Positions 1 to 64,000 of a DNA stretch of 64,000 nucleotides are shown piece after piece. Numbering within the stretch: the first letter of the stretch is position 1; each line of letters opens with the position of its first letter. Made by a program: the position numbers and the translations under genes. The DNA is from Dehalococcoidia bacterium (GTDB lineage Bacteria > Chloroflexota > Dehalococcoidia > Lucifugimonadales > UBA3495). The notes beneath the pieces are model-generated. The model was not told where the DNA came from, made no database searches, and saw nothing but the letters and a program-made list of their open reading frames with translations. The DNA is taken from positions 2,315,087-2,379,086 of the forward strand of contig OY761449.1 of NCBI GenBank assembly GCA_963664375.1, given 5' to 3'.

Positions 1-29
1 TGGATTCCTGCTTTCGCAGGAATGACAGG
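1..29. repeat. Family-B repeat, single arm (tggattcc.gctttcgc.ggaatgac), truncated by the window edge
   Basis: Matches the right arms at 13465-13493 and 59699-59726 with 2 mismatches. Confidence 0.6.
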
Positions 30-111
30 GCCGAATGAGTAATGAGGAGGCTGAATGGCCATCACCAACGCAAATAGGGAGTACCGTAATTTCGCCTGCA
101 TCAGGGAGACG

Positions 112-147
112 CCCCCACCCTAACCCTCCCCCGGAGGGAGAGGGAAC
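112..147 (+). repeat. REP-A palindromic element (CCCCCACCCTAACCCTCCCCC-loop-GGGAGAGGGAAC)
   Basis: Intergenic. The hairpin core CCCTCCCCC/GGGAGAGGG is shared with over 20 other copies in the window. Confidence 0.85.
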
Positions 148-250
148 TATCAGAAGGTTCCACTCCAATACACGACTCTCTTGCCCACGTATGCGCTGGT
201 GCGACTATAATCCTTCCAACGATTTGCCGAAATGAAATGGAGGAACCTGG

Positions 251-766
251 ATGGACACTTATCAGTGCATCAGGTCGAGGCTGACGGTGCGGGAATTCAA
301 GCCGGACCCTGTACCGGAGAGGGTGATTCGCCGGATGTTGCAGGCGGCACGCTGGGCGCCCAGCGCCCGCAATCGCCAGCCGTGGAACTTCGTCGTCATC
401 CAGAACCGGGATACCCTGGCGCAGATCGGCGGCATCGCCTCCTCGGGCGGGTTCATCGGCGGCGCGCCGCTGGCGGTGGCCGTGGTCATGGACCGCGGCG
501 GACGGCCTGAGTTCGATGCTGGCCGGTCGCTACAGCAGATGGAGCTGGCCGCGTGGTCTCTGGGCGTAGGCGGCTGTGTCGCTGGCGTTCGCGGGGAGGA
601 AAACGATAGGGTCAAGGAATTGCTGGGTATTCCCGAGGACAAGGAGCTGGTCGCAATGGTGGCCTTCGGATACCCCACCGACGAGGCCGCGGCCCGCACC
701 AAGGCACGGAAGCCGGTATCGGAATTCGCCCACAGCGAGCGATACGGGCAAAGCTACGGGAACTGA
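251..766 (+). CDS. Nitroreductase family protein
   Basis: ATG preceded by GGAGGA. 171 aa with the SRLTVREF and ARWAPSARNRQPW motifs typical of the FMN nitroreductase fold. Confidence 0.85.
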   Translation: MDTYQCIRSRLTVREFKPDPVPERVIRRMLQAARWAPSARNRQPWNFVVIQNRDTLAQIGGIASSGGFIGGAPLAVAVVMDRGGRPEFDAGRSLQQMELAAWSLGVGGCVAGVRGEENDRVKELLGIPEDKELVAMVAFGYPTDEAAARTKARKPVSEFAHSERYGQSYGN

Positions 767-792
767 TCTTACTATTTACGAGGAGGCGAGTC

Positions 793-1566
793 ATGCGATT
801 GGAAAACAAGGTTGCCATCATCACCGGAGCGGCGGCTGGAGTCGAAGGCCAGCTTATGGGATTCGGCGGGGCCGCCGCCAGAATGTTCGCCCGCGAAGGG
901 GCCAGGGTGGTGCTGACGGACATCAAGGCCGATATGGGCGAGGCCACCGCCGCGCAGATCAGGGAGAACGGCGGCGACGTGATGTTCATGGAGCACGACG
1001 TTACCGACGAGCAGCGCTGGCAGGAAGTAGTCGCCGAGACGGTGGCCCGCTACGGCAAGCTGGACGTGCTGGTGAACAACGCTGGCACTGGCGCACGCCT
1101 GACCGTCGAGGAAACCAGCGTCGACGATTGGGACGGCCAGATGGACGTTCACGCCAAGGGTGTGTTCCTGGGCACCAAGCTTGCCATCCCCGAGATGCGC
1201 AAGTCCGGCGGCGGGTCTATCATCAACGTATCCTCAATCTACGGCATCGTTGGCAGCCCCACTTCCACCGCCTACCACGCGGCCAAGGGCGCCAGCCGCC
1301 TGTTCACCAAGTCCGCCGCCATCCAGTACGCCTCGGAAAACATTCGGGTGAACTCGGTGCATCCCGGCTATTGCTGGACCCCCCTGACCGATCCCGGCTA
1401 CTCCGGTGAGGAAGGCCGACGCGAGTGGTCTCTGGACCGGATTCCAATCGGCCGCCTGGGCAACGCCGACGACATCGCCCACGGCATCGTTTATCTCGCC
1501 TCGGATGAGGCTTCGTTCGTAACCGGCGCTGAACTTGTCATCGACGGCGGCACCACCGCTCAATAG
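793..1566 (+). CDS. SDR family oxidoreductase (classical short-chain dehydrogenase)
   Basis: GAGGAGG RBS. Rossmann motif ITGAAAGV, NNAG, and Ser..YHAAK catalytic residues. Confidence 0.9.
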   Translation: MRLENKVAIITGAAAGVEGQLMGFGGAAARMFAREGARVVLTDIKADMGEATAAQIRENGGDVMFMEHDVTDEQRWQEVVAETVARYGKLDVLVNNAGTGARLTVEETSVDDWDGQMDVHAKGVFLGTKLAIPEMRKSGGGSIINVSSIYGIVGSPTSTAYHAAKGASRLFTKSAAIQYASENIRVNSVHPGYCWTPLTDPGYSGEEGRREWSLDRIPIGRLGNADDIAHGIVYLASDEASFVTGAELVIDGGTTAQ

Positions 1567-1611
1567 CGGAGGGCTGCCAGCAAAAGCCGAAACCCCTAAC
1601 GGAGGACACCA

Positions 1612-2583
1612 ATGACCTCTGCGCCGCCGCCAGCCCACCCGCAGGAACCCTGGCCGAACCTGCGGGCACTGCCGCGATCATTCTTCAACGCCCCGCTCTG
1701 CGAGAATATTGAGGAACTGGAGGCCGATATTGCCTTCATCGGGATACCGTTCGACCAGGGGACGCTGGGCCGGCCGGGGGCGCGTTTCGGGCCGGATGCC
1801 CTCCGTGACGCGCCCCGCGCCTACTCCTACTCCGACCCGTATGGCGCGCAGGGCGTGGCCGACGGTTTCTTCGACATCGACGCCGGGGACGAACTGCTGC
1901 GCGGGGTGGTGATGGCCGATTGCGGCAACGTCCCCATCGTGCCCTCGGAGGTAGTGGGCAATTTCGACCGCATCACGCGGGCCGTTGAGCAGGTAGTCGC
2001 GCGGGGGGCGCTGCCGGTGGCCGTGGGCGGCGACCACGCCATTACGTTCCCGGTAGTCCGCGGGTTGTCGAGGTTCGCGCCGCTGAACATCGTCCATTTC
2101 GACGCCCACCTCGATTACACCCATGACGTGCAGGACGCGCTGTACACCCACGCCAGCCCGATACGCCGCTGCCGCGAACTGGACTTCGTGGGGCACGTCA
2201 CGTCGGTGGGCATACGCTCGGCGCGGCGGATCCCCTACGAGGAAGCCATCAGGGACGGCAGTCTGATAATCAGCCACTCGCGCTTCAGGGAACTCGGCCC
2301 CACGGCGGTGGCCGATCTTATTCCCAAGGCCGAAAACCTGTACGTCACCTTCGACGTTGACGTTCTCGATCCCACCCAAGCGCCCGGCACAGGAACCCCG
2401 GAGACCGGCGGGTTGTTTTACGAGGAGGTTAGGAACTGCCTGCTGGCCCTGCTGGAGACATCGAACCTTGTGGCCTTCGACATCGTAGAGGTCGCCCCGC
2501 CCTACGACAATTCGGAACTGACTGTGCAGGTGGCGGCGCGGTTGATGCAGGACATCCTGGCGGCGCGCTTCCCCTCCCGGTAG
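1612..2583 (+). CDS. Agmatinase/arginase-family ureohydrolase
   Basis: Mn-binding motifs GGDHAITFP, DAHLD and FDVDVLDP. GGAGGA RBS. Confidence 0.85.
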   Translation: MTSAPPPAHPQEPWPNLRALPRSFFNAPLCENIEELEADIAFIGIPFDQGTLGRPGARFGPDALRDAPRAYSYSDPYGAQGVADGFFDIDAGDELLRGVVMADCGNVPIVPSEVVGNFDRITRAVEQVVARGALPVAVGGDHAITFPVVRGLSRFAPLNIVHFDAHLDYTHDVQDALYTHASPIRRCRELDFVGHVTSVGIRSARRIPYEEAIRDGSLIISHSRFRELGPTAVADLIPKAENLYVTFDVDVLDPTQAPGTGTPETGGLFYEEVRNCLLALLETSNLVAFDIVEVAPPYDNSELTVQVAARLMQDILAARFPSR

Positions 2584-2589
2584 CGGTCT

Positions 2590-3324
2590 TCAGACTGCTG
2601 CGAATTCCAAGACGCCCCGGTACTTACGGTGACAAGGCAGGCACACCGGCTTGGCCTTGGTGGTTTCCATGTCTGTTCCGCAGGTGTGGCAGTGCTCTTC
2701 CTTGTAATCCGGGTTCTTGAATCGATTCCAGGTACGGAAGCAACTCGCGCAATATGGCTCGACCGGGTTTGCCGGTATCGTGGTTTTGCAGCGGATGCAG
2801 AAACCGTTTTGCAGCTTGTCAACCGCTGCCTTTTCCGTTCGCCGTTTCGGAGCCTCAGGAGGGTCTTCGGAAACAGTGACCGTAGCGACTGTTTCGCGAA
2901 TCTCTTCGCTAACCCTCATGATACGCATTGATTCATCGAGTATTTTGTCGTAGAGGGCAGGAGCCTGGTCTTTCGAGACCAGAATCCCCATCTCGTCATT
3001 GTTGACTTGTGAGAACTCGTACAGGTTCATCGATGTCAACAACGCTTCCTTTTCGTTCAGGTAGCATTTCGCGTGAAGGTTGCTGCGGAAACTGGTCCGG
3101 ATAGAAGCCAATGACGCCAGCCATTGCTTCTCCTCCGGCCGCAGCTCATTCTTGCCATATATTACACGGATAGTGACCTTAAAACGGTCCCGGTCCTCCA
3201 AGAGTTCTTTGATCCGAGAGTTAATCTTGAGGAACGGGCTGATAATCCAAAGTTCCCTCTCAGCGTTTTGGATTATTTGCTCGAGCCTGTAATTTATGCC
3301 AGTCGTATTTAGGAACTCAGCCAT
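2590..3324 (-). CDS. PLD-like (Nuc-type HKD) domain protein with a C-terminal double zinc ribbon
   Basis: HKD-type motif HAKCYLNEKEALLTSMNLY. Four CxxC pairs at the C-terminus (CIRC, CASC, CHTC, CLPC). Start set to ATG 3324 (AGGAGG 9 nt upstream) because the longer ORF to 3417 runs into the tRNA. GC is visibly lower than the flanks. Confidence 0.7.
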   Translation of the reverse strand: MAEFLNTTGINYRLEQIIQNAERELWIISPFLKINSRIKELLEDRDRFKVTIRVIYGKNELRPEEKQWLASLASIRTSFRSNLHAKCYLNEKEALLTSMNLYEFSQVNNDEMGILVSKDQAPALYDKILDESMRIMRVSEEIRETVATVTVSEDPPEAPKRRTEKAAVDKLQNGFCIRCKTTIPANPVEPYCASCFRTWNRFKNPDYKEEHCHTCGTDMETTKAKPVCLPCHRKYRGVLEFAAV

Positions 3325-3373
3325 ACCGATTCTGCCTCCTGGCGACATACTGCGTCGGGGCGCGATGTAAGTG

Positions 3374-3448
3374 TGGTGGAGGTGAGGGGGGTCGAACCCC
3401 TGACCCCCTGCTTGCAAAGCAGGTGCTCTCCCACTGAGCTACACCCCC
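3374..3448 (-). tRNA. tRNA-Ala (anticodon UGC), CCA encoded
   Basis: Minus-strand cloverleaf GGGGGTGTAGCTCAGTGGGAGAGCACCTGCTTTGCAAGCAGGGGGTCAGGGGTTCGACCCCCCTCACCTCCACCA, with the G3:U70 identity pair and a TTCGA T-loop. Confidence 0.95.
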
Positions 3449-3590
3449 ACGGGGAACGGCGCATTTCCATTCTATCCCGGCAGCGAAACGGCGGCAACCA
3501 AGAACTGCCGACCGAACTCGGCCTTACAGTTGTTCCCTATCCCGGCGGGAGAGGGCATTTCCTTTTTAGCGCTAAACTGCCGAAGGGCAG

Positions 3591-3636
3591 GATTTCACCC
3601 ACGCCTCAACCTTCCCACCACAAGAGGGGGGAGAAT
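3591..3636 (+). repeat. Degenerate REP-A copy
   Basis: gatttcacccacgcctcaaccttcccaccacaagaggggggagaatc resembles the REP-A consensus with several substitutions. Confidence 0.5.
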
Positions 3637-3708
3637 CAAGAGGCCCTGTATAACCGGCCCTCTGGCTTGCTCGGGCAAACCAGGGGCCAGCAACAAGACT
3701 CTCGCCGG

Positions 3709-4788
3709 TTATCGAGTCTGGATGGTCAACGACTCGCTTGGGTAGCCGAAAAGCTCCACCACTCTCTTCGCCCGGCCTTCGATGAGCACGCCGGCGCCCT
3801 GGCAAGAAGCATAGATTCCGGAATCACCGATTTGACGCGGGTGGTGGACGTCGTCTTCATTCCTGGAAAAGTAGGGCAGAGTCCGTCCCCTTATACCAAG
3901 AATCTTCTCGAAGTCCCCAGGATGGCGCTGCCGCATGACCTCGCACACCCCGATCAGCAGGTCGGGCCAGGAGGACGCGGTCTGGGATTCCGATTCGAAG
4001 GTGAACGAGGCCGGCCTGCGGCGCGACCCTCCGCCCGTCCTGCTTTCAGAGGCTTCGTCGTCCGAGAACGGCAGCAACTCAGCACGGTGCTCCAGGAGAA
4101 CCCGGCGCACGAACCTGTTATCGGGCCTCTCTCCCGCGCGATTTTCCGAAGCCGTGGCCACCAGCTCGACCAGTCCTTCGTCGATCCCTCGCACGACCTG
4201 GCGCCAGCCTTCCAGGATGGCCTGACGCACGACAACGTTCTGATTGCGTTCCTGGAGCGCCCTTTCCGCAGAACGCGCCGCCTGGCCGCTGACCACCCGG
4301 TCCTTGGCTAGGTAGCGGTTGAGGTCATCGGCGGCGCTGTCGGGATCGCCGGACAGATCCGTCTCGCAATACCGGCTTTCCCGGTTTTCCTGTCCGGGAG
4401 CAATGTACGAAAGAAACCACTTGAGCCCATTCGTCAACACTCCCAGCGATACGCCGTTCCTGGAACAGTGATTGATAAGCTGGCGCTCAAAACGGTCGCT
4501 TTCAAGGTTTTCGCCCGGCAGTTTCACATCGACGAAGATCAGGGGGGTGGCGGCGGTTCTACTGCGGGCGGAGGTGGGGGACATCAATGCAAAGTCAATG
4601 GTCGTGTTGCCGCTGCGGTACTCCGGATGGACTTCCGAAAGATCGAATGTATCCCACCCGGCGGCGCTCAACACTCTCAGCACTATCCCCTGCTTTATGG
4701 CGCTCTCGCTCAGTTCCTCCAGGTCGGGGAGAGTGTTGACGTATGCAAGCGCCTGGGAAATTGCGTCTCTGTAATTGATTCTGGGCAT
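3709..4788 (-). CDS. PD-(D/E)xK nuclease-like protein (type I restriction HsdR N-terminal-like domain) with an uncharacterised C-terminal domain
   Basis: The N-terminal pattern E..IDFAL..IFVDVK..Q..GVLTNGLKWFL fits the HsdR_N/PD-(D/E)xK core. The C-terminal 200 aa are unrecognised. ATG with a GGCGAGG RBS. Confidence 0.55.
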   Translation of the reverse strand: MPRINYRDAISQALAYVNTLPDLEELSESAIKQGIVLRVLSAAGWDTFDLSEVHPEYRSGNTTIDFALMSPTSARSRTAATPLIFVDVKLPGENLESDRFERQLINHCSRNGVSLGVLTNGLKWFLSYIAPGQENRESRYCETDLSGDPDSAADDLNRYLAKDRVVSGQAARSAERALQERNQNVVVRQAILEGWRQVVRGIDEGLVELVATASENRAGERPDNRFVRRVLLEHRAELLPFSDDEASESRTGGGSRRRPASFTFESESQTASSWPDLLIGVCEVMRQRHPGDFEKILGIRGRTLPYFSRNEDDVHHPRQIGDSGIYASCQGAGVLIEGRAKRVVELFGYPSESLTIQTR

Positions 4789-4951
4789 GAAGGCCTCGCC
4801 GTTTGAATTTATTGGGATGTGACGCAGGGCTGGCTGGCCGGGCGTGACATCGCGCAGAGTGGATTATAAAGTAAATCTTCAATGATGCAAGTCAATAGGG
4901 AACCGAATCGCTCTCTGCAACTAAATTGTAGCAAGCCGATGAGAGTTCAGC

Positions 4952-5953
4952 TTACCTTGTCAAAGCATGCCTGGGATTGGGGTGCTGCAAAACCGCCGGA
5001 TTAACCAGGTTGTCCGGCATTTCTCCATGCATCACCTTTACTACTTCGGCTGCAGCCCTCTGTTCCAACTCCAGCGTTGACTCCTGGGAGAAAAAAGCGA
5101 CGTGAGGAGTAATGATGACGTTTTCCAGCGCCAGCAACGGATGCTCCCGCGACGGAACGTTATCTACCATCACGTCCAGCCCGGCCCCGGCAATAACGCC
5201 GTTAGCGAGCGCGGCGTAGAGCGCCTCCTCGTCAATCAGTGGGCCACGGGCCGCGTTAATCAGGAACGCCTCCCGCTTCATCGCCGCCAGTTCGTCCCGG
5301 CCAATCATGTTCCGGGTCTCGTCGGAGAGAGGGGTGTGCAATGAAACAAAATCGGATTCGCCCAGCAGTTGGTCCAATTCAACGAGTGAACCGCCGAAGG
5401 ACTCAACAGTTGCGGAATCGACGAAAGGGTCTGCGGCCAGTATGTTCATCCCGAAGGCCCGCGCCTTGCTGGCCACGGCTTGCCCTATCCTGCCAAACCC
5501 GACGATTCCGATGGTCTTTCCCCGCAGCCGCATCATGCGCATGGTGAGCGGCTGGCTGCCCCACCCGCGTTCCTTGACCGACCGGTCGAACAGCACGATC
5601 TTCCGATTCCAGGCATGCAACAGCGCCATCACGTGGTCGGATACCTCGTCGACGCAGTAGTCCGGCACGTAGGTAACGGCGATTCCCAGTTCGGTGGCCG
5701 TGGCGACGGCAATGTTGTCCACCCCGACGCCGAAACGGCCGATGACCTGGCATCGCTCGGCGGCGCGGACGACGTTCCCGGTGACCTGGGCGAAACAGGT
5801 CATGATTGCATCCGCGTCGCGGGCAAGGCCAGCCAGCGTCTCCTCGTTGCCGTCGGGTGCCACGGCAACCTCGGCCCCACCGGCCTCAAGCACGGCTCTT
5901 TCCGGGTCAGTGCTGGGCCACACGTAGTCGGTGATTAGGACTTTCCAGGTCAT
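4952..5953 (-). CDS. D-isomer-specific 2-hydroxyacid dehydrogenase (NAD-binding)
   Basis: GIVGFGRIGQAV dinucleotide motif, INAARG and ITPHVAF catalytic region. Confidence 0.9.
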   Translation of the reverse strand: MTWKVLITDYVWPSTDPERAVLEAGGAEVAVAPDGNEETLAGLARDADAIMTCFAQVTGNVVRAAERCQVIGRFGVGVDNIAVATATELGIAVTYVPDYCVDEVSDHVMALLHAWNRKIVLFDRSVKERGWGSQPLTMRMMRLRGKTIGIVGFGRIGQAVASKARAFGMNILAADPFVDSATVESFGGSLVELDQLLGESDFVSLHTPLSDETRNMIGRDELAAMKREAFLINAARGPLIDEEALYAALANGVIAGAGLDVMVDNVPSREHPLLALENVIITPHVAFFSQESTLELEQRAAAEVVKVMHGEMPDNLVNPAVLQHPNPRHALTR

Positions 5954-5977
5954 ACGGCCCTCCGGTCGCTGCTGCGG

Positions 5978-7612
5978 TCAGTGCTGGGTGCCGCGGTTGA
6001 ACTCGCGAGGCATGGGCTTGAACATGCACCCTTCCACGAAAATCTCGAAGAAATCCGGGGTGGTCTCCAGTTCAACATGCTCGACACGCCGCACAAGGTC
6101 CTCGGCCCGCCGCCGCGAGTCCTGGGACAGGAGCATCATCGTTGCGCCCTCAAGCGCGGCGTTGCCAGCCCGGGCGACGCGTTCCTCCGGGAAATTGGCG
6201 ACGAACCCGATGGCCATTGCATTGGAAACGTCCAGGTAGTTGGCGAAGCCGCCCGCGAGGTAGAGCCGCGATATGTCCTCCACTGGCCGTCCGTACTTTC
6301 GCAGGGTGATGAATTGCCCGCAATAGTTGGCCGACTTCGCCTGCGCCAGGGCACTGATGTCGGCGCGGGAGAGACCCATCCCCTTCTCCGGCGCAAAAAC
6401 GTACTCTCTGGCCCCGTCTTCGAATGCTCCCAGCTCGTTCATCAATCCACCGGCCCGAAGCTCGTGCAGCAGGTCTACCAGCCCGGAGCCGCATATCCCT
6501 TGCGCCTCAGCCCCGCCAATGGTGGACACCTGCGGGCGGCCATCTCGGATGCGAACGGACTCCACCGCGCCGTCGTAGCCTGCCATGCCGTGGGTGACCT
6601 GCCCGCCCTCGAAGGCGGGGCCAGCCGGGCACGACGCGGAGACCATGGCGTGCCGGTTGCCGATGACAACCTCCGTGTTGGTGCCGATGTCCACCAGCAT
6701 CACCGGCTCCTCCTGCTCGTCCATGCCGATGGCCAGGAGGCCGGCGGCCACGTCGGCCCCCACGTGGCTCGCGATGAGCGGCCCCCCGTACACGTGGGCC
6801 TTCGGGAATATCCGCAGCCCCACGGCCTGAGCGCTGGATTGCAGGGAAGTGCCGGTTCGCTCGCCCGCCTCCCATTCCAGCTCGATGGAAGACTTGTAGG
6901 GCTTGACACCCACCGGCTGAACGTTGACGCCGAAGGCGATGTCCCGCATGGTGGTGTTGCCCACAATAACGGCGCTGTAGATCTGGCGCCGTTGAACATT
7001 CAGTTGCCGGATCATTTCGCCTATTTCGAAATTGATCGCCGAGATAATTGCGAGCCTTAACTCGCCCCGGTTTCTCCCGGCGTCGTAGGAAATCCGGTTC
7101 ATGACATCGCTGCCACCGAATTTCTGAGGGTTTTCAAATGAGGACGTAGCGATGATCTCCCCGGATTCCAGGTCGGCCAGGTTAATTGCCACCGTAGTGG
7201 TGCCTATGTCGGCGGCCAATCCCAGTATCCGGCCCCGGTAGATGTCAACCGGCTGGCCGCCGATGGTCACCTCGTCGCCATCGCGCCGGACATGCGGGGC
7301 AAGTTCGACCGCCCGCCGTATGCCCTCGGTGAGGATGCGCGGCTGGCGGCGCAGGACGCTGAACTCTATGGTCTCGGACGGGTCAGCGACGATTGCCTGG
7401 CAGGCAAGCCGGAAGTTGCCGGAAAGAAAATACTCGTCCCGGGAGTTAGGGAACAGTCCCTCCATCCCGCTACGCACCTCCACGATGCACTCGTGGCAAC
7501 TCCCGCCCCTGCCGCAGGAGGTGGGCACGCGCACGCGCAGATGATCGGCGTAGTCGAAGAGCGACTTCCCGCGATGGGCCTGGATTTCATGTCCATTCAA
7601 TATCACTGGCAT
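5978..7612 (-). CDS. Corrinoid reductive activase (RACo/RamA-like ASKHA ATPase with an N-terminal 2Fe-2S ferredoxin domain)
   Basis: CGRGGSCHEC...LACQ plant-type ferredoxin motif, then the ASKHA signatures ADIGTTTV and VDIGTNTE. Start set to ATG 7612 (MPVILNG) rather than TTG 7633. Confidence 0.85.
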   Translation of the reverse strand: MPVILNGHEIQAHRGKSLFDYADHLRVRVPTSCGRGGSCHECIVEVRSGMEGLFPNSRDEYFLSGNFRLACQAIVADPSETIEFSVLRRQPRILTEGIRRAVELAPHVRRDGDEVTIGGQPVDIYRGRILGLAADIGTTTVAINLADLESGEIIATSSFENPQKFGGSDVMNRISYDAGRNRGELRLAIISAINFEIGEMIRQLNVQRRQIYSAVIVGNTTMRDIAFGVNVQPVGVKPYKSSIELEWEAGERTGTSLQSSAQAVGLRIFPKAHVYGGPLIASHVGADVAAGLLAIGMDEQEEPVMLVDIGTNTEVVIGNRHAMVSASCPAGPAFEGGQVTHGMAGYDGAVESVRIRDGRPQVSTIGGAEAQGICGSGLVDLLHELRAGGLMNELGAFEDGAREYVFAPEKGMGLSRADISALAQAKSANYCGQFITLRKYGRPVEDISRLYLAGGFANYLDVSNAMAIGFVANFPEERVARAGNAALEGATMMLLSQDSRRRAEDLVRRVEHVELETTPDFFEIFVEGCMFKPMPREFNRGTQH

Positions 7613-7701
7613 GGTGGCATTGTAGCAAATCAAGAGACAGAGTCAGCTACGGCAAGGGATTCCCAGCAGGACGGTTGCAATTTCTTTCTCCCGGCCCCGA
7701 A

Positions 7702-7742
7702 TTCCCTCCCCCTTGAGGGGGAGGGTTAGGGTGGGGGTGAAA
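7702..7742 (-). repeat. REP-A element
   Basis: ttccctcccccttgagggggagggttagggtgggggtgaaa, intergenic. Confidence 0.9.
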
Positions 7743-7761
7743 TTGCAGCGAAGAGAGTTCC

Positions 7762-8025
7762 TCAGGCACTCCCGTCCATTTCCCATGCCGAGCGGTAGTC
7801 GAGGTTGTCGTCGCCGGTGCAGGGATAGAGTTCGCCCTCCGGGGCGGAGCGGTCCTGGTTGCGGCAGCCGAACCGGGCCGTGCAGAGGTTCTGGGCGTTC
7901 TTGTAGGGGCAGCGGTAGGTGGATACCACGTTCACCGTGTCGGAAATGCCGCGGAATATTTCCGTAAGGCGCTCGACGCTCCGGAGGTAGCGCTCCGGAT
8001 CGGCCTTGGGCCGCTCATCAGCCAT
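7762..8025 (-). CDS. Small Cys-containing protein of unknown function (87 aa)
   Basis: Starts 4 nt after the corrinoid-protein stop on the same strand. Four Cys residues (C-x10-C-x5-C-x17-C). High third-position GC in frame. Confidence 0.6.
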   Translation of the reverse strand: MADERPKADPERYLRSVERLTEIFRGISDTVNVVSTYRCPYKNAQNLCTARFGCRNQDRSAPEGELYPCTGDDNLDYRSAWEMDGSA

Positions 8026-8028
8026 GGG

Positions 8029-8787
8029 TCAGTCCGCGACCGCCGCAGTCTCTACGCCCGGCTGGGCGACGAACTCCTTGGCCAGGTCGACGCAGGCGAT
8101 GGCGTCCTTGCCGTAGCCGTCGGCGCCCATGTCGTCCGCGAACTCCTGCGACAGCGGCGCGCCGCCGACCATGATGCGCACTTCGCCGCGCAATCCCGCC
8201 TCCTCGAACGCCTCGATGGTGCGGCCCATGTTGGGCATGGTGGTGGTCAGCAGCGCCGACATTCCCAGGATGTCCGCCCCCTTGTCCACCACTTCGTCGA
8301 TGAACTCGTCGGGCTGGGTGTCAACGCCCAAGTCATGCACCACGAAACCGGCGCCGCGCAGCATCATGATGCAGAGATTCTTGCCGATGTCGTGCAGATC
8401 GCCCTTCACCGTGCCCATGACCACCGTGCCGATGGGCTCGATCCCGGAAGCCGACAGGATAGGCTCGATATGCGCCATTCCCGCCTTCATCGCCCGCGCC
8501 GCTACCAGCACTTCCGGCACGAAGATTATGTTGTCCCGGAACTTGATGCCCACGATTGCCATCCCCGAGATCAGCCCGTCGTCCATGATGGTGTTGGCCG
8601 AAAACCCGTCCTCGAGGGCTTGCAGCGTCAGCCGGTCCACTTCAATGTTCTGGCCGGTGATGAGCTGGTAGGAAATCTCCTGCATCATCGGGTCGGCTTC
8701 ATCCCACAGGGCGCGAATGTGGCGCTGCTCATCGGGATTCTCGACGTGTGCCAGTTCCGATTCCAGTCCCTCGTGAACGACGGGCAT
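8029..8787 (-). CDS. Corrinoid (cobalamin-binding) protein of a methyltransferase system
   Basis: B12-binding DxHxxG motif (GDLHDIGKN), SALLTTT and MVGGAP motifs, and an N-terminal helical cap domain. Confidence 0.9.
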   Translation of the reverse strand: MPVVHEGLESELAHVENPDEQRHIRALWDEADPMMQEISYQLITGQNIEVDRLTLQALEDGFSANTIMDDGLISGMAIVGIKFRDNIIFVPEVLVAARAMKAGMAHIEPILSASGIEPIGTVVMGTVKGDLHDIGKNLCIMMLRGAGFVVHDLGVDTQPDEFIDEVVDKGADILGMSALLTTTMPNMGRTIEAFEEAGLRGEVRIMVGGAPLSQEFADDMGADGYGKDAIACVDLAKEFVAQPGVETAAVAD

Positions 8788-8839
8788 TTGACTACCTCTC
8801 GTTTGTCTAAATCAGGTGGGAAGTTCCGTAGTTGGGGAG

Positions 8840-8879
8840 TTCACCCCCACCCTAACCCTCCCCCTGAGGGGGAGGGAAT
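8840..8879 (+). repeat. REP-A element
   Basis: ttcacccccaccctaaccctccccctgagggggagggaat, lying between two co-oriented operon genes. Confidence 0.9.
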
Positions 8880-8920
8880 TTCGTTGCCGCTGCATTCAAA
8901 TTTGCAAGTCCCTTTATGAT

Positions 8921-9955
8921 TCAGACGTTCAACTCAGTCCAGTCCTTGACCGCTTGCGGGATAGCCATCAGGTTCTCGATCTTGGTTGCCAGCGGCACGG
9001 CGCACTCCGGCGCGATCATCTGCACCCCGGCGTCGAGGCAGCGGTACACCTCCTGCCGCACCTGTTCCGGGCCGCGGGCGTAGAGCGTCTCCGGGTTGTT
9101 TATGTTGCCCACCAGCCCGATCCCGCCATCGACGGCGGCCATGGCCTCATGCGGGTCGTTCTTTGAATCGAAGTGGAAGGATGCCATGCCGGTCTGAGCG
9201 ATGTAGGGCATGCGGTCAATGGTCTTGCCGCAAATGTGCAGGATCAGGGGGACTTTGAGCCGCTCGGCCATTTCAGCGTGAATGTCTTGCAGGAACCGCC
9301 GGTAGTAGTCGCCGCTGACCAGGTCGCCGGTGGCATGGTCGGGGAAGGTGAGGGCGTCGGCCCCGGCGTCGATCTGTGCCTCGCCGAACAGCACCGACAG
9401 TTCCTTCAGCTTGTGCATGGCGCGCATGGTCTCGCCGGGGTTGTCAACCGTGCCCAGCAGGAAGGGCTCCACGCCGAAGACGTGGTACCCCAGCGTCCAC
9501 GGCCCCATGGTCTTGCCGATGATGGCCACTTCGTCGCCGAACTCCGCCTTGAGCTGGCGGATGGAGCCGGTGATAGCCAGCATGTCGCGGTGTTCCAGGA
9601 TACCCGGAGGAATATGCACGTCGTCCGCCGTCTTCCAGATGGGCCGGTACATGCGGACGGTCGGCCAGTTGTCCTTGTCCTCCCATTGCATCTCGCAGCC
9701 CAGCGCCGACGATTCCTGGATGATGCTGAAGTACGGCATGATCGAGTCGAAGCCCAGCTCGGTGTATCCCGTTGCCGCCAGCCGCGCCGCCAGCTCCGGT
9801 TCCTGGCAGGCTTGCGGAAACGGCGCGTCCACCAGGTCCATCAGCTCCACTGTGGCCACGTTGGTCGGGTTCGCCACCGGCGTCCGGTCAACGGGCTGCC
9901 GGTTCAGCGCCGCCATAGTGCGCTCCCGCGGCGTCATCGTCTCAACAAAAGCCAT
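8921..9955 (-). CDS. Uroporphyrinogen decarboxylase (URO-D)/MtaA-CmuA family methyltransferase
   Basis: 344 aa. Length and overall pattern fit MtaA/MtbA-type or O-demethylase MT-I-type corrinoid methyltransferases, and the gene is adjacent to the corrinoid protein. Confidence 0.75.
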   Translation of the reverse strand: MAFVETMTPRERTMAALNRQPVDRTPVANPTNVATVELMDLVDAPFPQACQEPELAARLAATGYTELGFDSIMPYFSIIQESSALGCEMQWEDKDNWPTVRMYRPIWKTADDVHIPPGILEHRDMLAITGSIRQLKAEFGDEVAIIGKTMGPWTLGYHVFGVEPFLLGTVDNPGETMRAMHKLKELSVLFGEAQIDAGADALTFPDHATGDLVSGDYYRRFLQDIHAEMAERLKVPLILHICGKTIDRMPYIAQTGMASFHFDSKNDPHEAMAAVDGGIGLVGNINNPETLYARGPEQVRQEVYRCLDAGVQMIAPECAVPLATKIENLMAIPQAVKDWTELNV

Positions 9956-9967
9956 GGCTGCGCCTCC

Positions 9968-10291
9968 TTATGGTGGGTAGATTCGGACTACCTGGCCCCT
10001 CTCCGGTTCATCCAATGCCCGCAGTGCTTCCGGCAATAGAGGTAAGAGATGCTCCAAACCGTTGGTCTGGCCGCGTAGGACTATTATACGAAGATTCAGC
10101 CTGGCGAGATTCTGCTGGCTGGGTATGCTCCTGTCGCAGGTTATCATTGCGTCGAATTCGTGCTGAGCGATAGGGAGAAATTCTCCGTCCAGCCAGCTTT
10201 TCCATCCCATGTAACGCGCGGTACGAACTTCATGACCTTGAATGAAGAATCGAAGGTTTTCCGGGACGGATTCATCCAGATACAGCCGCAT
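9968..10291 (-). CDS. DUF5615-type PIN-like toxin
   Basis: The MRLYLDESVP...ITCDRS pattern is typical of the PIN-like partners of DUF433 antitoxins. It overlaps the upstream gene by 20 nt. Confidence 0.65.
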   Translation of the reverse strand: MRLYLDESVPENLRFFIQGHEVRTARYMGWKSWLDGEFLPIAQHEFDAMITCDRSIPSQQNLARLNLRIIVLRGQTNGLEHLLPLLPEALRALDEPERGQVVRIYPP

Positions 10292-10922
10292 GGAATTCCC
10301 GCTCCAATGCCTCGCCTGCTACCACTACCGTATTCACCAGTTGCGCCGGGTCAGCCGATGAAAAGCTGAAGCGGAAGTCCTTCAGTGTCTTCCCTTCCGC
10401 CAAATGTTGGAACATAAAGATTAAGGGCAGCCGAGTTCCGATAAACACAGGGGATCCACTGACCCTCCCGCGGTCACTGTGAGCTACACCGTTTTCCTTG
10501 CCACGGTAAGCCTCCAGTTCCAGAATCCTGCCAGCCGTCAATACCGCGTCATACGTGTCCTCAAGAAATGTATCTGGGAAATCCCAATGAAAATCTTTCA
10601 GACTCTTTAAGTCGGCGAGATAATCGAACATGCGCTTGACCGGCACATCCGACCGCTCGAACACCAGCGCCCCGTCCGCGATTTCCTCATTCCTTTCGAT
10701 GATGCGCTTCGTCTTTTCCCGGGCGTCCCGCTCCAGTTCGGCCAGCGCCTGCTCCATGGACACGGACGGGAACTTGTGCAGGAAGCCGTACACGTTCCAG
10801 TCGCTGCGCAGATAAGCGTGCAGCTCTTTGATGGAGATTTCAGTCCCATCAAAAAGCGGTGATTCTTCTGCGGCCGCGTTCCTCTTATTTGCAATGCTGT
10901 CCGTACTCACGTCCATCTCCAT
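10272..10922 (-). CDS. DUF433-like antitoxin with three tandem DUF433-type modules
   Basis: Three repeats of the pattern (F/V)xGTxI/RxPhxxhxxYL/HLxxGxxhxDFxxxFP: FDGTEISIKELHAYL.., FERSDVPVKRMFDYLADLKSLKDF.. and FIGTRLPLIFMFQHLAEGKTLKDF.. Confidence 0.6.
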   Translation of the reverse strand: MEMDVSTDSIANKRNAAAEESPLFDGTEISIKELHAYLRSDWNVYGFLHKFPSVSMEQALAELERDAREKTKRIIERNEEIADGALVFERSDVPVKRMFDYLADLKSLKDFHWDFPDTFLEDTYDAVLTAGRILELEAYRGKENGVAHSDRGRVSGSPVFIGTRLPLIFMFQHLAEGKTLKDFRFSFSSADPAQLVNTVVVAGEALEREFHAAVSG

Positions 10923-10928
10923 TTCAGT

Positions 10929-11606
10929 TTACGTCTGCGAGAAGCCCAGCGTTCCGGTGGTCATCTGGCCGCGCAGGGCCTCGGCGGCCATCATGGTTTC
11001 TACGCTGGAGATGTTGCGGGAGTAGGGCAGCAGCACCCGCATCAGCGCGTCGTGGGGCATCCCGCAGGCGAAGGCTACTCCCGACTCGCCCACCTGCTCC
11101 ATCTCGCCGTAGCGGGTGAAGCCGGCCAGCACCATCCGCAGCCGCATGGCCGCGTTGCGCGCCTCGCCGTCCAGCGACACGTCGTACACCGAGCGGCCTT
11201 CGCGCTCGCTGTCCGCCAGCGTGGCCCGGATGGTCAGCGCCGACTTGGAGTCCTGGATCGACAGCTCCCCTTGCGGCGGGGCGTAGTCCGGTGCCTTGCC
11301 CACCGCCTGCGACATCACGAAACGCAGTGTGCGCTGGTGCAGGCGGCCGCACGGGAATCGCACCTGGTTGTGCGAATCCCCGACTACTTCCATGCCGCCG
11401 AGCGCGATCATCTGGTCGCGTATCTCCCGGACGCGCTCCCCCACGCCTTCGCGTCGGCTGAACGTCCAGATGGTGCAGACGCCGTCCTTGACGTACAGCC
11501 CCACGCTGATGTCGTGGAAACGCCGGTCCAGCGGCACCAGTTCGAGGCACTGCCCGTAACGCTCGATGACTTCCGCTGGTCGCAGCTTTCCGGTAGTTGT
11601 GGCCAT
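10929..11606 (-). CDS. Hypothetical protein (225 aa), co-transcribed with the homocysteine S-methyltransferase gene
   Basis: Start is 8 nt after the upstream stop. Strong GC3 coding signal. No motif recognised. Confidence 0.6.
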   Translation of the reverse strand: MATTTGKLRPAEVIERYGQCLELVPLDRRFHDISVGLYVKDGVCTIWTFSRREGVGERVREIRDQMIALGGMEVVGDSHNQVRFPCGRLHQRTLRFVMSQAVGKAPDYAPPQGELSIQDSKSALTIRATLADSEREGRSVYDVSLDGEARNAAMRLRMVLAGFTRYGEMEQVGESGVAFACGMPHDALMRVLLPYSRNISSVETMMAAEALRGQMTTGTLGFSQT

Positions 11607-11614
11607 TGCGCCCC

Positions 11615-12526
11615 CTAGCGGCCGACTGCCGAGGCCAGTGCGCGGATGTGTTCCGGCCCGGTGCCGCAGCAGCCGCCGATGATGTTCACGCCTAGATCGG
11701 CCAATTCCCTGAACCGTTCCGCCATGTATTCCGGCGATTCGGGATAGACAATCTCACCGCCCCGCATGGCCGGGATTCCGGCGTTGGAGTGGATGAGCAG
11801 AAACCCGTCCGTTTCCCCTCGCATTCGACGGGCGATGTCCAGCATGTTGTCAATGCCGTTGCCGCAATTGGAGCCGACGACGTGCGCCCCGGCGTCCTCC
11901 ATGGCGTGAACTGCGGCCTCCGGCGTGATGCCCATCATGGTGAAGAAGCCGCGTGGCCCCTTGTCGAACACCATCGTCGCCATCACGACCAGGCCCGTAT
12001 TCTCGCGGGCCGCCCGGACTGCCAGCGCCGCCTCCTCCGCGGCCGTCATGGTCTCCACCACAACGGCGTCTGCGCCGCCAGCCTCCAGCGCCTTGACCTG
12101 AACCGAAAAAGCGTCATACATCTCCGATTCCGACACCGGCCCCAGCGGCTCCAGGAACTCCCCGGTCGGCCCGACCGAGCCGACGACGAATCGCCCCTCC
12201 GGCGCCTGGCTGCGGGCGTGTTCGGCGGCCAAACGGTTGAACTCGGCGACCCGTTCCGCGTAGCCGTATTTCTTCTGCATGAACACGGTGCCGCCGAAGG
12301 AATTGGTCAGCGCCATATCCGACCCGGCCTCAAAGTACCGGCGGGCCATCTCCCGCACCACATCGGGATGGCTGGCGTTGAACTCCTCGGGGCAGCCGCC
12401 CGGCTCCAGGCCGTGCTGTTGCAGGAACGTGCCAGTTGCCCCGTCGGAGACCAGCAGCCCGCCGGAGCGCAGCCGCGCCAGCAACGCCTGTGGGCCAGTA
12501 AGAGCGTTTTCAGTATTAGCGGTCAA
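11615..12526 (-). CDS. Homocysteine S-methyltransferase domain protein (MetH N-terminal-like, Zn-dependent)
   Basis: DGATGT, SNCGNG and GGCCGTGPEHI motifs (Zn-ligand cysteines). TTG start, with no in-frame ATG before the conserved N-terminus. Confidence 0.85.
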   Translation of the reverse strand: MTANTENALTGPQALLARLRSGGLLVSDGATGTFLQQHGLEPGGCPEEFNASHPDVVREMARRYFEAGSDMALTNSFGGTVFMQKKYGYAERVAEFNRLAAEHARSQAPEGRFVVGSVGPTGEFLEPLGPVSESEMYDAFSVQVKALEAGGADAVVVETMTAAEEAALAVRAARENTGLVVMATMVFDKGPRGFFTMMGITPEAAVHAMEDAGAHVVGSNCGNGIDNMLDIARRMRGETDGFLLIHSNAGIPAMRGGEIVYPESPEYMAERFRELADLGVNIIGGCCGTGPEHIRALASAVGR

Positions 12527-12642
12527 TCAGCCTGCCCAATTTTGAATAATGTTTATGCCGCATTGTATTCGCCTTGCTTGCCGGGCCGCAACAAGTGGAA
12601 CGAAGGGCTATTCTCAACAAGGGCGGAAAACGCCAACCGTAT

Positions 12643-12672
12643 CCGTCATTCCGGTTTTCGCCGGAATGACGG
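12643..12672. repeat. Family-B minimal hairpin (CCGTCATTCCGG-TTTTCG-CCGGAATGACGG)
   Basis: Perfect 12-bp stem. The arms are identical to the ends of the family-B elements at 13389-13493 and 59632-59726. Confidence 0.8.
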
Positions 12673-12916
12673 ATAGTTTGCCCGCCTTCTGACGTAACCA
12701 GCAAGACGCGATTGCCCTGTCTCTCCAGGGTTGCCCACTGGACATCTCCCCACTGCCGCGCTACCATCCCTATTGCCAAGTTCACCCTGACCCCTAGCAA
12801 CCTTGCCGAGGAGCGCAACCGGCAAAAGCGTGGGTATTGCCCATGCCCCTTGCAGCGCTCCTATCGGGTGGGTGAACTTGGCAGTTGCCCAACCTTTTGC
12901 GGCAGGGGGCACTTCT

Positions 12917-14933
12917 ATGACTGCCAAAGCGCCAACTCTTCTTCTTTTCCTGCTAGTCCCACTTGTAATCCTGCTGCTGGCTGCCGTGGCGACCTACGGC
13001 ATTGTCAGCTCCCAATCGTCCAACGGGGTCTACGACACCGACGGCGACAAGCTCATCGAGATTGACAACCTGGAGCAGTTGGACGCCATCCGCTACGACC
13101 TGGACGGCGATGGGCGGGCTGACGACTCCGACGACAACGACAGCTATGCGGCTGCCTTCCCCGTCTCCGGCAGCGACAAGGTCTGCAACGCGGGCTGCAC
13201 CGGGTACGAGCTGCAACGCTCCCTGGACTTTAACAACGGCGACAGCTACGCCGGGGACGTCAACTATGACTGGTCTTCCGGCAGCGGCTGGTCTCCAATC
13301 TACAGATTCGAGTCCACTTTCAACGGCAACGGAAACACCATCTCCAACCTGTACGTGAACAGGAACACTAGGGTGTGTTGACATTTCACCGTCATTCCGG
13401 CGAAAGCCGGAATCCAGTACCGGAACCCGCAATTGTAGTCGAGAATTTGGACACTCGACGGTCTCTGGATTCCGGCTTTCGCCGGAATGACGGTTAAAAT
13501 TCCAAATGTCAACAGAGCCTAGGGATAGAGTCGGACTTTTCCGCTATACCTCCGATACTGCTGCCATCCGCGGAGTGGGGCTGCTAGACGTCGATGTGAC
13601 CGGAAGCAGCCAAGTCGGCGCGCTGGTCGGGGAAAACGACGGCACGGTCAGCAACAGCTACTCCACTGGCACGGTCACTGGCCGTTCTAGCGGTGGGCTA
13701 GTCGGGTCGAACGAAGGCACGGTCAGCTACAGCTATGCCACCAGCTCGATCACGGGTAGCCAAGCCGGCGGGCTGGTTGGGTTGAACGAAGGCACGGTCA
13801 ACTACAGTTACTCCACCGGAGCGATAACTGGCACTGGCTGGCGCGTCGGCGGGCTGGTCGGGTTTAACAGAGGCACGATCAGCAGCGGCTACGCCACCGG
13901 CACGGTCACGGGCACGCTTGAGGGCAATGCTTGGTCTCACGCCGGCGGGCTAGTCGGGTATATGGATTCTGGCTCAATAACCTCCAGCTATGCCATTGGC
14001 TCTGTATCGGGCAATCCTACTTACGTCGGCGGACTGATTGGTTACCGCAACGGAGGGTCAATCACCACCAGCTACTGGAACACTGACATCCAGGAAACAG
14101 GAATTGGCAAAGGGAGCAGCGACGGGGCCGAAGGAAAGACCACGGCGGAGTTGAAAGCGCCCACGGGGCGAACCGGCATCTACGCCCGTTGGAACCCACA
14201 GCCTTGGGACTTCGGCACCAGTAGTCAGTACCCGCTGCTGAAAGCGGACATGGACGGCGACGGCACGGCCACCTGGCACGAGTTCGGGCCGCAAATATCC
14301 GGCGACCGCCCGGTGCCGACACCGACGCCGACTCCGGCGGCAACCAACACGCCCACGGCTACGCCCATCGCCACCAATACGCCCACGCCCACCGCGACGC
14401 CAGTTGCCACCAACACGCCGACACCCACGCCTACGCTGGCGGCCACGCCAACTCCGGAGGCCACGGCGACTCCCACGCCAACCCCGACGCCCGCGCCGGT
14501 GCTGACCAGCGGCTACAACGGCTCGTGCCTGCTGGACAGCGACGGTTCGGTATCCTGCTGGGAGAGCCGGTCGGGAGACGAGGACGGGCCGCCGGCCGGG
14601 GCCAGGTTCAGCGCCATCAGCAGCGGCTACCGGCACACCTGCGGCATCAAGACCGACGGGACGCTGGCCTGCTGGGGCAGCAACACGCGGGGCGAGTCCA
14701 CGCCGCCCTCGGGCAGGTTCACCGTCATCAGCAGCGGATTCAGCCACAACTGCGCCCTGCACGCCGCGGACGGGACGGCAGCCTGCTGGGGCAACGACAT
14801 CTCGGGGCAGTCAACGCCGCCGGTGGGCGTGCCTTTCACTACGCTCAGCAGCGGCCTGGTGCATACCTGTGGCCAGCGGATAGACGGCATAATAGTCTGC
14901 TGGGGCGGCCTGTCGGGAACGTTCGGGGAGTAG
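12917..14933 (+). pseudogene. Secreted GLUG-repeat / PT-linker / RCC1-repeat surface protein gene, split by a MITE insertion
   Basis: N-terminal signal/TM segment (MTAKAPTLLLFLLVPLVILLL). The FNGNGNTISNLYVNRNT| ...|RDRVGLF junction is interrupted at 13374-13518. GLUG repeats (GGLVGxNxGTVSxSY), a PTPTPT linker and three or more RCC1-like repeats (SGxxHxCxxxxDGxxxCWG) follow. Confidence 0.85.
13374..13518. mobile_element. 145-bp MITE-like element (outer TIR TGTTGACATTT, inner family-B arms) flanked by a CTAGGG target-site duplication
   Basis: CTAGGG occurs at 13368-13373 and at 13519-13524. Removing the element plus one CTAGGG (151 bp) restores one continuous reading frame, NRNTRDRVGLF. The element carries the in-frame TGA at 13379-13381. 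Confidence 0.85.
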
Positions 14934-14957
14934 GCACTTGAACGCCGTCTCCGGCTA

Positions 14958-15001
14958 GGATTTCACCCCCACCCCAACCCTCCCCCTTGATGGGGGAGGG
15001 A
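14958..15001 (+). repeat. REP-A element
   Basis: ggatttcacccccaccccaaccctcccccttgatgggggaggga. Confidence 0.9.
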
Positions 15002-15016
15002 TTTTTTTGTTAGCTA

Positions 15017-15060
15017 GGATTTCACCCCCACCCTAACCCTCCCCCTGAGAGGGAGGGGAT
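15017..15060 (+). repeat. REP-A element (tandem with the previous copy)
   Basis: ggatttcacccccaccctaaccctccccctgagagggaggggat. Confidence 0.9.
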
Positions 15061-15143
15061 TTTTTGGCTTTGTGCCGCCGCCGTCCGTGTGGTTAAATTG
15101 CCGCACTCCATACGAGAAACTGAAACGCGGGAGGCGGCCCGTC

Positions 15144-16325
15144 ATGACCAGCTATCTGTCTCACCTGGAATGCACCATCTGCGGCGCAGAGTACCCGGCC
15201 AACCGGCTGTCCGGCGTCAGCCCGTGCTGCGGCAAGGTGCTCTACGCCCGCTACAACCTCGACCGTATCCGGGCCGAAGTTGACCGCGACCGCTTGTCCG
15301 CGAGAACGCCCAACATGTGGCGCTTTCAGGAACTGCTGCCCGTCGATGACCCCGGCAACATCGTGTCCCTCGGCGAGGGCGGCACTCCCTTGATCGAGGT
15401 GAAGAATCTGGGCGAAAAGCTCGGCGTCTCGAACCTTTTTGTCAAAGAGGAAGGGCTGAATCCCACTGGCACGTTCAAGGCTCGGGGCATCGCCGCCGCA
15501 ATATCAAAAGGGCTGGAACTGGGCGCTGCCGGGTTCACCATGCCGTCGGCGGGCAACGCCGCCGGGGCCGCCGCCGCCTACTGCGCCCGCGCCGGGCTGA
15601 CCGCCAAGGTGTTCATGCCGCAGGACGCTCCCGATTCCAACAAGAAAGAGTGCCTCGTAGCCGGTTCCGAGCTGAACCTGGTCGACGGCCTGATCGGCGA
15701 CGCTGGACGGATAGCGGTTACGGTGGCCCAGGAGCAGGGCCTGTTCGACCTCTCGACGCTGAAGGAGCCGTACCGCGCCGAGGGCAAGAAGTCCATGGGG
15801 CTGGAATTGGCGATGCAGTTCGGCTGGCGCATGCCCGAGGCCATCATCTACCCCGCCGGGGGCGGCACCGGCATCATCGGCATGCACAAGGGTTTCCTGG
15901 AGTTGCTGGAGCTGGGCTGGATCGAGGGCGACCTGCCCAAGTTCATCGCCGTCCAGGCCGACGGGTGCCAGCCCATTGTCAAGGCGTTCAACGAAGGCAA
16001 GGACACCGCCGAGCCGTGGCAGAACGCCGCCACCGTCGCCGACGGCCTGCGGGTGCCCGGCCCGTTCGCCGACTACCTGATGCTCCAGGCAATCCGCGAG
16101 ACCGGCGGCACGGCCCTGGCCATATCCGACGCCGACATGGTAGCTGCCATGTACGAGCTGGCCACCGCCGAGGGCATCTTCGCCTGCCCCGAGGGCGCGG
16201 CCACCCTGGTCGGCTACAAGCGCCTCATCGACGAGGGATTCCTGCGCCGCGACGAGACCACGGTACTGTTCAACACCGGCTCCGGCTACAAATACCTGCA
16301 ACTCATCGATGGCATGAGCGTCTAG
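15144..16325 (+). CDS. thrC: Threonine synthase
   Basis: N-terminal zinc-ribbon-like CTICGAEY..CC, the PLP lysine motif NPTGTFKARG, and the GNAAGAAAAY and GGGTGIIG motifs. ATG 15144 with a GGGAGG RBS. Confidence 0.9.
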   Translation: MTSYLSHLECTICGAEYPANRLSGVSPCCGKVLYARYNLDRIRAEVDRDRLSARTPNMWRFQELLPVDDPGNIVSLGEGGTPLIEVKNLGEKLGVSNLFVKEEGLNPTGTFKARGIAAAISKGLELGAAGFTMPSAGNAAGAAAAYCARAGLTAKVFMPQDAPDSNKKECLVAGSELNLVDGLIGDAGRIAVTVAQEQGLFDLSTLKEPYRAEGKKSMGLELAMQFGWRMPEAIIYPAGGGTGIIGMHKGFLELLELGWIEGDLPKFIAVQADGCQPIVKAFNEGKDTAEPWQNAATVADGLRVPGPFADYLMLQAIRETGGTALAISDADMVAAMYELATAEGIFACPEGAATLVGYKRLIDEGFLRRDETTVLFNTGSGYKYLQLIDGMSV

Positions 16326-16340
16326 CGGGGTTCTCTCTTG

Positions 16341-16356
16341 CTCCCTCCCCATTGAG
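16341..16356 (-). repeat. Left half of a REP-A element disrupted by the IS
   Basis: ctccctccccattgag ends at the IS boundary. It joins 17464-17496 to give a complete REP-A hairpin. Confidence 0.85.
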
Positions 16357-17463
16357 ACGCTTGATGCACATTAACAACTGAAAAGTTAAGGAAAGCGCCG
16401 GGGATGGCTTATGCTGACCTCACCCGCTCAAAAGGATGTCAGCAGCCATGAACCTGGACACTTTCCTTGTGGCATTGTATACCATCGTGGACGACCTCTA
16501 TCAGGCCAATATCGCCCCCCTTCTGCCGGTTCGCTGCGGCCCCAAGCCCCGGCTCTCGGACAGCGAGATGCTGACCCTGGCCCTCTGCGCCCAGTGGCAT
16601 GGCGCATCGGAGCGGGCTTTCCTCCGCTACGCCGCCCAGCACTGGCGCGGCTATTTCCCCAACCTGACCAGCCAAAGCGCCTGCAACCGCCGCATCCGCA
16701 AACTGGCCTGGGCCTTGAGCGCTTTGGCTCAGGCGGCGGCCCGGGAACTGGCGGCTTACGCTGCTCCCTTTCAGGTGCTGGACACCGTGCCGCTGCCCCT
16801 GATGCGCCGTTGCCGCGGCCGGAAACACAAGCTCTTTGGCCACGAGGCCGGCATAGGCCGGGGCGGTTCAGACCGGGACTGGTATTACGGCTGCAAGCTG
16901 ATGCTGGCGGCCACGGATCAGGGTGTGATCACCGGCTTTCTGCTCTCCCCCGCCAGCACCGAGGACCATTGGGCCGCCGAGGCCTTCCTCTGCTGGCGGG
17001 CCAACCCTCTGGGCGCCCCGGTATCCCCGGAGGAACTGCCGCGCCGGCGCAACGGACAAAAGCACGTAGGACCCAATGGCCCGCAGTGGCCGCGTTACGG
17101 GCCGGGCCAGCCGACGGCGGCGCCCTGCCTGGGAGACAACGGCTTCTTCGGGGCCAACTGGCAACGGCGCTGGCTGGAGGAGTACGGCGCGGCGGTGCTG
17201 GCGCCCCTCAATTACCGCGGGGAGAGCGCGAAACACTGGCGGCGGCGTCACCGCTCGCGGCTGCAGGTGGCGGAGACGGTCAACGGGCTGCTGGAGCAGG
17301 TCTTTCACCTGCATTACCCCAAGGCGCGCAGCGTGTGGGGCCTGCTGGCACAGGTGTCGGCCAAGGTGGCGGCTCTGAACCTGGGCATCCGGGTGAACCG
17401 GCAACTGGGCCGCCCCGGTTTGGCTCTTGCCACTCTTTTCAGTTGTTAATGTGCATCAAGCGT
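16357..17463 (+). mobile_element. Insertion sequence, IS982-family-like, 1107 bp
   Basis: Perfect 29-bp terminal inverted repeats ACGCTTGATGCACATTAACAACTGAAAAG / CTTTTCAGTTGTTAATGTGCATCAAGCGT. A 5-bp TTGAG direct repeat at 16352-16356 and 17464-17468. A single transposase ORF. Confidence 0.9.
16448..17449 (+). CDS. DDE transposase (IS982-like)
   Basis: MNLDTFLVALYTIVDDLY N-terminus, LDTVPLPL..RR..GHEAGIGRGGSDRDWYYGCKLMLAATDQGVITGFLLSPASTEDH DDE core pattern. ATG 16436 is an alternative start. Confidence 0.8.
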   Translation: MNLDTFLVALYTIVDDLYQANIAPLLPVRCGPKPRLSDSEMLTLALCAQWHGASERAFLRYAAQHWRGYFPNLTSQSACNRRIRKLAWALSALAQAAARELAAYAAPFQVLDTVPLPLMRRCRGRKHKLFGHEAGIGRGGSDRDWYYGCKLMLAATDQGVITGFLLSPASTEDHWAAEAFLCWRANPLGAPVSPEELPRRRNGQKHVGPNGPQWPRYGPGQPTAAPCLGDNGFFGANWQRRWLEEYGAAVLAPLNYRGESAKHWRRRHRSRLQVAETVNGLLEQVFHLHYPKARSVWGLLAQVSAKVAALNLGIRVNRQLGRPGLALATLFSC

Positions 17464-17496
17464 TTGAGGGGGAGGGCTGGGGTGGGGGTGAAATCC
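17464..17496 (-). repeat. Right half of the REP-A element disrupted by the IS
   Basis: ttgagggggagggctggggtgggggtgaaatcc. Confidence 0.85.
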
Positions 17497-17561
17497 TGAG
17501 CATCGACGACCCTGTTTGCTGGGACGTGTGGACATGCACATCCTTTTTCGGAGAAACATCT

Positions 17562-17993
17562 GTGACTGACGCCTACTGTGGGCGGTGGAGACAACGCTCC
17601 GCCTGTCGTCTAGCGGAATGCCTAGTTGCCGGTGAATGCCGGTTTGGTGCCTATGACCAAGAAAGCAACGCTGCATTCGAGGAAGCACTGGAGAAGTCTA
17701 GGCGTCGCACACGTATCTTGGACGACGACGGGAGAATCCAGCTCTGCGAGCAGTGCAACAACGATGACGGCAGGGCAGTAGAAGTCGGAATTGACGGTAT
17801 CAGGATCTCCCAGGTTTGGGCACACAACGCTTTTGGCTCTGGCGTATGCCGGCTGGTCTTTATTTGTCACGCTTGCTTTTGGGCTATCCAACAAGACGCT
17901 GTCCAAGGCATTGAATCCTGGTTCGGGCCGTGGCATGAGATGTACGGCGTGCGCGAGGAATGTGCCGCCTGTCGTGCGGAACTGGGGATCTAA
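17562..17993 (+). CDS. Hypothetical Cys-rich protein (143 aa)
   Basis: The ORF frame runs into the IS, so the start was chosen at GTG 17562, 7 nt after GGAGAA. 13 Cys including CEQC, CHAC and CAAC pairs. GC is lower than the surroundings. Confidence 0.4.
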   Translation: MTDAYCGRWRQRSACRLAECLVAGECRFGAYDQESNAAFEEALEKSRRRTRILDDDGRIQLCEQCNNDDGRAVEVGIDGIRISQVWAHNAFGSGVCRLVFICHACFWAIQQDAVQGIESWFGPWHEMYGVREECAACRAELGI

Positions 17994-18020
17994 GACTACC
18001 GTTTAACGAATGTCCACACG

Positions 18021-18055
18021 CCCCCACCCTAACCCTCCCCCGGAGGGAGAGGGAA
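18021..18055 (+). repeat. REP-A element
   Basis: cccccaccctaaccctcccccggagggagagggaac. Confidence 0.9.
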
Positions 18056-18154
18056 CAGTCGCCGACCACCGACAACAATCGACAGCCTGCCGTATGCGGG
18101 TTATCATAGCCGCAAATTCCGGCGCCCTTTATTCGTGAAATTCAGGAGCTAATC

Positions 18155-19354
18155 ATGCGTCGCGTTGCCATTGTTTCACCCGTCCGCACCGCCGTCGGGA
18201 ACTTCGGCGGCACTCTGCGGGATGTCTCTGCCGCCGAACTGGCCAGCACGGTCATCAAGGAAACCCTGGACCGCTCCGGTGTTGACCCGGCCAAGATTGA
18301 CGACGTTATCCTCGGCCACGGCTACCCCAGCGGCGAGAATCCCGCCATCGGCCGTCTGGCAGGGCTGAAGGCTGGCCTGCCTATCGAGGTGCCCGGCTAC
18401 CAGCTTGACCGCCGCTGCTCCTCGGGCCTGCAAGCCATCCTCAACGCCAGCATGCTGGTGCAGACGGAGAACGCCGACGTGGTTATCGCTGGCGGCGTCG
18501 AGAGCATGAGCGGCGCGGAGTTCTACAGCAACGAATCCCGCTGGGGCGCGCGCTACGGCTCGGTCACTTTCCACGACCGCTTGGCCCGCGCCCGCGTCAC
18601 CATCTCCCCGGACGAGCGCTTCGGCCCCATCCCCGGCGGGATGGTGGAAACTGCCGAGAACCTGGCCCGCGAGTACGAAATCGCCCGCACCGAGCAGGAT
18701 GAGTACGCCCTGCGCAGCCACCAGCGGGCCGTCGCCGCCCAGACTGAAGGCCGTTTCGACAAGGAAATCGTCGGCGTTCCCGTCCCGCAGCGCCGCGGCG
18801 ACCCGGTGCCTTTCGAGAAGGACGAAGGCCCCCGCGCCGACACCAACATGGACACGCTGGCCCGTCTGCGCCCGGTGATGCGCGACGGCACGGTCTCCGC
18901 GGGCAACGCCAGCAGCCAGAACGACGCTGCTTCGGTGTGCCTGGTGGTCGGCGAGGACAAGCTGGAGGAGCTGGGCCTCACGCCCATGGCCTTCCTGCGC
19001 GGCTGGGCCGTCACCGGCTGCCACCCGGCCACCATGGGCATCGGCCCCGTCCCGGCGGTCAACAAGGTGATGGGCAAGATCGGTCTCTCCCTCGAGGACA
19101 TGGACTTGATCGAGCTCAACGAAGCCTTCGCCGCCCAGGTGCTGGCCGTGCTGCGCGAGTGGAAGCTGCCCCACGAAGACAACCTGAACGTCAACGGTTC
19201 CGGCATCTCGCTGGGCCACCCCATCGCGGCCACCGGCGCCCGCATCCTGACCACGCTGCTGCACGAGATGGAGCGCCGCAACGCCCAGTTCGGCCTCGAA
19301 ACAATGTGCGTCGGCGGCGGCCAGGGCGTAGCCGCCGTCTTCGAACGCGAGTAA
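18155..19354 (+). CDS. Acetyl-CoA C-acetyltransferase (thiolase II)
   Basis: Active-site Cys context RRCSSGLQAI, then NVNGSGISLGHPIAATGAR and CVGGGQGVA near the C-terminus. Confidence 0.95.
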   Translation: MRRVAIVSPVRTAVGNFGGTLRDVSAAELASTVIKETLDRSGVDPAKIDDVILGHGYPSGENPAIGRLAGLKAGLPIEVPGYQLDRRCSSGLQAILNASMLVQTENADVVIAGGVESMSGAEFYSNESRWGARYGSVTFHDRLARARVTISPDERFGPIPGGMVETAENLAREYEIARTEQDEYALRSHQRAVAAQTEGRFDKEIVGVPVPQRRGDPVPFEKDEGPRADTNMDTLARLRPVMRDGTVSAGNASSQNDAASVCLVVGEDKLEELGLTPMAFLRGWAVTGCHPATMGIGPVPAVNKVMGKIGLSLEDMDLIELNEAFAAQVLAVLREWKLPHEDNLNVNGSGISLGHPIAATGARILTTLLHEMERRNAQFGLETMCVGGGQGVAAVFERE

Positions 19355-19364
19355 CTCAAGTCTA

Positions 19365-19405
19365 TTCCCTCCCCCTTGAGGGGGAGGGTCAGGGTGGGGG
19401 TGAAA
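19365..19405 (-). repeat. REP-A element, copy 1 of a tandem triple
   Basis: ttccctcccccttgagggggagggtcagggtgggggtgaaa. Confidence 0.9.
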
Positions 19406-19427
19406 GCCTCCGGCAGCATATTCCCTA

Positions 19428-19464
19428 AATCCCCCCGAGGGGGAGGGTTAGGGTGGGGTGAACC
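19428..19464 (-). repeat. REP-A element, copy 2 of a tandem triple
   Basis: aaatccccccgagggggagggttagggtggggtgaac. Confidence 0.85.
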
Positions 19465-19483
19465 CTCCGACAGCACATTCCCT

Positions 19484-19528
19484 AAATCCCCTCCCCCTTG
19501 AGGGGGAGGGTTAGGGTGGGGGTGAAAA
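19484..19528 (-). repeat. REP-A element, copy 3 of a tandem triple
   Basis: aaatcccctcccccttgagggggagggttagggtgggggtgaaaa. The spacer (c.gcagca.attccctaaatcc) is also repeated. Confidence 0.9.
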
Positions 19529-19557
19529 CCTCCGCATCAGCCACTAGGAGTATCAAG

Positions 19558-21156
19558 ATGGCAAGCAACCAGGACATCCCCGACGTACTGGTAATCGGCG
19601 CAGGCGCTTCCGGCGCGGCCATGGTCTGGAGTCTGGCCGAGGCAGGCATAGACGTCCTCTGCCTGGAGCAGGGCGACTGGCTGGACCGGGAGGCTTTCCC
19701 GGCCACCAACCCGGACAGCCAGATCCACTGGCAGACCGATTTCCACCCTGACCCCAGCGTGCGTAGGCTGCCCGAGGACTACCCGGTCAACAGCGAAGCG
19801 TCGCCCATTGCGCCTTACATGTACAACGCCGTGGGCGGCAGCACCGTCCACTACGGCTCCCACTACCCGCGCTTCCATCCCTCCGACTTCCGCGTGCGGA
19901 CGCTGGACGGCGTGGCCGACGACTGGCCGCTGACCTACGACGAGCTGGAACCCTACTTCGACCTGAACGACCGGATTATGGGCGTTTCAGGACTGCGCGG
20001 CGACCCGGCCTACCCGCCCAAACCCGAGCGGCCCTGTCCGCCGCTGTCCATCCGGCCCGGCGGCGAGGTGCTGGCCAAGGGCTTCGACAAGCTGGGCTGG
20101 CACTGGTGGTCCTCGGACACCGCCATCTCCTCTGTGGCCTACGATGGCCGCGAACCGGACTCCGGCGGCTACCTGCGCTCCCTGGCTAGCACCGACCTCA
20201 CCTACTGGCCCAAGGCGCTGGAGCTAGGTGCCCGTCTTGTAACCAAGGCCCGCGTACGGGAGATACTGGTCGACAACACCGGCAAGGCCACCGGCGTCCT
20301 GTACTACGACGCCGACGGCAACCTGGTCGAGCAGAAAGCCAAGTCCGTGGTGATGGCCTGCAACGGCATCGGTACGCCGCGGCTGTTGCTCAACTCCACC
20401 TCGCCGCTGTTCCCGGACGGCCTGGCCAACAGCAGCGGGCTGGTCGGCAAGTGCCTGATGCACCACCCGGCCGGCGTGGTGGTCGGGGTGTTCGACCAGT
20501 GGCTGGGCACCGAGGACGGCTTCCCACGCGGCAGCACCATGCTCAGCCAGGAGTTCTACGAGACCGACACCAGCCGGGGTTTCGTGCGCGGCTATGACCT
20601 GCAAATCCTGGCCCTCGGCGGCTCGCCGCTGCCCACGGCCCTCGGCGGACTGCTGGGCGAGCGCATACCCTGGGGCGAGGGACACCACCAAGCCTTCGAC
20701 GAGCGCTTCGGTCACACCGTGGGTATCACCATCATGACCGAAGACCTGCCCGAAGAGCACAACCTGGTTACCCTTGACCCCGACGCAACCGACAGCAACG
20801 GTATCCCCGCCGTCAAGGTGGAGTACACCGTCAGCGAGAACACCAACCGCATGCTCGACCACGGCGTTGAGCGGGCCAAAGAGGTGATGGAGGCCGCGGG
20901 CGCAAAGCAGATCATGACCTCCCGCCTGCGCCGCAACGCCGGCTGGCACCTGCTGGGCACGGCCCGCATGGGTTCCGACCCGAACACGTCGGTGGTCGAC
21001 CGCTGGGGCCGATGCCACGACGTGCCCAACCTGTTCATCATCGACGGCAGCATTTTCACCACCAGCGCCTGCATCAACCCCACGTCCACCATCCAGGCGC
21101 TGGCCCTCCGCACCGCCGACTACCTCAAGGGGGAGGGCCGCGACTCCATCCGGTAG
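19558..21156 (+). CDS. GMC family FAD-dependent oxidoreductase
   Basis: DVLVIGAGASGAAM FAD motif and the C-terminal GTARMG...NLFIIDGSIF GMC signature. ATG 19558 with an AGGAG RBS. The upstream ORF extension is REP-encoded. Confidence 0.9.
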   Translation: MASNQDIPDVLVIGAGASGAAMVWSLAEAGIDVLCLEQGDWLDREAFPATNPDSQIHWQTDFHPDPSVRRLPEDYPVNSEASPIAPYMYNAVGGSTVHYGSHYPRFHPSDFRVRTLDGVADDWPLTYDELEPYFDLNDRIMGVSGLRGDPAYPPKPERPCPPLSIRPGGEVLAKGFDKLGWHWWSSDTAISSVAYDGREPDSGGYLRSLASTDLTYWPKALELGARLVTKARVREILVDNTGKATGVLYYDADGNLVEQKAKSVVMACNGIGTPRLLLNSTSPLFPDGLANSSGLVGKCLMHHPAGVVVGVFDQWLGTEDGFPRGSTMLSQEFYETDTSRGFVRGYDLQILALGGSPLPTALGGLLGERIPWGEGHHQAFDERFGHTVGITIMTEDLPEEHNLVTLDPDATDSNGIPAVKVEYTVSENTNRMLDHGVERAKEVMEAAGAKQIMTSRLRRNAGWHLLGTARMGSDPNTSVVDRWGRCHDVPNLFIIDGSIFTTSACINPTSTIQALALRTADYLKGEGRDSIR

Positions 21157-21173
21157 AGCGCAACATCTTACAA

Positions 21174-21217
21174 TTCCCCCTCCCCCTCGAGGGAGAGGGT
21201 TGGGGTGGGGGTGAAAT
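21174..21217 (-). repeat. REP-A element
   Basis: ttccccctccccctcgagggagagggttggggtgggggtgaaatc. Confidence 0.85.
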
Positions 21218-21255
21218 CGTAAGTGTTACCCCTTCTGCTTACCACGTACATACGT

Positions 21256-21290
21256 CCTCACCCTAACCCTCTCCCGGTGGGAGAGGGAAC
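21256..21290 (+). repeat. REP-A element
   Basis: cctcaccctaaccctctcccggtgggagagggaac. Confidence 0.85.
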
Positions 21291-21444
21291 AATAAAAGGC
21301 CCCGCCGTAGTGACGCCCGCCCGTTGACACCCCAATAGGGCGGGCTTACGATTACCCCTGCCCGCCGTGCGCTCAATATTTCCTTTTCCGCCGGGAGAGG
21401 GTTATGTTGAGGGCGCGTACCGGCAAATCCGCTACGAAAAGGTG

Positions 21445-22395
21445 ATGAAGATGCCAGAAGTTTATGGCGTAGGTGACTTTCGGTACGAATTCGTCGAGGA
21501 TTGGGCCAAGCTCCCCGACGGAACCAACTTCCAGGAATGCCCCGGCGTTGCCTGCGACTCCAACGACAACGTGTTCGTGCTGACCCGCGGCAAGAACCCC
21601 ATCATGGTCTTCGACCGCGACGGCAACTACATGCGCTCCTTCGGCGAGGGCCTGTTCAGCGACAACCGCACCCACGGCCTCTACATCGGCCACGACGACT
21701 CGCTGCTGGCCGCCGACGACGGCATCCACACCATCCAGAAGTTCAGCGCCAACGGCGAGAAGGTCTGGGAGTTGGGCGAGCGCAACAACCCGGCCCCGCG
21801 CTGGAGCGGCGAGCCGTTCAACCGGCCCACCTCCGCCGCCACCAATCCCGCCAACGGCGACATCTACGTCTCCGACGGCTACGGCAACTCCCGCGTCCAC
21901 GTCTACACCAGCCAGCTTGAGTACAAGTTCTCCTGGGGCGAGCCGGGCATCGACGCCGGTCAGTTCATCCGCCCCCACAACATCGCCTTCGACAGCAACG
22001 AGCGCGTCTACGTGGTCGACCGCGAGTGCCACCGGATCCAGATTTTCGATCCCGAAGGCAACTTCATCACCATGTGGAGCAACATCCACCGCCCCGACTC
22101 CATGGTGCTGTGGGGCGAGCACATCTACGTCGGCGAGCTGAACGGCATGGGCGGCGTTGACGACGCTCCCGGCCTCGGCCACCGCGTCAGCATCTACGAC
22201 CTCGACGGCAACCGCGTCTGCATGTTCGGCGACAAGGCCGAGGGCGAGGGCGGCGGCCAGTTCATCGCCCCCCACGGCATCGCCGTCGACTCCCACGGCG
22301 ACATCTACGTGGCCGAGGTCTCATACACCATCCGCGGCCAGCACATGAACCCGCCCCGCGAACTCCGCTCCCTCTCCAAGTACCGCCGGGTGTAG
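21445..22395 (+). CDS. NHL-repeat beta-propeller protein (peptidyl-alpha-hydroxyglycine alpha-amidating lyase-like)
   Basis: Repeated NHL-type blades (GDIYVSDGYGNSRVHVY, ERVYVVDRECHRIQIFD, HGDIYVAEV). Start set after the REP-derived upstream sequence. Confidence 0.75.
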   Translation: MKMPEVYGVGDFRYEFVEDWAKLPDGTNFQECPGVACDSNDNVFVLTRGKNPIMVFDRDGNYMRSFGEGLFSDNRTHGLYIGHDDSLLAADDGIHTIQKFSANGEKVWELGERNNPAPRWSGEPFNRPTSAATNPANGDIYVSDGYGNSRVHVYTSQLEYKFSWGEPGIDAGQFIRPHNIAFDSNERVYVVDRECHRIQIFDPEGNFITMWSNIHRPDSMVLWGEHIYVGELNGMGGVDDAPGLGHRVSIYDLDGNRVCMFGDKAEGEGGGQFIAPHGIAVDSHGDIYVAEVSYTIRGQHMNPPRELRSLSKYRRV

Positions 22396-22465
22396 CCTAA
22401 AAGCGCGGCCACCGGCGGCGCTTTGGAGACAGGCGCCGCCGGTTCGAGAGTAACAGGAGTGAGCT

Positions 22466-22843
22466 ATGTTAACCATCGATGTTTTTCTGGCAACAATGTC
22501 TGCGCTAGTGGTAGCCGCCACTGCTGTACTCCTCTGGATTCTGACGGAGTTCCGGGCGATACGAAAGGAAGTTCGGGAAGGGTTCGAATCAGAAAGGCGG
22601 CAACAGCAAGCCGACAGGGATGCTGACCGAAGGGAACGGCAAGCGGAAAGAGAGGCGGACAGGCAGGAACGCCGTGAGGACAACCGGGCGTTGCGGGAGG
22701 ATTTGCTTGCGGCAATCCGGGTTGAATCCGAAGCGCGGCGCGCGGATACCCAGCGGATACTGGAGTCGATACACTTCCATAGCCACGACCCCGACGGCAC
22801 GGTAGCCCTCCGCCCACCCAGCAAGCCGCTGACTGAGAGTTGA
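22466..22843 (+). CDS. Membrane-anchored charged coiled-coil protein (125 aa), unknown function
   Basis: AGGAG RBS. N-terminal TM helix (VFLATMSALVVAATAVLLWIL) followed by an R/E/D/Q-rich helix (RRQQQADRDADRRERQAEREADRQERRED). Confidence 0.6.
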   Translation: MLTIDVFLATMSALVVAATAVLLWILTEFRAIRKEVREGFESERRQQQADRDADRRERQAEREADRQERREDNRALREDLLAAIRVESEARRADTQRILESIHFHSHDPDGTVALRPPSKPLTES

Positions 22844-22847
22844 AGCC

Positions 22848-23843
22848 ATGACCACGCCCAACCTTGCGAAAATCGAACGGGTAGACCTGCGCGAAGCGTG
22901 GGAACACGAGGCATATAATTTCACTCCTTGGCTCGCCAAACACATCGCCGAGCTAGGCGACGCGCTGAAGATGAACTTGCAGACCATCCAGCAGGAGGCT
23001 CCTGTGGGAAGCTTTTCGCTGGATATTCTAGCCATTGATTTTGACAGCAACCGCCGCGTGATAATTGAAAACCAATTGGAGGTTACCAACCACACACATT
23101 TGGGCCAACTGATAACCTACGCCGCAGGATATGATGCAAACGTTGTTGTATGGCTTACGCGGGAATTCCGAGACGAACACCGGCAAGCCCTGGACTGGCT
23201 CAATCAACGCACAGGCGAAGACACGCAATTTTTTGGAGTTGAAGTCGAGTTGTGGCGAATCGGAGAATCTTTACCGGCACCCCATTTCAAAGCAGTCGCC
23301 GCGCCGAATGATTGGATCAAACGGCAGAAGTCTGCCGTTCCGGTAACTGAAAAAGACAAACAAAACTTTGAATGGCGCGGTGTGCTAATAGAATCATTGC
23401 GTAATGATTCTGAAATCAAGTTCTCATCCAGGAGGAATGTCGAAGCAAAGGCCACGTGGCTACTGATCGAAAGACCTGTTACCGACGTCATATACGCGGC
23501 TACTTGGAGTCGGGGCAATCCCGGAATTGAGATTATTGCCCACAAGGGAGGGGCAGGCGGTAGGGAATGGAACCAACGCTTTCTTGATGCTCTGGAAGCT
23601 GAAAGTTCCTCAATTGAGGCTGGTCTTGTAGATCACGAAAAGGGAGAGTGGTGCCTTTGGGAGCGGGACCATAGGCAAGGTAGCTCAAGAGCAGTCATTT
23701 ATCGGAATGGCAACATTTTTGAAGAGCCGGAACTGCGGGCGGAATTCTGTGACTGGATGATCCAGAAGCTCCACAAATTCCGCCAAGTGATAACGCCACG
23801 CCTACAAGAATTTACCGAACAGGAGCAAGCAACCATTGAGTGA
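22848..23843 (+). CDS. PD-(D/E)xK (NucS-like) nuclease-fold protein, DUF4268-type
   Basis: The core FSLDILAID...RVIIENQLEVTNHTHLGQLITYAAG...VVWL..EFRDEHRQALDWLN is typical of DUF4268-associated nuclease domains. It starts 4 nt after the previous stop. GC is about 50%, below the flanks. Confidence 0.65.
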   Translation: MTTPNLAKIERVDLREAWEHEAYNFTPWLAKHIAELGDALKMNLQTIQQEAPVGSFSLDILAIDFDSNRRVIIENQLEVTNHTHLGQLITYAAGYDANVVVWLTREFRDEHRQALDWLNQRTGEDTQFFGVEVELWRIGESLPAPHFKAVAAPNDWIKRQKSAVPVTEKDKQNFEWRGVLIESLRNDSEIKFSSRRNVEAKATWLLIERPVTDVIYAATWSRGNPGIEIIAHKGGAGGREWNQRFLDALEAESSSIEAGLVDHEKGEWCLWERDHRQGSSRAVIYRNGNIFEEPELRAEFCDWMIQKLHKFRQVITPRLQEFTEQEQATIE

Positions 23844-24897
23844 AATTGGCGAAACTACAACCGTCCAGTGGGACAGCGCGCTGGAGGCCATCGAGCGGTG
23901 CTACGAGCTTGGCTGGACCGACGGGCTGCCCGTCGTGCCGCCCACGGAGGCCCGCGTCGCTGAGTTCATTGAGCGCACCGGGCGCCCCTCTGCCGAGGTC
24001 ATTGGCGAGCTGCCCGAGCGGCGCCGGGAGATCACTGTCGGCAAGATCGCGGCCAACGCCGTGATGGCTGGCTGCCTGCCGGAGTACATGCCCGTGGTGC
24101 TTACCGCCACCGAGGCCATGCTCGACCCGGTGTTCAACCTCGTCGGCCCGTCCTCCAGCATGGGCGGCTCGGGCATCCTGACCATCATCAACGGGCCGGT
24201 GACGCGGGAGCTGAACATCAACGCCCGCAACAACCTGTTCGGGCCGGGCAATCGCGCCAACGCCACCATCGGGCGGGCCGTGCGCCTCATCCTGATGAAT
24301 GCCTGCGCCGCCATCCCCGGCGTGTTCGACCGCAGCGTCATCGGCCACCCCGGAAAGTACACCTACTGCATCGCCGAGGCCGAAACCGAAACGCACTGGA
24401 CGCCCCTGCACGTCGAGCGCGGCTTCCAAGCCAGCCAGAGTACGGTGACGGTGTTCGCTGGCGAGTCGCCCCGCCAGGTGCGTTCCGTGGGACGCCCCGA
24501 GCCGATCCTGCTGGCCATCGCCGATACCGCGTCCAGCCTCGGCACCAACATGTCCACCTCCGGCTCCGTCGGCGAGACCGGCACCGGCGTGCGGCAGGGC
24601 GAGATCGTGGTCACCATCGCGGGCAACTCCGGCCTGTGGTCGGACTGGACCAAAGAGCAGGTGCGAGATTTCATTTACCAACGGGCGCAACGCAGCATCG
24701 CCGAATTGAAGCAGGCCCAGGTACTTGCCGGAGACGTTGAGCCGGGCGATGAGTCAACGCCGGTCTCGCTCATCCCCGACCCGTCCGACATCCTGCTGCT
24801 CTTCGCGGGCGGCGAAGAGTCCAACATGTCCTCGGTAATCCCCAGTTGGGGCCCCAAGGTGGGCAGCACCGCAGTTACGAAAGTGATTCCGGCATAA
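23836..24897 (+). CDS. Conserved-looking hypothetical protein (353 aa), first gene of the selenoprotein operon
   Basis: TTG start 10 nt after AGGAG, overlapping the previous gene by 8 nt. Strong GC3 coding signal. Contains GWTDGLPVVPPTE and AANAVMAGC segments, but I cannot assign a family. Confidence 0.6.
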   Translation: MSEIGETTTVQWDSALEAIERCYELGWTDGLPVVPPTEARVAEFIERTGRPSAEVIGELPERRREITVGKIAANAVMAGCLPEYMPVVLTATEAMLDPVFNLVGPSSSMGGSGILTIINGPVTRELNINARNNLFGPGNRANATIGRAVRLILMNACAAIPGVFDRSVIGHPGKYTYCIAEAETETHWTPLHVERGFQASQSTVTVFAGESPRQVRSVGRPEPILLAIADTASSLGTNMSTSGSVGETGTGVRQGEIVVTIAGNSGLWSDWTKEQVRDFIYQRAQRSIAELKQAQVLAGDVEPGDESTPVSLIPDPSDILLLFAGGEESNMSSVIPSWGPKVGSTAVTKVIPA

Positions 24898-24915
24898 GGG
24901 GTTCAACGGAGGGGC

Positions 24916-25269
24916 ATGACGGATCGCGAGGCCCGTTGGCGGCGTAGTATTGAGGAGATCAAGGAGCTAGATGAGCGCCTTGACCAGCTATTTGTGGACA
25001 TTCGCGCCAGTGAAGAGTCCGAGCTTCCCGGGATTCTCCAGGCCTTTCAGGAATCGCCTCTTGGTAGCCGCTTTCGAGGACTGGAAGACGTGGCGGAGGA
25101 TATCCGGGAATGCTACTGCGCCGACAAGACCTGCGGGCATACCTGCACATATTGGGATTGCAGGGAACCGTGCGACGGTAAGTCCCGGGGACATTGCGAG
25201 GACTGTTTCGCATTCGTCCCGAATCTGCTAACCTTCTGCCACTGCGGCCAGACCATCATGGCATCCTGA
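24916..25269 (+). CDS. Cys/His-rich small protein (117 aa), unknown function
   Basis: GGAGGGG RBS. The C-terminal half has 11 Cys and several His (CYCADKTCGHTCTYWDCREPCDGKSRGHCEDC...CHCG). Confidence 0.6.
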   Translation: MTDREARWRRSIEEIKELDERLDQLFVDIRASEESELPGILQAFQESPLGSRFRGLEDVAEDIRECYCADKTCGHTCTYWDCREPCDGKSRGHCEDCFAFVPNLLTFCHCGQTIMAS

Positions 25270-25321
25270 CCATCGCTTTCGGAAGGAGATGGTCTCAAAA
25301 TCAAATTCGGGAGGGGAATGG

Positions 25322-25864
25322 ATGACTACCACCAACGACCATGTCCTGGTCAACCCGGTGACGCAGCCGGTGATCGCCCCGTTCAACGGCGCGCCGCGCT
25401 TGGCCAGCCTGGCCGGCACCCGCCTCGGGCTGATCGACGACAGCAAGCGCAACGCCGATGTCCTGCTGGAAGAGCTGGTGGAGATTTTGCGAACCCGCTA
25501 CGAGATTGCCAGCGTCAAGTGGCACCGCAAGCCCAGCGCCTCGCGCCCCGCCGACCCGGAGGCCCTCAAGGAGCTGGTGGAGGAGTGCGATTCCGTGGTC
25601 GTTGCGATAGGTGATTGAGGGTCTTGCAGCGCGTGCAGTGTGCACGACGGAATTCACGTTGAGAACGCTGGCATCCCCTCGGCCACCATTTGCACCGACC
25701 GGTTCATCCCGACGGCCACTGGCATGGCCCGCATGTGGGGCGCGCCCGACTACCCTACCATCTACACCGAGCACCCCATCGAGAACCTCACCCGCGAGGC
25801 CCTGCGCGCCCGCGCCGAAGGCTTGGCGCCGCTCGTTGTGCAGGTGCTGACCGGCGAGGGCTAG
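25322..25864 (+). CDS. Selenoprotein with a U-G-S-C motif (in-frame UGA at 25616-25618 read as Sec); 'UGSC family (seleno)protein'-like
   Basis: ORFs 25289-25618 and 25640-25864 share one frame and are separated only by TGA. Read-through gives VVAIGD-U-GSCSACSVHDGIHVENAG. A hairpin lies 13 nt downstream. Start ATG 25322 is preferred (GGGAGGGG 5 nt upstream), with ATG 25289 as an alternative. Confidence 0.75.
25632..25646 (+). promoter_or_regulatory. Candidate bacterial SECIS hairpin
   Basis: CGTGCA-GTG-TGCACG, a 6-bp stem and 3-nt loop, begins 13 nt after the UGA. Possible outer pairing of CAGCG (25627-25631) with CGCTG (25666-25670). Confidence 0.4.
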
Positions 25865-25897
25865 CCACGATTCATTTCTCCAAGCGCTACCTGTATC

Positions 25898-25925
25898 GTA
25901 GGGGCGCACGGCTGTGCGCCCCTAC
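25898..25925. repeat. Family-C hairpin repeat (GTAGGGGCGCAC-N4-GTGCGCCCCTAC)
   Basis: 12-bp perfect stem between convergent genes. Related copies lie at 28296-28323 and 62142-62169. Confidence 0.85.
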
Positions 25926-25935
25926 TTGAGAATCC

Positions 25936-26166
25936 CTACGCCAGCTCGCGCCGTAGTGTCGGCGGCAGCAGGTTCGGGATAGTGTCCTCAATCGGGTAGG
26001 TCTCGTCGCAAGCGGCGCAGTAGAGCGAGCCCGTCACGATCTCATCGCCCTCTTCCACGTCGGCCTTCAGTTGCAATTCGCCCTTGCACACCGGGCAAGC
26101 CAGGATTTCCATCAGGTCTCGTTTCAAGTTCTCCCCCTCGTTTCGCAGGGCCTTTTCAAAGTCCAT
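25936..26166 (-). CDS. Trm112-family zinc-ribbon protein
   Basis: ILACPVCKGELQL...LYCAACDETYPIEDTIPNLL is the Trm112 signature. The start is ambiguous (ATG 26166 or ATG 26112). The longer ORF to 26292 is encoded by a family-D repeat. Confidence 0.75.
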   Translation of the reverse strand: MDFEKALRNEGENLKRDLMEILACPVCKGELQLKADVEEGDEIVTGSLYCAACDETYPIEDTIPNLLPPTLRRELA

Positions 26167-26175
26167 TCCAAGCCG

Positions 26176-26243
26176 CTCATGGTGAGCTTGTCGAACCACC
26201 AGCGGCTTGAACCGGCATCCTTCGACAAGCTCAGAATGAGTGG
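26176..26243. repeat. Family-D repeat (ATGGTGAGCTTGTCGAACCAC... with a 12-bp inverted repeat GAGCTTGTCGAA/TTCGACAAGCTC)
   Basis: The inverted repeat lies at 26183-26194 and 26221-26232. A partial copy (atggtgagcctgtcgaaccac) is at 55061-55081. Confidence 0.7.
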
Positions 26244-26323
26244 ACGACAGGTTCGCCACGAGTGGGCGCCAGTGGATAACGTTACTTCGCAAAGGCCCTG
26301 CTCATTTCCTTCCTGCTGTTGAT

Positions 26324-26809
26324 TCAGGACACCAGCGCGTTTTCGAACAACGCATCCAGCACGTCGGACAGGCCGATGACCACGACGCCGATTACCAGCA
26401 GCGCCATCGGGCTGGTGGCCCGGCGGACGGCCCGGCGCAGTGTCCCCGTCCCCTCATCTTCCGATGGCCCGTAATCTCCTCGCCGCACGATGCGTACCAC
26501 GTAGAACATGAACAGCGCCAGCGCAATCTTGACGCCGAGGACAATTGCGTAGGGAACCGTGGCCCCCTCGCCGGTCAACCGGGCCACTGACAGGATCACG
26601 CCCGTCAGCAGCAGAACCGCGATGGCCGTGGCGACGAGGCCGCGAAATTCGTCCCTGATCGCCGTTCCGGTCTCCGGGGGCATTCCCTGTGACCGCCGGA
26701 TGGCAGGACGCAGCACCATCAGGTAAAAGATGCCGCCGCCCACCCAGGCCACGGCGGACACGGCATGCCCCCACCGGATGATGACCAGTATCCAGTCTAA
26801 AACGCCCAT
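26324..26809 (-). CDS. Integral membrane protein (about 4 TM helices), CopD-like
   Basis: Hydrophobic helices throughout, with an N-terminal WGHAVSAVAWVGG motif reminiscent of the CopD/DUF-type membrane families. The assignment is tentative. Confidence 0.5.
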   Translation of the reverse strand: MGVLDWILVIIRWGHAVSAVAWVGGGIFYLMVLRPAIRRSQGMPPETGTAIRDEFRGLVATAIAVLLLTGVILSVARLTGEGATVPYAIVLGVKIALALFMFYVVRIVRRGDYGPSEDEGTGTLRRAVRRATSPMALLVIGVVVIGLSDVLDALFENALVS

Positions 26810-26859
26810 TCACATCCGCACACTGATGGTCTTGGCTGAGGCGGCACTAACAGCCGGAG

Positions 26860-27354
26860 CTACCCATCAATCAACTCTCGCACAATACCGGTTAACTGTC
26901 CCGCGTCCATGGTGCTCACGAATGTCTCCGCGACCCTGCCCTTCCGGTCAATGAACCATGTGGTAGGGTAGAACTCGATCCCGTAGGTCGATGCTATGGT
27001 CTTCCGGTGGTCCGTTGCGAAGTCGAAGGTTAATCCAAACTCGCTCACGAACTCGCGGGCCATTGCCTCGTTGTCGAACCCGCTTGGCACGAACAGCCCC
27101 AGAAACCGCACCGGCTCGCCCTCCAACCCCTCCCATGCCTTCTGGAATTCGGGCATTTCCTCCCGGCATGGCGCACAACTGGGATACCAGAAATTGATCA
27201 CCACTACGTTGTCGGCATACTCCTCGGACAGACGGAACTCCCCGCCATCGAACAGTTGCACCTCGAAATCCTGAGCTGTCTCCCCGCCACACGCCGTCGC
27301 TAGCAGCAGAAGCAGCAGCAATGCCAGTGGCAAGGATTTCAATTGACGGAACAT
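26860..27354 (-). CDS. TlpA-family thiol:disulfide oxidoreductase lipoprotein (thioredoxin fold)
   Basis: Lipobox LLLATAC after a signal peptide. WYPSCAPC CxxC active site. Start set to ATG 27354 (MFRQLKSLPL). Confidence 0.85.
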   Translation of the reverse strand: MFRQLKSLPLALLLLLLLATACGGETAQDFEVQLFDGGEFRLSEEYADNVVVINFWYPSCAPCREEMPEFQKAWEGLEGEPVRFLGLFVPSGFDNEAMAREFVSEFGLTFDFATDHRKTIASTYGIEFYPTTWFIDRKGRVAETFVSTMDAGQLTGIVRELIDG

Positions 27355-27436
27355 CGCACAATCCAGCCGGGGCCACGGCGCCATGGCATTCTATATGTGC
27401 CCCGCCCGCCTTTCAACGCGGGAGTCAGATTCAACC

Positions 27437-27464
27437 TTGACGGGAGAGCATCAGCCACTACAAT
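27437..27464 (+). promoter_or_regulatory. Candidate sigma-70-type promoter for the downstream SDR gene
   Basis: TTGACG (27437-27442), a 16-nt spacer, then TACAAT (27459-27464), about 45 nt upstream of ATG 27507. Confidence 0.45.
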
Positions 27465-27506
27465 CGTGGCAACGCCGGAACTCAAACGGAATCAGGAGGC
27501 AAACGC

Positions 27507-28256
27507 ATGCGACTGGAGAACAAGGTAGCGCTCATCAGTGGCGGCGCCCGCGGGATGGGCGCAGTGGAAGCGAAGCTGTTTGTTCAGGAAGGGGCCAAGG
27601 TCGTCATCGGCGACGTGCTGGACGACGAGGGCCGCCGCACCGAGGCCGAGATCAACGAGTCAGGCGGCGAGTGCGTTTTTGTCCATCTCGACGTCACCAG
27701 CGAGGAGTCGTGGCAGTCTGCGGTCAGCGCCGCCGTCGACCGCTTCGGCAAGCTGGACATCCTGGTCAACAACGCTGGCATCTACCGCACGCACAACGTC
27801 GCAGACACTTCCGAGGAAGAGTGGGACCAGGTGATGGACATCAACGCCAAGGGCGTCTTCCTCGGCACCAAGGCCGCCATCCCCGCCATGCGGGACAACG
27901 GTTCCGGCTCCATCGTCAATATTTCGTCGGTGGCGGGCCTGGTCGGAAACCTGATGTCCTCGGCCTACACGGCGTCCAAGGGCGCGGTGCGGCTGCTCAC
28001 CAAGTCTACCGCCATCCAGTACGCCCGCGACGGCATCCGCTGCAACTCGGTGCATCCGGGAACCATCGAAACGCCAATGACGGCCTCCATGCTGTCCGAC
28101 GAGGCCTATCGCGAGGACCGTCTCAACCGCACTCCCATCGGGCGGCTTGGCACGGCAGAGGATGTCGCCTACGGCGTGCTGTTCCTCTCCTCGGACGAAG
28201 CTTCGTTCATGACCGGCTCAGAACTGGTGATTGACGGCGGCCGCACGGCGGAGTAG
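27507..28256 (+). CDS. SDR family oxidoreductase
   Basis: ISGGARGMG Rossmann motif, NNAG, S..YTASK catalytic residues. AGGAGG RBS. Confidence 0.9.
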   Translation: MRLENKVALISGGARGMGAVEAKLFVQEGAKVVIGDVLDDEGRRTEAEINESGGECVFVHLDVTSEESWQSAVSAAVDRFGKLDILVNNAGIYRTHNVADTSEEEWDQVMDINAKGVFLGTKAAIPAMRDNGSGSIVNISSVAGLVGNLMSSAYTASKGAVRLLTKSTAIQYARDGIRCNSVHPGTIETPMTASMLSDEAYREDRLNRTPIGRLGTAEDVAYGVLFLSSDEASFMTGSELVIDGGRTAE

Positions 28257-28295
28257 TCGCAGTAACGTACAATTGCGGCCATGCAATTCAAAATT

Positions 28296-28323
28296 GTAGG
28301 GGCGCACAGTCGTGCGCCCCTAC
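28296..28323. repeat. Family-C hairpin repeat
   Basis: gtaggggcgcacagtcgtgcgcccctac, 40 nt after the SDR stop. Confidence 0.85.
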
Positions 28324-28357
28324 GCTCGGTTCACTCCAACCACCACAGCTCCAGGGA

Positions 28358-28398
28358 TTTCTCCCCCGCCCTAACCCTCCCACGCTGGGGGAGGGAAT
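28358..28398 (+). repeat. REP-A element (diverged)
   Basis: tttctcccccgccctaaccctcccacgctgggggagggaat. Confidence 0.75.
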
Positions 28399-28402
28399 CT
28401 GG

Positions 28403-30160
28403 CTATCGCCCCATTGCGTAGCCGTCGCGCCGGGGGTCTGCGCCACCGCTGAGACCGCCGCGCTCGTGGTCCACCTTGACGCCGCACAGGCACCCCATGC
28501 GTGGCGTGAAGTCGTCCCATACCTCCACCCGGTGGCCTCGGCTGGACAGTTCGGCTACCACGTTCCTGTCCATCCGGCCCTCTACGCCGACGAGGCCCGG
28601 GTGGTAGGCGTGGGGCCAGAATGAGTTGGGGAAACTCCAGGTCGAGAACCGGGGAGCCTCGACCGCCTGCTGGACGTCCATCCCGAACTCCATCACGTTC
28701 AGGAACATCTGGACCATCGACTGCGGCTGAACGTCTCCGCCCGGGGTGCCGAAGGGCAGCAGCGGCTTGCCGTCCCGCATCGCCAGGGCCGGGTTTGGCG
28801 TGAGGCGCGGTCGCTTGCCCGGTTGCAGGCCGCTGGGGTGGTCGGGGTCAAGCCAAGTCTGGGAGCCGCGGGACGACGCGATAAACCCCAGGCCGGGGAT
28901 GATGGGCGACGTGCCGAAGCTGTCGCTGGGCGTGGCCGAGAAGGCGTTGCCCCAGCGGTCCACCACGCAGGCGTAGCTGGTGTCGGCAGGCAGCCCGCCC
29001 GCCACCAGTTCGGGACGCGCCGGGTGGCCGTTGCGGGCTGGCATGCCCTGGTGCGGCCAGGGGTCGCCGGACAGCGGCATCTCGGAGAAGGCGCGGGACG
29101 GGTCGATACCGCCCCGGCGCTCTTCCGCATACGACTTGGACAGCAGCCCGTCCATGGGAACTTCCACGAAATCGGGGTCTCCGATGTACGCCTCGCGGTC
29201 GCTGAAGGCCAGCTTGAGGGCCTCAATGACCGTGTGAGCATAGGCCGCCGAGTTGTGGCCCATCCCCTTGAGGTCGAACCCCTCAAGGATCTGTAACGTT
29301 TGCAAGTTGACCGGGCCCTGGCACCAGGGGCCGCAGGCGTAGACCTGAATGCCCTTGTAGTCGATGGACGGCGGAATATCGACGCCTACGCTGAACTCCG
29401 CCATGTCCTCCATGGAGAGGAAACCGCCCTCACCCTGAACGAATCTGACGATTTCCTCGGCGATTTCGCCCTTGTAGAAGAAATCGCGCGCGGCCTGGAG
29501 CGCGGCCTCTCTGCCCTGTCCCGCATTGTCGCGCTCGACCTCGATCAGGCGACGGAAAGTGCGAGCCAGGTCTTTCTGTACGAGAATGTCCCCGATGTCT
29601 GGGCGGCGTCCGCCCGGGAAGAACACGGCCGCCGTGGACGGCCAGCGCCCATCGCCGTCGGAGTCGCCGATCAGCGAGTCGCCGGTGTTGGCCAGCGCGG
29701 ATTGCAACGTCGCCGGGATGGGGAACCCTCCCTCGGCCAGCTCCAGCGCCGGCGTCACGACCTGCTCGAACGACATGGTGCCGTAGAGCCTGAGCGCCGT
29801 GATCCATGCATCCGCCGCTGACGGCGTGACTGTCCTCAGCACGCCAGGAGGCAGTTGGCTGTCGCAGTTCTTCACGAAGTAGTCGATGCTGGCAGCCTTG
29901 GGCCAGCGCCCCAGACCACTGATCGACCTGGTCTCGCCGCTGGCCGCGTCGTGGATGATAATGGGGGCGACGCCGCCAAAGCCGGTCCACTGCGGCAGGG
30001 TCACGTTGATGGCGATTCCTGCGGCAACCCCGGCATCCGTGGCGTTTCCGCCCTGCTCCAGGATGCGGAAACCAGCGGCGGTCGCCAGGTAATGTCCGCT
30101 GGACACCATGTGATTTGCTCCGGTAACCAGTGGACGATAGGTTCGTATTCCCAGGGCCAA
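28403..30160 (-). CDS. Gamma-glutamyltransferase family protein
   Basis: 585 aa. N-terminal GGNATDAGVAAG motif and overall GGT-like length and pattern. TTG start with GGGGGTGA upstream. Confidence 0.8.
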   Translation of the reverse strand: MALGIRTYRPLVTGANHMVSSGHYLATAAGFRILEQGGNATDAGVAAGIAINVTLPQWTGFGGVAPIIIHDAASGETRSISGLGRWPKAASIDYFVKNCDSQLPPGVLRTVTPSAADAWITALRLYGTMSFEQVVTPALELAEGGFPIPATLQSALANTGDSLIGDSDGDGRWPSTAAVFFPGGRRPDIGDILVQKDLARTFRRLIEVERDNAGQGREAALQAARDFFYKGEIAEEIVRFVQGEGGFLSMEDMAEFSVGVDIPPSIDYKGIQVYACGPWCQGPVNLQTLQILEGFDLKGMGHNSAAYAHTVIEALKLAFSDREAYIGDPDFVEVPMDGLLSKSYAEERRGGIDPSRAFSEMPLSGDPWPHQGMPARNGHPARPELVAGGLPADTSYACVVDRWGNAFSATPSDSFGTSPIIPGLGFIASSRGSQTWLDPDHPSGLQPGKRPRLTPNPALAMRDGKPLLPFGTPGGDVQPQSMVQMFLNVMEFGMDVQQAVEAPRFSTWSFPNSFWPHAYHPGLVGVEGRMDRNVVAELSSRGHRVEVWDDFTPRMGCLCGVKVDHERGGLSGGADPRRDGYAMGR

Positions 30161-30324
30161 GGTTCACCCCCGCAGTTCTGATTTCGACGGATCCGGCGAT
30201 GCGCAAGATGCAACGCGGTTGCGCACACGGAGTTGCCGGGTATGATATGGATGCCGTCCGGGGGTGTCAACAAACGCCGGAAATCATCCCTGCGCCAATT
30301 TCCTGCCGGAGAAAGCCAAGCCGA

Positions 30325-30669
30325 ATGCTCATAGAAGTCGAAGTCATCGCTGGCGACAACAGTCCCCTTGACCTGCACCGAATGTTCGACCTGCTCGAAG
30401 ACCCGCGCCCGGTGTCGCGGGTGATGGCGCCCGATCCCACGGGCCGGGACGTCTGGTGCGATGTCACAGGCTGGGACGCGGGATCGCCATGCCAGGCGCT
30501 GGCCGCCTTGGCGGAGGACTCGGGCGAGGGCGTAGTGCTGCTGGTCTACGGCGGGGACGAAGGCGTGCGGCTCAGGCCCGCTGATTCGCCCGGCGACTGG
30601 GACGTTGGGGACAGCGATCAATGGGGCGAGGCCTGCCTGATGCTGGGGCACGAGTCGCCCTGCGAGTAG
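30325..30669 (+). CDS. Hypothetical acidic protein (114 aa)
   Basis: High GC3 in this frame and GGAGAAAG upstream. No motif recognised. The overlapping minus-strand ORF 30001-30651 has R/P/G-rich shadow composition. Confidence 0.45.
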   Translation: MLIEVEVIAGDNSPLDLHRMFDLLEDPRPVSRVMAPDPTGRDVWCDVTGWDAGSPCQALAALAEDSGEGVVLLVYGGDEGVRLRPADSPGDWDVGDSDQWGEACLMLGHESPCE

Positions 30670-30685
30670 TCACGGCTCCGGCGGG

Positions 30686-31984
30686 CTAAAAGACCGGCGC
30701 AGACAACTCCCGGACTAAGTACGCTACTGCGCTCTCGAGTGCGGGTGCGTCCTCCCAGCCGCGCATGTCGATGGTGAGGCCCTCGCGGAGCCCGTTGCAA
30801 AGACGGTCCTGGCGCTGATAGAAGGCTTCACCGGCCCCCAGCGCGATCAGATTGGCCTGTCCCCCCTGCTTTGCGGAACGGACCAGCTCGGAGAAGAACC
30901 GGCTGGTCAGCGGGTTCTCCAACCCCGCGTCGGTGCATAGCAGCGCCAGCCTGTCGTAATACACCGTATGGTCCAGCGAGGATTCGCCGGTATTCAATGC
31001 CTCTTCGTCGTCCGGGTACAAGGCCCAGGCCGGGATATGGGCTTGGGAAAGACTTTGGCAAAGCCGCTCGGAAATCTCGGAATCCGCCAGGGAACCGATT
31101 AGCAGCAATGTAGGGAACGTCCTCCGCTGTCCCGTGAGGACATCCTGGGCGGAAATCAGGGGTTCGGCAACGCCAGCCCCTTGCAGAAAGACGCGGGGAA
31201 TTCTGCCGCCTGAGCGAGCGAGCGTGTCTAGCGTAATGCTGCTCGGCGCTCCGTGAAGCATGGATTCCAGGCCAATGACCGAGCGAAGGTCACAATTGGC
31301 GAAGAGAGAACCACCGGCTACTGCCCGGTGCAGAATCGAGCTTTCGAAATCCGCCTTGGTGATTCTCGCGCCGCGCAGGTCCGCGCCCGTGAGGTTCGCC
31401 ATCGTCAGCGACGTGGCGGTAAGCGTCGCGCCCCGCAGGTTGGCGTTGGTCAGGGTCGCCCAGGAAAAATCAGTGGAGGTCAGGTCTGCGCCGCTCAGGT
31501 CCGCGCCGTCCAGGTCTGAGTACGACAGGTCTGCGTAGGACAGGTCTGCGCCCTTCAGCACCGCATGGCTCAGGATGGCATTGGGCAGCCTGGCGCGGCA
31601 CAGCGAGGCGCCAGTCATCTGGCTCCCGGCAAGAGTGGCGCGCGGCATGTTGGCCCGGAACAGGTGCGCCCCGGTCATCAGGGCGCCGGAAAGATCGGCC
31701 ATCCGCAGGTCAACCCCGGTCAGGTCGGCCCCGCTCAGGTCGTCGTGCCGCAGGTCGGCGTTGGGCAGCTTGATGCCGCTCAGGAAGGATCCCGACAAGT
31801 CCAGCGACGGTCGCCCGTAGATGAACTCCGGCGTAAAGGTCTCGCTCGCCGCCCGGTCTTCCAAGCGGTATCCCAGGTCAAAGGTCGGCACCCGGTCGTT
31901 GGGGCTGCGGAAGGTGAGTTCCCGCCACCGGGCGATTGCATTGGGCCCTGACCGGGCGAGGCTGACGTGTTCCGGGACTGCCAA
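30686..31984 (-). CDS. Pentapeptide-repeat protein with a C-terminal alpha/beta domain (TIR-like by eye)
   Basis: About 170 aa of A(D/N)LxG pentapeptide repeats (ADLSGADLTGVDLRMADLSGALMTGAHL...). The C-terminal 140 aa (TLLLIGSLADSEISERLCQSL..IPAWALYPDD..) resemble a TIR/flavodoxin-like fold. TTG start with a GAGGTG RBS. Confidence 0.7.
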   Translation of the reverse strand: MAVPEHVSLARSGPNAIARWRELTFRSPNDRVPTFDLGYRLEDRAASETFTPEFIYGRPSLDLSGSFLSGIKLPNADLRHDDLSGADLTGVDLRMADLSGALMTGAHLFRANMPRATLAGSQMTGASLCRARLPNAILSHAVLKGADLSYADLSYSDLDGADLSGADLTSTDFSWATLTNANLRGATLTATSLTMANLTGADLRGARITKADFESSILHRAVAGGSLFANCDLRSVIGLESMLHGAPSSITLDTLARSGGRIPRVFLQGAGVAEPLISAQDVLTGQRRTFPTLLLIGSLADSEISERLCQSLSQAHIPAWALYPDDEEALNTGESSLDHTVYYDRLALLCTDAGLENPLTSRFFSELVRSAKQGGQANLIALGAGEAFYQRQDRLCNGLREGLTIDMRGWEDAPALESAVAYLVRELSAPVF

Positions 31985-32079
31985 GGACTACACCTCAGCA
32001 TCCCGGAACAATTGCAGAACAAGCATCGCGGGGTCTGCGCTCAGTGCGTCCCGGTACAGCAGCGGGTCCACTTTTGACA

Positions 32080-33225
32080 CTAACCCCGGCCAGCGAAGGC
32101 AGGCATCACTTCGCGGGAGAAGATTTCCAACTGCCTGCTTAGTTCGTGCCAGGGCATCCCCTCCGGCCACTGTAAAACGATGTCCTCCAGCCCAGGATAC
32201 TTCTCCTCCAGTTCTTGGAGGGTGTCGATAAACACGTCGGGAGGGCCGCAGATCCACGCCCTTTGCTGTACCCCGTCCTCCACTGTCGGCGTGCGCGCCG
32301 GAGCGCCGGGGGTGCCCCACATGCGTCCCTGCTCGTCGGTGTAGCGCACCAGGCCGAAGGGCGCGAACCACTTGTAGCGCTCGTCGTGGAAGGGGCGCAC
32401 CCGCTCCACTGCTTTCTCGACCGAATCGTCGATGAAGAACCCGAATCCGAGGGCCAAGTCCTGCCCAAGCTCCAGCTCGCGGCCTGCCTCGGCGGCGGCT
32501 TGCTGGTAGGCACCGAAGAACTGCTCCACGATCCTCTCGCCGGTCAGGGCGGTCATTCCCTTGATGCCTTTCCTGGCGATGAAGTCGATGGTGCGCCCGC
32601 TGGTCACTGGCTGCCAGATGTCCACCGGCAGGTTCAGCGGGCGGGGCACCAGCGTCACCTCTTTCAACGGGTAACCGCGATAGGGCACGTCCGGAGGAAT
32701 CTGGTAGTGCTTGCCGTGGTGACTGAAAGATTCTTCGTTGAAGGCCTTCAGGATTATTTCGACCTGCTCCTCGAACAGCTCGCGGTTGGCGTCCTGGTCC
32801 AGCAAGGGCGCACCGAAGGTCTCCACCTCGCGGGTCTGGTAGCCCCGGCCGATGCCGAACACCAGCCGACCGCCAGTGAGCACGTCGCCCATGGCGAAAT
32901 CCTCGGCCAGCCGTAGCGGGTGCCACATTGGGACGATGTTGAACGCCGCGCCGAACTTCAGGTTCTTGGTGTGGGCGGCCAAGTGAACCCCCAGTAGCGT
33001 CAGGTTGGGGATGCACTCATACCCCTCGCGCTGGAAGTGGTGTTCCGCCGCCCAAAGGCAGTGGAACCCGGACTCGTCCATCTGCTTTGCCAGCGCCATG
33101 GCGTGGTCGAATGACTGCACCAGTTGCCTGTTGGAGTAACGGCGCCCGTCGGGGTCGCGCCCGTCTGCGCCCACGTCGTCAAGGTCGATCTGGCCCACGT
33201 AGAGAACTGAAAAACGCTTGATCAT
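32080..33225 (-). CDS. LLM-class (luciferase-like) flavin-dependent monooxygenase
   Basis: Starts at ATG 33225 (MIKRFSVLYVG). Contains WAAEHHF and GRLVFGIGRGY motifs. The 627-aa ORF in the track is an upstream extension overlapping the next gene. Confidence 0.85.
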   Translation of the reverse strand: MIKRFSVLYVGQIDLDDVGADGRDPDGRRYSNRQLVQSFDHAMALAKQMDESGFHCLWAAEHHFQREGYECIPNLTLLGVHLAAHTKNLKFGAAFNIVPMWHPLRLAEDFAMGDVLTGGRLVFGIGRGYQTREVETFGAPLLDQDANRELFEEQVEIILKAFNEESFSHHGKHYQIPPDVPYRGYPLKEVTLVPRPLNLPVDIWQPVTSGRTIDFIARKGIKGMTALTGERIVEQFFGAYQQAAAEAGRELELGQDLALGFGFFIDDSVEKAVERVRPFHDERYKWFAPFGLVRYTDEQGRMWGTPGAPARTPTVEDGVQQRAWICGPPDVFIDTLQELEEKYPGLEDIVLQWPEGMPWHELSRQLEIFSREVMPAFAGRG

Positions 33226-33293
33226 TTGCCTGTCTCGATTGAAATGGGATACCGGGCACACCCGGCACAGCCATAGAGTATAGCACGGAGATG

Positions 33294-34505
33294 CTACACC
33301 GCCACGACGCCGCGGGCGAGCAGGCCGTCGATCTGGATGGGCGTGTAGCCCAGCTCGGCCAGCACTTCGGCGGTGTGCTGGCCGGTGACGCTGCCCGGGT
33401 GGCGCACCTTGCCGGGAGTATCCGACAAATGGAACGGGATACCCGGCTGCGTTACCTTGCCCTCCGGCACGCCCGGCGCTTCCAGTTCGACCACCATGCC
33501 GCGCTCCACCGCTTGGGCATCCGCCAGGGCCTCCTCGAGGTCGTAGACCTTGCCGACGGAGATGTTTGCTTCCTTGAGGGATTCGAACCACTCGTCTCGT
33601 GTTTTGGTCAGGAACACGCCCTCCAGCGTTGCGGCAATCTCGGCTCGCTTTTCCTCCCCGGCGCTCTGGTGTGGGATCAGGTCCTCTCGCCCTATGGAGC
33701 GGCACAGGTTCTCCCAGAACCAGGGTTCGATGGCGGCGATGGAGAAATACTTGCCGTCGGCGGTGCGGTAGACGTTGTAGTAGGGGGAACCGCCGTTCAG
33801 CCGGTTGCCGCCGCGAGTGGCCTTGTAACCCTGCGACAATGCGTCGGCGATGGCGCCGCAAAGCATGTACAGCACGCCCTCGGTCATTGCGATGTCCACG
33901 TACTGGCCCTGTCCGGTCTTCTCGCGGGCCATCAGCGCGGCCAGGATGCCCACCGCTCCGCACAGCCCGCCGCCAGCGTAGTCGGCGATGAGATTGAGCG
34001 GAATGACTGGCTTGCCGTCGGGCGAGTCGCCGATGAGACCCAGGGCGCCTGCGAAAGAAATGTAGTTTATGTCGTGTCCGGCCATCTGCGAGTATGGGCC
34101 CGTCTGGCCGTACCCGGAGACCGAGCAGTAGACGGCGCGGGGGTTGATTTCCTTGACCTGCCGGTATCCCACGCCAAGCCGGTCCACGACGCCGGGCCGG
34201 AACCCCTCGACAACCACGTCGGCGTCGGCGGCCAGCCTGCGGAACACTTCCATCGACTCGGTGGCCTTGAGGTTCAGGGCGATGCTGCGCTTGTTGCGTT
34301 GCAGGGCGTTGAAGGAGGCGTGGCGGCGCTCGTCCTCGGGGCTTTCGATGCCCGCGACGATACGCTCGTAGGCGGCGCGGGTCTCGTCCATGGGCCGTTC
34401 CACCATCAGCACTTCGGCCCCCAAATCCGCGAGAATCATGGTGGCGAACATCCCTGGCGCGTTGCGGCAGAAGTCCAGTACCTTTATTCCCTCAAGGGCC
34501 AGCAT
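33294..34505 (-). CDS. Family III CoA-transferase (CaiB/BaiF-type)
   Basis: LEGIKVLDF...APGMFATMILADLGAEV N-terminus and GHDINY motif. ATG 34505 has GGAGGA 8 nt upstream. Confidence 0.9.
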   Translation of the reverse strand: MLALEGIKVLDFCRNAPGMFATMILADLGAEVLMVERPMDETRAAYERIVAGIESPEDERRHASFNALQRNKRSIALNLKATESMEVFRRLAADADVVVEGFRPGVVDRLGVGYRQVKEINPRAVYCSVSGYGQTGPYSQMAGHDINYISFAGALGLIGDSPDGKPVIPLNLIADYAGGGLCGAVGILAALMAREKTGQGQYVDIAMTEGVLYMLCGAIADALSQGYKATRGGNRLNGGSPYYNVYRTADGKYFSIAAIEPWFWENLCRSIGREDLIPHQSAGEEKRAEIAATLEGVFLTKTRDEWFESLKEANISVGKVYDLEEALADAQAVERGMVVELEAPGVPEGKVTQPGIPFHLSDTPGKVRHPGSVTGQHTAEVLAELGYTPIQIDGLLARGVVAV

Positions 34506-34573
34506 CGCAGTATCCTCCGTAGGCAAATAGCGCGGCGGGATGGATTATAAGGGATTGTCTGAATCAGGTAAGA

Positions 34574-34702
34574 CTTACACAGTTGGACAAAATTCCCTCC
34601 CCCTCAAAGCGAATGTCTTCGGGGCAGATTGTCGACGAGCTTACACAGTTCTACAAAATTCCCTCTCCCTTAAGGGGGAGGGTTAGGGTGGGGGTGAAAT
34701 CC
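34574..34702 (-). repeat. Duplicated REP-A locus: one truncated and one complete copy, each preceded by the same about 20-bp flank
   Basis: cttacacagttggacaaaattccctccccctc (34574-34605) versus cttacacagttctacaaaattccctctccctt (34640-34671). The complete hairpin with the GGTTAGGGTGGGGGTGAA tail runs 34658-34701. Confidence 0.8.
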
Positions 34703-34827
34703 TCGCTTCAGACACCGTATCCAACTGTGCAACTCCTATCCCGATTCAGACAATCGCCGCCGTGCAGGACTCCCCTGCCCGCACTATAATCCCCGCAGAT
34801 ATGTTCATCGGTATGAAGGAGTGAATC

Positions 34828-35604
34828 ATGGATCTCGGATTGCAGGGCAGAGTCGCAATGGTCACGGGAGGCAGCCACGGCTTAGGATTGCAGGCCGCCA
34901 GCGCCCTGGGACGCGAGGGATGCAAGGTCGCCATCTGCGCCCGCGGCGCGGAGCAGCTTGAGGAGGCGCGCGCCAGTCTCGCCAGCGCTGGCGTCGAGGC
35001 CATTGCGGTGCAAGCCGACGTCACCAGCCAGGACGACCGGGTGAGGTTCCACGAGGAGACCAGATCGGCCTTGGGCGAGTGCGACATTCTGGTCAACAAC
35101 GCGGGCGGACGGCGCGGCACCAACGACTTCGTGGAGACGGGCATGGAACGTTTCCGCGAGGGTCTGGAGTTCAACCTGCTGAGCGCGGTGGAACTGGCAT
35201 ACCTGGTTTTGCCTCACATGCGCGATCAGATGTGGGGACGCATAATCAGTATCTCGTCGATCTACGGGCGGGAATACGGCGGCTCCGTGGATTACATGAC
35301 GGGGAAGGCGGGGCTGATCGCTTTCTCCAAGCACCTGGCGCTGAACCTTGCGCCGGAAAACGTGCTGGTCAACTGCATCGCCCCCGGTTCCATAGATTTC
35401 CCAGGCAGCACCTGGGACCGCTTCCAGCAGAACAACCCACCGGAGGTCGTGGACGAGTTCATAGCCCGCAACCTGCCCGCTGGTAAGTTCGGCTGGCCGG
35501 AGCCCATCGGAGAGACGGTGGCCTTCCTCGCGTCCGACCGTGCCGACCTGATCACCGGCACCTGCCTGAACATCGACGGCGGGCAATCCCGCTCCCTGTT
35601 CTAG
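34828..35604 (+). CDS. SDR family oxidoreductase
   Basis: VTGGSHGLG Rossmann motif, NNAG, S..Y..GK catalytic region. Confidence 0.85.
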   Translation: MDLGLQGRVAMVTGGSHGLGLQAASALGREGCKVAICARGAEQLEEARASLASAGVEAIAVQADVTSQDDRVRFHEETRSALGECDILVNNAGGRRGTNDFVETGMERFREGLEFNLLSAVELAYLVLPHMRDQMWGRIISISSIYGREYGGSVDYMTGKAGLIAFSKHLALNLAPENVLVNCIAPGSIDFPGSTWDRFQQNNPPEVVDEFIARNLPAGKFGWPEPIGETVAFLASDRADLITGTCLNIDGGQSRSLF

Positions 35605-35770
35605 GGAGTGTTCGCAAACTATAACCAGAGTAGCAGTGCCCCGATTTGCAGCATTGCCGGATAGTTTTCGGCCCCGTCACCACCTGGTCGGGGAGGTCCG
35701 CGTGCAAGTGCTGATAGTGGCCCAAGCGCCGTAGCATACCTCTGGTATACTGCGGCCCTTGGGAGGACAG

Positions 35771-37471
35771 ATGCGAGTAGTCTTGCTGATTTTCTTGGCT
35801 ATCATGAGTTTAGCGGCCATTTCCTGCGCCAGCGGGGATACTGAAACCATCAGCGCGCCAACGGCTTCCGAACCTACGCCTGACGTTGCGGCAACAGTGC
35901 AGGCAGGAGTGGAAGGAACTCAAGTAGCTCAGGCTTCCATAGACGCCACTGTGGAAGCTCGAGTTGCTGCTGCCCTTACTACACCACATCCGACAGCCAC
36001 GCCGTACCCTACTGCTACCCAATATCCCACAGCGACACCCTATCCTACGCTGCCGTTGCCCACTCTGACGCCGCGGCCTACGCCTACGCCACGGCCAACA
36101 CCCACTCCACGGCCAACACCCATACCGAGGCCCACTTCGACGCCACTCCCTACTTTAACATCCGAAGAGCAAGCATTTCACCTGATCGGATACGCTGCTC
36201 TTTTTGCTGGTGGCCCCGGCGCAATCTACGTCGGCGACTTGAATCAGTTGGCCGGTACGGCAGTAACAGACGAGTATCTGTGGGACTACGGGACAGATTT
36301 GGGTGACGATGACGGGAATGTTCCCTTATACGCCCTCGAAAAGCATCGGTGGATCTTTGAGTCCGAATACTACCGGTCGCTTCTGGAGAAAGCCCGTCTC
36401 ACAAACCCAACGGGCCTGGATTCCACCGGTGAACGCATTATCTTGCAGCATACCTGCATAAATTCTCAGTTGCTCTGGTGCAAACATCTGGAAACTTACT
36501 TTGTTCCCAACGTGGAGGAACGCACTAACGGTCAGGTCACTTTCAACATTACGTCCTTCCCCGAATTGGGTTTGTCTGGCCTTGACACCGTTTCCTTATT
36601 GGATGACGGTACGCTCAGCATGACTGAAATCTACGGTGGGTATGTGGGCGGCGAATACCCGACGCTGGCCGTGCAGTATCTCTGGGGGTTGTGGCCAGAC
36701 CATCAGAGTCACTTCGCCGTTCAGACCAACATCGCCCCCGATCTGAACAGGGTCGTGGAAGACGAGATGGGCGCCAAGGTGCTGATGCGCAACTGGATCG
36801 CTGGCGACGATCAGTTCATCTTCAGCTACTATCGTCTTAGGAACCCCGATGACTTCATCGGCCTCAAGACCCGAAGCCACTCCGCCGAGATGTCCGACTG
36901 GATTGACCACATGGGTGCGGCGGCCCAATTTATGGCCTTCGCTGAGGTCTACACCGCTCTGGAGCGCGGCATCCTGGACGGCGCTGTAACTGGCGCCAAC
37001 CCAGGTCTCAGCCAGCGTTGGTACGAAGTGACCGACAATATGAACGGGCCTGTGTACAGTTTCAATTCCACCATTAACGCAATTAACGGAGACGTTTGGG
37101 ATAGCATTCCAAGCGACTTGCAACAAATTCTGCTCGAAGAAGGCGCGAAGCAGGAACTAGAGGCCCTGCGCCTCGCCGCCATACAAAACATTACCGGTTT
37201 GCAACGCAACGTGGAAGCCGGACTGGAATTTGTGGAATTCAGCCCCCGGATTCGGCGCATGAGTTTTCGGGCAGGCTACGAGAACGTACTTCCCAATTGG
37301 CTGAGCAGGTTGGGCTATCCTGCATGGGGCCATGACACCGTGGACGTTTTCAACAACAAGATAGGCCCGATGGTCGGCCTGCGCATCGAGCTTGATGGAC
37401 AGGTAGTAAAAACTCGGATAACCGAAGGCCCACACGCAGGCAAAACTATGGAGCAAGTGCTGGCCGAGTAG
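35771..37471 (+). CDS. TRAP-transporter DctP-like solute-binding lipoprotein with a long Pro/Thr-rich tether
   Basis: Signal peptide and lipobox (LAAISCASG). About 100 aa of low-complexity PT/PRPTPT linker. The DctP-like motif FAEVYTALERGILDGA and an overall SBP-like C-terminal 400 aa. Confidence 0.65.
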   Translation: MRVVLLIFLAIMSLAAISCASGDTETISAPTASEPTPDVAATVQAGVEGTQVAQASIDATVEARVAAALTTPHPTATPYPTATQYPTATPYPTLPLPTLTPRPTPTPRPTPTPRPTPIPRPTSTPLPTLTSEEQAFHLIGYAALFAGGPGAIYVGDLNQLAGTAVTDEYLWDYGTDLGDDDGNVPLYALEKHRWIFESEYYRSLLEKARLTNPTGLDSTGERIILQHTCINSQLLWCKHLETYFVPNVEERTNGQVTFNITSFPELGLSGLDTVSLLDDGTLSMTEIYGGYVGGEYPTLAVQYLWGLWPDHQSHFAVQTNIAPDLNRVVEDEMGAKVLMRNWIAGDDQFIFSYYRLRNPDDFIGLKTRSHSAEMSDWIDHMGAAAQFMAFAEVYTALERGILDGAVTGANPGLSQRWYEVTDNMNGPVYSFNSTINAINGDVWDSIPSDLQQILLEEGAKQELEALRLAAIQNITGLQRNVEAGLEFVEFSPRIRRMSFRAGYENVLPNWLSRLGYPAWGHDTVDVFNNKIGPMVGLRIELDGQVVKTRITEGPHAGKTMEQVLAE

Positions 37472-37484
37472 CGAACCCTCCGCT

Positions 37485-38636
37485 TCAATTCACCACCAGG
37501 CCCTGGCCGAGTTGCGTCAGCGTCTCGCAGCCGTCGGCGGTGGTGATTACGGTGTCGCCTACGGACATGGCCAGCGTGTTGTCGGCGTCCAGCAGAATCA
37601 TGTGCATGAATATGACCATGTTGGGCTGGATGACCACCGGGTTGTCGCGGTAAGTCATCGGCCAGTCCATCCAGGTCGGCGGGTAAAGGGCGCCCAGGCT
37701 GTACCCGCAGGCGTTGAGCTTGTGCTCGCCGAACCCGGAGCGGTCCAGCGCATCGGCGTGGGCCTGGAAGATGTCGCCGAAGGTGGCCCCGGAGCGGCAG
37801 GCGTCCTTGCAGGCTTGCAACGCCTCGGCGCAGGCGGCGTGCATGGCTACGTGGCGCGGGTCGGGTTCGCCGGTGAGGATGGTGCGCATCAGGGCGGCGT
37901 GGTAGTGGCGATAGGCCCCGCCGAACTCCAGTTGTAGCTGGTCGTTGTCGCCCAGGGTGCGGTAGCCGGTGAAGTTACGCACGTTCAGCGCCGTCTCGCC
38001 GGAGCCGATGATGAACCGCGTGGCCGTGTAGTCGCCGCCGCCCTGGAAAACCGCCGAGGTCATCGCCGCGAGGATGTCTTGCTCCGGGGTGTCGGCCCGT
38101 GCCGTGCGCTGGGCCGCCAGCCACGCATCGTCGGCCAGGGCGGCGGCTCGGCGCACGTATTCGATCTCGGCGTCGCTCTTGACCAGCCGCAGGCGGCTGA
38201 CCAGTTCCGAGGCGTCCTCCCACTGGCACTTGCCCTCCATCGCGGCGCGCACGTACTCCCAACGCCATCCGGTCAGGCACCAGGCCTCCAGTTCCACGCC
38301 TACCTTCTGGCCGCGGCAACCTTGCTCCTCAAGGATGTCCCACAGGTCCTGGCCGGGGTTGACGCCAGCGCGGTCCACCCAGATGCGGACATCCTCTATC
38401 ACCGACGTCAGCCGCGCCTGGCGCAGGTCTGCCGACCGGGTCAGCAGAACCAGCCGCCCGTCGGCGCCCAGGTACAGGCACTGGAACTGGGAGTAGCCGG
38501 TGGTGTCGTAGCCGGTCAGGTAGTACATGCTCTCCTGCCGGAAAATCAGCAGCGCGGCCAGACCGCTGGCCTGCAACTCGGCCACCACCCGGTCGCGGCG
38601 GGAATTCAGTTCCTCTTCAGTGAAATACAGCGCCAT
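37485..38636 (-). CDS. M24 family metallopeptidase (Xaa-Pro aminopeptidase/creatinase-like)
   Basis: Creatinase-type N-terminal domain plus pita-bread C-terminal domain. Metal-ligand context FGGAYRHYH...GYSLG...VIFMHMILLD. Confidence 0.8.
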   Translation of the reverse strand: MALYFTEEELNSRRDRVVAELQASGLAALLIFRQESMYYLTGYDTTGYSQFQCLYLGADGRLVLLTRSADLRQARLTSVIEDVRIWVDRAGVNPGQDLWDILEEQGCRGQKVGVELEAWCLTGWRWEYVRAAMEGKCQWEDASELVSRLRLVKSDAEIEYVRRAAALADDAWLAAQRTARADTPEQDILAAMTSAVFQGGGDYTATRFIIGSGETALNVRNFTGYRTLGDNDQLQLEFGGAYRHYHAALMRTILTGEPDPRHVAMHAACAEALQACKDACRSGATFGDIFQAHADALDRSGFGEHKLNACGYSLGALYPPTWMDWPMTYRDNPVVIQPNMVIFMHMILLDADNTLAMSVGDTVITTADGCETLTQLGQGLVVN

Positions 38637-38721
38637 TTCGCACCCCCAGTATCCATCGGCTATCAGTTGAGCAGGTTATGCAAGTATAATCGGCGGAGTA
38701 ACTACCGCAACCGTACCCTTC

Positions 38722-38765
38722 AAAATCCCCTCCCCCTCAGGGGGAGGGTTAGGGTGGGGGTGAAA
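38722..38765 (-). repeat. REP-A element
   Basis: aaaatcccctccccctcagggggagggttagggtgggggtgaaa. Confidence 0.9.
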
Positions 38766-38821
38766 AGCGAGTGCAGAGCAACCACTGAGTGCCCCTTACC
38801 CCGAAAGGCTGGAGGTCCGAA

Positions 38822-39781
38822 ATGGCTACCGTCAACACCGTTCTCGGAACCATCGATTCATCGGAAATGGGGTTTACCCTGCCCCACGAGCACCTGATCG
38901 ACTCGTCGGCAGGCATCCGCATCAGCTATGGGGAGCTGGAACTGCGGGACCGGTCGCTGGAAATGGCGATTGAGGACTTCAGCAAGGCAAAGGCTGGCGG
39001 CGTCGACACCTTGGTCGAGGTCTCGCCAATGGACTTGGGCCGCGATGTGGCGCTGATGCGGCAGGTTTCCGAGGCTACGGGGGTCAATATCGTCTGCTGC
39101 ACTGGCTGCTGGCTGGACATCCCGCGCAGCTTCTGGTGGCGCGATAAGGATTTCATAGCCGACCTGTGGGTTCGGGAGATCGAGGAGGGCATCGACGGCA
39201 CGGACATCAAGGCGGGCATCATCAAGGTCGCCACCAGCGACCCCATCACCGAGCACGAGGAGCTGATGCTGCGCGCCTCGGCCCGTACCCACCTGCGCAC
39301 CGGCGTCCCCATCACCACGCACACGCCGCCCACGTCGCGCATCGGCGAGCGGCAGGTAGCCATCCTAACCGAGGAAGGCGTCGAGCCGCAGAACATCTAC
39401 GTCGGCCACATCAACCAGACCCTCGACCCCGACTACCACCGGGAACTGGCCCGCCTGGGCGTCTGGCTGGGCTGGGACATCAACAACGCCTTCGGCCGCC
39501 CCCACCTGCCGCCGTGGGAGCAGCGGGCCGAGTACCTGAAGAACCTGCTGGACGAGGGCATTGAGTCCAACATGATGCTGTCCCACGACTGGAACGTGGT
39601 GCTGTCCCGCATCGGCACCTCCGGCTTCCCCAACCGCGACCAGAACCCCGACGGCTTCCTGTGGCTAAGCAACAAGTTCATCCCCCAGCTCATGGAGCTA
39701 GGAACGAAGCAGGAAACCATCGACCGCATGATGATAGAAAACCCCCGCCGCCACTTCGAGAGCGTCAAGCCGGAGGCGTGA
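38822..39781 (+). CDS. Phosphotriesterase-family (PTE/PHP) amidohydrolase
   Basis: GFTLPHEHL metal-binding motif near the N-terminus, with a TIM-barrel amidohydrolase pattern (TTHT, GHIN, SHDW). ATG 38822 with a GGAGG RBS. Confidence 0.85.
   Translation: MATVNTVLGTIDSSEMGFTLPHEHLIDSSAGIRISYGELELRDRSLEMAIEDFSKAKAGGVDTLVEVSPMDLGRDVALMRQVSEATGVNIVCCTGCWLDIPRSFWWRDKDFIADLWVREIEEGIDGTDIKAGIIKVATSDPITEHEELMLRASARTHLRTGVPITTHTPPTSRIGERQVAILTEEGVEPQNIYVGHINQTLDPDYHRELARLGVWLGWDINNAFGRPHLPPWEQRAEYLKNLLDEGIESNMMLSHDWNVVLSRIGTSGFPNRDQNPDGFLWLSNKFIPQLMELGTKQETIDRMMIENPRRHFESVKPEA
39726..39781 (+). repeat. Direct repeat copy A (the functional 3' end of the PTE gene)
   Basis: gcatgatgatagaaaacccccgccgccacttcgagagcgtcaagccggaggcgtga. 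It recurs at 40568-40624 with 3 substitutions and a 1-nt insertion. Confidence 0.9.
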
Positions 39782-39786
39782 CTATC

Positions 39787-39832
39787 AAAAACCCCTCTCC
39801 CTTGAGGGAGAGGGTTAAGGTGAGGGAGAAAA
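39787..39832 (-). repeat. REP-A element (diverged)
   Basis: aaaaacccctctcccttgagggagagggttaaggtgagggagaaaa. Confidence 0.75.
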
Positions 39833-39880
39833 GGTGGTGCAGAGAAACCGTCGGATACCTATCTTTCAAGGAGCACACCT

Positions 39881-40159
39881 ATGCCCGTAGATGATGCGCC
39901 GCAACAGATTCTCTCGGTCTCCATTGCCGAGTTCCAGGCCCAGTGCCTGAAACTGGTATCCGAGGTTGCTGATTCCGGTTCCGAGGTAGTCATCACTAGG
40001 GACGGGCAACCCGTCTCGCGGCTTGTGCCTATTCGCAAGCCGAAAGCCGCGCCCTTCGGCCGTGACCGGGACATTATCCAAATTCACGGCGACATCATCG
40101 AACCCCTAGACATCGAATGGGAAGCCGAATCGAATCCTGACAGAGTTCTCAATCCATGA
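39881..40159 (+). CDS. Phd/YefM-family antitoxin
   Basis: 92 aa. SIAEFQAQCLKLVSEV...VVITRDGQPVSRLVP is the Phd/YefM N-terminal pattern. AAGGAG RBS. ATGA overlap with the toxin gene. Confidence 0.85.
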   Translation: MPVDDAPQQILSVSIAEFQAQCLKLVSEVADSGSEVVITRDGQPVSRLVPIRKPKAAPFGRDRDIIQIHGDIIEPLDIEWEAESNPDRVLNP

Positions 40160-40554
40160 TTCTGCTGGATACTCATGTCCTGATACACCTGCTGTTCGAG
40201 GAAAGCAGGTTGGGAAGGCAAGCGCGGCAGTTGATCGACACGGCGTGGTCGGATAGCAACGTCGCGGTATCCGCGATTACCTTCTGGGAAGTGGCTATGC
40301 TCCACGAGAAGGGCAGAATGACACTGCTCAGGGACATCGATTCATGGAGGGACAGCCTCTTTGACGATGGACTTGTGGAAATCCCCGTAGATGGCAAAAT
40401 TGGTATCAGGGCGAACTCATTGGCCGACTTCCATCGCGACCCAGCTGACCGGATCATCGTCGCCACGGCGATGCAAGGCCACCAACTGGTGACGGAAGAC
40501 CGCCACATCCTGGAATGGCCAGGCCCACTCAACCGCCTGCGAGCCACGGCGTGA
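40156..40554 (+). CDS. vapC: VapC-type PIN-domain toxin
   Basis: MILLDTHVLIHLL start, with the acidic PIN residues (D5, E..., D in PADRIIVATA, D in VTEDRHI). Confidence 0.85.
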   Translation: MILLDTHVLIHLLFEESRLGRQARQLIDTAWSDSNVAVSAITFWEVAMLHEKGRMTLLRDIDSWRDSLFDDGLVEIPVDGKIGIRANSLADFHRDPADRIIVATAMQGHQLVTEDRHILEWPGPLNRLRATA

Positions 40555-40567
40555 CAGTGGCCATCGC

Positions 40568-40624
40568 GGCATGATGATCAAAAACCCCCGCCGCCACTTC
40601 GAGAAGCGTCAAGCCGGAGGCGTA
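40568..40624 (+). repeat. Direct repeat copy B (decayed duplicate of the PTE 3' end)
   Basis: gcatgatgatcaaaaacccccgccgccacttcgagaagcgtcaagccggaggcgtaa. The extra A breaks the frame relative to copy A. Confidence 0.9.
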
Positions 40625-40664
40625 ATTTCAGCTTGTCTTCATAAGATATGCCTTGACCATTCTC

Positions 40665-42011
40665 TCAATCAGGGAGTTTATTCTTGGCATACTTCAATAT
40701 GCTTTCCATAGACGAATCTTGCCACTTTTCGAGCCATTCTATTGCTTGTTGCAAGTATTCTTTCGACTCCAAAAACCTGATGAAGTCCACAGGCCTGTTA
40801 AAAGGCCCTTGGGAATCATTCAACTTGATGATCCTACCCAAGACTTCTATAGCTATTGCACGAAGTCTCAAATAGTCTTGTTTTCCGCATTCTCCGAGCG
40901 CAGCACCATGAATCACGTTGGATCTGCGCAAATACAGGTCGTGTATAAGTCGCAGATCGAAGAATGTCTCATCTAAAGCAATTGCCAAAAGCAAATACCT
41001 CAGCGAGAGCGCTTCACCTTTACGACCGTCATCAATAGTCGAAAGCATCGCTTCCAGTGCTGTACACAAGTCAACGATCTTGTGATCGTAAATTTCTCGA
41101 GTAATGCTCATACCAATCCATTCTACGCCACGAAGTATCGCATTACGAAACTTATCGGGCATAGTACTGTTATAAATGGAATCCAGCGACTTGGCGAATT
41201 CTTTGGTCGAATCCGCCAAATCTCCAGTAAAATCCAACGTCATGGGTGTACGTGTACGTCCTCCACCTATAGACATCGCTCCTGTATTGGGTTCAATTTT
41301 TTTGATGACACGACCCCCGCCTCGTCTCTGGAGCAATTGCTCATCCCAAAGCGCAACACCCTTTGCGGAACCAATGCAAGCTATCCTAAGTGCATTCAAG
41401 GCACTTTCCAGCAATGCTTGAGCGCGTTCGGCAGCTTTCTCACAAGTTCCTGCATAGACTGTGACTATACCGACTGGGTGACCAATAATCTCATCGAGCA
41501 TCTCCTTAAAGAGATCATTGGCTGTCTCATAGCCCCAATCCACAGCTATCTGCTGAGTAAATTCCCGAAAATGTACACCGCCAACAATTATCGGCTCAAT
41601 GGGAAATTTAACCCATTCTATAGCAAAGGCGACTTCGTACTTTTCATGTGGTTTACTAATTTCAGAGACAAACTCACTAACCTTCGATCGGCGCTCTGAA
41701 TTTCTCTTGAATTGCTCTTTGTTTGAGATCAAATCCTGAACTAAAACGTCAAGTGCCTCGTTAAGTTCATGACGAGTTAGATGTTCCACTGCTGAATCAA
41801 TCTCTAGCGACCCAGAAGCTTCCAAATACAGTCGGGCCTCCCTTCCCCAGAGGGAATAACCAGAATTGTTGTCCTCTCCATCTGGCGATGATGTTGGATT
41901 TCGAATTACCGCCCATCCAATATCGCTGCCAGAGGGATTGTCGTCGGATTCCCTAACTATCGCATCTACCAGATTTTGAATCCTACTGCGTGTTCGATTA
42001 TGCATTGACAT
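40665..42011 (-). CDS. HEPN-type (Rx4H) domain protein with a large unknown N-terminal region (448 aa); horizontally acquired by composition
   Basis: The C-terminal helical segment ALEAMLS...LRYLLLAIALDE...IHDLYLRRSNVIHGAALGE carries the RxxxxH (RSNVIH) HEPN signature. GC is about 40-45% by eye versus over 60% in the flanks. Confidence 0.6.
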   Translation of the reverse strand: MSMHNRTRSRIQNLVDAIVRESDDNPSGSDIGWAVIRNPTSSPDGEDNNSGYSLWGREARLYLEASGSLEIDSAVEHLTRHELNEALDVLVQDLISNKEQFKRNSERRSKVSEFVSEISKPHEKYEVAFAIEWVKFPIEPIIVGGVHFREFTQQIAVDWGYETANDLFKEMLDEIIGHPVGIVTVYAGTCEKAAERAQALLESALNALRIACIGSAKGVALWDEQLLQRRGGGRVIKKIEPNTGAMSIGGGRTRTPMTLDFTGDLADSTKEFAKSLDSIYNSTMPDKFRNAILRGVEWIGMSITREIYDHKIVDLCTALEAMLSTIDDGRKGEALSLRYLLLAIALDETFFDLRLIHDLYLRRSNVIHGAALGECGKQDYLRLRAIAIEVLGRIIKLNDSQGPFNRPVDFIRFLESKEYLQQAIEWLEKWQDSSMESILKYAKNKLPD

Positions 42012-42041
42012 CAGTCAACTAACCTTCTGTTCTTTGAACTA

Positions 42042-42067
42042 GCCCGTTCCGAATCATCGGAACGGGC
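42042..42067 (-). terminator. Stem-loop downstream of the VWA gene (candidate terminator)
   Basis: GCCCGTTCCGA-ATCA-TCGGAACGGGC, a perfect 11-bp stem 41 nt after the stop at 42108. No clear U-tract. Confidence 0.4.
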
Positions 42068-42107
42068 CGTTGGTTCCTTTAACATCGCCGCGTGGGCGTC
42101 GGTGACC

Positions 42108-45100
42108 CTACCGCCGGGCGAAGCGGCGGGCGGTCAGCTCGCGGTAGAGCATGGGGAGGCGCTCGGGGAGGGCCCAGATGTCGCCGAGGACTTCGTAGCC
42201 CATGTCGCCGCACATGCTCTTGAGGTAGTCGTGGCCCGCTTTGTCCACCGTCAGGCAGAACGGGGTGATGGACTTCTGGCGGGCCTCCACCAGAGCCATG
42301 TGGGTGTCGTGGACGGCGTACTCCTTCTCCACTCCCTCGCGGCTGTAGCCCCGATCCTGGGGCCGGCCGTCGCTGACCAGGAACATTATCTTGGTGTGCG
42401 CGTCCTGGTTTTCCAGCTTGGTGATGGCGTGGCGGATGGCCGCGCCCATGCGGGTGGCGTGTAGCGGCGTGATCTTGTCGATCCGGCGCTTGACCTTGTC
42501 GCCGAAGTTTTCGGTGATGTCCTTGATGACGTAGAACTCGACGTTCTCGCGCCCATAGCCGGAGAAGCCGTAGATGCCGTAGGTATCGCCGATATTTTCC
42601 AGGGCCTGCACCAGCAGCGCGGTGCTCTCCTTTTCGAGGTCGATGATGCGCTTGTAGTTGCGGCGCACCAGCCCCTCGCGGCGGCGGCGCAGCCAGACCA
42701 TGTACTCCACCGGATCGTCGGGCGCGTCGCGGTCGTCCACCATCTGGCGGCCCTCGTCGATGGCCTCGGCGGTGGACGCGCTCATGTCCAACAGGAACAC
42801 CACGGCCACGTCGCGGCGGTTGCGGTTGCGGTGCCAGTAAATCTTGTCGTCCGGCGGGATGTTCATCTTCAGGTCAACCCAGGCCTCAAGCGTCGCGTTG
42901 AGGTCCAGGTCTTCGCCGTCGATGAGCCGGTAAGTCTTGCGCATGCTCTCCGGCATGATCAGCTCGAACTGCCGCCGGATGTGGGCCGAAAGAGAGGCGT
43001 AGTTCTTCAGGGAGTCCTGGTAGAAGTTTATGTCGCCCTCCTCAACGGTCTTTTCCTTGACGATGCACCAGCGGGGCTTGTAGTCGTTGGCCCGGAAGTC
43101 CCACTCGTCGTACAGGTAGGTCTGCGGCTCGCGGGTCTCCAGCTCGCCGCCGGAGTCGTCGTCGTGCATCAGCGGGCCGTAGCCTTGGCCCGGCTGGGAG
43201 TTGGGAGGTGGAGCGCCCGCCTCCTTCATGATGTTCTGGGCGAAGGTGGTCATGGCGTCGGTGATGTCGCCCTGCTCGGCGTCCAGCTCCAGCTCGTCGC
43301 TGTCCTGCAAGAGCTGCTCCAGCATTTCCTGGGTCATGGGCTGGGCCTCGCCGTCCTGGTCGCCGCTGTCGGCTTGCAAGCGGGTGAGCAGTTGCACCAT
43401 TTCCGGCTTGAAATCGCCGCGATAGTCCACCGGCTCCGGTGACTCGTAGGACTCATCGCCCTCCTGGCTTTCGCCGCGCTGGTCCATATCGGCCTGTAGG
43501 CGGTCCACCAGGTCCTGGTATTCCTCCTCGTTGAAATCGCCGGGTTCCTCCAGGTCCTGCTCGTCCCAGTTTTCCTCGTCCTCGGTCTGGTTGGGCAGGC
43601 GGGAGATTATCTCGTAGGCCCGGAGGGTGGCCTCGGCGGTGTCCTCCACGTTGGCCTCGGCGGTGCGAAGCTGGTGCAGGATGCGCGACAGCATCTCCGC
43701 CACCTCCTCGTACCCTTCGGGCACGGGAAGGCCGGTGAACCTTTCTAGGCTCATGTGAACTAGCAATTCAACCATGGCCTGGTGGAGCGGCATCTGTTCA
43801 ATGGGAGGGCGGCCGTCCAGGGCATCCTGCTGGACGCGGGAGGCGGCCCGGCGAATGCCGGGGTACTCCACATTTATGCGATAGTCCAGCCGTCCGTCCT
43901 CCAGTACGGTGAACAGGTCAAAGGCCAGCTTGCCGTTCTCGAACAGAGCCAGGAACCGGCCAATGTCGGTGTACGCGCGTATCGTGCCAGCGCTTTCCGG
44001 GGGCATCATTTCGGTGGAGCCGCCCGGCCCCACTTCCATGAACGTTACCTCGGCGTCCTCGCCCGCCATTTCCCGGGCCATCTCGATCATGGACTGGCGG
44101 GCAGCCTGCTCCTCGGCGCGCTTGGCGTTGATTTCCTCTTCCACGCCGTGTCGCCGGTCTTCGAACTGCGTTGCGGGCTTGTCGAACAGGAACTCGAAGC
44201 TGCCGAATTCCAGGCGGCTCACCTGGTGAGTGGAGACCACCTTGAACCAGGAAAAGTTGTCCTGCTTGTTGGAATACCGGTCGACCACCGGCGGCAGGAA
44301 CACCTTGGAGCCGTCGGTGGAGGCCGTGTCTTCATCCACCCAGCCGATGTTGCGGCGGACAAGCTCCTGGGAGTTCATGATCTCAATGCCAGCACCCGAC
44401 AAAGCCCGGCAGTACAGGCGTATGATGCCCTTGACCCGGTCCAGCTCCAGGCTGGAGGAAAGGGTCTCCAGCATCTGCTCGGAGGTGTTGGACTCAATCT
44501 TGAAGAACGCGATGCCGCTCTCGGGATTTTCCTGGAGCAGCCGCATTCCGTGCTGGTACCAGGTGTCCAACTGGCTGACCGTGATACGGGTCAGCACGCT
44601 GTCCAGGCTGCGCAGGAAGGGCGGCACGGCCTCCGGAGCCACGGCCACCAACTGGTCGCACAGGTCCAGGATGTAGCCCTGGTTGCCCTGCGGCACGCGC
44701 CCCAGCGCCTGGGTGCCGTCGGACAGGAAGCGCGAGGTGTCGCGCAGGCCCACCTTGGCCAGCCTCTCGCCCAACTTGAGGAAACGGCCAGTCTGGGCCT
44801 CGTCGACATGCTGCAAGGCCCTCGGCACCAGCTCCAGGCAGGTCTTGACCTCGCGCCAACTGGTGTCGATCAGGGCGCGGGTCATGGCCAGGAAGGGTTC
44901 GCGCTCGCGGCCCATGCCCGGCAGCACGTCCTTGCCCAGCGTCAGGCATTCGCTCGCCACGTCGTAGGACTTGTAAGACAACGCCTCGATCAGCGAGGCG
45001 AATACCTCAACGTCCCAGAAGGGCAGGCTGCGCACCAGTTCCGGCGACACTTCGAAGAACTTGGCCGCCAGGGTGCTGGACTTCCATGTCCCTTTGTACA

Positions 45101-45434
45101 GGCTGCGGCCCAGACCCGCCCAGCGGGGGATGTACTGCGGCCTGAGATTGGGCACGATGGCGACGCTGGACTTGAAAAAGGCCACCGCCAGGGTGGGCGA
45201 GTCCTGCGCCAGGTAGGTGCCGCACCGGGCCCACTGCATGAAGGACGGGAACGACAGGAATCGGCAGACCTCGGGGCTAACCTTGTAGTACTCGATGGCC
45301 GCCTCCCAGGATCTGATGGTCTGGGAGCCTATGGACACGCCCTCCTTGGCCCAGAGGACGACCTCGTCGGGGCCAAAGGCGGAACCCACCGCGCCCACCG
45401 ATTCCTGGTAGGCCTCGAGCACCGCCGGGGGCAT
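42108..45434 (-). CDS. Large VWA-domain protein, NorD/CbbO/CobT-like (1108 aa)
   Basis: C-terminal VWA domain with MIDAS DMSAST (VAVVFLLDMSASTAE...FLVSDGRPQD). An acidic low-complexity linker lies upstream. Start set to ATG 45434 (MPPAVLEAYQ), because the track ORF extension overlaps the Nudix gene. Confidence 0.8.
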   Translation of the reverse strand: MPPAVLEAYQESVGAVGSAFGPDEVVLWAKEGVSIGSQTIRSWEAAIEYYKVSPEVCRFLSFPSFMQWARCGTYLAQDSPTLAVAFFKSSVAIVPNLRPQYIPRWAGLGRSLYKGTWKSSTLAAKFFEVSPELVRSLPFWDVEVFASLIEALSYKSYDVASECLTLGKDVLPGMGREREPFLAMTRALIDTSWREVKTCLELVPRALQHVDEAQTGRFLKLGERLAKVGLRDTSRFLSDGTQALGRVPQGNQGYILDLCDQLVAVAPEAVPPFLRSLDSVLTRITVSQLDTWYQHGMRLLQENPESGIAFFKIESNTSEQMLETLSSSLELDRVKGIIRLYCRALSGAGIEIMNSQELVRRNIGWVDEDTASTDGSKVFLPPVVDRYSNKQDNFSWFKVVSTHQVSRLEFGSFEFLFDKPATQFEDRRHGVEEEINAKRAEEQAARQSMIEMAREMAGEDAEVTFMEVGPGGSTEMMPPESAGTIRAYTDIGRFLALFENGKLAFDLFTVLEDGRLDYRINVEYPGIRRAASRVQQDALDGRPPIEQMPLHQAMVELLVHMSLERFTGLPVPEGYEEVAEMLSRILHQLRTAEANVEDTAEATLRAYEIISRLPNQTEDEENWDEQDLEEPGDFNEEEYQDLVDRLQADMDQRGESQEGDESYESPEPVDYRGDFKPEMVQLLTRLQADSGDQDGEAQPMTQEMLEQLLQDSDELELDAEQGDITDAMTTFAQNIMKEAGAPPPNSQPGQGYGPLMHDDDSGGELETREPQTYLYDEWDFRANDYKPRWCIVKEKTVEEGDINFYQDSLKNYASLSAHIRRQFELIMPESMRKTYRLIDGEDLDLNATLEAWVDLKMNIPPDDKIYWHRNRNRRDVAVVFLLDMSASTAEAIDEGRQMVDDRDAPDDPVEYMVWLRRRREGLVRRNYKRIIDLEKESTALLVQALENIGDTYGIYGFSGYGRENVEFYVIKDITENFGDKVKRRIDKITPLHATRMGAAIRHAITKLENQDAHTKIMFLVSDGRPQDRGYSREGVEKEYAVHDTHMALVEARQKSITPFCLTVDKAGHDYLKSMCGDMGYEVLGDIWALPERLPMLYRELTARRFARR

Positions 45435-45478
45435 CTTGGCCAGTTCCTGTTCTATCTCGGGTGTTGGAGCGCTGCTTG

Positions 45479-46009
45479 TCAATTCAGACCCTCGCTTTCC
45501 AGCCCGTCCTCCAAAAGTTGCAGGAATTGCTGGAGGATTCTTGCGGTGGCACCAAAGACCAGGTGCTTGCCGTAGGCGTAGGAGTGAACCGTGCTCGCTC
45601 CGTCCGCCTCCCAATGAGTCTCGACGCGCACGCTGGACGCATCCAGCAACGCGCTTACCGGGAATTCAACGATCTCGGCTATTTCGTCGGCGCTGGGCCG
45701 GAAGTCGTAAGGATGCTCTATGGTTCCCGCGAACACGCTCACCCGGTACTGGGACCGGGTGGCAACTTGGTCCATCTCGCCGAGCACCGTGATGTCCTCC
45801 CGGCGGATGCCCATTTCCTCTTCGGTTTCCCGGAGCGCCGTATCCAGCGCACCGCCATCTTCCGGATCCGTCCTGCCGCCGGGGAAGGAAATTTCCCCCT
45901 TATGGTGCTCGACGTGCTGGGAGCGCTTGTTCAGCAGGAGCCAGTGGTCTCCATCCTTGGGATAGAGAAGCACCATAACAGCAGCGGGCGTCAAGCCATC
46001 CCCGGCCAC
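45479..46009 (-). CDS. Nudix hydrolase, CoA pyrophosphatase-like
   Basis: Nudix box GEISFPGGRTDPEDGGALDTALRETEEEMGI, preceded by the LLLNKRS..H..G element characteristic of CoA pyrophosphatases. Confidence 0.8.
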   Translation of the reverse strand: MAGDGLTPAAVMVLLYPKDGDHWLLLNKRSQHVEHHKGEISFPGGRTDPEDGGALDTALRETEEEMGIRREDITVLGEMDQVATRSQYRVSVFAGTIEHPYDFRPSADEIAEIVEFPVSALLDASSVRVETHWEADGASTVHSYAYGKHLVFGATARILQQFLQLLEDGLESEGLN

Positions 46010-46106
46010 CCTGCTGGTGGCCCGGCTGGCCAGCGCCCGCTTGATCAGTTCCGGAGGCGTCAGGACTGCCTACTCTCCCGCTCCAGGATGTGATTCCTCA
46101 AAGTTT

Positions 46107-47048
46107 CTACTCGAATATGGAGGATGCAACCTCTTCGAGACTGCGCTGTAGCTCGGGGTCGTCGGTCAGCGTCCAGACGATGGCAACCTGGCAGGCGCGG
46201 CGGGGCGGGATGCCCTCGGAAATCAGGCGGCCAGCGTAAATCAGCAGCCGGGTGCTGGCGCCTTCCTGCAAGCCGTGGTCTTCCAGGTTGCGGATTTTTT
46301 CGCCCAGTTTGGCCAAGGCGTCCGCCTGCTCCTCGGTGCAGCCGGCCTCCGCCTGGATTATCTCCCGCTCGATTTCCCGGGGCGGGTAGTAGAACTCGAT
46401 GGAGATGAAGCGCTGCCGGGTGCTGTGCTTCAGGTCTTTCAACGCGCTCTGGTAGCCGGGGTTGTAGGAGATGCAGAGCAGGAACCGGTCATCGGCCTCA
46501 ATGATGGTGCCGGTCTTTTCCACCGGAAGAATCCTGCGGTGGTCCGTGAGGGGGTGAATCAGCACGGTGGTGTCCTTCCGCGCCTCGACCACCTCGTCCA
46601 GGTACAGGATGGCGCCAGCCTTGACCGCGCGGGTCATCGGCCCGTCGATCCAGCGGGTGCCCTCGGCGTCCAGCAGGTAGCGGCCCACCAGGTCGCTGGC
46701 GGTCAGGTCTTCGTGGCAAGCGATGGTTACCAGCGGAACGCGAACCTCACCCTCTCCAACTTCCTGGGTGCTTAATCCGCTTGTTCCCGAAGTGGGGCTC
46801 GCGTCCTTTGCCTGCTCCTTGATCACAGTGAGCGGGCGGCCCAGCTTCCAGGCCATGTACTCGACGAACCGGGTCTTGCCACAACCGGTCGGGCCCTTGA
46901 GCAGTACCGGGATGTGCTGCTGGTAAGCCGCGGCAAACAGTTCCATCTCGTCGCCCACGGCGCGATAGTACGGCTCGGCTCGTACCAGGAACTCCTCGAT
47001 CGCGTACTCGCTGTAATGTAATTGTTCTTGCTCTACGGCTTCTACCAT
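46107..47048 (-). CDS. CbbQ/NirQ/NorQ/GvpN-family MoxR-type AAA+ ATPase
   Basis: Walker A GPTGCGKT, then [37 protein letters not shown] and [22 protein letters not shown] roughly 30-aa insertion ([26 protein letters not shown]) follows GRPL. Confidence 0.9.
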
Positions 47049-47659
47049 TGCGTCTGTTCAATCCTTTCTTTAACTCGGGTCGCCCACAACTCGTCGATCG
47101 CCTTTCGCATCGATTCGACGTCCTTAGAGTTGTCAATCACAAAGTCGGCGCGTTCCAGCCTTTCCTCGCGGCTCATCTGGGATGAGATACGCCGACGGGC
47201 CTCCTCCTCGCTCATTCCGTTCCGCTGGGCCAGGCGGTTCACGACCACCTCAACCGGCGAGTCGGTGACCCATACCTCCTGAACCAGGGAATCCCAGCCC
47301 GCCTCGTACAGCAGCGCGGCCTCTACCACCACCGCGTCGGCGCCTTCTGCTCTGAAACTGTCGATCCTCTCCTGCACCATGCCCGCCATGAGCGGGTGCA
47401 TAATTCCGTTGAGACGCGCCAGTTGCTCCGGGTCGGCAAAGACTATGGCTCCCAGGGCGCGCCGGTCGATTTCATTGTCCGGGGCGAGTATGCCCTCTCC
47501 AAAAGCTTCAACCACCCGGCGCCACGCCTCGGCGTGCGGACTGTAGGCCTCGTGGCCCACCACGTCGGCGTCGATCAGGCAAGCGCCCAGCGACACCAGG
47601 TGCCTGGCGGCCTCGCTCTTGCCCGTCCCGATGCCTCCTGTCAAGCCGATGACCAACAT
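47042..47659 (-). CDS. coaE: Dephospho-CoA kinase
   Basis: [16 protein letters not shown]-loop start and IDADVV motif. First ATG at 47659 (the TTG at 47704 is less likely). Its stop overlaps the AAA+ gene start by 7 nt. Confidence 0.85.
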
Positions 47660-47887
47660 GCTTCCAGGTTTCAACCGTTTCAACCCGGTTTCACCGCCTG
47701 CCAATGCGCGTCAGCAAAAGCGCCGTGGCAAATTTCAACGCCGTACCTTCCGCACGGCGCTTGTCCGCGCACGAGCGCATGCCGCACAACTGGACTATTC
47801 TAACAATCCCTTTCCGATATGGTCAACTTGAAAATCCGGGCCGCACTGGCAGCGGCAAGCGCCCCACCGGCCACCCGTTGCAGTCCT

Positions 47888-48568
47888 TCAGTCTACGATT
47901 ACGATTGGACCCCGTTTGGATTCCCACAGGTCTTGTAGCTCCCGGAACAACCTGGAGTATTCCTCGGTTCCGATGGGCGTGGTGGTCATTATCACCGCGT
48001 CTTCGCGGTTGTCCGAGTAGTAGCCCTTGCGGATTCCCACGGACTTAAAGCTGTATTTTTCGTATAGGCGCTGGGCTATGAAGTTGGACACCCTGGCCTC
48101 GAGGGTCATCACGTGGGACCCGTATTCCCTGGCGGCCCTGAGCGAGCCGATGAGCAGCAGCTCGCCGATGCCGTTCCCGCGCAGGGTTTCGCGGACAGCG
48201 ATCTCGGTGATGTGGGCCTCGTCCCCCTGGTACCAGACGCTGACGTATCCGGCGATGGAGGGTTCTTCCTCTACGGGCGGCGGGTCGACGGCGGCCGCGC
48301 CAAAGCCAAGCCGGCCAGCCAGTCTGGACAGCCAGGATTGCTCTGCCTCAACCCCTTCGCCAGGCTCGGGATCAGGGGATGACGAATCGTCGGCGGGTTC
48401 CAGGCAGGCCACCAGGTAACAGGCCCTCTTGTTGTTGACGTCGCGCCGGAAAGGGGAACTCACCCAGGTGGGAGAGAAAGCCTCTTTCTCGATCTCCACG
48501 ACCTCGGTAATGTCCTCTCTCTCCAGGCGGCGGAGATAAACGGAAATGGGCTGCGGCAAACCGTCCAA
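47888..48568 (-). CDS. rimI: GNAT N-acetyltransferase, RimI-like
   Basis: EIEKEAFSPTW and RGNGIGELLL acetyl-CoA motif, with a roughly 50-aa acidic/Pro insertion. TTG start is uncertain. Confidence 0.7.
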   Translation of the reverse strand: MDGLPQPISVYLRRLEREDITEVVEIEKEAFSPTWVSSPFRRDVNNKRACYLVACLEPADDSSSPDPEPGEGVEAEQSWLSRLAGRLGFGAAAVDPPPVEEEPSIAGYVSVWYQGDEAHITEIAVRETLRGNGIGELLLIGSLRAAREYGSHVMTLEARVSNFIAQRLYEKYSFKSVGIRKGYYSDNREDAVIMTTTPIGTEEYSRLFRELQDLWESKRGPIVIVD

Positions 48569-48680
48569 TTCCCAACATATCGGCGGGCGGGATAATCACC
48601 CACCAAAATTGTGTGAATTCTAGCACAAGCCATGCTGCAAAGGGCGGTTGGAATCCGGAAACGAGCTACGCAGTTGAGGA

Positions 48681-48722
48681 GTTCACCCCCACCCTACCTC
48701 CCCACTAAAGGGAGAGGGGATA
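48681..48722 (+). repeat. REP-A element (diverged)
   Basis: gttcacccccaccctacctccccactaaagggagaggggata. Confidence 0.75.
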
Positions 48723-48751
48723 AATTTGAACTGCGTAAGTCCTGTCCGGAT

Positions 48752-50032
48752 TCAGAACAGGGACGCTTGGGTTGGGTTCCCCGGCGCGTCGGCCCACACC
48801 CGCACGGCGCCGTACTGGCCGTCAAACCCCGGTTCGGCCACAACCTGCCCGGTGCGGGCTTTGAGGATTGCCCCGGCAACCTGCTCTCCCGCAACTATCT
48901 GAATATCTCCCGATCCGGCGCGGGCCAGCACCTCAAGCTCGTTCCCAAACTCGGCACACAGCTTCCGGTACACGTTCGCCACGGCCTTGCTTCGCTTGCC
49001 CACGCTCAAGGTCTCTGCCAGCAGTTCCTCCAGCGGAACCAGCCTCAGAAATGGCGGGCGCCCATCGGGAGAGTTGATGAAACCGTCCGGCCCCGGCGCT
49101 GTCTCCGCGCCGCCATCGTCCCCGGCAGTTGCAGCCAGAGAGCGCACGCGATGCAGCACCCCCAAGGTGAGGGGCCGCCTGCATACCGCGCAACGCCCGT
49201 CGGCCTGTGCAGCGGTGTCCTCGGGCGATTGCCTCACCCCGCAATTACGGTGACCGTTGTAGTGGTACTTGCCTTCCTCAGGGTAGAACTCAACGGTGTA
49301 GGCGATGGCGTTGCGCAGGAGCGCCTCACGCATGCCCGAGTAGGTTGCCCGTCCCCTGAACGCAGTCAACTCGCGGCCCAGGTTTGGCAAGGAGTGGGCG
49401 TCGGAGAAGGAAACGATTGCGCGCCCGTCCAGTTCGGGGATGCTCCAATTCATGGCGGGGTCGCTGGAAAGCCCGGTTTCCACGGCGCTGATGTGGCTGG
49501 CCGAATCTCCAAAGCATTCCTCGAGACTGTCGAAGCCGGACACCGACCCCAGTATCCCGTACCACGGCGTCCAGATGTGGGCCGGGATGACAATGGCGTC
49601 CGCGTCCAGGTCCAGCGTCATGGCGGTTAACTCCGCCGCGCTCATTTTTAACGTTGGGCGGCCGTCGCCTTCCAGCTTTGCGCCTTGGCCCGACAGCGCT
49701 GCGTTGAACCGGCGCACGGACTCGAATGACGAAAGGTATACCAGGACATGGACTCTGCGTGTCCTGCCGCCCTGGTTGAAAACGCAGCTGACCTCCGTGC
49801 CCAGAACGAAGTTGACGCCGCCGTGCCGGTACGAACCGTAGTCCACTTCCTCAAGGCCTTGCTCCAGTTCGGTCAGCCAGGCGGGGTGGGTGAAATCCCC
49901 GGTTGCCAGCAGGTCAATGCCCTTGATCCTGGCCGTCTCAGCTATGCCCTGCAACGTCAGGTTCTTGCTACAGGCATAGGCGTACCGGGAATGGGTGTGC
50001 AGGTCTGCGACGAATTCACTTGATGCGGTCAT
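48752..50032 (-). CDS. Endonuclease Q-like PHP-domain protein
   Basis: N-terminal ADLHTHSRYAYACS...GIDLLATGDFTHPAWL PHP/EndoQ signature, and a C-terminal zinc-binding CAVC region. Confidence 0.75.
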   Translation of the reverse strand: MTASSEFVADLHTHSRYAYACSKNLTLQGIAETARIKGIDLLATGDFTHPAWLTELEQGLEEVDYGSYRHGGVNFVLGTEVSCVFNQGGRTRRVHVLVYLSSFESVRRFNAALSGQGAKLEGDGRPTLKMSAAELTAMTLDLDADAIVIPAHIWTPWYGILGSVSGFDSLEECFGDSASHISAVETGLSSDPAMNWSIPELDGRAIVSFSDAHSLPNLGRELTAFRGRATYSGMREALLRNAIAYTVEFYPEEGKYHYNGHRNCGVRQSPEDTAAQADGRCAVCRRPLTLGVLHRVRSLAATAGDDGGAETAPGPDGFINSPDGRPPFLRLVPLEELLAETLSVGKRSKAVANVYRKLCAEFGNELEVLARAGSGDIQIVAGEQVAGAILKARTGQVVAEPGFDGQYGAVRVWADAPGNPTQASLF

Positions 50033-50113
50033 TGGGCGAGTCTAGCACATGGCGGCGGCTGGGGATTCACTGATGCCGGATAGTGGTCGCTGTGGCCAAA
50101 CTTCTCACCACGC

Positions 50114-50147
50114 AAAACAAGGGGCCCTCGGTTGAGGGCCCCTTGTT
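50114..50147 (-). terminator. Rho-independent terminator-like hairpin
   Basis: AACAAGGGGCCCTC-loop-GAGGGCCCCTTGTT, a 14-bp stem followed on the minus strand by TTTTG. It lies downstream of the small ORF 50256-50360. Confidence 0.6.
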
Positions 50148-50255
50148 CCAGCCTGGGGGTGTTCAATCTTCAGCCTGGCCGGAGCCGACTTCGCTGTGGA
50201 TAATCAGCTCGTCGCGGCAACAGGCCGTCGAATCCGCCCTCGCTCACTGGCCGGT

Positions 50256-50360
50256 CTAGCGGGCCTGCCTCCGGCGCTTCCAGTAGCGGTAGCCGCCGTA
50301 TGCGGCGAGTGCCAGGGCTGCGGTTCCCAGGGCTATACCAAACTTCGCTTTCGTGGACAT
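50256..50360 (-). CDS. Small membrane protein (34 aa), not in the ORF track
   Basis: GGAGG lies 6 nt upstream of the ATG. MSTKAKFGIALGTAALALAAYGGYRYWKRRRQAR is one TM helix plus a basic tail. A terminator hairpin lies downstream. Confidence 0.5.
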   Translation of the reverse strand: MSTKAKFGIALGTAALALAAYGGYRYWKRRRQAR

Positions 50361-50599
50361 GGTGTACCTCCTATCTCTTTAGCCTTCGTGCCCGGCGGAG
50401 TCGCTCTCCAACTCGCCGGTCACCGTTGGTATCTCTCAGTAAGTCTGTATTAAATATACCAATAAATATTATGCTTGTCAAGCCGGTGAAAACATTCACA
50501 ATATTGTATATTCTGAATGATAATTTTGCGATTCTTGTCCCCTGATACCGGAATTCCGGCGTCTGACAGCGCCACATGTCCGGTATTGACGCTTCCCGC

Positions 50600-50628
50600 T
50601 TGACCGGCAACGAGGCCAGTCTTATTCT
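50600..50628 (+). promoter_or_regulatory. Candidate promoter for groEL
   Basis: TTGACC (50600-50605), a 17-nt spacer, then TATTCT (50623-50628), inside an AT-rich 330-bp divergent intergenic region. Confidence 0.3.
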
Positions 50629-50694
50629 TTACCGTGAACAATTTCGCAATTTGGCTGTCTCGTAACCTTTCATCAATGGAGGAGAGAATCAAAT

Positions 50695-52302
50695 ATGCCA
50701 GCCAAGCACATTATTAGCGACCAAGCCGCCCAGCAGGCCCTGCTGAACGGCATCTCCATGGTGTCGAACGCCGTCGGGCGGACGCTGGGGCCCAAGGGCC
50801 GGAACGTCGCCGTGGAAAAGAAATGGGGCGCTCCGGTCATCACCAACGACGGCGTCACCATCGCCAAGGAAGTTGAGCTGCCCGAATCCTTCGAGAACAT
50901 GGGCGCCCAGCTCATCAAGGAGGCGGCCAGCAAGACCAACGAGGTGGCTGGCGACGGCACCACCACCGCCACCGTCCTGGCCCACCACATCGTCCGCGAC
51001 GGCATGAAGAACGTGGCCGCTGGCGCCGATCCCATGGCCATCAAGCGCGGCCTCGACAAGTGCGTGGACACCCTGGTCAAGGAACTGGCGGGCATCTCCA
51101 CCCCGGTGCAGGGGCGCGACCAGATGGCCCAGGTAGCCACCATCTCGGCCAACGACCGCGAGGTCGGCGACATGCTGGCCGACGTGCTGGAGCAGGTGGG
51201 CGCTGAGGGCGTGGTGACCATCGAGGAAGGCAAGGGCATTGAGTCGGAGACCGAATTCGTCGAGGGCATGAACTTCGACCGCGGCTACATCAGCCCCTAC
51301 TTCGTCACCAACCCGGAGCGGATGGAGTCCATCATCGAGAATCCGCACATCCTGGTCACCGACAAGAAGATTTCCTCGGCGGCGGAACTGGTGCCGGTGC
51401 TGGAAAGCGCACTTCAGGTCACCCGCAACCTGGTGGTGATCGCTGAGGACGTGGAGAGCGAGGCCCTGGCGGTGCTGGTGGTCAACAAGCTGCGCGGCAC
51501 GATCAACTGCCTGGCGGTGAAAGCGCCGGGCTTCGGCGACCGCCGCAAGGCCATGCTGGAGGACATCGCCATCCTGACCGGCGCTGAGGTCGTATCGGAA
51601 GAACGGGGCCGCCGGCTGGACCAGGCCACCGTCGCCGACCTCGGCCAGGCCCGCCGTATTGAGACCACCAAAGACCGCACCACTATCGTGGGCGGCGCCG
51701 GTGAAAGCAATATGATCAAGGCCCGCACCGAACAGATCCGCGTCCTAATCGAGGAGACCACCTCGGAGTACGACAAGGAAAAGTTGCAGGAGCGGCTAGC
51801 CAAGCTCTCCGGCGGCGTCGCCGTCGTCAAGGTGGGCGCACCCACCGAGCCGGAGCTGAAGAACCGCAAGGCCCGCGTCGAGGACGCGCTGTCGGCCACC
51901 CGCGCCGCCGTGGAGGAGGGAATCGTCCCCGGCGGCGGCGTGGCCTACGTGCGCGCCATATCGGCCCTGGACAACGTGAGCCTCACCGGCGACGAGGCGG
52001 TGGGCCGCAGCATCCTCAGAGGCGCGCTACAGGAGCCGGTGCGCATCATCGCCCGCAACGCTGGCGCAGAGCCAGCGGTCGTCGTCGACGAGGTCAGCCG
52101 CAACAGCGAGCGCAACTTCGGTTTCGACGCGGCCAACGGTGAGTACGGAGACCTGGTGGAGCGGGGCATTATCGACCCCACCAAGGTCTCGCGGTCTGCC
52201 CTGGAGAATGCGTCCAGCGTGGCTGGCATGATCCTGACCACCTACTCCCTGATTACCCAGGAAGAGGAGGAGGAACACGACCACCACGGCCATCACCACT
52301 AG
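50695..52302 (+). CDS. groEL: Chaperonin GroEL (60 kDa) with a His-rich C-terminal tail
   Basis: [30 protein letters not shown] and [10 protein letters not shown] motifs. GGAGGAG RBS. The C-terminus is [13 protein letters not shown] instead of a GGM repeat. There is no groES upstream. Confidence 0.95.
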
Positions 52303-52366
52303 GATTTCCAGCCGCCGGGCCTCATCGAACCGGCGGCGAAAATTGTTTCAGAGGGTGTTTCCAAAG

Positions 52367-52402
52367 TTCCCTCTCCCTCCGGGGGAGGGTTAGGGTGGGG
52401 GC
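52367..52402 (-). repeat. REP-A element
   Basis: gttccctctccctccgggggagggttagggtggggg. Confidence 0.85.
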
Positions 52403-52505
52403 GTCCTCTTCCTTATCAGGAGTGGCATATACCACCACAGCCTGCTCATCGGCGGGTGAAATGGGTTTTGGAGACACCCTCTCATACGCGGCTGAGGTGA
52501 TTTTA

Positions 52506-52619
52506 ATGATTGCTTCGATAACGGTTACCATCTGGGTCTGCGAGAAATGCGGCTACGAGAACGCCCCGATGAGGGACGTGTTCTGCGGCAACTGCGGCAA
52601 CCGCCGCCCGGGCTGGTAG
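52506..52619 (+). CDS. Small zinc-ribbon protein (37 aa)
   Basis: GAGGTG lies 7 nt upstream of ATG 52506. CEKCG...CGNCG double CxxC. The longer track ORF begins inside a REP. Confidence 0.4.
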   Translation: MIASITVTIWVCEKCGYENAPMRDVFCGNCGNRRPGW

Positions 52620-52713
52620 CTCCGGGCCGCATCGGACGTCCAGGGGACAACAACAAGAACGGGCTGGTTTTGCCAGCCCGTTTCGCTTTACCTGTCAATG
52701 CTCAGCGCCCGGT

Positions 52714-53469
52714 TCAGGCGTGGCGCAGCAGCGCGTCCGCCACCTCCTGAGGCTTCTGCCACACCGCCATGTGGCAGGCGTCGATTTCCACCAGCTCGTC
52801 GCTGTCGAGGCGTTCAGCCGTGCGGCGTTGCGCCTGCGGAGACACCAGCCGGTCATCGTTGAGCACGATGCAGGAAAGCGGCGAGGGCAACTCGCCCTCC
52901 AGCGACAGCCCCGAGTTGAGCAGCCGGGTGGGCAACGGGCCGAAGAAACCCAGAATCTGCACGATCTCCATAGCTTCCATGGTGTTGCACAGGTACCGGC
53001 CAATGAAAGAATGCGGGTACCGCACATCCTTCCCAGACAGCGAGCTGATAATAGACCGCAGCTTGAACCAACTGCCGATTCTTCCCGTGTAGCCGCTGAT
53101 CAGGGGACGCGATCCCTCGGGCACCATCCCGCCTACAATGGCTAGCCGCTTCGGAGGCGGGCTCAACTGGGACGCGGCCTGAAGGACGATGCCGGAAGAG
53201 ACGCCATGGCCCACCAGCACCAGGTCCCGCAACTGCTCCCGGTCGACCAGGTTGACGATGGCGTCTACGCATTCCTCCACCCGCACGGCGCCGGTGTCTC
53301 CGGCAACGTCGGGGCCATGTCCGGGCAGGTCGATGGTCAGCACGCGGTTGGCCCGGCGCTGCTTGTAGAGCCGCGGCGGGTGCTCCACGGGCGCAGTCAT
53401 CAGCCCCCAGACCTTGCCCCACGCCCAGGCTCCCTGCCCCGGGCCATGCACCAGCAGGTAGTCGGTCAT
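52714..53469 (-). CDS. Alpha/beta hydrolase
   Basis: LLVHGPGQGAW oxyanion region, a GxSxG-like elbow (GHGVSSG), and a C-terminal His (DACHMAVWQ). Confidence 0.8.
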   Translation of the reverse strand: MTDYLLVHGPGQGAWAWGKVWGLMTAPVEHPPRLYKQRRANRVLTIDLPGHGPDVAGDTGAVRVEECVDAIVNLVDREQLRDLVLVGHGVSSGIVLQAASQLSPPPKRLAIVGGMVPEGSRPLISGYTGRIGSWFKLRSIISSLSGKDVRYPHSFIGRYLCNTMEAMEIVQILGFFGPLPTRLLNSGLSLEGELPSPLSCIVLNDDRLVSPQAQRRTAERLDSDELVEIDACHMAVWQKPQEVADALLRHA

Positions 53470-53530
53470 ACTGTCCTTTGCTCCGTATTGTTGCGCCTTT
53501 GCTCGGCGCCCGGTTGTATCGCTAATGAAA

Positions 53531-54910
53531 TCATGCCTTCAACCCTTGCAGACAGGCCAGCAGGTCACCCTCTTCGTCCGTGCCAACAGTGCGCGGGTCG
53601 AACAGCACTTTCTCGTCCTCAACCCTGGCGATCACCGGGGGCCGGCTCTCGCGCAATCTCTGCATTACGCCACCGGCGCCGCCGTCAACGCCGGTAGCGT
53701 CCAGCGCAAGAACCCACGTCGGCAGCGTCTCGCCGGGCAGGCTGCCTCCGCCGATGGCCGACCGCGACTCGCAAACGCTGTACGCGCGGCCCAGCGAGGA
53801 ACGCCAGCGTTCGGCCCGCTCGCAGATGTCATCCGGCGTGGCCGAGATCATGCGCCAGACCGGAACCTCGCTTTCAGCTTCGCCCTTGAGATAGTGGACC
53901 AGGGTGGCCGTCAGGCTGGCTAAACTCAGCTTGTCGATGCGCACCGCCCGGGCCAGGGGGTGTCGGGCCAGCCGCGATACCAGCTCGCGCCTTCCCGCCA
54001 CGATGCCCGCCTGCGGGCCGCCCAGCAGCTTGTCGCCGGAAAAGAACACCAGGCCCATCCCGGCCCGAACGCTCTCCTGGGGCATTGGCTCGTGGGCCAG
54101 TCCGTACCTCTCGGTGGGAAGCAGGCTGCCGCTGCCAACGTCGTGCAGGACGGCCACGCCCAGCCGGTCGCCCAGTTCGGCCAGTTCCTGCATCCCGACC
54201 TCGGCGGTAAAACCCTCGACCCGGAAGTTGCTGGCATGCACTTTCAGGTATGCGGTGGTGTCCGCGGTAGTGGCGTCCTCGTAGTCTCGCAGGTAGGTGC
54301 GGTTGGTGGTGCCGACGTCCACCAGCGTGGCCCCGCTCTGCCGCAGCACGTCGGGCACTCGAAAGCCGCCGCCGATCTCCACCGCTTCGGCGCGGGACAC
54401 GATCACTTCGCGCCCCGCCGCCAGCGCCAGCAGCCCCAGCAGCACCGCCGACGCGTTGTTGTTCACCGCCAGGGCCGCCTCCGCGCCGGTTATCTGGCGG
54501 AGCAGCGATTCCAGTTGCGCCTGCCGGGAGCCGCGGCGTCCAGACCTTAAATCAAACTCCAGGTTGGAGTATCCGTATGCGGCCTCCTCGGCAGCTCGCA
54601 TGGCAGCCCGGCTCAGCGGGGCGCGTCCCAGGTTGGTGTGAATCACCACGCCGGTCGCGTTGATCACGCGCCGCGGCTCTGCCCGCACCACGTCGTCCAC
54701 CCGCTGGCACACCAGGGCGGCCACCTCATCCAAGTCCGCCGCCGTCTCTCCCTTCCGTATGCGTTCGCGGGCCAGGTCCAGTTCGCTGCGAACCAGCTCG
54801 ACCACCCACTGGCGGCTGAACGACGACGCAATTTCCGCCACCTCGGTCGTGGCGAGAACGCTGTCAACGCTGGGAAGATTTCTGTATTGCATCCGAGTCC
54901 GCAAGGGCAA
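53531..54910 (-). CDS. selA: L-seryl-tRNA(Sec) selenium transferase
   Basis: YRNLPSVDSVL N-terminus, PLP-lysine motif FSGDKLLGGPQAG, 459 aa. Confidence 0.9.
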   Translation of the reverse strand: MPLRTRMQYRNLPSVDSVLATTEVAEIASSFSRQWVVELVRSELDLARERIRKGETAADLDEVAALVCQRVDDVVRAEPRRVINATGVVIHTNLGRAPLSRAAMRAAEEAAYGYSNLEFDLRSGRRGSRQAQLESLLRQITGAEAALAVNNNASAVLLGLLALAAGREVIVSRAEAVEIGGGFRVPDVLRQSGATLVDVGTTNRTYLRDYEDATTADTTAYLKVHASNFRVEGFTAEVGMQELAELGDRLGVAVLHDVGSGSLLPTERYGLAHEPMPQESVRAGMGLVFFSGDKLLGGPQAGIVAGRRELVSRLARHPLARAVRIDKLSLASLTATLVHYLKGEAESEVPVWRMISATPDDICERAERWRSSLGRAYSVCESRSAIGGGSLPGETLPTWVLALDATGVDGGAGGVMQRLRESRPPVIARVEDEKVLFDPRTVGTDEEGDLLACLQGLKA

Positions 54911-54985
54911 GTGTGCCGCCGCCTATTCTAGCACGCCGCCCGCGCAGGCTCCGCATTGCGGAGAGGCAACCCAAGGGTTCTTTTA

Positions 54986-55031
54986 GTTCTCCCTCTCCCT
55001 TGAGGGAGAGGGTTGAGGGTGAGGGTGAAAT
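54986..55031 (-). repeat. REP-A element
   Basis: gttctccctctcccttgagggagagggttgagggtgagggtgaaat. Confidence 0.8.
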
Positions 55032-55060
55032 CGCGGGCGTCGGCGCCATTCGCCGAGCTC

Positions 55061-55081
55061 ATGGTGAGCCTGTCGAACCAC
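55061..55081. repeat. Family-D repeat fragment
   Basis: atggtgagcctgtcgaaccac matches 26178-26198 with 1 mismatch and abuts a REP-A copy. Confidence 0.7.
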
Positions 55082-55082
55082 G

Positions 55083-55117
55083 CCCCCACCCTAACCCTCC
55101 CCCGGAGGGAGAGGGAA
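55083..55117 (+). repeat. REP-A element
   Basis: cccccaccctaaccctcccccggagggagagggaac, identical to the copies at 112-147 and 18021-18055. Confidence 0.9.
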
Positions 55118-55190
55118 CCATATAAGGCCCCCTGCCGATGAGCGGCCGATAGGTGACAATTGCGGCTATCGCATTATAGAATTGGGCATC

Positions 55191-55406
55191 ATGCTGAATG
55201 TGTTTTCCGGCAGCATCAGGCGTGTGGGCATCTCCAGGGGCAAGATCGCCGTAATCGCCGTGATAGCGTTTATGACGCTGACCTTCTTCGCCATCGGTTA
55301 CACTGCGCTGGAGCAAGCTGAGGGCAATGCTGCCGCTGCCCAGCAGACCGACTCCGGAGGCCAGACCGACGAAAACATGGCGGTGTCGGCCTTCAAGTTT
55401 GTTTGA
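55191..55406 (+). CDS. Small membrane protein (71 aa), hypothetical
   Basis: High GC3, one TM helix (IAVIAVIAFMTLTFFAIGY), and two stem-loops downstream (55427-55445 and 55469-55492). Confidence 0.4.
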   Translation: MLNVFSGSIRRVGISRGKIAVIAVIAFMTLTFFAIGYTALEQAEGNAAAAQQTDSGGQTDENMAVSAFKFV

Positions 55407-55548
55407 CCGTTGCACTGAATGACGTCGCCGTTGGCGACGTAAACCGGGCAGGCACAAGGCGCGAGCCATCTCGCGCCTTTGCAGTGCCTTGGAAACAATC
55501 GTAAACCACCGTTTCGGCCGATAAGGGCTGTCCAAAGGAGATGACCAG

Positions 55549-56787
55549 ATGATAGCAGGGGAGGCGGGCCTGCCCCCGGAACTGGATGCTTTGAAACTGA
55601 CCATCCGGCAGATCGTCAAGGACGAATGCTACCCGCTGGAGACGGAGTACCTCGCCAACCCCACGCAGGAGGGCGTGGACGACGGCTCCCCCAGGGGCAT
55701 CGCCGAGGCCCTGCAAGGTATCCTCGGCACCCTGTCGCCGGAGCAGTGGGGCCGGCTGAACCGGATTTCCAAGGACACCGGCATCTACACCTCCTTTGTC
55801 CCGGAGGAGTACGGCGGGGGCGGCATGGGCGCACTGGGGCACGTGGTGCTGGACGAGGAGGTGCACAAGAGCATCGTCCAGTTGCCCACCTCGCCGGTGC
55901 CGATGATGATGATCGGCAACTGCACCCCGGAGCAGGAGCGGGAATACCTGATCCCGTCGGTCAACGGCGAGCTGCACTACGCCTTCGGCCAGACCGAGCC
56001 GGAGGCCGGTTCCGACCCCGGCGGAATGATGCAGACCCGCGCGGTGCTGGACGGAGACGACTGGGTGCTCAACGGCACCAAGACCTTCATATCCGGGGGC
56101 GCAAGCGCCGACTACATACTGGTGCAGGCGGTCACCGATCCCGAGCTGCGGCAGCGGGGCGGCATCACCATGTTCATCGTGGACAATCCCAGCCCCGGCC
56201 TGTCCTTCGACCCCATACGCATCTGGATCAATCCCCACAAGAACCAGCAGCACACCATCCACCTGAACAACGTGCGCGTCCCTCAAACCAAGGTGCTGGG
56301 CGAGGTAGGCCGCGGGTTTACGCTGGGCCAGAAGTGGCTGGTGCATCACGACCGGCTGCTGCGCGGCTCCATGGCCCTGGGCATCCTCAGCCGCGCCCTG
56401 GAGATGGCCGTAGAATGGGCCAAGCAGCGGGTCACTTACGGCAGGCCCATTGCCGACCGCCAGGCGATCCAGTGGATGCTGACCGACGTATACATTGACA
56501 TCATGACCCTCCGCGCCGCCACCCGAGAGGCCGCGGCCCGCGCCGACGCGGGCGACGACGTGCGGGTGGAGGCCTCGATGATCAAGTACTGCGCTGGCGA
56601 GTGGGGACACCGCAGCATCGACAAGATCATGCAGGTTTTCGGCGGCACGGGCGAGACTCTCGATCTGCCCATCGCCCACTGGTACCATCTGCTGCGCCAC
56701 GCCCGTATCGGCGGAGGCACGTCGGAAATCCACAAGTTCGTCATGGCCCGCGCCCTGCTGGACGGACGGGTGAACTACCAGGGCTGA
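55549..56787 (+). CDS. Acyl-CoA dehydrogenase family protein
   Basis: YAFGQTEPEAGSD, NGTKTFISGG and GGTSEIHKFVMAR motifs. AAAGGAG RBS. Confidence 0.9.
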   Translation: MIAGEAGLPPELDALKLTIRQIVKDECYPLETEYLANPTQEGVDDGSPRGIAEALQGILGTLSPEQWGRLNRISKDTGIYTSFVPEEYGGGGMGALGHVVLDEEVHKSIVQLPTSPVPMMMIGNCTPEQEREYLIPSVNGELHYAFGQTEPEAGSDPGGMMQTRAVLDGDDWVLNGTKTFISGGASADYILVQAVTDPELRQRGGITMFIVDNPSPGLSFDPIRIWINPHKNQQHTIHLNNVRVPQTKVLGEVGRGFTLGQKWLVHHDRLLRGSMALGILSRALEMAVEWAKQRVTYGRPIADRQAIQWMLTDVYIDIMTLRAATREAAARADAGDDVRVEASMIKYCAGEWGHRSIDKIMQVFGGTGETLDLPIAHWYHLLRHARIGGGTSEIHKFVMARALLDGRVNYQG

Positions 56788-56827
56788 CGGCGTACCCTCA
56801 CCTAAACGCTCCCGAAGGAGAATCCTC

Positions 56828-57754
56828 ATGGCGCTGCTAACCGGACGCAACCGGCTCTATCTGGTGATGGCGACCCTGGCGCTGGCCCTGCTGCTCACCG
56901 CCGCCTGGGCGACTCTGGCAGGGGCGCAGGAGCAGGATTCCGGCGAGGAGAGCGCGGCGGACAGTGATTCGGGCGTGCCTTACGACGGCCCTTCCGGCAT
57001 CTGGGTGACGGGCACCGGCAAGGCCAGCGGCGAGCCGGACATCGCCGTCGTCTCCCTGGGCGTTGAGTCCCTCGAAGACACGGCGGCATCCGCCCGCGCC
57101 GCAGCCTCCTCCGCAATGGCCAAGGTCATGTCCGCGCTGCTCCGGGCCGGAGTCGATTCGAAGGACATCCAGACCAGTTACTTCAGCATCAGTCCCCGGT
57201 ACGAATGGGCGGAAGTCGAGCGTTGCGAAGACGATGACGGCGCGAAAGAAACGGACGCCGAAGAAACGCCGGAAGATGCGGACGGCTTTACCGAACTATC
57301 CTGCTACTATGTTTCGGAAAGGCGTCTCATCGGCTACTCAGTCTCCAACCAGGCGACGGTGAAGATCCGGAAGCTGAGCAATTCAGGAAAGCTGATTGAC
57401 CAGGTAGCCGAGGCCGCTGGCGACCTGGTGCGCATCAACGGCATCAGGTTCGACATCGACAACCCGCAACCGTTGCAGGACCAGGCAATGGCCGACGCCG
57501 TAGCCGACATGAAGCGGAATGCCCAAATGCTCGCCGACTTGTCGGGCGTCAAGCTGGGCCGGCTGGTCTACATCAACGAGGAAGCCCCCTACCTCCCCGC
57601 TCAGCCCCTCTATGGGCGGGCCGAGGCCGCTTTCGCCGACACTTACGCTGGCGAAACGCCGCTATCGGGGGGCGGGCTTGAATACGGCATGACCGTTCGG
57701 GGCGTCTTCCTGATAGCCGGTGAAGCGGAACCGGAGGAAACGCCAACACCGTAG
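56828..57754 (+). CDS. SIMPL-domain (DUF541) secreted protein
   Basis: Signal peptide. The pattern IWVTGTGKASGEPDIAVVSLGVE...A...AM..V...L...GV...DIQT is typical of the SIMPL/26-kDa periplasmic protein family. Confidence 0.75.
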   Translation: MALLTGRNRLYLVMATLALALLLTAAWATLAGAQEQDSGEESAADSDSGVPYDGPSGIWVTGTGKASGEPDIAVVSLGVESLEDTAASARAAASSAMAKVMSALLRAGVDSKDIQTSYFSISPRYEWAEVERCEDDDGAKETDAEETPEDADGFTELSCYYVSERRLIGYSVSNQATVKIRKLSNSGKLIDQVAEAAGDLVRINGIRFDIDNPQPLQDQAMADAVADMKRNAQMLADLSGVKLGRLVYINEEAPYLPAQPLYGRAEAAFADTYAGETPLSGGGLEYGMTVRGVFLIAGEAEPEETPTP

Positions 57755-57872
57755 GCCCCCGGCAACCCGGCGGACTGGCCGCCGTCCCGGTAGCCTGCGG
57801 TTGCCGGGGCAAGGCCCCATTGTTAGAATTCGGACAATATTTCAAAACTGCGGATGCTGACAGAAGTTGTTC

Positions 57873-58487
57873 ATGGTACTTAGCGACCATACGATCAAGG
57901 AGGAACTGGAAAAAGGCCGAATCGTCATCGACCCACTTGACCCTGCCGACATTCAGCCCGCCAGCGTTGACCTTCGCCTCGACCGCAAGATATTGGTCTT
58001 TTCCAATTCCAGACGGCCTCACATAGACGTCAGGATGGGCATGGACGACCTCACGGAAACCGTGCGGATCGAAGACGAGATTCCGTTCATTCTCCATCCC
58101 GGCGAATTCGTTCTCGGCAGCACCCTCGAACACATCGAGCTTCCCGATGACCTGGTGGCCCGGCTGGAGGGAAAGAGCAGCCTGGGGCGCATCGGTCTGG
58201 TGATTCACTCGACGGCGGGGTTCGTCGATCCGGGCTGGAAAGGCCACCTGACGCTGGAGCTGAGCAACCTGGCGAGACTGCCCATCACGCTTTACTACGG
58301 GATGAAGATAGGCCAGATTTCGTACCTGCGGCTCACCACCCCGGCCGACCGGCTGTATGGCTCCGAGGGCTTGGGCAGCAAGTACCAGGGCCAGACAGAG
58401 CCGACGGCAAGCCGTTTTTCGCAGGAATTCACCGGCCCCGGCACGCCGATTCGAACCTCCTCGCACACCCCCAAGGGCGGCAGGTAA
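57873..58487 (+). CDS. dcd: dCTP deaminase
   Basis: MVLSDHTIKEELEKGRIVIDP...IQPASVDLRL...EGKSSLGRIGL...PGWKGHLTLEL. A C-terminal extension of about 25 aa. Confidence 0.9.
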   Translation: MVLSDHTIKEELEKGRIVIDPLDPADIQPASVDLRLDRKILVFSNSRRPHIDVRMGMDDLTETVRIEDEIPFILHPGEFVLGSTLEHIELPDDLVARLEGKSSLGRIGLVIHSTAGFVDPGWKGHLTLELSNLARLPITLYYGMKIGQISYLRLTTPADRLYGSEGLGSKYQGQTEPTASRFSQEFTGPGTPIRTSSHTPKGGR

Positions 58488-58498
58488 AGGGCCGCGAA

Positions 58499-59611
58499 AT
58501 GAGCTTCATGGCCCGGGCCATCGAGTTGGCGCGTTCCGCTTTGGGGTCCACAAGCCCCAACCCGGCGGTCGGCGCGGTGCTGGTCAAGGACGGACGGGTG
58601 GTCGGCGAGGGGGCAACCCGTCCGCCGGGCCAGGCCCACGCCGAGGTCGTCGCCCTCCGGCAAGCCGGTGAAAGCGCCGGAAACGCAACGCTGTACGTCA
58701 CGCTGGAGCCTTGCTGCCACTGGGGGCGCACTCCGCCCTGTACCCGCGCTGTCATCGAGGCCGGGGTTGCCGAGGTGGTCGTAGCGGTCTCCGATCCCAA
58801 CCCGGTAGTGGCTGGCAAGGGCATCGCGGAGTTGCGGGAGGCGGGCATTGCCGTCTCCCTCCTGAATGGGAACCTGCAATCCTGCCAGGATGTCAGAGAG
58901 CTTTACGAGGGTTTCGCCAAGCACATCGCGACCGGCCTGCCCTACGTGCTAGCCAAGTTCGCCATGAGCCTGGACGGTAAGATAGCCACGCACACCGGCG
59001 ACTCCAAGTGGGTGACCGGGCCCGAGGCCCGCGCGCTGGTGCAGCAGATGCGACGGCAGACCGACGCAATCATGGTCGGGGCCAACACCGTCCTGGCCGA
59101 CGATCCGCAACTGACGGCCCGTGGCGACGACAACCAACCCCTGTCGAGGCAGCCCGTCCGGGTCGCCCTAGACAGCCAGTGCCGGATGCCCGTCCGGTCT
59201 CAACTCCTGCGGCAGCCCGGCCAGACGCTGGTATACACCACCGACGCTGCCCCCGCGGGCAACGTCGGCGGCCTGCTGCGGGCCGGCGCCGAGGTCGTGC
59301 CGGTCGGCGCCACTGGCGAGGGACTGGTCAGCCCCCGGGAGGTACTGGCCGATCTGGGGAAACGCGGAATCGTCAACCTGCTGGTGGAGGGCGGCGGCAA
59401 GACTCTCGGCTCGTTCTTCGACGACGGGCTGGTTGACAAGGTGCAGGCATTCGTCGCCCCGGTCATCATCGGCGGCAGCGGCGCAGCCTCGCCGGTGGAG
59501 GGAGTGGGCGCGGCGGCGATGTCGAATACTCACCGGCTGGAGGGCGCGTCAATCCGGCAGGTTGGCCCCGACTGGCTGATTACGGGATACCCTGAGATTC
59601 CATGTCCCTAG
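58499..59611 (+). CDS. ribD: Bifunctional diaminohydroxyphosphoribosylaminopyrimidine deaminase / 5-amino-6-(5-phosphoribosylamino)uracil reductase
   Basis: Deaminase zinc motif HAEVVAL...LEPCCHWGRTPPC, followed by the reductase domain (KFAMSLDGKIAT...VEGGG). Confidence 0.95.
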   Translation: MSFMARAIELARSALGSTSPNPAVGAVLVKDGRVVGEGATRPPGQAHAEVVALRQAGESAGNATLYVTLEPCCHWGRTPPCTRAVIEAGVAEVVVAVSDPNPVVAGKGIAELREAGIAVSLLNGNLQSCQDVRELYEGFAKHIATGLPYVLAKFAMSLDGKIATHTGDSKWVTGPEARALVQQMRRQTDAIMVGANTVLADDPQLTARGDDNQPLSRQPVRVALDSQCRMPVRSQLLRQPGQTLVYTTDAAPAGNVGGLLRAGAEVVPVGATGEGLVSPREVLADLGKRGIVNLLVEGGGKTLGSFFDDGLVDKVQAFVAPVIIGGSGAASPVEGVGAAAMSNTHRLEGASIRQVGPDWLITGYPEIPCP

Positions 59612-59631
59612 GGAGTGACGGCAAATCGCCC

Positions 59632-59726
59632 CGTCATTCCGGCGAAAGCCGAAATCCAGGGCTTACGCCTCCGAATCATTCTGCGGGATTTAGCGATTCT
59701 GGATTCCGGCTTTCGCCGGAATGACG
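59632..59726. repeat. Family-B element (27-bp inverted arms around a 41-bp centre) between ribD and ribE
   Basis: cgtcattccggcgaaagccgaaatccag ... ctggattccggctttcgccggaatgacg. Same architecture as the core of the MITE at 13389-13493. Confidence 0.85.
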
Positions 59727-59797
59727 GAAATAAAGCCTCCGCAAGTGGGGGATTCCAATTTGACGACACTCTCTAAACTTGAAGGAGCGGCGCTGAG

Positions 59798-60373
59798 ATG
59801 TTTACTGGCATAGTCGAGGAGGTTGGCGCAGTGGCCTCCATCAGCCACAACGGGATGACCGTTCGCGCAGAAACAGTCCTGTCCGACCTGAAGCTGGGCG
59901 ACAGCATTGCGGTGAACGGCGCCTGTCTGACGGCCGTTGCCATCGGGGATTCAGAATTCTCCGTGGACCTGTCGCCGGAGACGATGCGGCGCACTTCGCT
60001 GGGCGATCTGTCCGCTGGCAGCGCCGTAAACCTGGAGCGGGCGCTCGCTGCCAGCGACCGGATGGGCGGGCACATCGTGCAGGGCCACGTCGACGGAACG
60101 GGGCGCGTCACATCAACCAAGGACGACGGCGATTCCGTGATTTACCGGGTAAGGGCCCCCGCCAGGCTGATGCCCTACATCGTGGAGAAGGGGTTCATCG
60201 CAGTTGACGGTATAAGTTTGACCGTGGTAAAAGTAGGCACTTCCTCGTTCACCCTCGCTGTGATACCATACACACTCCATAATACTAACCTGCAAACAAT
60301 ATCCGCGGGCGCAAGGGTGAACCTCGAGGCCGACATACTGGCCAAATACGTGGAAAATCTGCTCAAAAGGTAA
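59798..60373 (+). CDS. ribE: Riboflavin synthase (alpha subunit)
   Basis: MFTGIVEEVG start and two lumazine-binding repeats (GDSIAVNGACLT / GFIAVDGISLT). Confidence 0.95.
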   Translation: MFTGIVEEVGAVASISHNGMTVRAETVLSDLKLGDSIAVNGACLTAVAIGDSEFSVDLSPETMRRTSLGDLSAGSAVNLERALAASDRMGGHIVQGHVDGTGRVTSTKDDGDSVIYRVRAPARLMPYIVEKGFIAVDGISLTVVKVGTSSFTLAVIPYTLHNTNLQTISAGARVNLEADILAKYVENLLKR

Positions 60374-60413
60374 TCCCGCGCGGCGCACGCGAGGTCAGGA
60401 GAAGGACTGGAAT

Positions 60414-61619
60414 ATGCCCCTGTGTAGTCTGGAAGAAGCACTGGACGACCTGAAAGCGGGCAAGCTGCTGATCGTAGTAGACGACGAGGACCGGGAGAAC
60501 GAGGGCGACCTTGTGATGCCGGCAGAGACAGTCACCCCGGAGGCAATCAACTTCATCGTGAAGTATGCCCGGGGTCTGCTTTGTATGCCCGTCATTGGCG
60601 AGCGGCTGGATGAACTCCAGATGCCGCTGATGATCAGCGAGAATACCGGCAGGAAGGACCAGACTGCTTTCACTGTTTCGGTGGATTACAAGACCGGAAC
60701 GACCACGGGCATTTCCGCTTTCGACCGCGCCGCCACCGTCAGGGCGATGATTGATCCGTCGGCCTCGGGCGACGACTTCACGCGGCCGGGGCACCTGTTC
60801 CCGCTGCGCTACCATCCCGGCGGCGTGCTGGCCCGGCCCGGCCACACCGAGGCCATCGTAGACCTGTGCAACATCGCCGGAATGTACCCGGCCGGCATCG
60901 TCTGCGAAATGATGAACGACGACGGGTCGATGTCCCGGCTCCCGGAACTGGAGGAGTTCGCCGAGGTACACGACCTGAAGATCCTGAGCATCGCCCAGAT
61001 CGTCGCTCACCGTCGGCACAGCGAGCGCTTGATCGAACGGGTTGCCGAAACGCGCCTGCCGACTCGCTACGGGGAGTTCAAGGCCATCGGATACCGCAGC
61101 TACTACGACCAGGGCGAGCATATCGCCCTGACCATCGGAGAATGGAAGGCGGACGACCCGGTGATGGTGCGCATCCACAGCGAGTGCCTTACCGGCGACG
61201 TTTTCGGCAGCATGCGCTGCGACTGTGGAGAGCAGCTTGAACTGGCCATGAAAACCCTGGCGGAAGAAGGCACCGGCGTGCTGCTGTACATGCGGCAGGA
61301 GGGCCGGGGCATCGGCCTGCACAACAAGATCAAAGCCTACTCTCTGCAAGACCACGGCCTGGACACCGTGGAGGCCAACAAGACGCTGGGGTTCGCCGCC
61401 GACCTGCGCCACTACGAGGCGGGGGCCCAGATCCTGCTGGACATCGGCGTCTCAAGGCTGAGACTCCTCACCAACAACCCGGGAAAGCTCGTCGGGCTTT
61501 CGGGCTTCGGCCTGGACATTCAGGACAGGATCCCCCTGGAAGTGCCAGTCAACGACGAGAACCGCCGCTACCTCAACACCAAGAGGATCCGGCTGGGCCA
61601 CCTGCTGGGCAACTGCTAG
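60414..61619 (+). CDS. ribBA: Bifunctional 3,4-dihydroxy-2-butanone-4-phosphate synthase / GTP cyclohydrolase II
   Basis: DRENEGDLV and GHTEA motifs (RibB) followed by RIHSECLTGDVFGSMRCDCGEQL (RibA zinc site). Confidence 0.95.
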   Translation: MPLCSLEEALDDLKAGKLLIVVDDEDRENEGDLVMPAETVTPEAINFIVKYARGLLCMPVIGERLDELQMPLMISENTGRKDQTAFTVSVDYKTGTTTGISAFDRAATVRAMIDPSASGDDFTRPGHLFPLRYHPGGVLARPGHTEAIVDLCNIAGMYPAGIVCEMMNDDGSMSRLPELEEFAEVHDLKILSIAQIVAHRRHSERLIERVAETRLPTRYGEFKAIGYRSYYDQGEHIALTIGEWKADDPVMVRIHSECLTGDVFGSMRCDCGEQLELAMKTLAEEGTGVLLYMRQEGRGIGLHNKIKAYSLQDHGLDTVEANKTLGFAADLRHYEAGAQILLDIGVSRLRLLTNNPGKLVGLSGFGLDIQDRIPLEVPVNDENRRYLNTKRIRLGHLLGNC

Positions 61620-61691
61620 GGCCATTGGCGAACGATGCGCACTTGATAGAGTGGTAGAGGCAGGGCCACAGGCGGATTCGGGATAGCGGAA

Positions 61692-62138
61692 GTGAATGGA
61701 ATGACCACTCCAAATCAATCAGAAAACCAGTCCATCCGCGATGCAATAACCTCCCTTCAGACGGCGATTTCGCACACGCAGGCCACCGGGGAAGCATCGC
61801 AGATCACAAAGGACACGGCACAAGCGGCGAGAGATGCGGCTCAGGTAGCCAGCGAAACTGCGCAGGCCGCCAGGGAAGCCGCCCAAGTTGCAGAAGCCGC
61901 TGCTCAAGCGGCCAGCAATGCCGCGCGAGCGGCCAGCAATGCCGCTGAGTCCGCCGCGGCCGTAGGGCGGAGGGCCGCCGCCGCTGCTGCTGCCTGCACC
62001 GATGCCGCGGCCACCGCATCCGCGTCTTCCGCCGCCAGCGTAGCCGCCATAGACGCCGCCACCAACGCCCTCATCCGCCTGGAAGCAGCCATGGTCAATC
62101 GCCGCTGCCCCCACTGCGGACAGCTAGTTGCCGCATAA
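61692..62138 (+). CDS. Ala-rich repeat protein with a C-terminal CPHCG knuckle (148 aa), unknown function
   Basis: Degenerate repeats (AQAARDAAQVASETAQAAREAAQVAEAAAQAASNAARAASNAA) and over 40% Ala. Ends in NRRCPHCGQLVAA. A family-C hairpin lies 4 nt after the stop. Confidence 0.5.
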   Translation: MNGMTTPNQSENQSIRDAITSLQTAISHTQATGEASQITKDTAQAARDAAQVASETAQAAREAAQVAEAAAQAASNAARAASNAAESAAAVGRRAAAAAAACTDAAATASASSAASVAAIDAATNALIRLEAAMVNRRCPHCGQLVAA

Positions 62139-62141
62139 TCG

Positions 62142-62169
62142 GTAGGGGCGCACCGTTGTGCGTCCCTAT
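62142..62169. repeat. Family-C hairpin repeat (diverged)
   Basis: gtaggggcgcaccgttgtgcgtccctat, between convergent genes. Confidence 0.75.
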
Positions 62170-62199
62170 GATTTGTCACGACAACACCCCTTCCCGCGC

Positions 62200-63304
62200 C
62201 TACTCCCCCTCTCCCAGCCGGTGCATCAGGTAGGCTTCTATGAACGGGTCTATCTGGCCGGATAGCACGTTGTCGGGGTTGGTGCTTTGCAGGTTGGTGC
62301 GGTGGTCCTTGACCGACTTGTACGGGTGTAGCACGTAGCTGCGGATCTGGTGGCCCCACTCGGGATTGGCGCGCTCCCCGCGGATCTTCGCCAGTTCCTC
62401 GGCGCGCTCGTCGTCCTGGCGCTTCAGCAGCCTGGCCCGCAGGATGCGCATGGCGTACTCGCGGTTCTGGTGCTGCGAGCGCTCCGTCTGGCAGGACACA
62501 ACGATGCCAGTCGGGAGGTGGGTTAGCCGGACGGCGGAGGCCACCTTCTGCACGTTCTGTCCACCCGGCCCGCTGGAGCGGAACGTGTCCATCTTGATGT
62601 CCTCCGGCCGGATGTCGATGTCCGATTCGCTTTCCACTGCCGGGAGTATCTCGACGTTGGCGAATGACGTATGGCGCAGGTTGTTGGGGTCGTAGGGCGA
62701 CAGCCGCACCAGACGATGCACGCCCTGCTCGGCGCTCAGGTATCCGAAGGCGTGGTCGCCGCCAACCTCGAGAATCCCGCTGCGCAGGCCCGCCTCGTCG
62801 CCGTAGGACAAGTCCATGACCTCCAGAGGCCTCTTACCGCCCTCGGCCCAGCCCACGTACATTTGCAACAACATCTGCGCCCAGTCGTGGGAGTCGGTGC
62901 CTCCGGCGCCGGAGTGGATGCTCACGATGGCCGCGCGCTCGTCGTACGGGCCGGAGAGGGTGAGCTTCATTTCCTCGCGGGCCAAGTCGTCAGACAAGAC
63001 TTCGGCATCGGCCTCCAACTGCTCTTCCAGAGAGGCATCGTCCTCGTCGATTGCCAGTTCAGTGAGTTCAAGCAGGTCGGAACTTCGCGACTCCATGTCC
63101 CGCCACGGTACCACGGCATCGCGCAGGCGGCTTATCTGCCGCATCTTGGCTTGGGCTTGCTGATGGTCGTTCCAGAAGTCCGGTTCGGCAGACTCCTCTT
63201 CCAGTTCTGCTATCTGGAGTTCCTTGCCGGGGAGGTCAAAGACGCTCCACCACGGACGCCACTTTCTGGGCCAGGGCTGCCAGGTTTTGCCTCAGTTGTT
63301 CCAT
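62200..63304 (-). CDS. prfB: Peptide chain release factor 2, with a programmed +1 frameshift
   Basis: Frame 0 reads MEQLRQNLAALAQKVASVVERL then TGA at 63238-63236. Frame +1 continues DLPGKELQIAELEEESAEPDFWND...SPYDPNNLRHTSFA...GPGGQNVQKV (GGQ) to the stop at 62200. Confidence 0.95.
63235..63252 (-). promoter_or_regulatory. prfB +1 frameshift site CTT TGA C with an upstream internal SD-like GGTGGAG
   Basis: The minus strand reads GTGGTGGAGCGTCTTTGAC, the same architecture as the canonical RF2 autoregulatory site. Confidence 0.9.
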
Positions 63305-63371
63305 GGTGAATCTGTCTCCAATACCTGAGATTGCCGGACTTGAAATACCGGACTCGAAATTACCGGGCTGG

Positions 63372-64000
63372 CTAAATTTCCAGCCGGTCGGCCAGCCAGG
63401 CTGTACGCGCCACGGCGTGAATGTGGCCGCCGCCTTCGGCCGCTCCGTCATACAAGCGCAGGTCGCAGTTGGGCAACGCCTCGGCCAGCTCCTCGGCGAA
63501 GGCCACTGGACACAGGGAGCGGTCGAATCGTCCCGCGCTCAGCAGGACCGGGCAATTGACGTTAGTAGCGTCCCCAACCGGGTCCAGCAACCCAAGCGTT
63601 TGCTCCACCCTTGCCCGCTGTTCGGGATGAACGCGCAGAAAGTCTCCTATCTCGCCCAGCGGGTAACCCGGGCCGGAATCAAGGGCCGTCGCGTGGCCCA
63701 GCGGCAGGGGCGTATCCGCCGCCACGACGTTGACCCGCGAACGGCGGGATGCCAGCGCCAAGGCAAGGCTCCCGCCCAGTCCGGCGCCCCACAGGGCCAC
63801 CCGGCCAATCTCTGCGCGATTCTGCCCCAAGAGCGCGTCCAGACCCCGCAGCGCGTCGGCGTAAGCGCCCAGCAGCGCCCACGATTCACCGTCGGCGATG
63901 CCGTCGGTTAGCAGGCCGGGATAGCTCGCCCGGTAGGCGCCGTCGCTGTTCCGCTGGCCGCGATGAGTAATATTCATGACCACGGCGTTGTGGCGCAGCG
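63372..64000 (-). CDS. Alpha/beta hydrolase (acetyl xylan esterase/dienelactone hydrolase-like), 5' end truncated by the window edge
   Basis: The frame stays open to position 64000. Contains the pattern VALWGAGLGGSLALA and a C-terminal GGGHIH. The nucleophile elbow reads GAGLG, with no obvious Ser. Confidence 0.6.
   Translation of the reverse strand, partial: LRHNAVVMNITHRGQRNSDGAYRASYPGLLTDGIADGESWALLGAYADALRGLDALLGQNRAEIGRVALWGAGLGGSLALALASRRSRVNVVAADTPLPLGHATALDSGPGYPLGEIGDFLRVHPEQRARVEQTLGLLDPVGDATNVNCPVLLSAGRFDRSLCPVAFAEELAEALPNCDLRLYDGAAEGGGHIHAVARTAWLADRLEI

Follow-up and report, generated by a model that had tools for sequence, protein, structure and literature searches.

The window analysed here, a stretch of 64,000 nucleotides from a Dehalococcoidia genome, contains a group of genes that all lie on the minus strand and that encode, in the direction of transcription, a stand-alone homocysteine S-methyltransferase (HcyMT, 11615-12526; PF02574, 226.7 bits), a 225-residue protein matching no family (unk225, 10929-11606), an antitoxin-like protein with three DUF433 stretches (10272-10922; DUF433, 54.7 bits), a PIN-like/DUF5615 toxin-like protein (9968-10291; DUF5615 21.3 and PIN_10 21.0 bits, slightly below the cut-offs), a methyltransferase of the URO-D/MtaA family (UROD, 8921-9955; URO-D, 213.5 bits), a corrinoid (B12) carrier (CoP, 8029-8787; B12-binding 94 bits, B12-binding_2 64 bits, DLHDIG motif), an 87-residue cysteine protein with no family in Pfam or NCBIfam (Cys87, 7762-8025) and a reductive activase (RACo, 5978-7633; Pfam RACo_C_ter 222, Raco_middle 137 and Fer2 37 bits). 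Pfam and NCBIfam searches thus returned the same gene set, on the same strand, as a preliminary description made from the letters of the window. Downstream, also on the minus strand, lies a D-2-hydroxyacid dehydrogenase gene (4952-5953; 2-Hacid_dh_C, 207 bits), which is found 3' of RACo in about half of the related loci; it is a frequent neighbour whose link to the system is unproven. The spacer between RACo and Cys87 holds a G+C-rich, REP-like palindrome (7700-7742, no strand assigned), of which a reverse copy (8840-8880) occupies the spacer between CoP and UROD. Read depth spikes at these palindromes, to 280-955x in an RNA run and 3000-6400x in another run.

The toxin-antitoxin pair stands outside the system as an insertion specific to the strain, since G+C content falls to 0.545 across it, unk225 directly adjoins UROD in distant Chloroflexota loci, and close relatives carry a different open reading frame, of 103 or 129 residues, at this position; the comparison with relatives bears out the preliminary view of the pair as inserted. 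Elsewhere in the genome the PIN-like protein has paralogues of 41% and 34% identity, and a pair paralogous to the toxin-antitoxin genes is present there too.

Conservation, selection and expression

The order HcyMT-unk225-UROD-CoP-Cys87-RACo constitutes a conserved operon. It is kept in some 70 of 80 related loci from Dehalococcoidia, SAR202 and sponge-derived metagenome-assembled genomes (MAGs), and is shared by close relatives and distant Chloroflexota, a recurrence which argues that the arrangement is not due to chance; conserved synteny was a check that the preliminary description had proposed. At approximately ten related loci UROD occurs with none of the other cluster genes within 9 kb. 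All the cluster genes are under strong purifying selection when compared with the closest related loci (dN/dS 0.01-0.3), the most conserved protein being UROD (0.014-0.054; 66-73% identity across phyla), although these estimates derive from dS values near saturation. Metatranscriptome contigs are 88-92% identical to the locus over RACo, CoP and UROD, and one contig spans unk225 and HcyMT; these are assembled contigs of a related strain, in which DNA carry-over is possible.

The methyltransferases and their partners

The NCBIfam model that HcyMT matches best is PRK07534, named betaine--homocysteine S-methyltransferase (248.8 bits; cut-off 338), followed by the YitJ model (243.4), MetH (176) and MmuM (72; cut-off 215), so that the protein falls under the cut-offs of both PRK07534 and MmuM. 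Its nearest solved structures are the homocysteine domains of MetH, and its zinc cysteines (SNCG and GGCCG) line up with those of Thermotoga maritima MetH (1q7m), confirming the intact metal site initially proposed. The Sinorhizobium meliloti 'Bhmt' (Bmt) is reportedly a homologue of MtgE, one of the modules that make up a split B12-dependent methionine synthase, and has been reinterpreted accordingly (PMC12478193). The structural relationship to MetH domains, the PRK07534/MtgE homology and the low MmuM score together support the assignment of HcyMT to the corrinoid-dependent, MtgE-like homocysteine modules rather than to an S-methylmethionine (SMM)- or betaine-dependent clade. We propose that HcyMT is a methyl-corrinoid:homocysteine methyltransferase that unloads CoP.

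UROD narrowly misses the cut-offs of PRK06252 (242.7 against 244 bits) and the MtaA/CmuA model TIGR01463 (229.6 against 235.4 bits), and matches MtaA (4ay7) with an E value of 1.7e-44 and about 156 bits. Its zinc ligands, His240-x-Cys242 and Cys318 (LHICG/APECA), line up with those of 4ay7. The S/Se (thiol/selenol) methyltransferases of the UroD superfamily are recognizable by a His-Cys-Cys zinc sphere, whereas its O-demethylases have carboxylates at these positions (PMC10418091); the O-demethylase-like character at first ascribed to UROD is therefore not supported. It should be emphasized that the closest characterized relatives, MtaA and MtbA, are unloaders that methylate a thiol, which counts against UROD being a loader. 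As the genome contains no partner of the pterin or MttB type, however, UROD is the only candidate loader (MT-I) of CoP here, and it is solely from the absence of another loader that we infer the direction of transfer. To this extent the original proposal, that a URO-D protein loads the corrinoid and homocysteine accepts the methyl group, is supported, with UROD as candidate loader and homocysteine as candidate acceptor.

At every locus with readable context unk225 lies directly upstream of UROD, and it also adjoins UROD in those distant clusters from which HcyMT is missing. The protein contains two internal repeats, each with an F-x-C-G-x-x-H motif, in which C86/H90 and C181/H185 are almost invariant. 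It has no match in Pfam, NCBIfam or PDB sequences, and its family comprises just 187 representatives among 1.84 billion proteins. The AF2 model is of high confidence (pLDDT 91.3, pTM 0.85), and a Foldseek search of the PDB found no relative among solved structures (best E 0.21, TM approximately 0.2). Thus, unk225 represents an undescribed family, which we propose works with UROD.

CoP, the corrinoid carrier and proposed hub of the system, contains B12-binding_2 and B12-binding domains and is about 70% identical in distant clusters; the genome otherwise has just two B12-binding matches, the B12 domain of MetH and a weak one of 28% identity. RACo is a reductive activase of the ATP-dependent RamA type, with a 2Fe-2S domain at its N-terminus (AcsV model, 318 bits). 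Its relatives are 540-544 residues long, and its true start is probably the ATG at 7612. Cys87 has four invariant cysteines, C39, C48, C54 and C69 (RCPY..CTAxFxCxNQ..C..DYRxAW), and a poor AF2 model (pLDDT 58). In one related locus (L107) a 650-residue RACo carries a Cys87-like segment (43% identity) fused at its N-terminus, and Cys87 may therefore be a detached, metal-binding accessory domain of the activase.

Distribution of pterin-binding partners

The absence of MttB/MtgB-type and pterin-type methyltransferase genes, first noticed for the window, extends to the whole 3.9-Mb genome, which contains no MttB-family gene and only two pterin-binding open reading frames, DHPS (TIGR01496, 302 bits) and a canonical MetH of 1225 residues about 71 kb outside the window. 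Neither is the stand-alone pterin-binding methyl-THF:corrinoid methyltransferase (MeTr), and a second genome of the genus (G625) is likewise MetH-positive while lacking MeTr, MttB-family genes and DUF1638; indeed none of the 16 cluster genomes tested for DUF1638 has it. Many relatives, by contrast, carry MeTr inside the same cluster, between UROD and CoP in one locus (L102) and many genomes of the order, or as MTHFR-like-MeTr-PF13769-HcyMT-... in the streamlined genome G324. The initial view of the component set as a free-standing, MetH-independent invention is therefore not supported. A pterin-type partner encoded immediately beyond the window, which the preliminary description had named as evidence against its reading, is absent from this genome, but many relatives have one within the cluster itself.

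Of the 121 genomes of the order, 61 carry UROD. HcyMT orthologues are present in 60 of the 61 UROD-positive and two of the 60 UROD-negative genomes (60/1/2/58), MeTr in 44 and none, respectively, and MeTr and full-length MetH were never found together among UROD-positive genomes (0/44/10/7); these are raw counts from MAGs that ignore kinship, and MetH was classed by open-frame length. Such mutual exclusion is expected if HcyMT, CoP and MeTr replace MetH. Three streamlined genomes (G324, G159 and G300) have neither MetH nor a MetE-family gene, and in these the cluster with MeTr is the sole recognizable methionine synthase. In distant clusters that lack HcyMT, unk225-UROD-CoP-RACo pairs with MeTr, an arrangement classical for MT-I/CoP/MT-II/activase systems, which casts UROD as a substrate-side enzyme.

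Discussion

The closest parallels to the cluster are the three-part MetH with a RamA-like activase (PMC5764234) and the MtgBCDE hub, in which a substrate methyltransferase, a bidirectional pterin methyltransferase and a homocysteine module all share a single corrinoid protein (PMC12478193), both from roseobacters such as Ruegeria pomeroyi and Phaeobacter inhibens. These systems, like the one described here, have a stand-alone homocysteine module (PF02574, PRK07534-like), a corrinoid protein that stands alone as the hub and, instead of the MetH reactivation domain, an activase of the RamA/RACo (DUF4445) type; in both, an additional substrate methyltransferase shares the corrinoid protein. The hub's stand-alone pterin methyltransferase has its counterpart in relatives of the window but not in this genome. 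Both systems belong to aerobic marine bacteria; approximately 70% of hub carriers lack MetH (PMC12478193), and carriers of the SAR202 set also mostly lack it. In contrast to MtgBCDE, the role of extra methyltransferase falls to an MtaA-like zinc enzyme of the UroD family, accompanied by unk225, and not to the MttB-family MtgB, a four-cysteine, 87-residue protein lies beside the activase, DUF1638 and MttB-family genes are missing, and the genes form one operon in a genome that lacks the pterin module and possesses a canonical MetH.

Other systems share individual components. The Methanosarcina MtaA and MtbA (soluble methylcobamide:CoM methyltransferases) and the methylthiol enzymes MtsA and MtpA resemble UROD in fold, His-x-Cys...Cys zinc site and pairing with a separate corrinoid protein and RamA-type activase; UROD, however, belongs to a bacterial aerobic host that offers no evidence for coenzyme M, and its companions are an obligate 225-residue partner and a homocysteine module. 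A methyl-S/Se substrate is proposed for type 1 mlp clusters too; these likewise pair bacterial MtaA-like His-Cys-Cys proteins with a RACE activase and a corrinoid protein, and contain no folate methyltransferase gene (Kountz & Balskus, PMC10418091). By definition they have at least Mlp2 and Mlp3, and they are found in obligate anaerobes and follow selenium use, whereas the present cluster has one UroD-family gene, HcyMT and unk225, and no association with selD. The folate-independent 'core' methionine synthases MesA, MesB and MesC also methylate homocysteine from a methyl-corrinoid protein, bypassing methyl-THF (PMC7857596, PMC7005905); these are MetE-type enzymes (PF01717) of strict anaerobes, while HcyMT is of the MetH type. 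The chloromethane systems CmuAB and CdmBCA comprise a UroD-family MT-I, a corrinoid carrier and a pterin MT-II (PMC13222342), and the TIGR01463 score of UROD is a likeness to CmuAB. Unlike UROD, CmuA carries its corrinoid domain in the same polypeptide and CdmB lacks zinc and is close to O-demethylases, and neither system has a homocysteine module or unk225.

We propose that the cluster represents, in SAR202/Dehalococcoidia, a split cobalamin-dependent methionine synthase of the hub type, a reading to which we assign a probability of about 0.6. At root it appears to be a split MetH hub like the published MtgCDE, extended by one further methyltransferase, and its component set, as the counterpart of the roseobacter systems, is not wholly new. 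CoP would alternate between its Co(I) and methyl-Co(III) states; with its intact Zn-Cys3 site, HcyMT would transfer the methyl group from methyl-CoP to homocysteine, yielding methionine; and RACo, with Cys87 as its detached accessory domain, would use ATP to restore Co(I) from oxidized Co(II). In most relatives the MtgD-like MeTr would link CoP to methyl-THF and the set would replace MetH. The lineage of the window is predicted to have acquired or kept canonical MetH and to have lost MeTr and the PF13769 gene, a loss that would leave only UROD to methylate CoP. Of the preliminary interpretation, the corrinoid-type homocysteine module, the lack of a pterin or MttB partner in this genome and the synteny are supported, while the O-demethylase and the free-standing novelty are not.

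It could be argued that UROD acts instead on the acceptor side, as an MT-II like its nearest characterized relatives, the methylcobamide:CoM methyltransferases, such that methyl-CoP, loaded in relatives by MeTr from methyl-THF, methylates a thiol or sulfide, possibly in the synthesis of a methylthio metabolite or the detoxification of sulfide or methanethiol. The proximity of MeTr to UROD in many relatives and the bidirectionality of MtgD-type pterin enzymes (PMC12478193) fit this direction, while MtsA/MtpA-type relatives load from methyl-thioethers (bioRxiv 10.1101/548461). In this genome, moreover, HcyMT would have to run in reverse from methionine or a sulfonium donor, or the cluster be largely idle, leaving unexplained why the whole cluster is kept under strong purifying selection in this genome and G625, which have no MeTr. 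We know of no homocysteine-domain enzyme that demethylates methionine, and consider acceptor-side action unlikely. Somewhat less probable again is that UROD, unk225 or both are maintenance factors of the split synthase, which would, for instance, load cofactor, protect Co(I) in an aerobe or stand in for the proteobacterial DUF1638 protein. DUF1638, which accompanies the RamA-like activase in alphaproteobacteria (PMC5764234), is indeed missing from the 16 cluster genomes tested, no sampled genome has MeTr without UROD, and the paired Cys/His motifs of unk225 suit metal binding; UROD, however, keeps its full catalytic zinc triad and is the best conserved protein of the cluster, and the occurrence of the unk225-UROD-CoP-RACo core with MeTr but without HcyMT indicates that the core is not tied to methionine synthesis.

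Two further readings we regard as very improbable. That HcyMT is a corrinoid-independent, betaine- or SMM-dependent enzyme and a mere neighbour is suggested by the name of its top model, but its sub-threshold scores against that model and MmuM, the reinterpretation of Bmt as MtgE, its near-perfect co-occurrence with UROD and CoP, and the mutual exclusion of MeTr and MetH all argue otherwise. The system could also demethylate dimethylselenide or methylselenol to supply selenium in the manner of type 1 mlp clusters, homocysteine taking up the methyl group: a His-Cys-Cys sphere suits selenols, Mlp2 methylates selenide (PMC10418091), and the genome makes selenoproteins, with an in-frame TGA in SelD and a UGSC selenoprotein about 13 kb away. 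A link to selenium was sought and not found, selD being present in 105 of the 121 genomes independently of UROD and missing from the cluster-bearing G159 and G300 (G324 has only a sub-cut-off match), and the single UroD-family gene contrasts with the defining Mlp2-Mlp3 pair.

Within the split methionine synthase that we favour, the need for a second methionine route in a genome that already has MetH is not obvious, and this counts against our reading. As the folate-binding piece of its relatives is missing here, the cluster probably makes methionine from another methyl donor, for which our best guess is a methyl-thioether or methylthiol such as methanethiol, DMS or methylmercaptopropionate. 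UROD and unk225 would demethylate this small compound and load CoP, which HcyMT would unload onto homocysteine, providing the bacterium with a folate-independent, salvage-type route to methionine.

Organization and conservation of the cluster

An ORF listing and profile searches confirmed the presence in the window of the corrinoid methyltransferase cluster and the genes assigned to it in the preliminary description, as a run of co-oriented genes that all lie on the minus strand. These genes encode HcyMT, a stand-alone homocysteine S-methyltransferase (11615-12526; PF02574, 226.7 bits); unk225, a 225-aa protein of no family (10929-11606); a protein with three DUF433 stretches (10272-10922) and a PIN-like/DUF5615 protein (9968-10291), together termed the TA pair; UROD, a zinc methyltransferase of the URO-D/MtaA family (8921-9955; URO-D, 213.5 bits); the corrinoid carrier CoP (8029-8787; PF02607, 63.6 bits, and PF02310, 94.2 bits); Cys87, an 87-aa Cys protein of no family (7762-8025); the RACo-type reductive activase (5978-7633; RACo_C_ter, 222 bits, Raco_middle, 137, and Fer2, 37); and a D-2-hydroxyacid dehydrogenase (2HADH; 4952-5953). 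CoP contains a B12-binding cap and a B12-binding domain with the DLHDIG motif (DxHxxG), while in RACo the ASKHA C-terminal, middle and 2Fe-2S ferredoxin domains are all present. A promoter and terminator scan gave no decisive signal. The upstream neighbours, among them threonine synthase (15072-16325), are conserved in close relatives alone and were placed outside the system.

Close relatives and distant Chloroflexota alike have the order HcyMT-unk225-(variable ORF)-UROD-CoP-Cys87-RACo-2HADH; in the latter unk225 is just 35-53% identical while UROD and CoP are still ~70% identical. Scanning one genome per species with an alignment of UROD yielded 566 relatives, of which the best 80 belong to Dehalococcoidia, SAR202 and sponge-associated MAGs, and ~70 of these 80 loci display the same gene order. 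UROD was found in 61 of the 121 sampled genomes of the window's order, and in metagenomes there are hundreds of homologs of each of HcyMT and unk225 at 83-99% identity. All the cluster genes are intact in the window's genome, despite the presence there of full-length MetH and the absence of MeTr, a pterin-binding methyl-THF:corrinoid methyltransferase. Relative to the closest related loci the genes are under strong purifying selection, with dN/dS values of 0.014-0.054 for UROD, 0.04-0.08 for CoP, 0.06-0.14 for HcyMT, 0.06-0.31 for unk225, 0.05-0.2 for Cys87 and 0.08-0.16 for RACo, in comparisons whose dS (0.5-2.1) is near-saturated in most pairs. In one metatranscriptome, contigs 88-92% identical extend across RACo, CoP and UROD, and a single 1.2-kb contig covers unk225 and HcyMT, a weak indication that the operon is transcribed in a related strain.

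The TA pair lies in a GC dip (down to 0.545), has paralogs at other places in the genome and is missing from the corresponding spot in relatives, unk225 directly adjoining UROD in distant Chloroflexota; the pair is thus a strain-specific insertion. Close relatives carry a different ORF, of 103 or 129 aa, at this position, and the spacer is a spot that often takes up extra genes. The DUF433 gene is also covered, at window positions 10582-10920, by a metatranscriptome contig with ~88% identity, and so related strains carry a copy of the antitoxin-like gene too. The intergenic spacers of the operon contain REP-like, G+C-rich palindromes (7700-7742, 8840-8880 as a reverse copy, and 12643-12672; ATTCCCTCCCCCTTGAGGGGGAGGG...; CGTCATTCCGG...CCGGAATGACGG), at which depth spikes of hundreds to thousands occur in metagenome and metatranscriptome contigs, indicating a high-copy element of the window's lineage.

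UROD also occurs in other settings. About ten sponge-MAG loci (L051, L052, L058-L060, L065, L066, L068 and L069 among them) have a copy 80-82% identical, and no other gene of the cluster occurs within 9 kb of it. The L051 copy has a HIBADH-like dehydrogenase gene on one side and a TPP-enzyme gene on the other, and its open frame runs ~130 codons further upstream; the neighbours of these orphan copies (HIBADH-like, TPP enzyme, RecQ) offered no functional clue. Tandem UROD duplicates, the second copy being 65-68% identical, stand beside the cluster in five genomes (G571, G575, G576, G612 and G613), which suggests diversification of substrate specificity.

Zinc sites and accessory proteins

Conservation within the cluster is highest for UROD, which displays 66-73% identity even to copies in clusters whose unk225 is only ~30% identical. 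Its LHICG...APECA sequence aligns with the metal ligands of MtaA (4ay7), and H240, C242 and C318 are invariant in our alignment (A2), constituting a His-x-Cys...Cys zinc site in a URO-D fold. The enzyme scores just under two family cut-offs, by 1-6 bits (PRK06252, 242.7 versus 244; TIGR01463, 229.6 versus 235.4), and is below those for MtaA_Meth (213 versus 400) and MtbA (191 versus 600). Within the UroD superfamily a His-Cys-Cys zinc sphere marks S- or Se-methyltransferases, while the O-demethylases have carboxylates in place of Cys, or lack zinc (PMC10418091, PMC13222342). UROD has neither the carboxylate substitution nor the zinc-free site by which O-demethylases are recognized (PMC10418091).

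The cysteines of the SNCG...GGCCG sequence of HcyMT align with the zinc ligands of the homocysteine domain of Thermotoga maritima MetH (1q7m). The protein fails the equivalog cut-offs of the corrinoid-independent homocysteine methyltransferases BHMT and MmuM, scoring 248.8 bits against 338 on PRK07534, its best NCBIfam model, which is named betaine--homocysteine S-methyltransferase, and 72.2 against 215 on the MmuM model PRK09485. That PRK07534 is the best model, with a low MmuM score, fits the report that the 'Bhmt' of S. meliloti is homologous to the homocysteine module MtgE (PMC12478193).

The unk225 family is small, with 187 representatives (E ≤ 1e-3) among 1.84 billion proteins, and has no match in Pfam, NCBIfam or PDB sequences. 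Within the protein are two repeats; an almost invariant F-x-C-G-x-x-H motif occurs in both, and the tail at the C terminus is likewise conserved. Its AF2 model is confident (pLDDT 91.3, pTM 0.85), and a Foldseek search of this model against the PDB returned nothing significant (best E 0.21, TM ~0.2). In all three distant unk225 members with readable context the gene is directly upstream of UROD, and in the two of these loci with enough downstream sequence CoP and the activase come next and HcyMT is absent. L107 has the layout unk225-UROD-CoP-RACo-MeTr, the classical MT-I/CoP/activase/MT-II arrangement. Collectively, these loci argue that unk225-UROD-CoP-RACo is a portable core in which UROD, with unk225, is cast as the substrate-side enzyme. 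HcyMT appears to be an acceptor added to this core in SAR202.

Four cysteines of Cys87, within the pattern RCPY..CTAxFxCxNQ..C..DYRxAW, are invariant; the AF2 model of this protein is poor (pLDDT 58), too low for a structure search. In L107 a segment homologous to Cys87 (43% identity) is fused to the N terminus of a 650-aa RACo, a fusion that speaks for Cys87 being an accessory domain of the activase that has become detached, probably a metal-binding one. DUF1638 (PF07796), the partner of the RamA-like protein in alphaproteobacteria, had no match in any of the 16 cluster genomes tested, and either Cys87 or unk225 may take its place.

MeTr, MetH and the rest of the genome

In the 1.3-Mb genome G324 the operon continues upstream, such that HcyMT and the rest of the cluster are preceded by genes for an MTHFR-like protein, a 351-aa MeTr (PRK07535, 202 bits) and, just before HcyMT, a 113-aa PF13769 protein. 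At L102 and in numerous genomes of the order MeTr is located between UROD and CoP. With MeTr, CoP, HcyMT and RACo, each module of a cobalamin-dependent methionine synthase exists as a protein of its own. Counted raw with respect to shared ancestry, in a 121-genome sample of the order that consists partly of MAGs, MeTr is present in 44 of 61 UROD-positive versus 0 of 60 UROD-negative genomes, often within the cluster, and an HcyMT ortholog in 60 of 61 versus 2 of 60. Full-length MetH is found in 29 genomes of the order, ten of them UROD-positive, and no genome has both MeTr and MetH (0/44/10/7 among the UROD-positive genomes for both, MeTr alone, MetH alone and neither). This pattern is still what is expected if MeTr, CoP, HcyMT and RACo replace MetH. 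The streamlined cluster genomes G324, G159 and G300 contain neither MetH nor any MetE-family gene, and in these organisms the cluster with MeTr appears to be the sole recognizable methionine synthase. Of the ten UROD-positive genomes that have canonical MetH and lack MeTr, two are the window's genome and G625, a relative in the same genus.

A 110-aa PF13769 ('Virulence factor') protein is encoded directly upstream of HcyMT in ~50 of 80 loci (L043-L105; L022:11241-11582). The gene is absent from the window's genome and its 17 closest related loci, and a search upstream of HcyMT in the window found no degenerate copy; it is lost in the window's lineage. Genome G557 (99% complete) has the UROD cluster and two HcyMT copies (C1:1757904-1758794 and C1:2467321-2468199), with no MetH, MeTr or MetE-family gene, making it a candidate obligate user of the UROD-to-HcyMT route, or methionine auxotroph. 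Five UROD-positive genomes (G529, G540, G584, G592 and G618) encode a distinct long MetH of 1270-1330 aa (PF00809 ~210-216 bits, versus ~150 bits for the MetH type of the window's genome), and no separate DHPS match was obtained for them in that search. Many genomes of the order contain single-domain, core-MetE-like PF01717 ORFs of ~340-370 aa, as many as seven in a genome (for example C1:2535445-2536512 of the window's genome, outside the window); strong copies (~261-279 bits) occur in the UROD-positive G527, G565, G570 and G583, all without MetH and MeTr. These ORFs could be further corrinoid-protein-dependent methionine synthases.

The window sits in a complete 3.9-Mb contig, in which two pterin-binding ORFs were found genome-wide. 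Neither is a partner of the cluster: the 295-aa ORF is dihydropteroate synthase (DHPS; TIGR01496, 302 bits), and the other is the full-length, canonical MetH (1225 aa), ~71 kb outside the window. The genome has UROD as its one UroD-family gene and a single RACo, and its other B12-binding matches are the B12 domain of MetH and one weak match (28% identity). An MttB-family (PF06253) gene is absent from this genome and 13 other cluster genomes, and an MttB/MtgB-type loader was rejected; a stand-alone pterin methyltransferase of the MtgD type is lacking in both this genome and G625. The absence of an MttB or pterin module, originally claimed for the window, thus holds for the window and for the whole genome.

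Discussion

The genome provides no pterin or MttB loader, and CoP, with HcyMT and UROD as its sole flanking enzymes, can turn over only when one of the two loads it. Enzymes of the HcyMT family are known solely as homocysteine methylases, which leaves UROD as the candidate. In the proposed route UROD would load CoP, from which the methyl group would pass to homocysteine, no folate being involved. A URO-D-type enzyme loading CoP, with methyl transfer to homocysteine without folate, is the best reading for this genome, and to this extent the preliminary description stands. It had, however, cast the loader as O-demethylase-like, and this is not the best description of an enzyme that keeps the thiol-type His-Cys-Cys sphere.

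Nor does the cluster stand as a free-standing novelty, since MeTr lies inside it in relatives. It belongs to a type of split MetH hub already published, with its folate module lost in the window's genome and a thiol-type loader. A three-part MetH with a RamA-like (DUF4445, now RACo_C_ter) activase occurs in Phaeobacter and Desulfovibrio (PMC5764234), and in the MtgBCDE system of Ruegeria pomeroyi one corrinoid protein serves the substrate methyltransferase MtgB, the bidirectional pterin methyltransferase MtgD and the homocysteine module MtgE (PMC12478193). The cluster shares with these systems a stand-alone homocysteine module (PF02574) with a zinc Cys triad, a stand-alone corrinoid protein, and a RamA/RACo (DUF4445) activase in place of the PF02965 reactivation domain. 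It differs in that MttB-family MtgB has no counterpart in the window's genome and 13 further cluster genomes, while the MtgD-type enzyme, present in 44 of 61 UROD-positive genomes of the order, is missing from the window's genome and G625. UROD itself shares the fold and zinc site of the MtaA/CmuA family, yet falls below its curated cut-offs. In the literature searched there was no description of the cluster in SAR202 or Chloroflexota, and relative to that literature the SAR202 version, its MtaA-like/unk225 module and Cys87 appear undescribed.

Methanethiol, DMS and methylmercaptopropionate are substrates of the related MtsA/MtpA enzymes, and the thiol-type zinc site, together with the marine habitat, would point to one of these compounds as the methyl donor. 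It could be argued that the donor is instead a methyl halide, a possibility because UROD scores 229.6 on the MtaA/CmuA model (cut-off 235.4). A role for selenium, as proposed for type 1 mlp clusters, is unsupported: 105 of the 121 genomes sampled from the order contain selD, with or without UROD, it is missing from the cluster-bearing G159 and G300, and G324 has a sub-cut-off match alone, and no selD-cluster association emerged. Type 1 mlp clusters, moreover, are defined by a minimum of Mlp2 plus Mlp3, accompanied by a corrinoid protein and a RACE activase, in contrast to the single UroD-family gene of the window's genome. SelD of this genome (C1:2454982-2455902, outside the window) has one in-frame TGA, as in nearly every genome of the order, and is thus itself a selenoprotein. 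A bolder proposal, which we consider tentative and less likely than not, is that UROD and unk225 constitute a new two-protein methylthiol/methyl-thioether:corrinoid methyltransferase in aerobic bacteria of the ocean, in which unk225, a subunit with no structural relative solved, would provide a 2Cys/2His metal site; SAR202 and sponge symbionts would thereby take the methyl group of dissolved methanethiol, DMS or methylmercaptopropionate directly to methionine, and also to the folate pool in those that have MeTr. Were this the case, it would represent a hitherto unrecognized sink in marine organosulfur cycling and would place alongside MtgB another type of hub partner.

In the dark ocean and in sponge microbiomes SAR202 ranks among the most abundant lineages of bacteria, and the operon is carried by half of the sampled genomes of the order, apparently as the sole methionine synthase in the streamlined ones. 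With the folate module gone, the proposed UROD entry point in the window's genome would be isolated from the folate branch, making this organism a natural test case. If the reading of the cluster is true, the roseobacter logic of one corrinoid protein serving several methyltransferases would reach another phylum, ocean bacteria would depend on B12 more widely than supposed, and two families with no described function, unk225 and the four-Cys activase accessory, would be tied to this dependence. The MtaA-like enzyme would then be an unrecognized point of entry of a methylated compound, probably organosulfur, into methionine.

Follow-up and report, generated by a model that had tools for sequence, protein, structure and literature searches.

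The gene for a 353-residue protein of an unnamed family (A353) and the UGSC selenoprotein gene downstream of it probably constitute a two-gene selenoenzyme unit, set in an operon of the order NHL-A353-UGSC that has taken up accessory genes in two intergenic slots. A353 and UGSC lie next to each other in the same orientation, are inherited together and have fused repeatedly, and comparison of their sequences across genomes supports them as a conserved functional unit, one that probably forms a two-part selenium enzyme. The window, the whole 64,000-nucleotide stretch of Dehalococcoidia DNA analysed here, was earlier given a sequence-only reading that proposed a three-gene module, in which a 117-residue Cys-rich protein encoded between A353 and UGSC was also included. 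The pairing of the 353-residue protein with UGSC stands, given their adjacency, orientation, phylogenetic profile and fusions, but the 117-residue protein appears to fall outside the unit, as its gene is found in 0/80 A353 loci.

The A353 gene (23836-24897, plus strand) has a TTG start with AGGAG about 10 nt upstream and, as the sequence-only reading described, overlaps the stop of the 331-residue nuclease gene before it (22848-23843, plus strand) by 8 nt. The open reading frame for the 117-residue protein (24916-25269, plus strand) begins 18 nt past the A353 stop with GGAGG upstream, and from their sequences both it and A353 are judged to be real genes. The UGSC gene (25322-25864, plus strand) most likely starts at the ATG at 25322, with GGAGG 7 nt upstream; an ATG at 25289 directly abuts its SD sequence. 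The reading frames, common strand, 18-nt gap and separate SD sequences described earlier are all present, and the gap between the 117-residue and UGSC genes is 52 nt at the likely start. The contrast drawn earlier between a lower-GC nuclease gene and a native high-GC A353 gene is also seen in GC3 (0.53 versus 0.87). UGSC has a GC3 of 0.87 as well, and the values for the Cys-rich gene and for a 125-residue protein gene further upstream are 0.66 and 0.63; by this measure A353 is native in composition and the Cys-rich gene is not.

The genome that contains the window encodes 6 A353 paralogues and 6 UGSC genes, paired in every case on one strand and no more than 2 kb apart (6/6), and each UGSC gene has one in-frame TGA (6/6). 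Of 80 A353 loci in other species, 67 have a UGSC gene within 6 kb, almost always immediately downstream, on the same strand and with one TGA. The loci with UGSC belong to Chloroflexota, Methylomirabilota, Binatia, Acidobacteriota, Burkholderiales, Rhodospirillaceae, Pseudomonadales and an organism labelled Candidatus Poriferisodalis. In the reverse direction, A353 lies within 3 kb of 54 of the 61 UGSC genes from genomes with complete UGSC listings, and among 150 UGSC genes listed the adjacent A353-UGSC pairs are all on one strand (107/107), with a median gap of 122 nt. Across 81 Dehalococcoidia genomes, UGSC is present in 32 and A353 in 31 with an overlap of 31 (Fisher p = 1.4e-21), and their copy numbers are correlated (Spearman correlation 0.94). 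Many full-length natural fusions carry UGSC at the N-terminus and A353 at the C-terminus. In addition, 7 of 10 A353 relatives of 414-453 residues start with the post-UGA tail of UGSC and are therefore taken to be truncated calls of Sec-containing fusions. An AF2 model of a natural UGSC-A353 fusion has a pTM of 0.91, which suggests a defined packing between the domains. The partnership is not absolute, because about 13 of the 80 loci have no UGSC gene in a 6-kb range, among them an entire clade at 59-64% identity (L038-L043, L045), and several top-scoring UGSC genes are without a listed A353 neighbour.

The downstream gene is a bona fide UGSC family member by sequence, with a D-U-G-S-C motif and scores above both curated cut-offs (PF24696, E-value 1.4e-57, 195 bits against a cut-off of 25; NF041046, 155.6 bits against 125). 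Its reading frame is continuous across the TGA at 25616-25618, giving the motif GD-U-GSC, and SelB is encoded in the genome (322.8 bits, cut-off 242). The hairpin that follows the UGA (-15.9 kcal/mol, z = -0.36) is indistinguishable from shuffles as a SECIS signal, an Rfam search of positions 22000-27000 gave no relevant match, and UGSC had no match in a PDB sequence search. The UGSC domain of the fusion model has a predicted flavodoxin-like fold. In ocean metagenomes UGSC belongs to the top five selenoprotein families by abundance (PMC2398784), and it has been described since about 2007 without a function (PMC1976440, PMC13188914). A cultured organism, Hyphomonas neptunium, is named as a carrier in PMC1976440. 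The gene in the window shares family and D-U-G-S-C motif with the 'UGSC-containing protein' of Zhang & Gladyshev (PMC1976440, PMC2398784). However, in the literature UGSC is a stand-alone protein of unknown function with a 'likely Trx-like fold' (PMC2398784, PMC13188914), whereas here it has a predicted flavodoxin-like fold and a near-obligate partner family that is nameless in databases. The 2008 GOS paper did mention a 'UGSC/Unknown_1' fusion that includes a conserved domain with no known function (PMC2398784), and Unknown_1 is probably A353. A literature search combining SAR202 and selenoprotein found no papers.

A353 has more than 8000 homologues, and its family forms 4957 clusters at 50% identity. 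The core motifs of the family, GWTDGLPVVPPT, NAVMAGC and RANATIGRA, are all found in the window protein. Invariant positions are G26, D29, G30, P35, A72, A75-C80, G120, P121, R140, N142, G146, R147, L151, N155, G170, E181, W188 and G325. Cys80 is present in all stand-alone (63/63) and fused (45/45) A353 sequences, and a second Cys, C178, is found in most members. The earlier statement that no family could be recognised for this protein is borne out: Pfam and NCBIfam searches with the window A353 and all 63 aligned members returned scattered single-member chance matches only, and a PDB sequence search had no match. The AF2 model of A353 (pLDDT 90.4, pTM 0.90) places Cys80 in a short loop between two helices. 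A Foldseek search of the PDB with this model found no match at E <= 1e-3, the top TM-score being 0.29. The best matches, to class I fumarate hydratase (E 1.6e-3, TM 0.26) and to cyanuric acid hydrolase/barbiturase (TM about 0.2, E about 0.03), were set aside as too weak. No homology to a well-known enzyme family thus emerged by sequence or by Foldseek, and despite the confident model A353 appears to have no convincing relative among solved folds.

In the Stickland reductases, the Sec of GrdB or PrdB attacks the substrate, and the partners of these subunits are proproteins that self-cleave at a Cys. GrdB/F/H with GrdE, and PrdB with PrdA, likewise pair a Sec-bearing UxxC subunit with a larger substrate-specific subunit, and the sequence-only reading had likened the locus to glycine and proline reductases. 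For UGSC the analogy has a basis in sequence, as it aligns weakly but specifically with the Sec region of GrdB (positions 326-399 of 431) and PrdB (127-187 of 238). The secondary NCBIfam matches of UGSC proteins are to GrdB, GrdF, GrdH, PrdB and TIGR01918, a family-level selenoprotein B model, and to no others, with the Sec region aligned; TIGR01917 is matched by 9/26 UGSC proteins. Against the selenoprotein B models tested (TIGR01917, TIGR01918 and TIGR04483), however, the window UGSC falls far under the cut-offs (24.1 bits versus 602 for TIGR01917; 16.4 versus 300 for PrdB). It is not a member of the selenoprotein B family, the similarity being remote and local around Sec, and it has only about 180 residues, unlike the GrdB and PrdB models of 431 and 238 positions. 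For the large subunit, A353 has no detectable similarity to GrdE or PrdA and no PF09338 (GrdE/PrdA) or NCBIfam match, so its likeness to them is one of position only. The organisms that encode A353 and UGSC are also, going by their taxon labels, not Stickland fermenters.

Under the two-gene reading, A353 would be the substrate-binding catalytic subunit, its conserved residues being the invariant Cys80, Asp29, Arg140, Asn142, Arg147, Glu181 and Trp188, plus C178 in most members. UGSC would be a flavodoxin-like domain with a distant relationship to the part of GrdB/PrdB that carries Sec, and its D-U-G-S-C motif would present a selenolate to the active site of A353. There the Sec could either attack the bound substrate, in a reductive cleavage of the Grd/Prd type, or resolve a Cys80 that has been oxidised or has formed an adduct; a thioredoxin-type system would afterwards reduce the Se-S bond that results. 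Genomes can hold many paralogous pairs, with 6 here and at least 37 Sec-containing copies in some relatives, which suggests a substrate-diversified catabolic enzyme family. More tentatively, A353 and UGSC may represent an uncharacterised class of Sec-dependent two-subunit (or fused) enzymes that carry out GrdB/PrdB-like reductive cleavage of diverse small carboxylated organics, with a catalytic-subunit fold that has no solved relative, an expansion to dozens of substrate-specialised paralogues among SAR202-type Dehalococcoidia and a spread over many aerobic soil, freshwater and marine phyla. Such a class would provide a first function for a selenoprotein family that ranks among the most abundant in the ocean. 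The near-obligate, enzyme-sized partner makes UGSC function testable, and the large copy numbers indicate that uncultured Chloroflexota put selenium to major and diversified use in this way.

It is also conceivable, if somewhat doubtful, that UGSC is a dedicated selenium 'redoxin' that recycles Cys80 of A353, with Sec never contacting the substrate. Thioredoxin recycles the catalytic Cys of methionine sulfoxide reductase and arsenate reductase in this manner, and the likeness of A353 and UGSC to thioredoxin-recycled enzymes (Msr, ArsC, peroxiredoxins) consists in the invariant Cys of the large subunit, a U/CxxC partner and one fusion in which a CxxC domain of AhpC/TSA fold is joined to A353 (P0204), although the contig ends 92 nt beyond this gene and cuts off its context. 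Covariation within the fusions is also consistent with recycling: Ser replaces the second Cys of CxxC in 33/45 Cys-type fusions, and 32 of these 33 gain a Cys at an otherwise aromatic A353 position, hinting at inter-domain thiol chemistry, but the pattern probably stems from one or two clades only. A353 has no homology to Msr, ArsC or peroxiredoxins, the partner domain is predicted to be flavodoxin-like and not thioredoxin-like, and the sole remote relatives of UGSC are GrdB and PrdB, in which Sec attacks the substrate. Taking the likeness to those enzymes further, A353 could be a pyruvoyl proenzyme like GrdE or PrdA that self-cleaves between Gly79 and Cys80, its carbonyl binding an amine substrate for attack by the Sec of UGSC. 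The invariant A-G-C motif and the resemblance of UGSC to subunits that partner with self-cleaving proproteins would suit this scheme, as would, weakly, the lack of a PF09338 match in this genome that could serve as a substitute, a search in which the control genomes were silent too. It is nevertheless very improbable, as A353 has neither sequence nor fold similarity to GrdE or PrdA that could be detected, the modelled Cys80 loop between two helices is not a typical self-processing turn, and the natural fusions place A353 C-terminal to UGSC, where cleavage is not obviously needed.

A further alternative to the two-gene unit is a Se-dependent reductase of three subunits in which the 117-residue protein acts, in the manner of GrdA or a ferredoxin, as a subunit or electron carrier based on a metal or thiols. 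Its gene does lie between both partner genes, on the same strand and with its own SD sequence. The protein has 10 Cys (66, 68, 73, 77, 82, 86, 94, 97, 108 and 110), one fewer than the 11 counted previously, and 3 His (75, 93 and 109). C66, C68, C73, H75, C77, C86, C94, C97, C108, H109 and C110, thus 9 Cys and 2 His, are invariant in its homologues, and C82, the tenth Cys, is kept in at least 90% of them; the protein probably binds Zn. In a sister lineage the slot holds DUF1326, another Cys-motif protein, and as the two share this slot there is a small chance that it holds metal or redox accessory factors by selection. However, there are only 15 homologues of the Cys-rich protein, and it had no match in PADLOC and PHROGs. 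Its gene occurs with A353 and UGSC only in fully syntenic close relatives; none of the 80 A353 loci in other species has it, nor do the other five A353-UGSC pairs of its own genome. Relatives at 42-57% identity are found behind an aminotransferase or next to a gene for a Mo-oxidoreductase, and neither A353 nor UGSC is close by. Orthologous loci at 86-87% and 77% identity have UGSC directly after A353, the slot being empty, and in other lineages a PaREP1-like gene fills it. Where A353 is 91-92% identical, the Cys-rich protein is 63-77% identical, diverging three to four times faster, and both its codon usage (GC3 0.66 against 0.87 for A353) and its rate of divergence are typical of accessory genes. 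The earlier claim of a Cys-rich third subunit therefore fails the co-occurrence test set for it, with 0/80 loci and distant relatives in unrelated neighbourhoods; the absent co-occurrence already largely refutes a three-subunit enzyme, which we regard as scarcely credible. These comparisons indicate a recent lineage-specific insertion into the A353-UGSC intergenic slot and not a part of the module, and the product is most likely a small Zn-binding accessory protein in its own right, one that takes advantage of the operon's transcription. It is best left out of models or constructs of the A353-UGSC enzyme. At one of the other five pairs of the same genome (L025), two small family-less open reading frames (152 and 99 residues) lie between A353 and UGSC.

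The two-gene unit probably descends from an ancestral NHL-A353-UGSC unit, of which the NHL-repeat beta-propeller gene (21445-22395, plus strand; Pfam NHL, E-value 1.6e-20) would be the first gene. A longer open reading frame from 21367 is possible for this gene, and a promoter-like site lies at 21324-21352. PDB sequence matches of its product include a peptidyl-alpha-hydroxyglycine lyase domain (3fvz, E 2.7e-14). In one ortholog (L032) the NHL gene is immediately upstream of A353, and in a second A353/UGSC paralogue clade (L068-L088) an NHL gene is immediately downstream of UGSC. All-versus-all clustering of open reading frames from the 80 loci was noisy because of high-GC shadow frames, and the NHL, LLM and SDR clusters alone were used, after inspection. 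In the window, the slot between NHL and A353 would have been invaded by a small charged protein gene and a PDC-S11-type nuclease gene, as the slot between A353 and UGSC would have been by the 117-residue protein gene. The charged protein of 125 residues (22466-22843, plus strand) has no match in Pfam, NCBIfam or PADLOC and is only 46-48% identical in relatives with A353 91-92% identical, marking it as an inserted passenger outside the module. The DUF4268-like nuclease matches the PADLOC defence candidate PDC-S11 over its full length (E 1.3e-91; residues 1-321 on profile positions 1-314 of 318). It is absent in the orthologs L032 and L108 and present in L033 and L109, consistent with a passenger inserted between NHL and A353; compared with PDC-S11 as a defence candidate, the window nuclease would be an inserted neighbour outside the selenoprotein unit. 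The intergenic slots of the operon serve as insertion sites for accessory and defence-type genes. Past the UGSC stop, the sequence contains a perfect hairpin with a 12-bp stem and a 4-nt loop (25898-25925, no strand assigned), which was not called by a terminator scan, as there is no T tract, and probably represents either the operon's end or a REP-type element.

The three open reading frames that the sequence-only reading had assembled into a selenium-dependent module are present in the window as it described, all on the + strand. The gene for the 353-aa protein (hereafter A353, also for its family; 23836-24897) begins at a TTG codon, with AGGAG about 10 nt before it, and its first 8 nt are shared with the end of the 331-aa gene upstream, stop codon included. 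After an 18-nt gap follows a 117-aa Cys-rich ORF (24916-25269), with 10 Cys and 3 His in residues 66-110 rather than the 11 Cys counted earlier. A further 52 nt separate it from the third gene (25322-25864), whose best start is the ATG at 25322 with GGAGG 7 nt 5', and which reads in frame through a TGA Sec codon (25616-25618) in the motif GD-U-GSC. By its profile matches this gene is a clear UGSC-family selenoprotein (PF24696, E 1.4e-57; NF041046, 155.6 bits against a cut-off of 125), and SelB scores above its cut-off in the same genome. UGSC itself is a known family, still classed as uncharacterised (PMC13188914); its partner family A353 carries no name in Pfam or NCBIfam, nor a function in the literature.

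A353 and UGSC form a conserved, co-oriented and often fused pair. The window's own genome (3.9-Mb assembly) holds six A353 paralogues and six UGSC genes, the latter with one in-frame TGA each, and all six are paired on the same strand within 2 kb. Three pairs are directly adjacent, A353 then UGSC, and the window's pair carries the Cys-rich insert. Another has about 920 nt with two small unknown ORFs between its genes. At G000:C1:444984-448271 UGSC and A353, in that order, enclose a 171-aa ORF followed by a PLD-like nuclease gene (PF13091), another nuclease/restriction-type insertion inside the unit; this pair adjoins Dcm-like and Vsr-like genes. Beyond this genome, 80 A353 loci were fetched from species-representative genomes (Chloroflexota, Methylomirabilota, Binatia, Acidobacteriota, Burkholderiales, Rhodospirillaceae, Pseudomonadales, an organism labelled Candidatus Poriferisodalis, and others). 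A purpose-built HMM found UGSC within 6 kb in 67 of them; with few exceptions it is co-oriented, immediately downstream, and contains one TGA. In the reverse direction, counting only Dehalococcoidia genomes with complete match lists, A353 lies within 3 kb of 54 of 61 UGSC genes. Among the 150 Dehalococcoidia UGSC genes listed, all 107 adjacent pairs are same-strand (median gap 122 nt), the two gene orders being about equally frequent. Of 81 Dehalococcoidia genomes, 32 encode UGSC and 31 encode A353, and all 31 of the latter also have UGSC (Fisher p = 1.4e-21); the copy numbers of the two are strongly correlated (Spearman rho 0.94).

Each family also has members with no listed partner nearby. 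One A353 clade (L038-L043 and L045; 59-64% identity to the window's protein) has no UGSC within 6 kb, and at L041:5626-7053 A353 stands alone, flanked by proBA-like and rplI/dnaB-like genes. The UGSC genes that scored highest in the class sample (G048:C32:41814-42320, G004:C315:9865-10374, G074:C87:11980-12489 and G034:C36:24446-24955) have none of the listed A353 matches within 3 kb and may form a stand-alone subfamily. In two Dehalococcoidia genomes, G033 and G035, a single selenoprotein family has expanded to an unusual size: each encodes at least 37 copies of UGSC, and every copy contains just one in-frame TGA.

While gene neighbourhoods uphold the A353-UGSC part of the proposed three-gene module, they do not uphold the Cys-rich gene, which was found in none of the 80 species-representative loci and is an insertion. 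Only 15 homologues of its product were found. They share an invariant pattern (C-x-C-x4-C-x-H-x-C ... C ... C-E-D-C-F-A-F ... F-C-H-C), and the ORF is therefore a real gene, though rare, probably encoding a multi-zinc protein as predicted from this pattern. Homologues at least 63% identical are confined to close relatives in which the whole locus is syntenic (NHL-repeat gene, small ORF, DUF4268, A353, Cys-rich gene, UGSC, Trm112, CopD, AhpC). Those 42-57% identical lie in unrelated contexts with no A353 or UGSC nearby: after an aminotransferase gene and downstream of another NHL-repeat gene (L001:2532-5336), or after a 71-aa ORF beside a Mo-oxidoreductase gene (L004-L006; L004:4767-5390). In orthologous loci the A353-UGSC gap is empty at 86-87% A353 identity (L108, 40 nt; L109) and at 77% (L031, L032 and L034, 44 nt). 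At about 84% it holds a DUF1326 gene, whole in L028 (2818-3429) and split into two ORFs in L110 (4588-5180) and L111, and in two other loci a PaREP1-like 127-aa gene (L029:6464-6847, L030:7061-7444). Because of the PaREP1-like occupant and the many empty gaps, the economical reading is that this gap looks like an insertion hotspot. It is curious that two different Cys-motif proteins, the 117-aa protein and DUF1326, occupy the same position. Relatives with A353 91-92% and NHL protein 93-97% identical have a Cys-rich protein only 63-77% identical. Its GC3 (0.66) matches that of other inserted genes (small charged protein 0.63, nuclease 0.53), whereas A353 and UGSC each reach 0.87 and the NHL gene 0.93.

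The NHL-repeat propeller gene (21445-22395, + strand), with PDB sequence matches that include the peptidyl-alpha-hydroxyglycine lyase domain 3fvz (E 2.7e-14), accompanies A353-UGSC in two separate clades. In the ortholog group of the window's locus it precedes A353, immediately so in L032; in the group L068-L088 it comes after UGSC and is itself followed by a luciferase-like monooxygenase gene. In the window two lower-GC genes part it from A353. The DUF4268-like nuclease gene (22848-23843, + strand), a full-length match to the PADLOC defence candidate PDC-S11 (E 1.3e-91), is a passenger; its sequence diverges quickly, so that relatives keeping 91-92% identity in A353 show 46-72% in this protein. 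Upstream of NHL lies one promoter-like site; in the + strand intergenic gaps from NHL to UGSC no promoter-like or terminator-like site was called, and the single + strand terminator-like match in this span (23018-23032) falls inside the nuclease gene. New for this locus are the complete pairing in the window's own genome, the class-wide phylogenetic profile, the link of the NHL gene to the pair, and the finding that both the Cys-rich gene and the nuclease are passengers.

Many proteins of 524-581 aa are fusions of an N-terminal UGSC and a C-terminal A353, one of them named "UGSC family (seleno)protein" at NCBI; a "UGSC/Unknown_1" fusion was mentioned by Zhang and Gladyshev (PMC2398784). In 7 of 10 sampled relatives of 414-453 aa the N-terminus is the post-UGA tail of UGSC, and these (P0160, P0172, P0191 and others) are therefore truncated gene calls of Sec-containing fusions. 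Public gene callers likewise break UGSC at the UGA and annotate two separate products, about 98 and 74 aa long (L007-L010, L108-L112). In one further fusion A353 is joined to an AhpC/TSA-fold domain carrying the motif C-A-T-C. The motif in separate-gene pairs is always D-U-G-[S/A/G]-C. In 45 Cys-type fusions the first motif Cys is invariant and the fourth position is Ser in 33 (CxxC to CxxS). Comparison of alignment columns at positions 101 and 311 of the fusion P0221 showed that 32 of these 33 gain a Cys at an A353 position otherwise aromatic (F/Y/W; F100 in the window's protein), and all 12 CxxC-type fusions retain F or L there. This covariation, possibly confined to one or two clades, may reflect an inter-domain thiol site, with the resolving cysteine possibly relocated from one domain to the other.

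Searches of Pfam, NCBIfam and PDB sequences gave nothing for A353, either by itself or with 63 aligned members. Judged by sequence matches its family is nonetheless very large, with more than 8000 matches in 90% clusters, 4957 clusters at 50% identity, and source names pointing to SAR202, Dehalococcoidia and Chloroflexota. An AlphaFold2 model based on 63 translated sequences from the fetched loci was confident (pLDDT 90.4, pTM 0.90), and Foldseek against PDB returned nothing at E <= 1e-3. The best match, class I fumarate hydratase, reached a TM of only 0.26, and the "Toblerone" cyanuric acid hydrolases, also among the best, about 0.2; we treat the predicted fold as one without a convincing solved relative. 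P0221, modelled with 45 fusion sequences, gave pLDDT 88.3 and pTM 0.91, the latter implying a fixed packing of the two predicted domains. Its Foldseek PDB matches are confined to the UGSC domain, and all are to flavodoxin-like structures (azoreductase, lumazine synthase, flavodoxin domains; target TM-scores 0.4-0.56), which at the level of the model rules out the thioredoxin-like fold guessed for UGSC in 2008 (Zhang and Gladyshev, PMC2398784).

The comparison with glycine/proline reductases, offered earlier as analogy, gains a weak homology basis for UGSC and none for A353. The secondary NCBIfam matches of UGSC proteins are only selenoprotein B models, aligned over the Sec region (GrdB in 9 of 26 members; also GrdF, GrdH, PrdB and the family-level TIGR01918). 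A353 would be the substrate-binding catalytic subunit, to which UGSC would deliver the selenolate; conceivably, by analogy, Sec would then attack the substrate as in the Grd/Prd systems. Among the invariant residues of A353 are D29, A75-C80 (AVMAGC), R140, N142, R147, E181 and W188; C178 is kept in most members and is Val in some clades. Two other readings start from the invariant AVMAGC segment: a redoxin-type recycling of Cys80, which we consider rather unlikely, and a pyruvoyl proenzyme at the Gly79-Cys80 bond, which appears very improbable.

Proteins of about 710 aa (P0137, P0143 and others) carry two A353 domains, and at G020:C1:2873348-2882180 five consecutive A353 genes form a tandem array accompanied by just two UGSC genes; from such cases, A353 may act as a dimer or without a UGSC of its own. 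In the window, a perfect hairpin without a T tract (25898-25925; 12-bp stem, GTAGGGGCGCAC GGCT GTGCGCCCCTAC) lies 34 nt past the UGSC stop and is probably a REP-type element.

Follow-up and report, generated by a model that had tools for sequence, protein, structure and literature searches.

Locus organization

The window, which is the whole stretch of 64,000 nucleotides that was analyzed, carries a gene cluster that includes a gene with an in-frame TGA. The features relevant here are the following (positions within the window).

18155 to 19354, forward strand: thiolase (acetyl-CoA C-acyltransferase), at the head of the cluster (Pfam Thiolase_N/C; NF004853, 646 bits)
19498 to 21156, forward strand: GMC-family FAD oxidoreductase, upstream member of the cluster (Pfam GMC_oxred_N/C)
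21367 to 22395, forward strand: NHL-repeat beta-propeller protein, upstream member of the cluster (Pfam NHL/SGL)
22848 to 23843: lineage-specific ORF inserted in the cluster
23836 to 24897, forward strand: conserved partner gene encoding 353 aa; the Cys of its NAVMAGC motif (Cys80) is nearly invariant, and the protein belongs to no family of Pfam or NCBIfam
24916 to 25269, forward strand: lineage-specific, Cys-rich ORF of 117 aa between the partner and UGSC genes; no family match
25310 to 25316, forward strand: Shine-Dalgarno-like GGAGGGG, as read from the sequence, 5 nt upstream of the ATG at 25322
25322 to 25864, forward strand: predicted UGSC-family selenoprotein gene of 180 codons, with Sec at codon 99 and the stop TAG at 25862 to 25864
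25616 to 25618, forward strand: in-frame UGA, predicted to encode selenocysteine (U99) and followed by G-S-C102-S-A-C105
25630 to 25649, forward strand: predicted SECIS element and candidate SelB site, an 8-bp stem with a bulged A that begins 11 nt past the UGA
53531 to 54910, reverse strand: selA, L-seryl-tRNA(Sec) selenium transferase (TIGR00474, 538.7 bits against a cutoff of 267.9)

The preliminary description had proposed that two ORFs (25289 to 25618 and 25640 to 25864) form a single frame with only the TGA at 25616 to 25618 between them. These coordinates were confirmed, and translation gave the proposed read-through product, ...SVVVAIGD-U-GSCSACSVHDGIHVENAGIP..., in which the peptide across the recoded codon is AIGD-U-GSCSACSVHDGIHVE and the motif at the Sec residue is U-G-S-C-S-A-C. 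Codon usage, described earlier as GC3-rich across the stop, is so on both sides of the TGA (GC3 of 0.78 upstream and 0.86 downstream). The ATG at 25322, which agrees with the starts of the orthologues, is the probable start of the gene. The motif GGAGGGG(C/A)ATG is also present before the inserted small ORF, at 24908 to 24918. The nearest complete MAG is OY763410.1, at 96% identity.

The Sec column of the UGSC family

Public gene calls split the UGSC locus almost everywhere into two "hypothetical proteins", one of about 100 aa and the other of about 70 aa, as would suit a TGA that is a true stop, be it between two small genes or in a decaying pseudogene. The family profiles argue against this reading. 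The read-through protein scored above the curated cutoffs of NF041046, "UGSC family (seleno)protein" (155.9 bits against 125; profile positions 2 to 147 of 147), and of PF24696 (195.3 bits against 25; profile positions 15 to 171 of 172), and both matches span the UGA, which bears out the family membership named in the preliminary description. TGA occupies the identical codon in all 80 orthologous Dehalococcoidia/SAR202 loci and is followed there by 80 to 82 conserved codons, a pattern far beyond chance in which conservation does extend past the TGA; the distant members L081 to L084 also have TGA at the Sec codon. Among 119 full-length representatives, the Sec column is occupied by Cys in 113 and the second motif column (C102) by Cys in 106, which places the UxxC motif proposed earlier, U99-G-S-C102, in the conserved (U/C)-G-S-C column of the family. 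The column of the third Cys (C105), whose UGC codon lies within the SECIS stem, has Cys in merely 25 of the 119 representatives; as judged from this alignment, the third Cys of UGSCSAC is no family feature. The "Arg-form" homologues P0001 and P0002 were considered as a stable variant, and this was rejected: they carry GAC-CGA together with an intact SECIS, so their Arg is best explained by a recent mutation or a sequencing error.

A UGA that is read through owing to a reassigned code or to near-cognate suppression would be another way to obtain the full-length product. TGA is, however, the stop codon of 13 of the 42 other genes in the window, indicating that the code is not reassigned, and TGA is also the terminal stop of many orthologous UGSC genes. 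A screen of the window for other genes with an in-frame TGA, in which most matches fell inside long ORFs of the opposite strand, gave no further U-x-x-C candidate.

The family has been catalogued since 2007-2008 ("UGSC-containing protein"; Zhang and Gladyshev 2007/2008), and the finding is in this respect already known. The literature still describes the family as functionally uncharacterized (PMC1976440, PMC2398784, PMC13188914), in agreement with the preliminary description. A copy of the selenoprotein has been reported from Hyphomonas neptunium (PMC1976440). The gene in the window is a typical Sec-form member with a full-length match and nothing essentially different, and it shares the marine and aquatic metagenomic setting typical of the Sec form. 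Its local peculiarities are the inserted ORFs at 22848 to 23843 and 24916 to 25269, together with C105, which is absent from most of the family.

A conserved hairpin after the UGA

A hairpin, CGTGCA-GTG-TGCACG, had been noticed 13 nt past the UGA and proposed as the SECIS element. It is present at 25632 to 25646 and is conserved; what changed are its dimensions, now refined to a stem of 8 bp with a bulged A and a spacing of 11 nt. In the refined element, the 5' arm CGCGUGCA (25630 to 25637) leads into the apical loop GUG (25638 to 25640), and the 3' arm consists of UGCACG (25641 to 25646), the bulged A (25647), and CG (25648 to 25649). Only 7 of the 122 conserved degenerate codons show single-codon usage in all 80 sequences, and these are the six hairpin codons and the GAT before the UGA, an enrichment of invariant synonymous codons at the hairpin with a Fisher P of 1.7e-9. 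Five of the six invariant synonymous sites are in the SECIS stem and one is in the loop. In all 47 distinct sequences, the eight stem pairs are canonical, with a single variable paired base (C-G to U-G), and the SECIS block is identical in distant members with 52 to 59% protein identity. The hairpin is therefore kept in the orthologues. Since the stem is invariant even at this distance, double-sided covariation is not visible.

Minimum free energy folding of the hairpin gave no significant stability at 71 nt (z = -0.37), at 21 to 25 nt (z = -1.5), or at 40 nt, so stability alone provides no support for a SECIS. The alternative register of the 40-nt fold was rejected: 26 of the 47 sequences disrupt its outer helix, and it leaves the invariant synonymous sites unexplained. 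At gathering thresholds, Rfam returned one tRNA and no SECIS family. The hairpin resembles bacterial SECIS elements of the Escherichia coli fdhF type in lying within the gene directly after the UGA and in having a small loop with a G (here GU), and it differs from them in sequence, in its 3-nt loop, and in the bulged A on the 3' side. The 11-nt spacer between UGA and stem and a bulged nucleotide, both seen in the hairpin at 25630 to 25649, also belong to the minimal fdhF element. [quoted passage not shown]

selA was found within the window, as the preliminary description had indicated, and its presence implies a Sec insertion pathway in this genome. A scan of the 64-kb window that covered all but about a dozen of its smaller ORFs detected no selB, selD, or tRNA-Sec gene.

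These data leave very little room for a TGA that is a true stop or is read by other means, such as a reassigned code or near-cognate suppression. The fragmented gene calls and the thermodynamically unexceptional hairpin are in keeping with a stop, but a single Pfam/NCBIfam domain and a single predicted fold cross the TGA, all 80 loci keep both its position and the frame that follows it, homologues have Cys in the Sec column, the hairpin is constrained at the RNA level, and selA is present. We consider this explanation effectively refuted. On the strength of the comparative sequence data, the region from the ATG at 25322 to the TAG at 25864 is almost certainly a UGSC-family gene in which UGA is recoded as Sec.

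Predicted fold

The UGSC structure was modeled with AF2 on the full-length homologue P0001, which is 61% identical. The model (pLDDT 86; pTM 0.80) consists of five parallel beta-alpha units with (U/C)GSC at a strand-loop-helix junction. Its Foldseek matches were generic, comprising flavodoxin-like, lumazine synthase, RpiB, and CheY folds, and the top 50 included no thioredoxin-fold protein. The predicted fold is thus flavodoxin-like, that is, a three-layer alpha/beta/alpha sandwich, and not thioredoxin-like. Searches of PDB sequences with the UGSC protein and with the family profile gave nothing meaningful. Fusions link UGSC to other redox-type domains: P0453 is fused to a pyridine-nucleotide-disulfide oxidoreductase and P0373 to a NifU-like CxxC domain.

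This prediction bears on the possibility that UGSC is a thioredoxin-type redox selenoprotein with a general-purpose role. In its favor, redox selenoproteins typically have a UxxC motif, and the family has been placed with thioredoxin-fold proteins (PMC2398784). Like the thioredoxin-fold UxxC selenoproteins (Trx-, Prx-, and DsbA-like), UGSC has its U-x-x-C where a loop runs into a helix and is presumed to undergo redox cycling through a selenenylsulfide. It differs from them in its predicted flavodoxin-like architecture of five beta-alpha units, with no thioredoxin fold among the top 50 structural matches, and in the absence of a match to the Trx, Grx, and Prx families of Pfam.

A partner protein adjacent to UGSC

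The 353-aa partner gene adjoins UGSC in 79 of the 80 Dehalococcoidia loci, in 15 of 15 plasmid records, and in 76 of 80 loci from soil metagenomes, three independent sets. Where a soil locus has 1.1 kb or more of sequence on each side, the partner is next to UGSC without exception (32 of 32). Both gene orders occur, in Bacteria as well as in Archaea, and nine representatives are UGSC-partner fusions (P0393, P0403, P0404, P0406, P0420, P0425, P0435, P0451, and P0467), with 32 to 38% identity to the partner encoded in the window and 21 invariant columns. In L001 and L002, which lack the 117-aa ORF, the gap between partner and UGSC is about 70 nt; this ORF is found only here and in L004 (76% identity). 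Adjacency and fusion are evidence of functional linkage, and they do not tell which of the two proteins is catalytic. Because the two are almost always adjacent or fused, we suggest that they act together as a redox enzyme.

An adjacent partner is absent for the Sec-form copy L084, for the copy L094, and for the P0001 contig. Copies such as the first two would suit a general-purpose protein of thioredoxin type, but near-obligate adjacency to, and fusion with, one specific protein family argue against such a role; together with the predicted fold, they make this explanation improbable in our view.

The partner had no match in Pfam (to E = 10) or NCBIfam (to E = 0.1), the search of PDB sequences gave nothing meaningful, and no cofactor motif was recognizable. 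Its AF2 model has a pTM of 0.83, and the best PDB match found by Foldseek has a TM score of 0.25. The class I fumarate hydratase and "Toblerone-fold" hydrolases were considered as candidate folds and, at TM scores of at most 0.25, treated as no match. Besides the nearly invariant Cys80, the partner has invariant residues that include N142, R147, and E181. The family comprises at least 8,000 clusters and has neither a Pfam model nor a structural relative. We infer that it probably corresponds to the "Unknown_1" domain of the GOS paper, and a link to this domain is a further trait that the gene in the window has in common with the catalogued UGSC family.

Gene neighborhood

The upstream part of the cluster is also found in other members. 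The thiolase gene has an equal position in L081 to L083, the GMC gene is present in 48 of the 80 loci (within flanks of 6 kb, which limit the count) as well as in L081 to L083, and the NHL gene lies upstream in 74 of the 80 loci, its end overlapping the start of the partner gene by one base in L081 to L083. Across contexts, the recurring neighbors are GMC, SDR, Zn-ADH, and FAD dehydrogenases, CoA-transferases, and carboxylate transporters, which point to the catabolism of small organic acids or alcohols.

On an Arthrobacter plasmid, the gene order is trxB-trxA-partner-UGSC; the Variovorax and Roseovarius plasmid loci likewise have trxB next to the UGSC-partner pair or close to it. The pair of Arthrobacter sp. 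ERGS1:01 (WP_054009257 and WP_054009256) is of the Cys form and is accompanied by trxB and trxA. A dedicated trxB occurs in just 3 of 8 annotated contexts; neither trxB nor trxA was found in the window, in the 84 Dehalococcoidia-type loci, or in the 80 soil loci, many of which have short flanks. For this reason, the reductant of UGSC is one that we infer.

A putative two-subunit reductase

The following mechanism would accommodate these observations. SelB-Sec-tRNA(Sec) would recognize the 8-bp hairpin after the UGA at 25616 to 25618, so that Sec is inserted at position 99. In the structural model, U99 is placed in the loop after strand 3 and C102 at the start of the next helix, where they may form a U-x-x-C redox pair. 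This pair would alternate between a reduced state and a selenenylsulfide during the reduction of a partner-bound substrate. A system of thioredoxin reductase type may then restore the reduced state; the genes for such a system lie next to the UGSC-partner pair in some organisms and presumably elsewhere in this genome. The pathway, judged from the neighboring genes, may be the catabolism of small organic acids or alcohols. The partner, which has no recognizable fold relative or cofactor motif, is here a putative substrate binder. The evidence leans slightly toward UGSC being the redox subunit of a two-protein reductase with the 353-aa partner. Taken as a whole, the statement that the window encodes a recoded UGSC selenoprotein with a role in a two-subunit reductase seems to us reasonably probable.

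Relation to selenoprotein B

Remote HMM similarity was detected between UGSC and the Sec segment of GrdB, GrdF, GrdH, and PrdB (E = 1.5e-5 for the protein from the window). Matches of the GrdB/PrdB type recur in 13 of 60 diverse UGSC members, and no other foreign family recurs. All scores are below the cutoffs (TIGR01917, 24.1 against 602 bits; TIGR01918, 17.2 against 65; TIGR04483, 16.4 against 300), and PF07355 (GRDB) gave no match to the UGSC protein in the Pfam search. The resemblance lies in a Cys at Sec+3 (UxxC, here also UxxCxxC), in the weak and specific HMM similarity, in the reliance on a second, co-encoded subunit, and in the presence of trxB-trxA nearby in at least one organism. 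The passages of PMC6778437 and PMC13188914 that cite Wagner et al. 1999 report UxxCxxC after the Sec in selenoprotein B, and the protein from the window has it as U99, C102, and C105. Several differences set the systems apart. PrdB has about 240 aa and GrdB about 435 aa, compared with 180 aa for UGSC. The partners of GrdB and PrdB are the pyruvoyl proproteins GrdE and PrdA, whose Pfam and NCBIfam models did not match the UGSC partner. GrdB and PrdB are found in Stickland fermenters, whereas UGSC is found in Dehalococcoidia/SAR202 MAGs, soil metagenomes, haloarchaea, and other cultured heterotrophs.

A more specific form of our preferred explanation is that UGSC acts, beyond electron relay, as a catalytic nucleophile of the GrdB/PrdB type. 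The selenolate would attack the carbon beside the carbonyl of a partner-bound substrate and expel an amine, ether, sulfonate, or similar group; C102 would then resolve the selenoether to a selenenylsulfide, to be reduced by a dithiol system. Consistent with this, GrdB, GrdF, GrdH, and PrdB are the sole recurrent foreign HMM matches, and these cover the Sec segment. The Arthrobacter order trxB-trxA-partner-UGSC, which we take to be similar to the organization of grd operons, is counted in its favor. So is the recurrence beside the pair of dehydrogenases that are candidates for generating a carbonyl (GMC, SDR, and Zn-ADH). By coordinate offset, the Sec column corresponds to about position 346 to 347 of 431 in GrdB and about 148 of 238 in PrdB, the latter close to the Sec of PrdB, which is U151 in Clostridioides difficile (PMC11229817). 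PrdB likewise requires a tightly bound second subunit. Against it are scores far under the cutoffs (24 against 602 bits for GrdB and 16 against 300 for PrdB), the failure of the Pfam GRDB model to match, a partner dissimilar to GrdE and PrdA, and a third Cys of UxxCxxC that is not conserved across the UGSC family; there is also no PrdB or GrdB structure with which UGSC could be compared. We regard this nucleophilic role as possible and rather unlikely.

In its broadest form, the proposal is that UGSC and its partner may be an unrecognized and very widespread two-subunit (seleno)cysteine enzyme, present in SAR202/Dehalococcoidia, soil bacteria, and haloarchaea. This enzyme, as distant kin of the selenoprotein B subunits of the glycine and proline reductases, would have a substrate subunit of novel structure where those reductases have a pyruvoyl protein, and would reductively cleave a carbon-heteroatom bond beside a carbonyl that an alcohol dehydrogenase (GMC, SDR, or Zn-ADH) had made beforehand. 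We put this forward tentatively, as a speculation with the chances against it.

Implications

The gene is a textbook member of a catalogued selenoprotein family, and its confirmation as such adds little. Because gene calls split it in two, surveys of the abundance and functions of SAR202-type bacteria miss UGSC. Its near-obligate pairing with one unannotated protein family makes a concrete experiment possible. If the proposal is true, a two-subunit (seleno)cysteine enzyme would extend Sec chemistry of the Stickland type to the degradation of carbon in oxic marine environments and in soil.

The UGSC gene and its family

Two ORFs sharing one frame (25289-25618 and 25640-25864) are divided by TGA 25616-25618, at the coordinates of the preliminary description. 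Translation across this codon gives ...SVVVAIGD*GSCSACSVHDGIHVENAGIP... up to the next stop. The likely start is ATG 25322, 5 nt 3' of GGAGGGG, so that 98 residues precede selenocysteine (Sec, residue 99) and 81 follow it, including C102 and C105, for a total of 180. Codon usage had been said to continue unchanged past the TGA; GC3 was 0.78 on its 5' side and 0.86 on its 3' side. The selA gene said to lie in the same window was also recovered, while selB, selD, and tRNA-Sec were not found within the 64-kb window.

25322-25864 (+): UGSC gene, Sec codon TGA 25616-25618, stop TAG 25862-25864
53531-54910 (-): selA, TIGR00474, 538.7 bits

The read-through product, scored with Cys in place of Sec, matched the NCBIfam equivalog model NF041046, "UGSC family (seleno)protein" (155.9 bits; cut-off, 125), and Pfam PF24696, "UGSC family" (195.3 bits), both matches extending across the UGA. 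A "UGSC-containing protein" was first mentioned in 2007 as a selenoprotein without known function (PMC1976440), and UGSC is still among the uncharacterized families in a 2026 review (PMC13188914). Given these curated models and this literature, the family was already known, and the name first given for it was right. Both the observation and its initial interpretation hold, in a family already named and curated.

Decoding of the in-frame UGA

Eighty orthologous loci were compared, each from a MAG of Dehalococcoidia, Chloroflexota, or SAR202; identity was highest, at 96%, for OY763410.1. TGA occupied the same codon in all 80. Conservation did not end there: apart from one locus truncated by its contig, all (79) kept the frame open for 80 to 82 more conserved codons, and the segment after the TGA was nearly invariant (GSCSACSVHDGIHVE.AG.PSATICTDRF). 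UGA is an ordinary stop in this lineage, since TGA also terminates many of the orthologous UGSC genes and 13 of 42 confident genes of the window.

An exhaustive profile search returned 2,647 UGSC cluster representatives. The best 150 of these include 119 full-length sequences, in which Cys stands 113 times in the Sec column and 106 times in the +3 column. Public gene calls nearly always break Sec forms into a product of ~100 aa ending in ...IGD and another of ~70 aa. Two seemingly full-length "Arg" forms carry GAC-CGA instead of GAT-TGA, with the hairpin 3' of the site intact, and represent either an error or a recent mutation. In the metagenome contig of the homolog P0001 (L094, 656-661), GAC-CGA (Asp-Arg) differs from the GAT-TGA of all others by two adjacent T-to-C changes, reflecting either a sequencing artifact or Sec that was lost very recently; the SECIS is intact. 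The Asp codon directly 5' of the UGA (25613-25615) is GAT in 80 of 80 loci, GAC being common at other Asp codons; it is AGT (Ser) in a distant locus (L084) and GAC in the CGA-variant contig. Sec insertion, or the avoidance of termination, may require this codon context.

A conserved hairpin downstream of the UGA

The hairpin CGTGCA-GTG-TGCACG, reported at 25632-25646, is present there, although the full stem is longer (25630-25649) and starts 11 nt past the UGA. Its folding stability was unremarkable (z = -0.37, -0.22, and about -1.5). When the 80 sequences were aligned with the TGA as anchor, only 7 of 122 codons with a conserved degenerate amino acid were free of synonymous variation: GAT (-1) and GCG-TGC-AGT-GTG-CAC-GAC (+5 to +10). 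Codon invariance was concentrated in the hairpin block (Fisher test; P = 1.7e-9), where mean codon entropy was 0 versus 1.23 bits elsewhere, and the 20-nt block was identical in members only 52 to 59% identical as proteins. All six invariant synonymous sites fall in the hairpin, five in the stem and one in the loop. For the SECIS, conservation, not thermodynamic stability, is decisive.

Of two candidate folds, the fitting one is CGCGUGCA / GUG / UGCACG-A-CG, with 8 bp, a GUG loop, and a bulged A at 25647. All 47 distinct sequences kept every one of its pairs canonical, the sole variable paired base exchanging C-G and U-G; the stem otherwise never varies, and double-sided covariation is therefore not demonstrable. 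The alternative minimum-free-energy fold had its outer helix broken in most sequences. The small, G-containing apical loop agrees with the bacterial SECIS criterion of the Sargasso and GOS authors (PMC1088965).

Residues 104 to 109 (A-C-S-V-H-D) are frozen in Sec forms and variable in Cys forms, a side effect of SECIS conservation. Only 25 of the 119 full-length representatives mentioned above have Cys at position 105, and the "UxxCxxC" appearance may consequently stem from a constraint on the RNA and not from chemistry.

Fold and distant relatives

The structure of P0001, a full-length homolog 61% identical to the UGSC protein, was predicted with an alignment of both halves (pLDDT, 86; pTM, 0.80). 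The model shows five parallel beta-alpha units, the Sec position following strand 3, in a loop, and C102 starting the next helix. PDB sequence searches gave no match, and the Foldseek matches in the PDB were all generic three-layer folds of flavodoxin-like type (lumazine synthase, flavodoxin-like domains, RpiB, CheY, and TIR) with a TM score of 0.48 or less. A thioredoxin-like fold had been guessed by the authors of the 2008 GOS paper (PMC2398784); no thioredoxin-fold protein occurred among the top 50 matches, and the predicted model does not support that guess.

The only foreign HMM families matched belong to the selenoprotein-B group: GrdB (E = 1.5e-5), followed by GrdF, the TIGR01918 subfamily, PrdB, and GrdH, all over residues 78 to 157, Sec included. 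GrdB was also matched at an E value of 0.01 or better by 13 of 60 diverse Cys-form members, among which no unrelated family recurs. By coordinate offset, the Sec column falls at ~346-347 of 431 in the GrdB profile and ~148 of 238 in that of PrdB, whose Sec is U151 in C. difficile (PMC11229817). Similarity over the Sec segment is weak, the scores lying far below membership cut-offs, and a remote relationship to the selenoprotein-B group is plausible from these profiles.

The partner protein

23836-24897 (+): partner gene, 353 aa, directly upstream ORF, no family model

The partner gave no match in Pfam or NCBIfam even at permissive thresholds, and it has no PDB sequence relative. Its homologs form at least 8,000 database clusters, every one named "hypothetical protein"; the matches listed were 82 to 96% identical, mostly Chloroflexota/SAR202-type. 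Its AF2 model (pLDDT, 78; pTM, 0.83) had no convincing PDB relative by Foldseek (best TM, 0.25). Motifs include GWTDGLPVVPPT, NAVMAGC, RANATIGRA, and PGKY..C.AE.

Partner and UGSC adjoin in 79 of 80 Dehalococcoidia loci, in 15 of 15 plasmid records with a detectable UGSC (Actinomycetota, Alpha- and Betaproteobacteria, and haloarchaea; both gene orders), and in 76 of 80 soil-metagenome Cys-form loci. The contigs of the four remaining soil loci end within 215 nt, and the partner adjoins in all 32 soil loci with at least 1.1 kb on both sides. A marine member 52% identical has the same thiolase-GMC-NHL-partner-UGSC order, tightly packed. Nine representatives are UGSC-partner fusions, whose fused domain shares 32 to 38% identity and 21 invariant columns with the window's partner, Cys80 being nearly invariant. 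These are presumably the fusion to "Unknown_1" noted in the GOS paper (PMC2398784).

Plasmids of Sporomusa termitida and Vibrio europaeus encode ~570-aa "hypothetical proteins" with a partner-family match (L090, 5317-7041; L092, 5323-7008), probably UGSC-partner fusions judging by size. Both also have aconitase X and DUF126 genes nearby (divergent in Sporomusa), a hint of a shared pathway in these hosts.

Local variation and flanking genes

Two extra ORFs break the conserved cluster in the window.

22848-23843 (+): 331-aa variable ORF, weak DUF4268-like match (E = 2.7e-4), very weak PIN/VapC match
24916-25269 (+): 117-aa Cys-rich ORF (…CYCADKTCGHTCTYWDCREPCDGKSRGHCEDCFAF…FCHCG…), inserted between the partner and UGSC genes

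The former, between the NHL-propeller and partner genes, occurs in only 21 of 80 loci at 45 to 58% identity, with flanking genes ~90 to 95% identical, and resembles a mobile or hypervariable operon insertion. The latter is common only to the window and locus L004 (76% identity); its RBS/start motif GGAGGGGCATG repeats GGAGGGGAATG before the UGSC gene, 402 nt apart.

Directly downstream of UGSC, a divergent trio (25936-27384, -) is kept in 64 to 73 of 80 loci. It encodes a 118-aa Trm112-like zinc-ribbon protein with an N-terminal extension, a CopD-like membrane protein, and a ResA/TlpA-like thiol-disulfide oxidoreductase. Release factor 2 competes with SelB at UGA, and its gene, prfB (62200-63303, -), has a classic programmed +1 frameshift (63235-63241), a second UGA-recoding event in the window: ATG 63303 opens a 22-codon ORF ending in ...CGT CTT TGA C, with GGAG 3 nt upstream, and the +1 frame holds the PCRF/RF-1 domain ORF (62200-63141; match from PCRF profile position 30). 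Elsewhere (5978-9955, -), a RACo-type corrinoid reductive activator (Fer2 and RACo domains; 5978-7630) has a URO-D/MtaA-like methyltransferase-family gene close by (8921-9952); the two suggest methyl transfer by a corrinoid-dependent system.

Putative function

Linkage to a reductase is occasional. UGSC is joined to a thioredoxin-reductase-like flavoprotein in one representative and, in several, to a NifU-like CxxC domain. An Arthrobacter plasmid has the order trxB-trxA-partner-UGSC; trxB lies directly 3' of the pair in Roseovarius and ~2 kb upstream in Variovorax. Neither the window nor the Dehalococcoidia or soil loci showed a trxB close to the pair, so a dedicated reductase is optional. Recurring neighbors are alcohol-type dehydrogenases, CoA-transferases, LysR-type regulators, and carboxylate transporters. 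The oxidoreductases comprise GMC (window and Variovorax), SDR (Variovorax, Halalkalicoccus, and two soil loci), Zn-ADH (three soil loci), and FAD (Sporomusa, Acidovorax, and one soil locus) types.

The recoding signals, family membership, and partner linkage are shown here, as is the occasional reductase linkage. On the best reading, UGSC would serve as the Sec/Cys redox subunit of a reductase built from two proteins and active in the breakdown of small organic molecules. UGSC and its partner would form a complex, UGSC being re-reduced by a thioredoxin-type system; we infer the direction of electron flow and the substrate type. A narrower and less certain form of this reading is PrdB-like chemistry, in which the selenolate would attack a carbon beside a carbonyl and C102 would resolve the adduct. 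Of the two proteins, the partner arguably has the stronger claim to novelty, and the more interesting lead is this unannotated family together with a testable two-subunit hypothesis.
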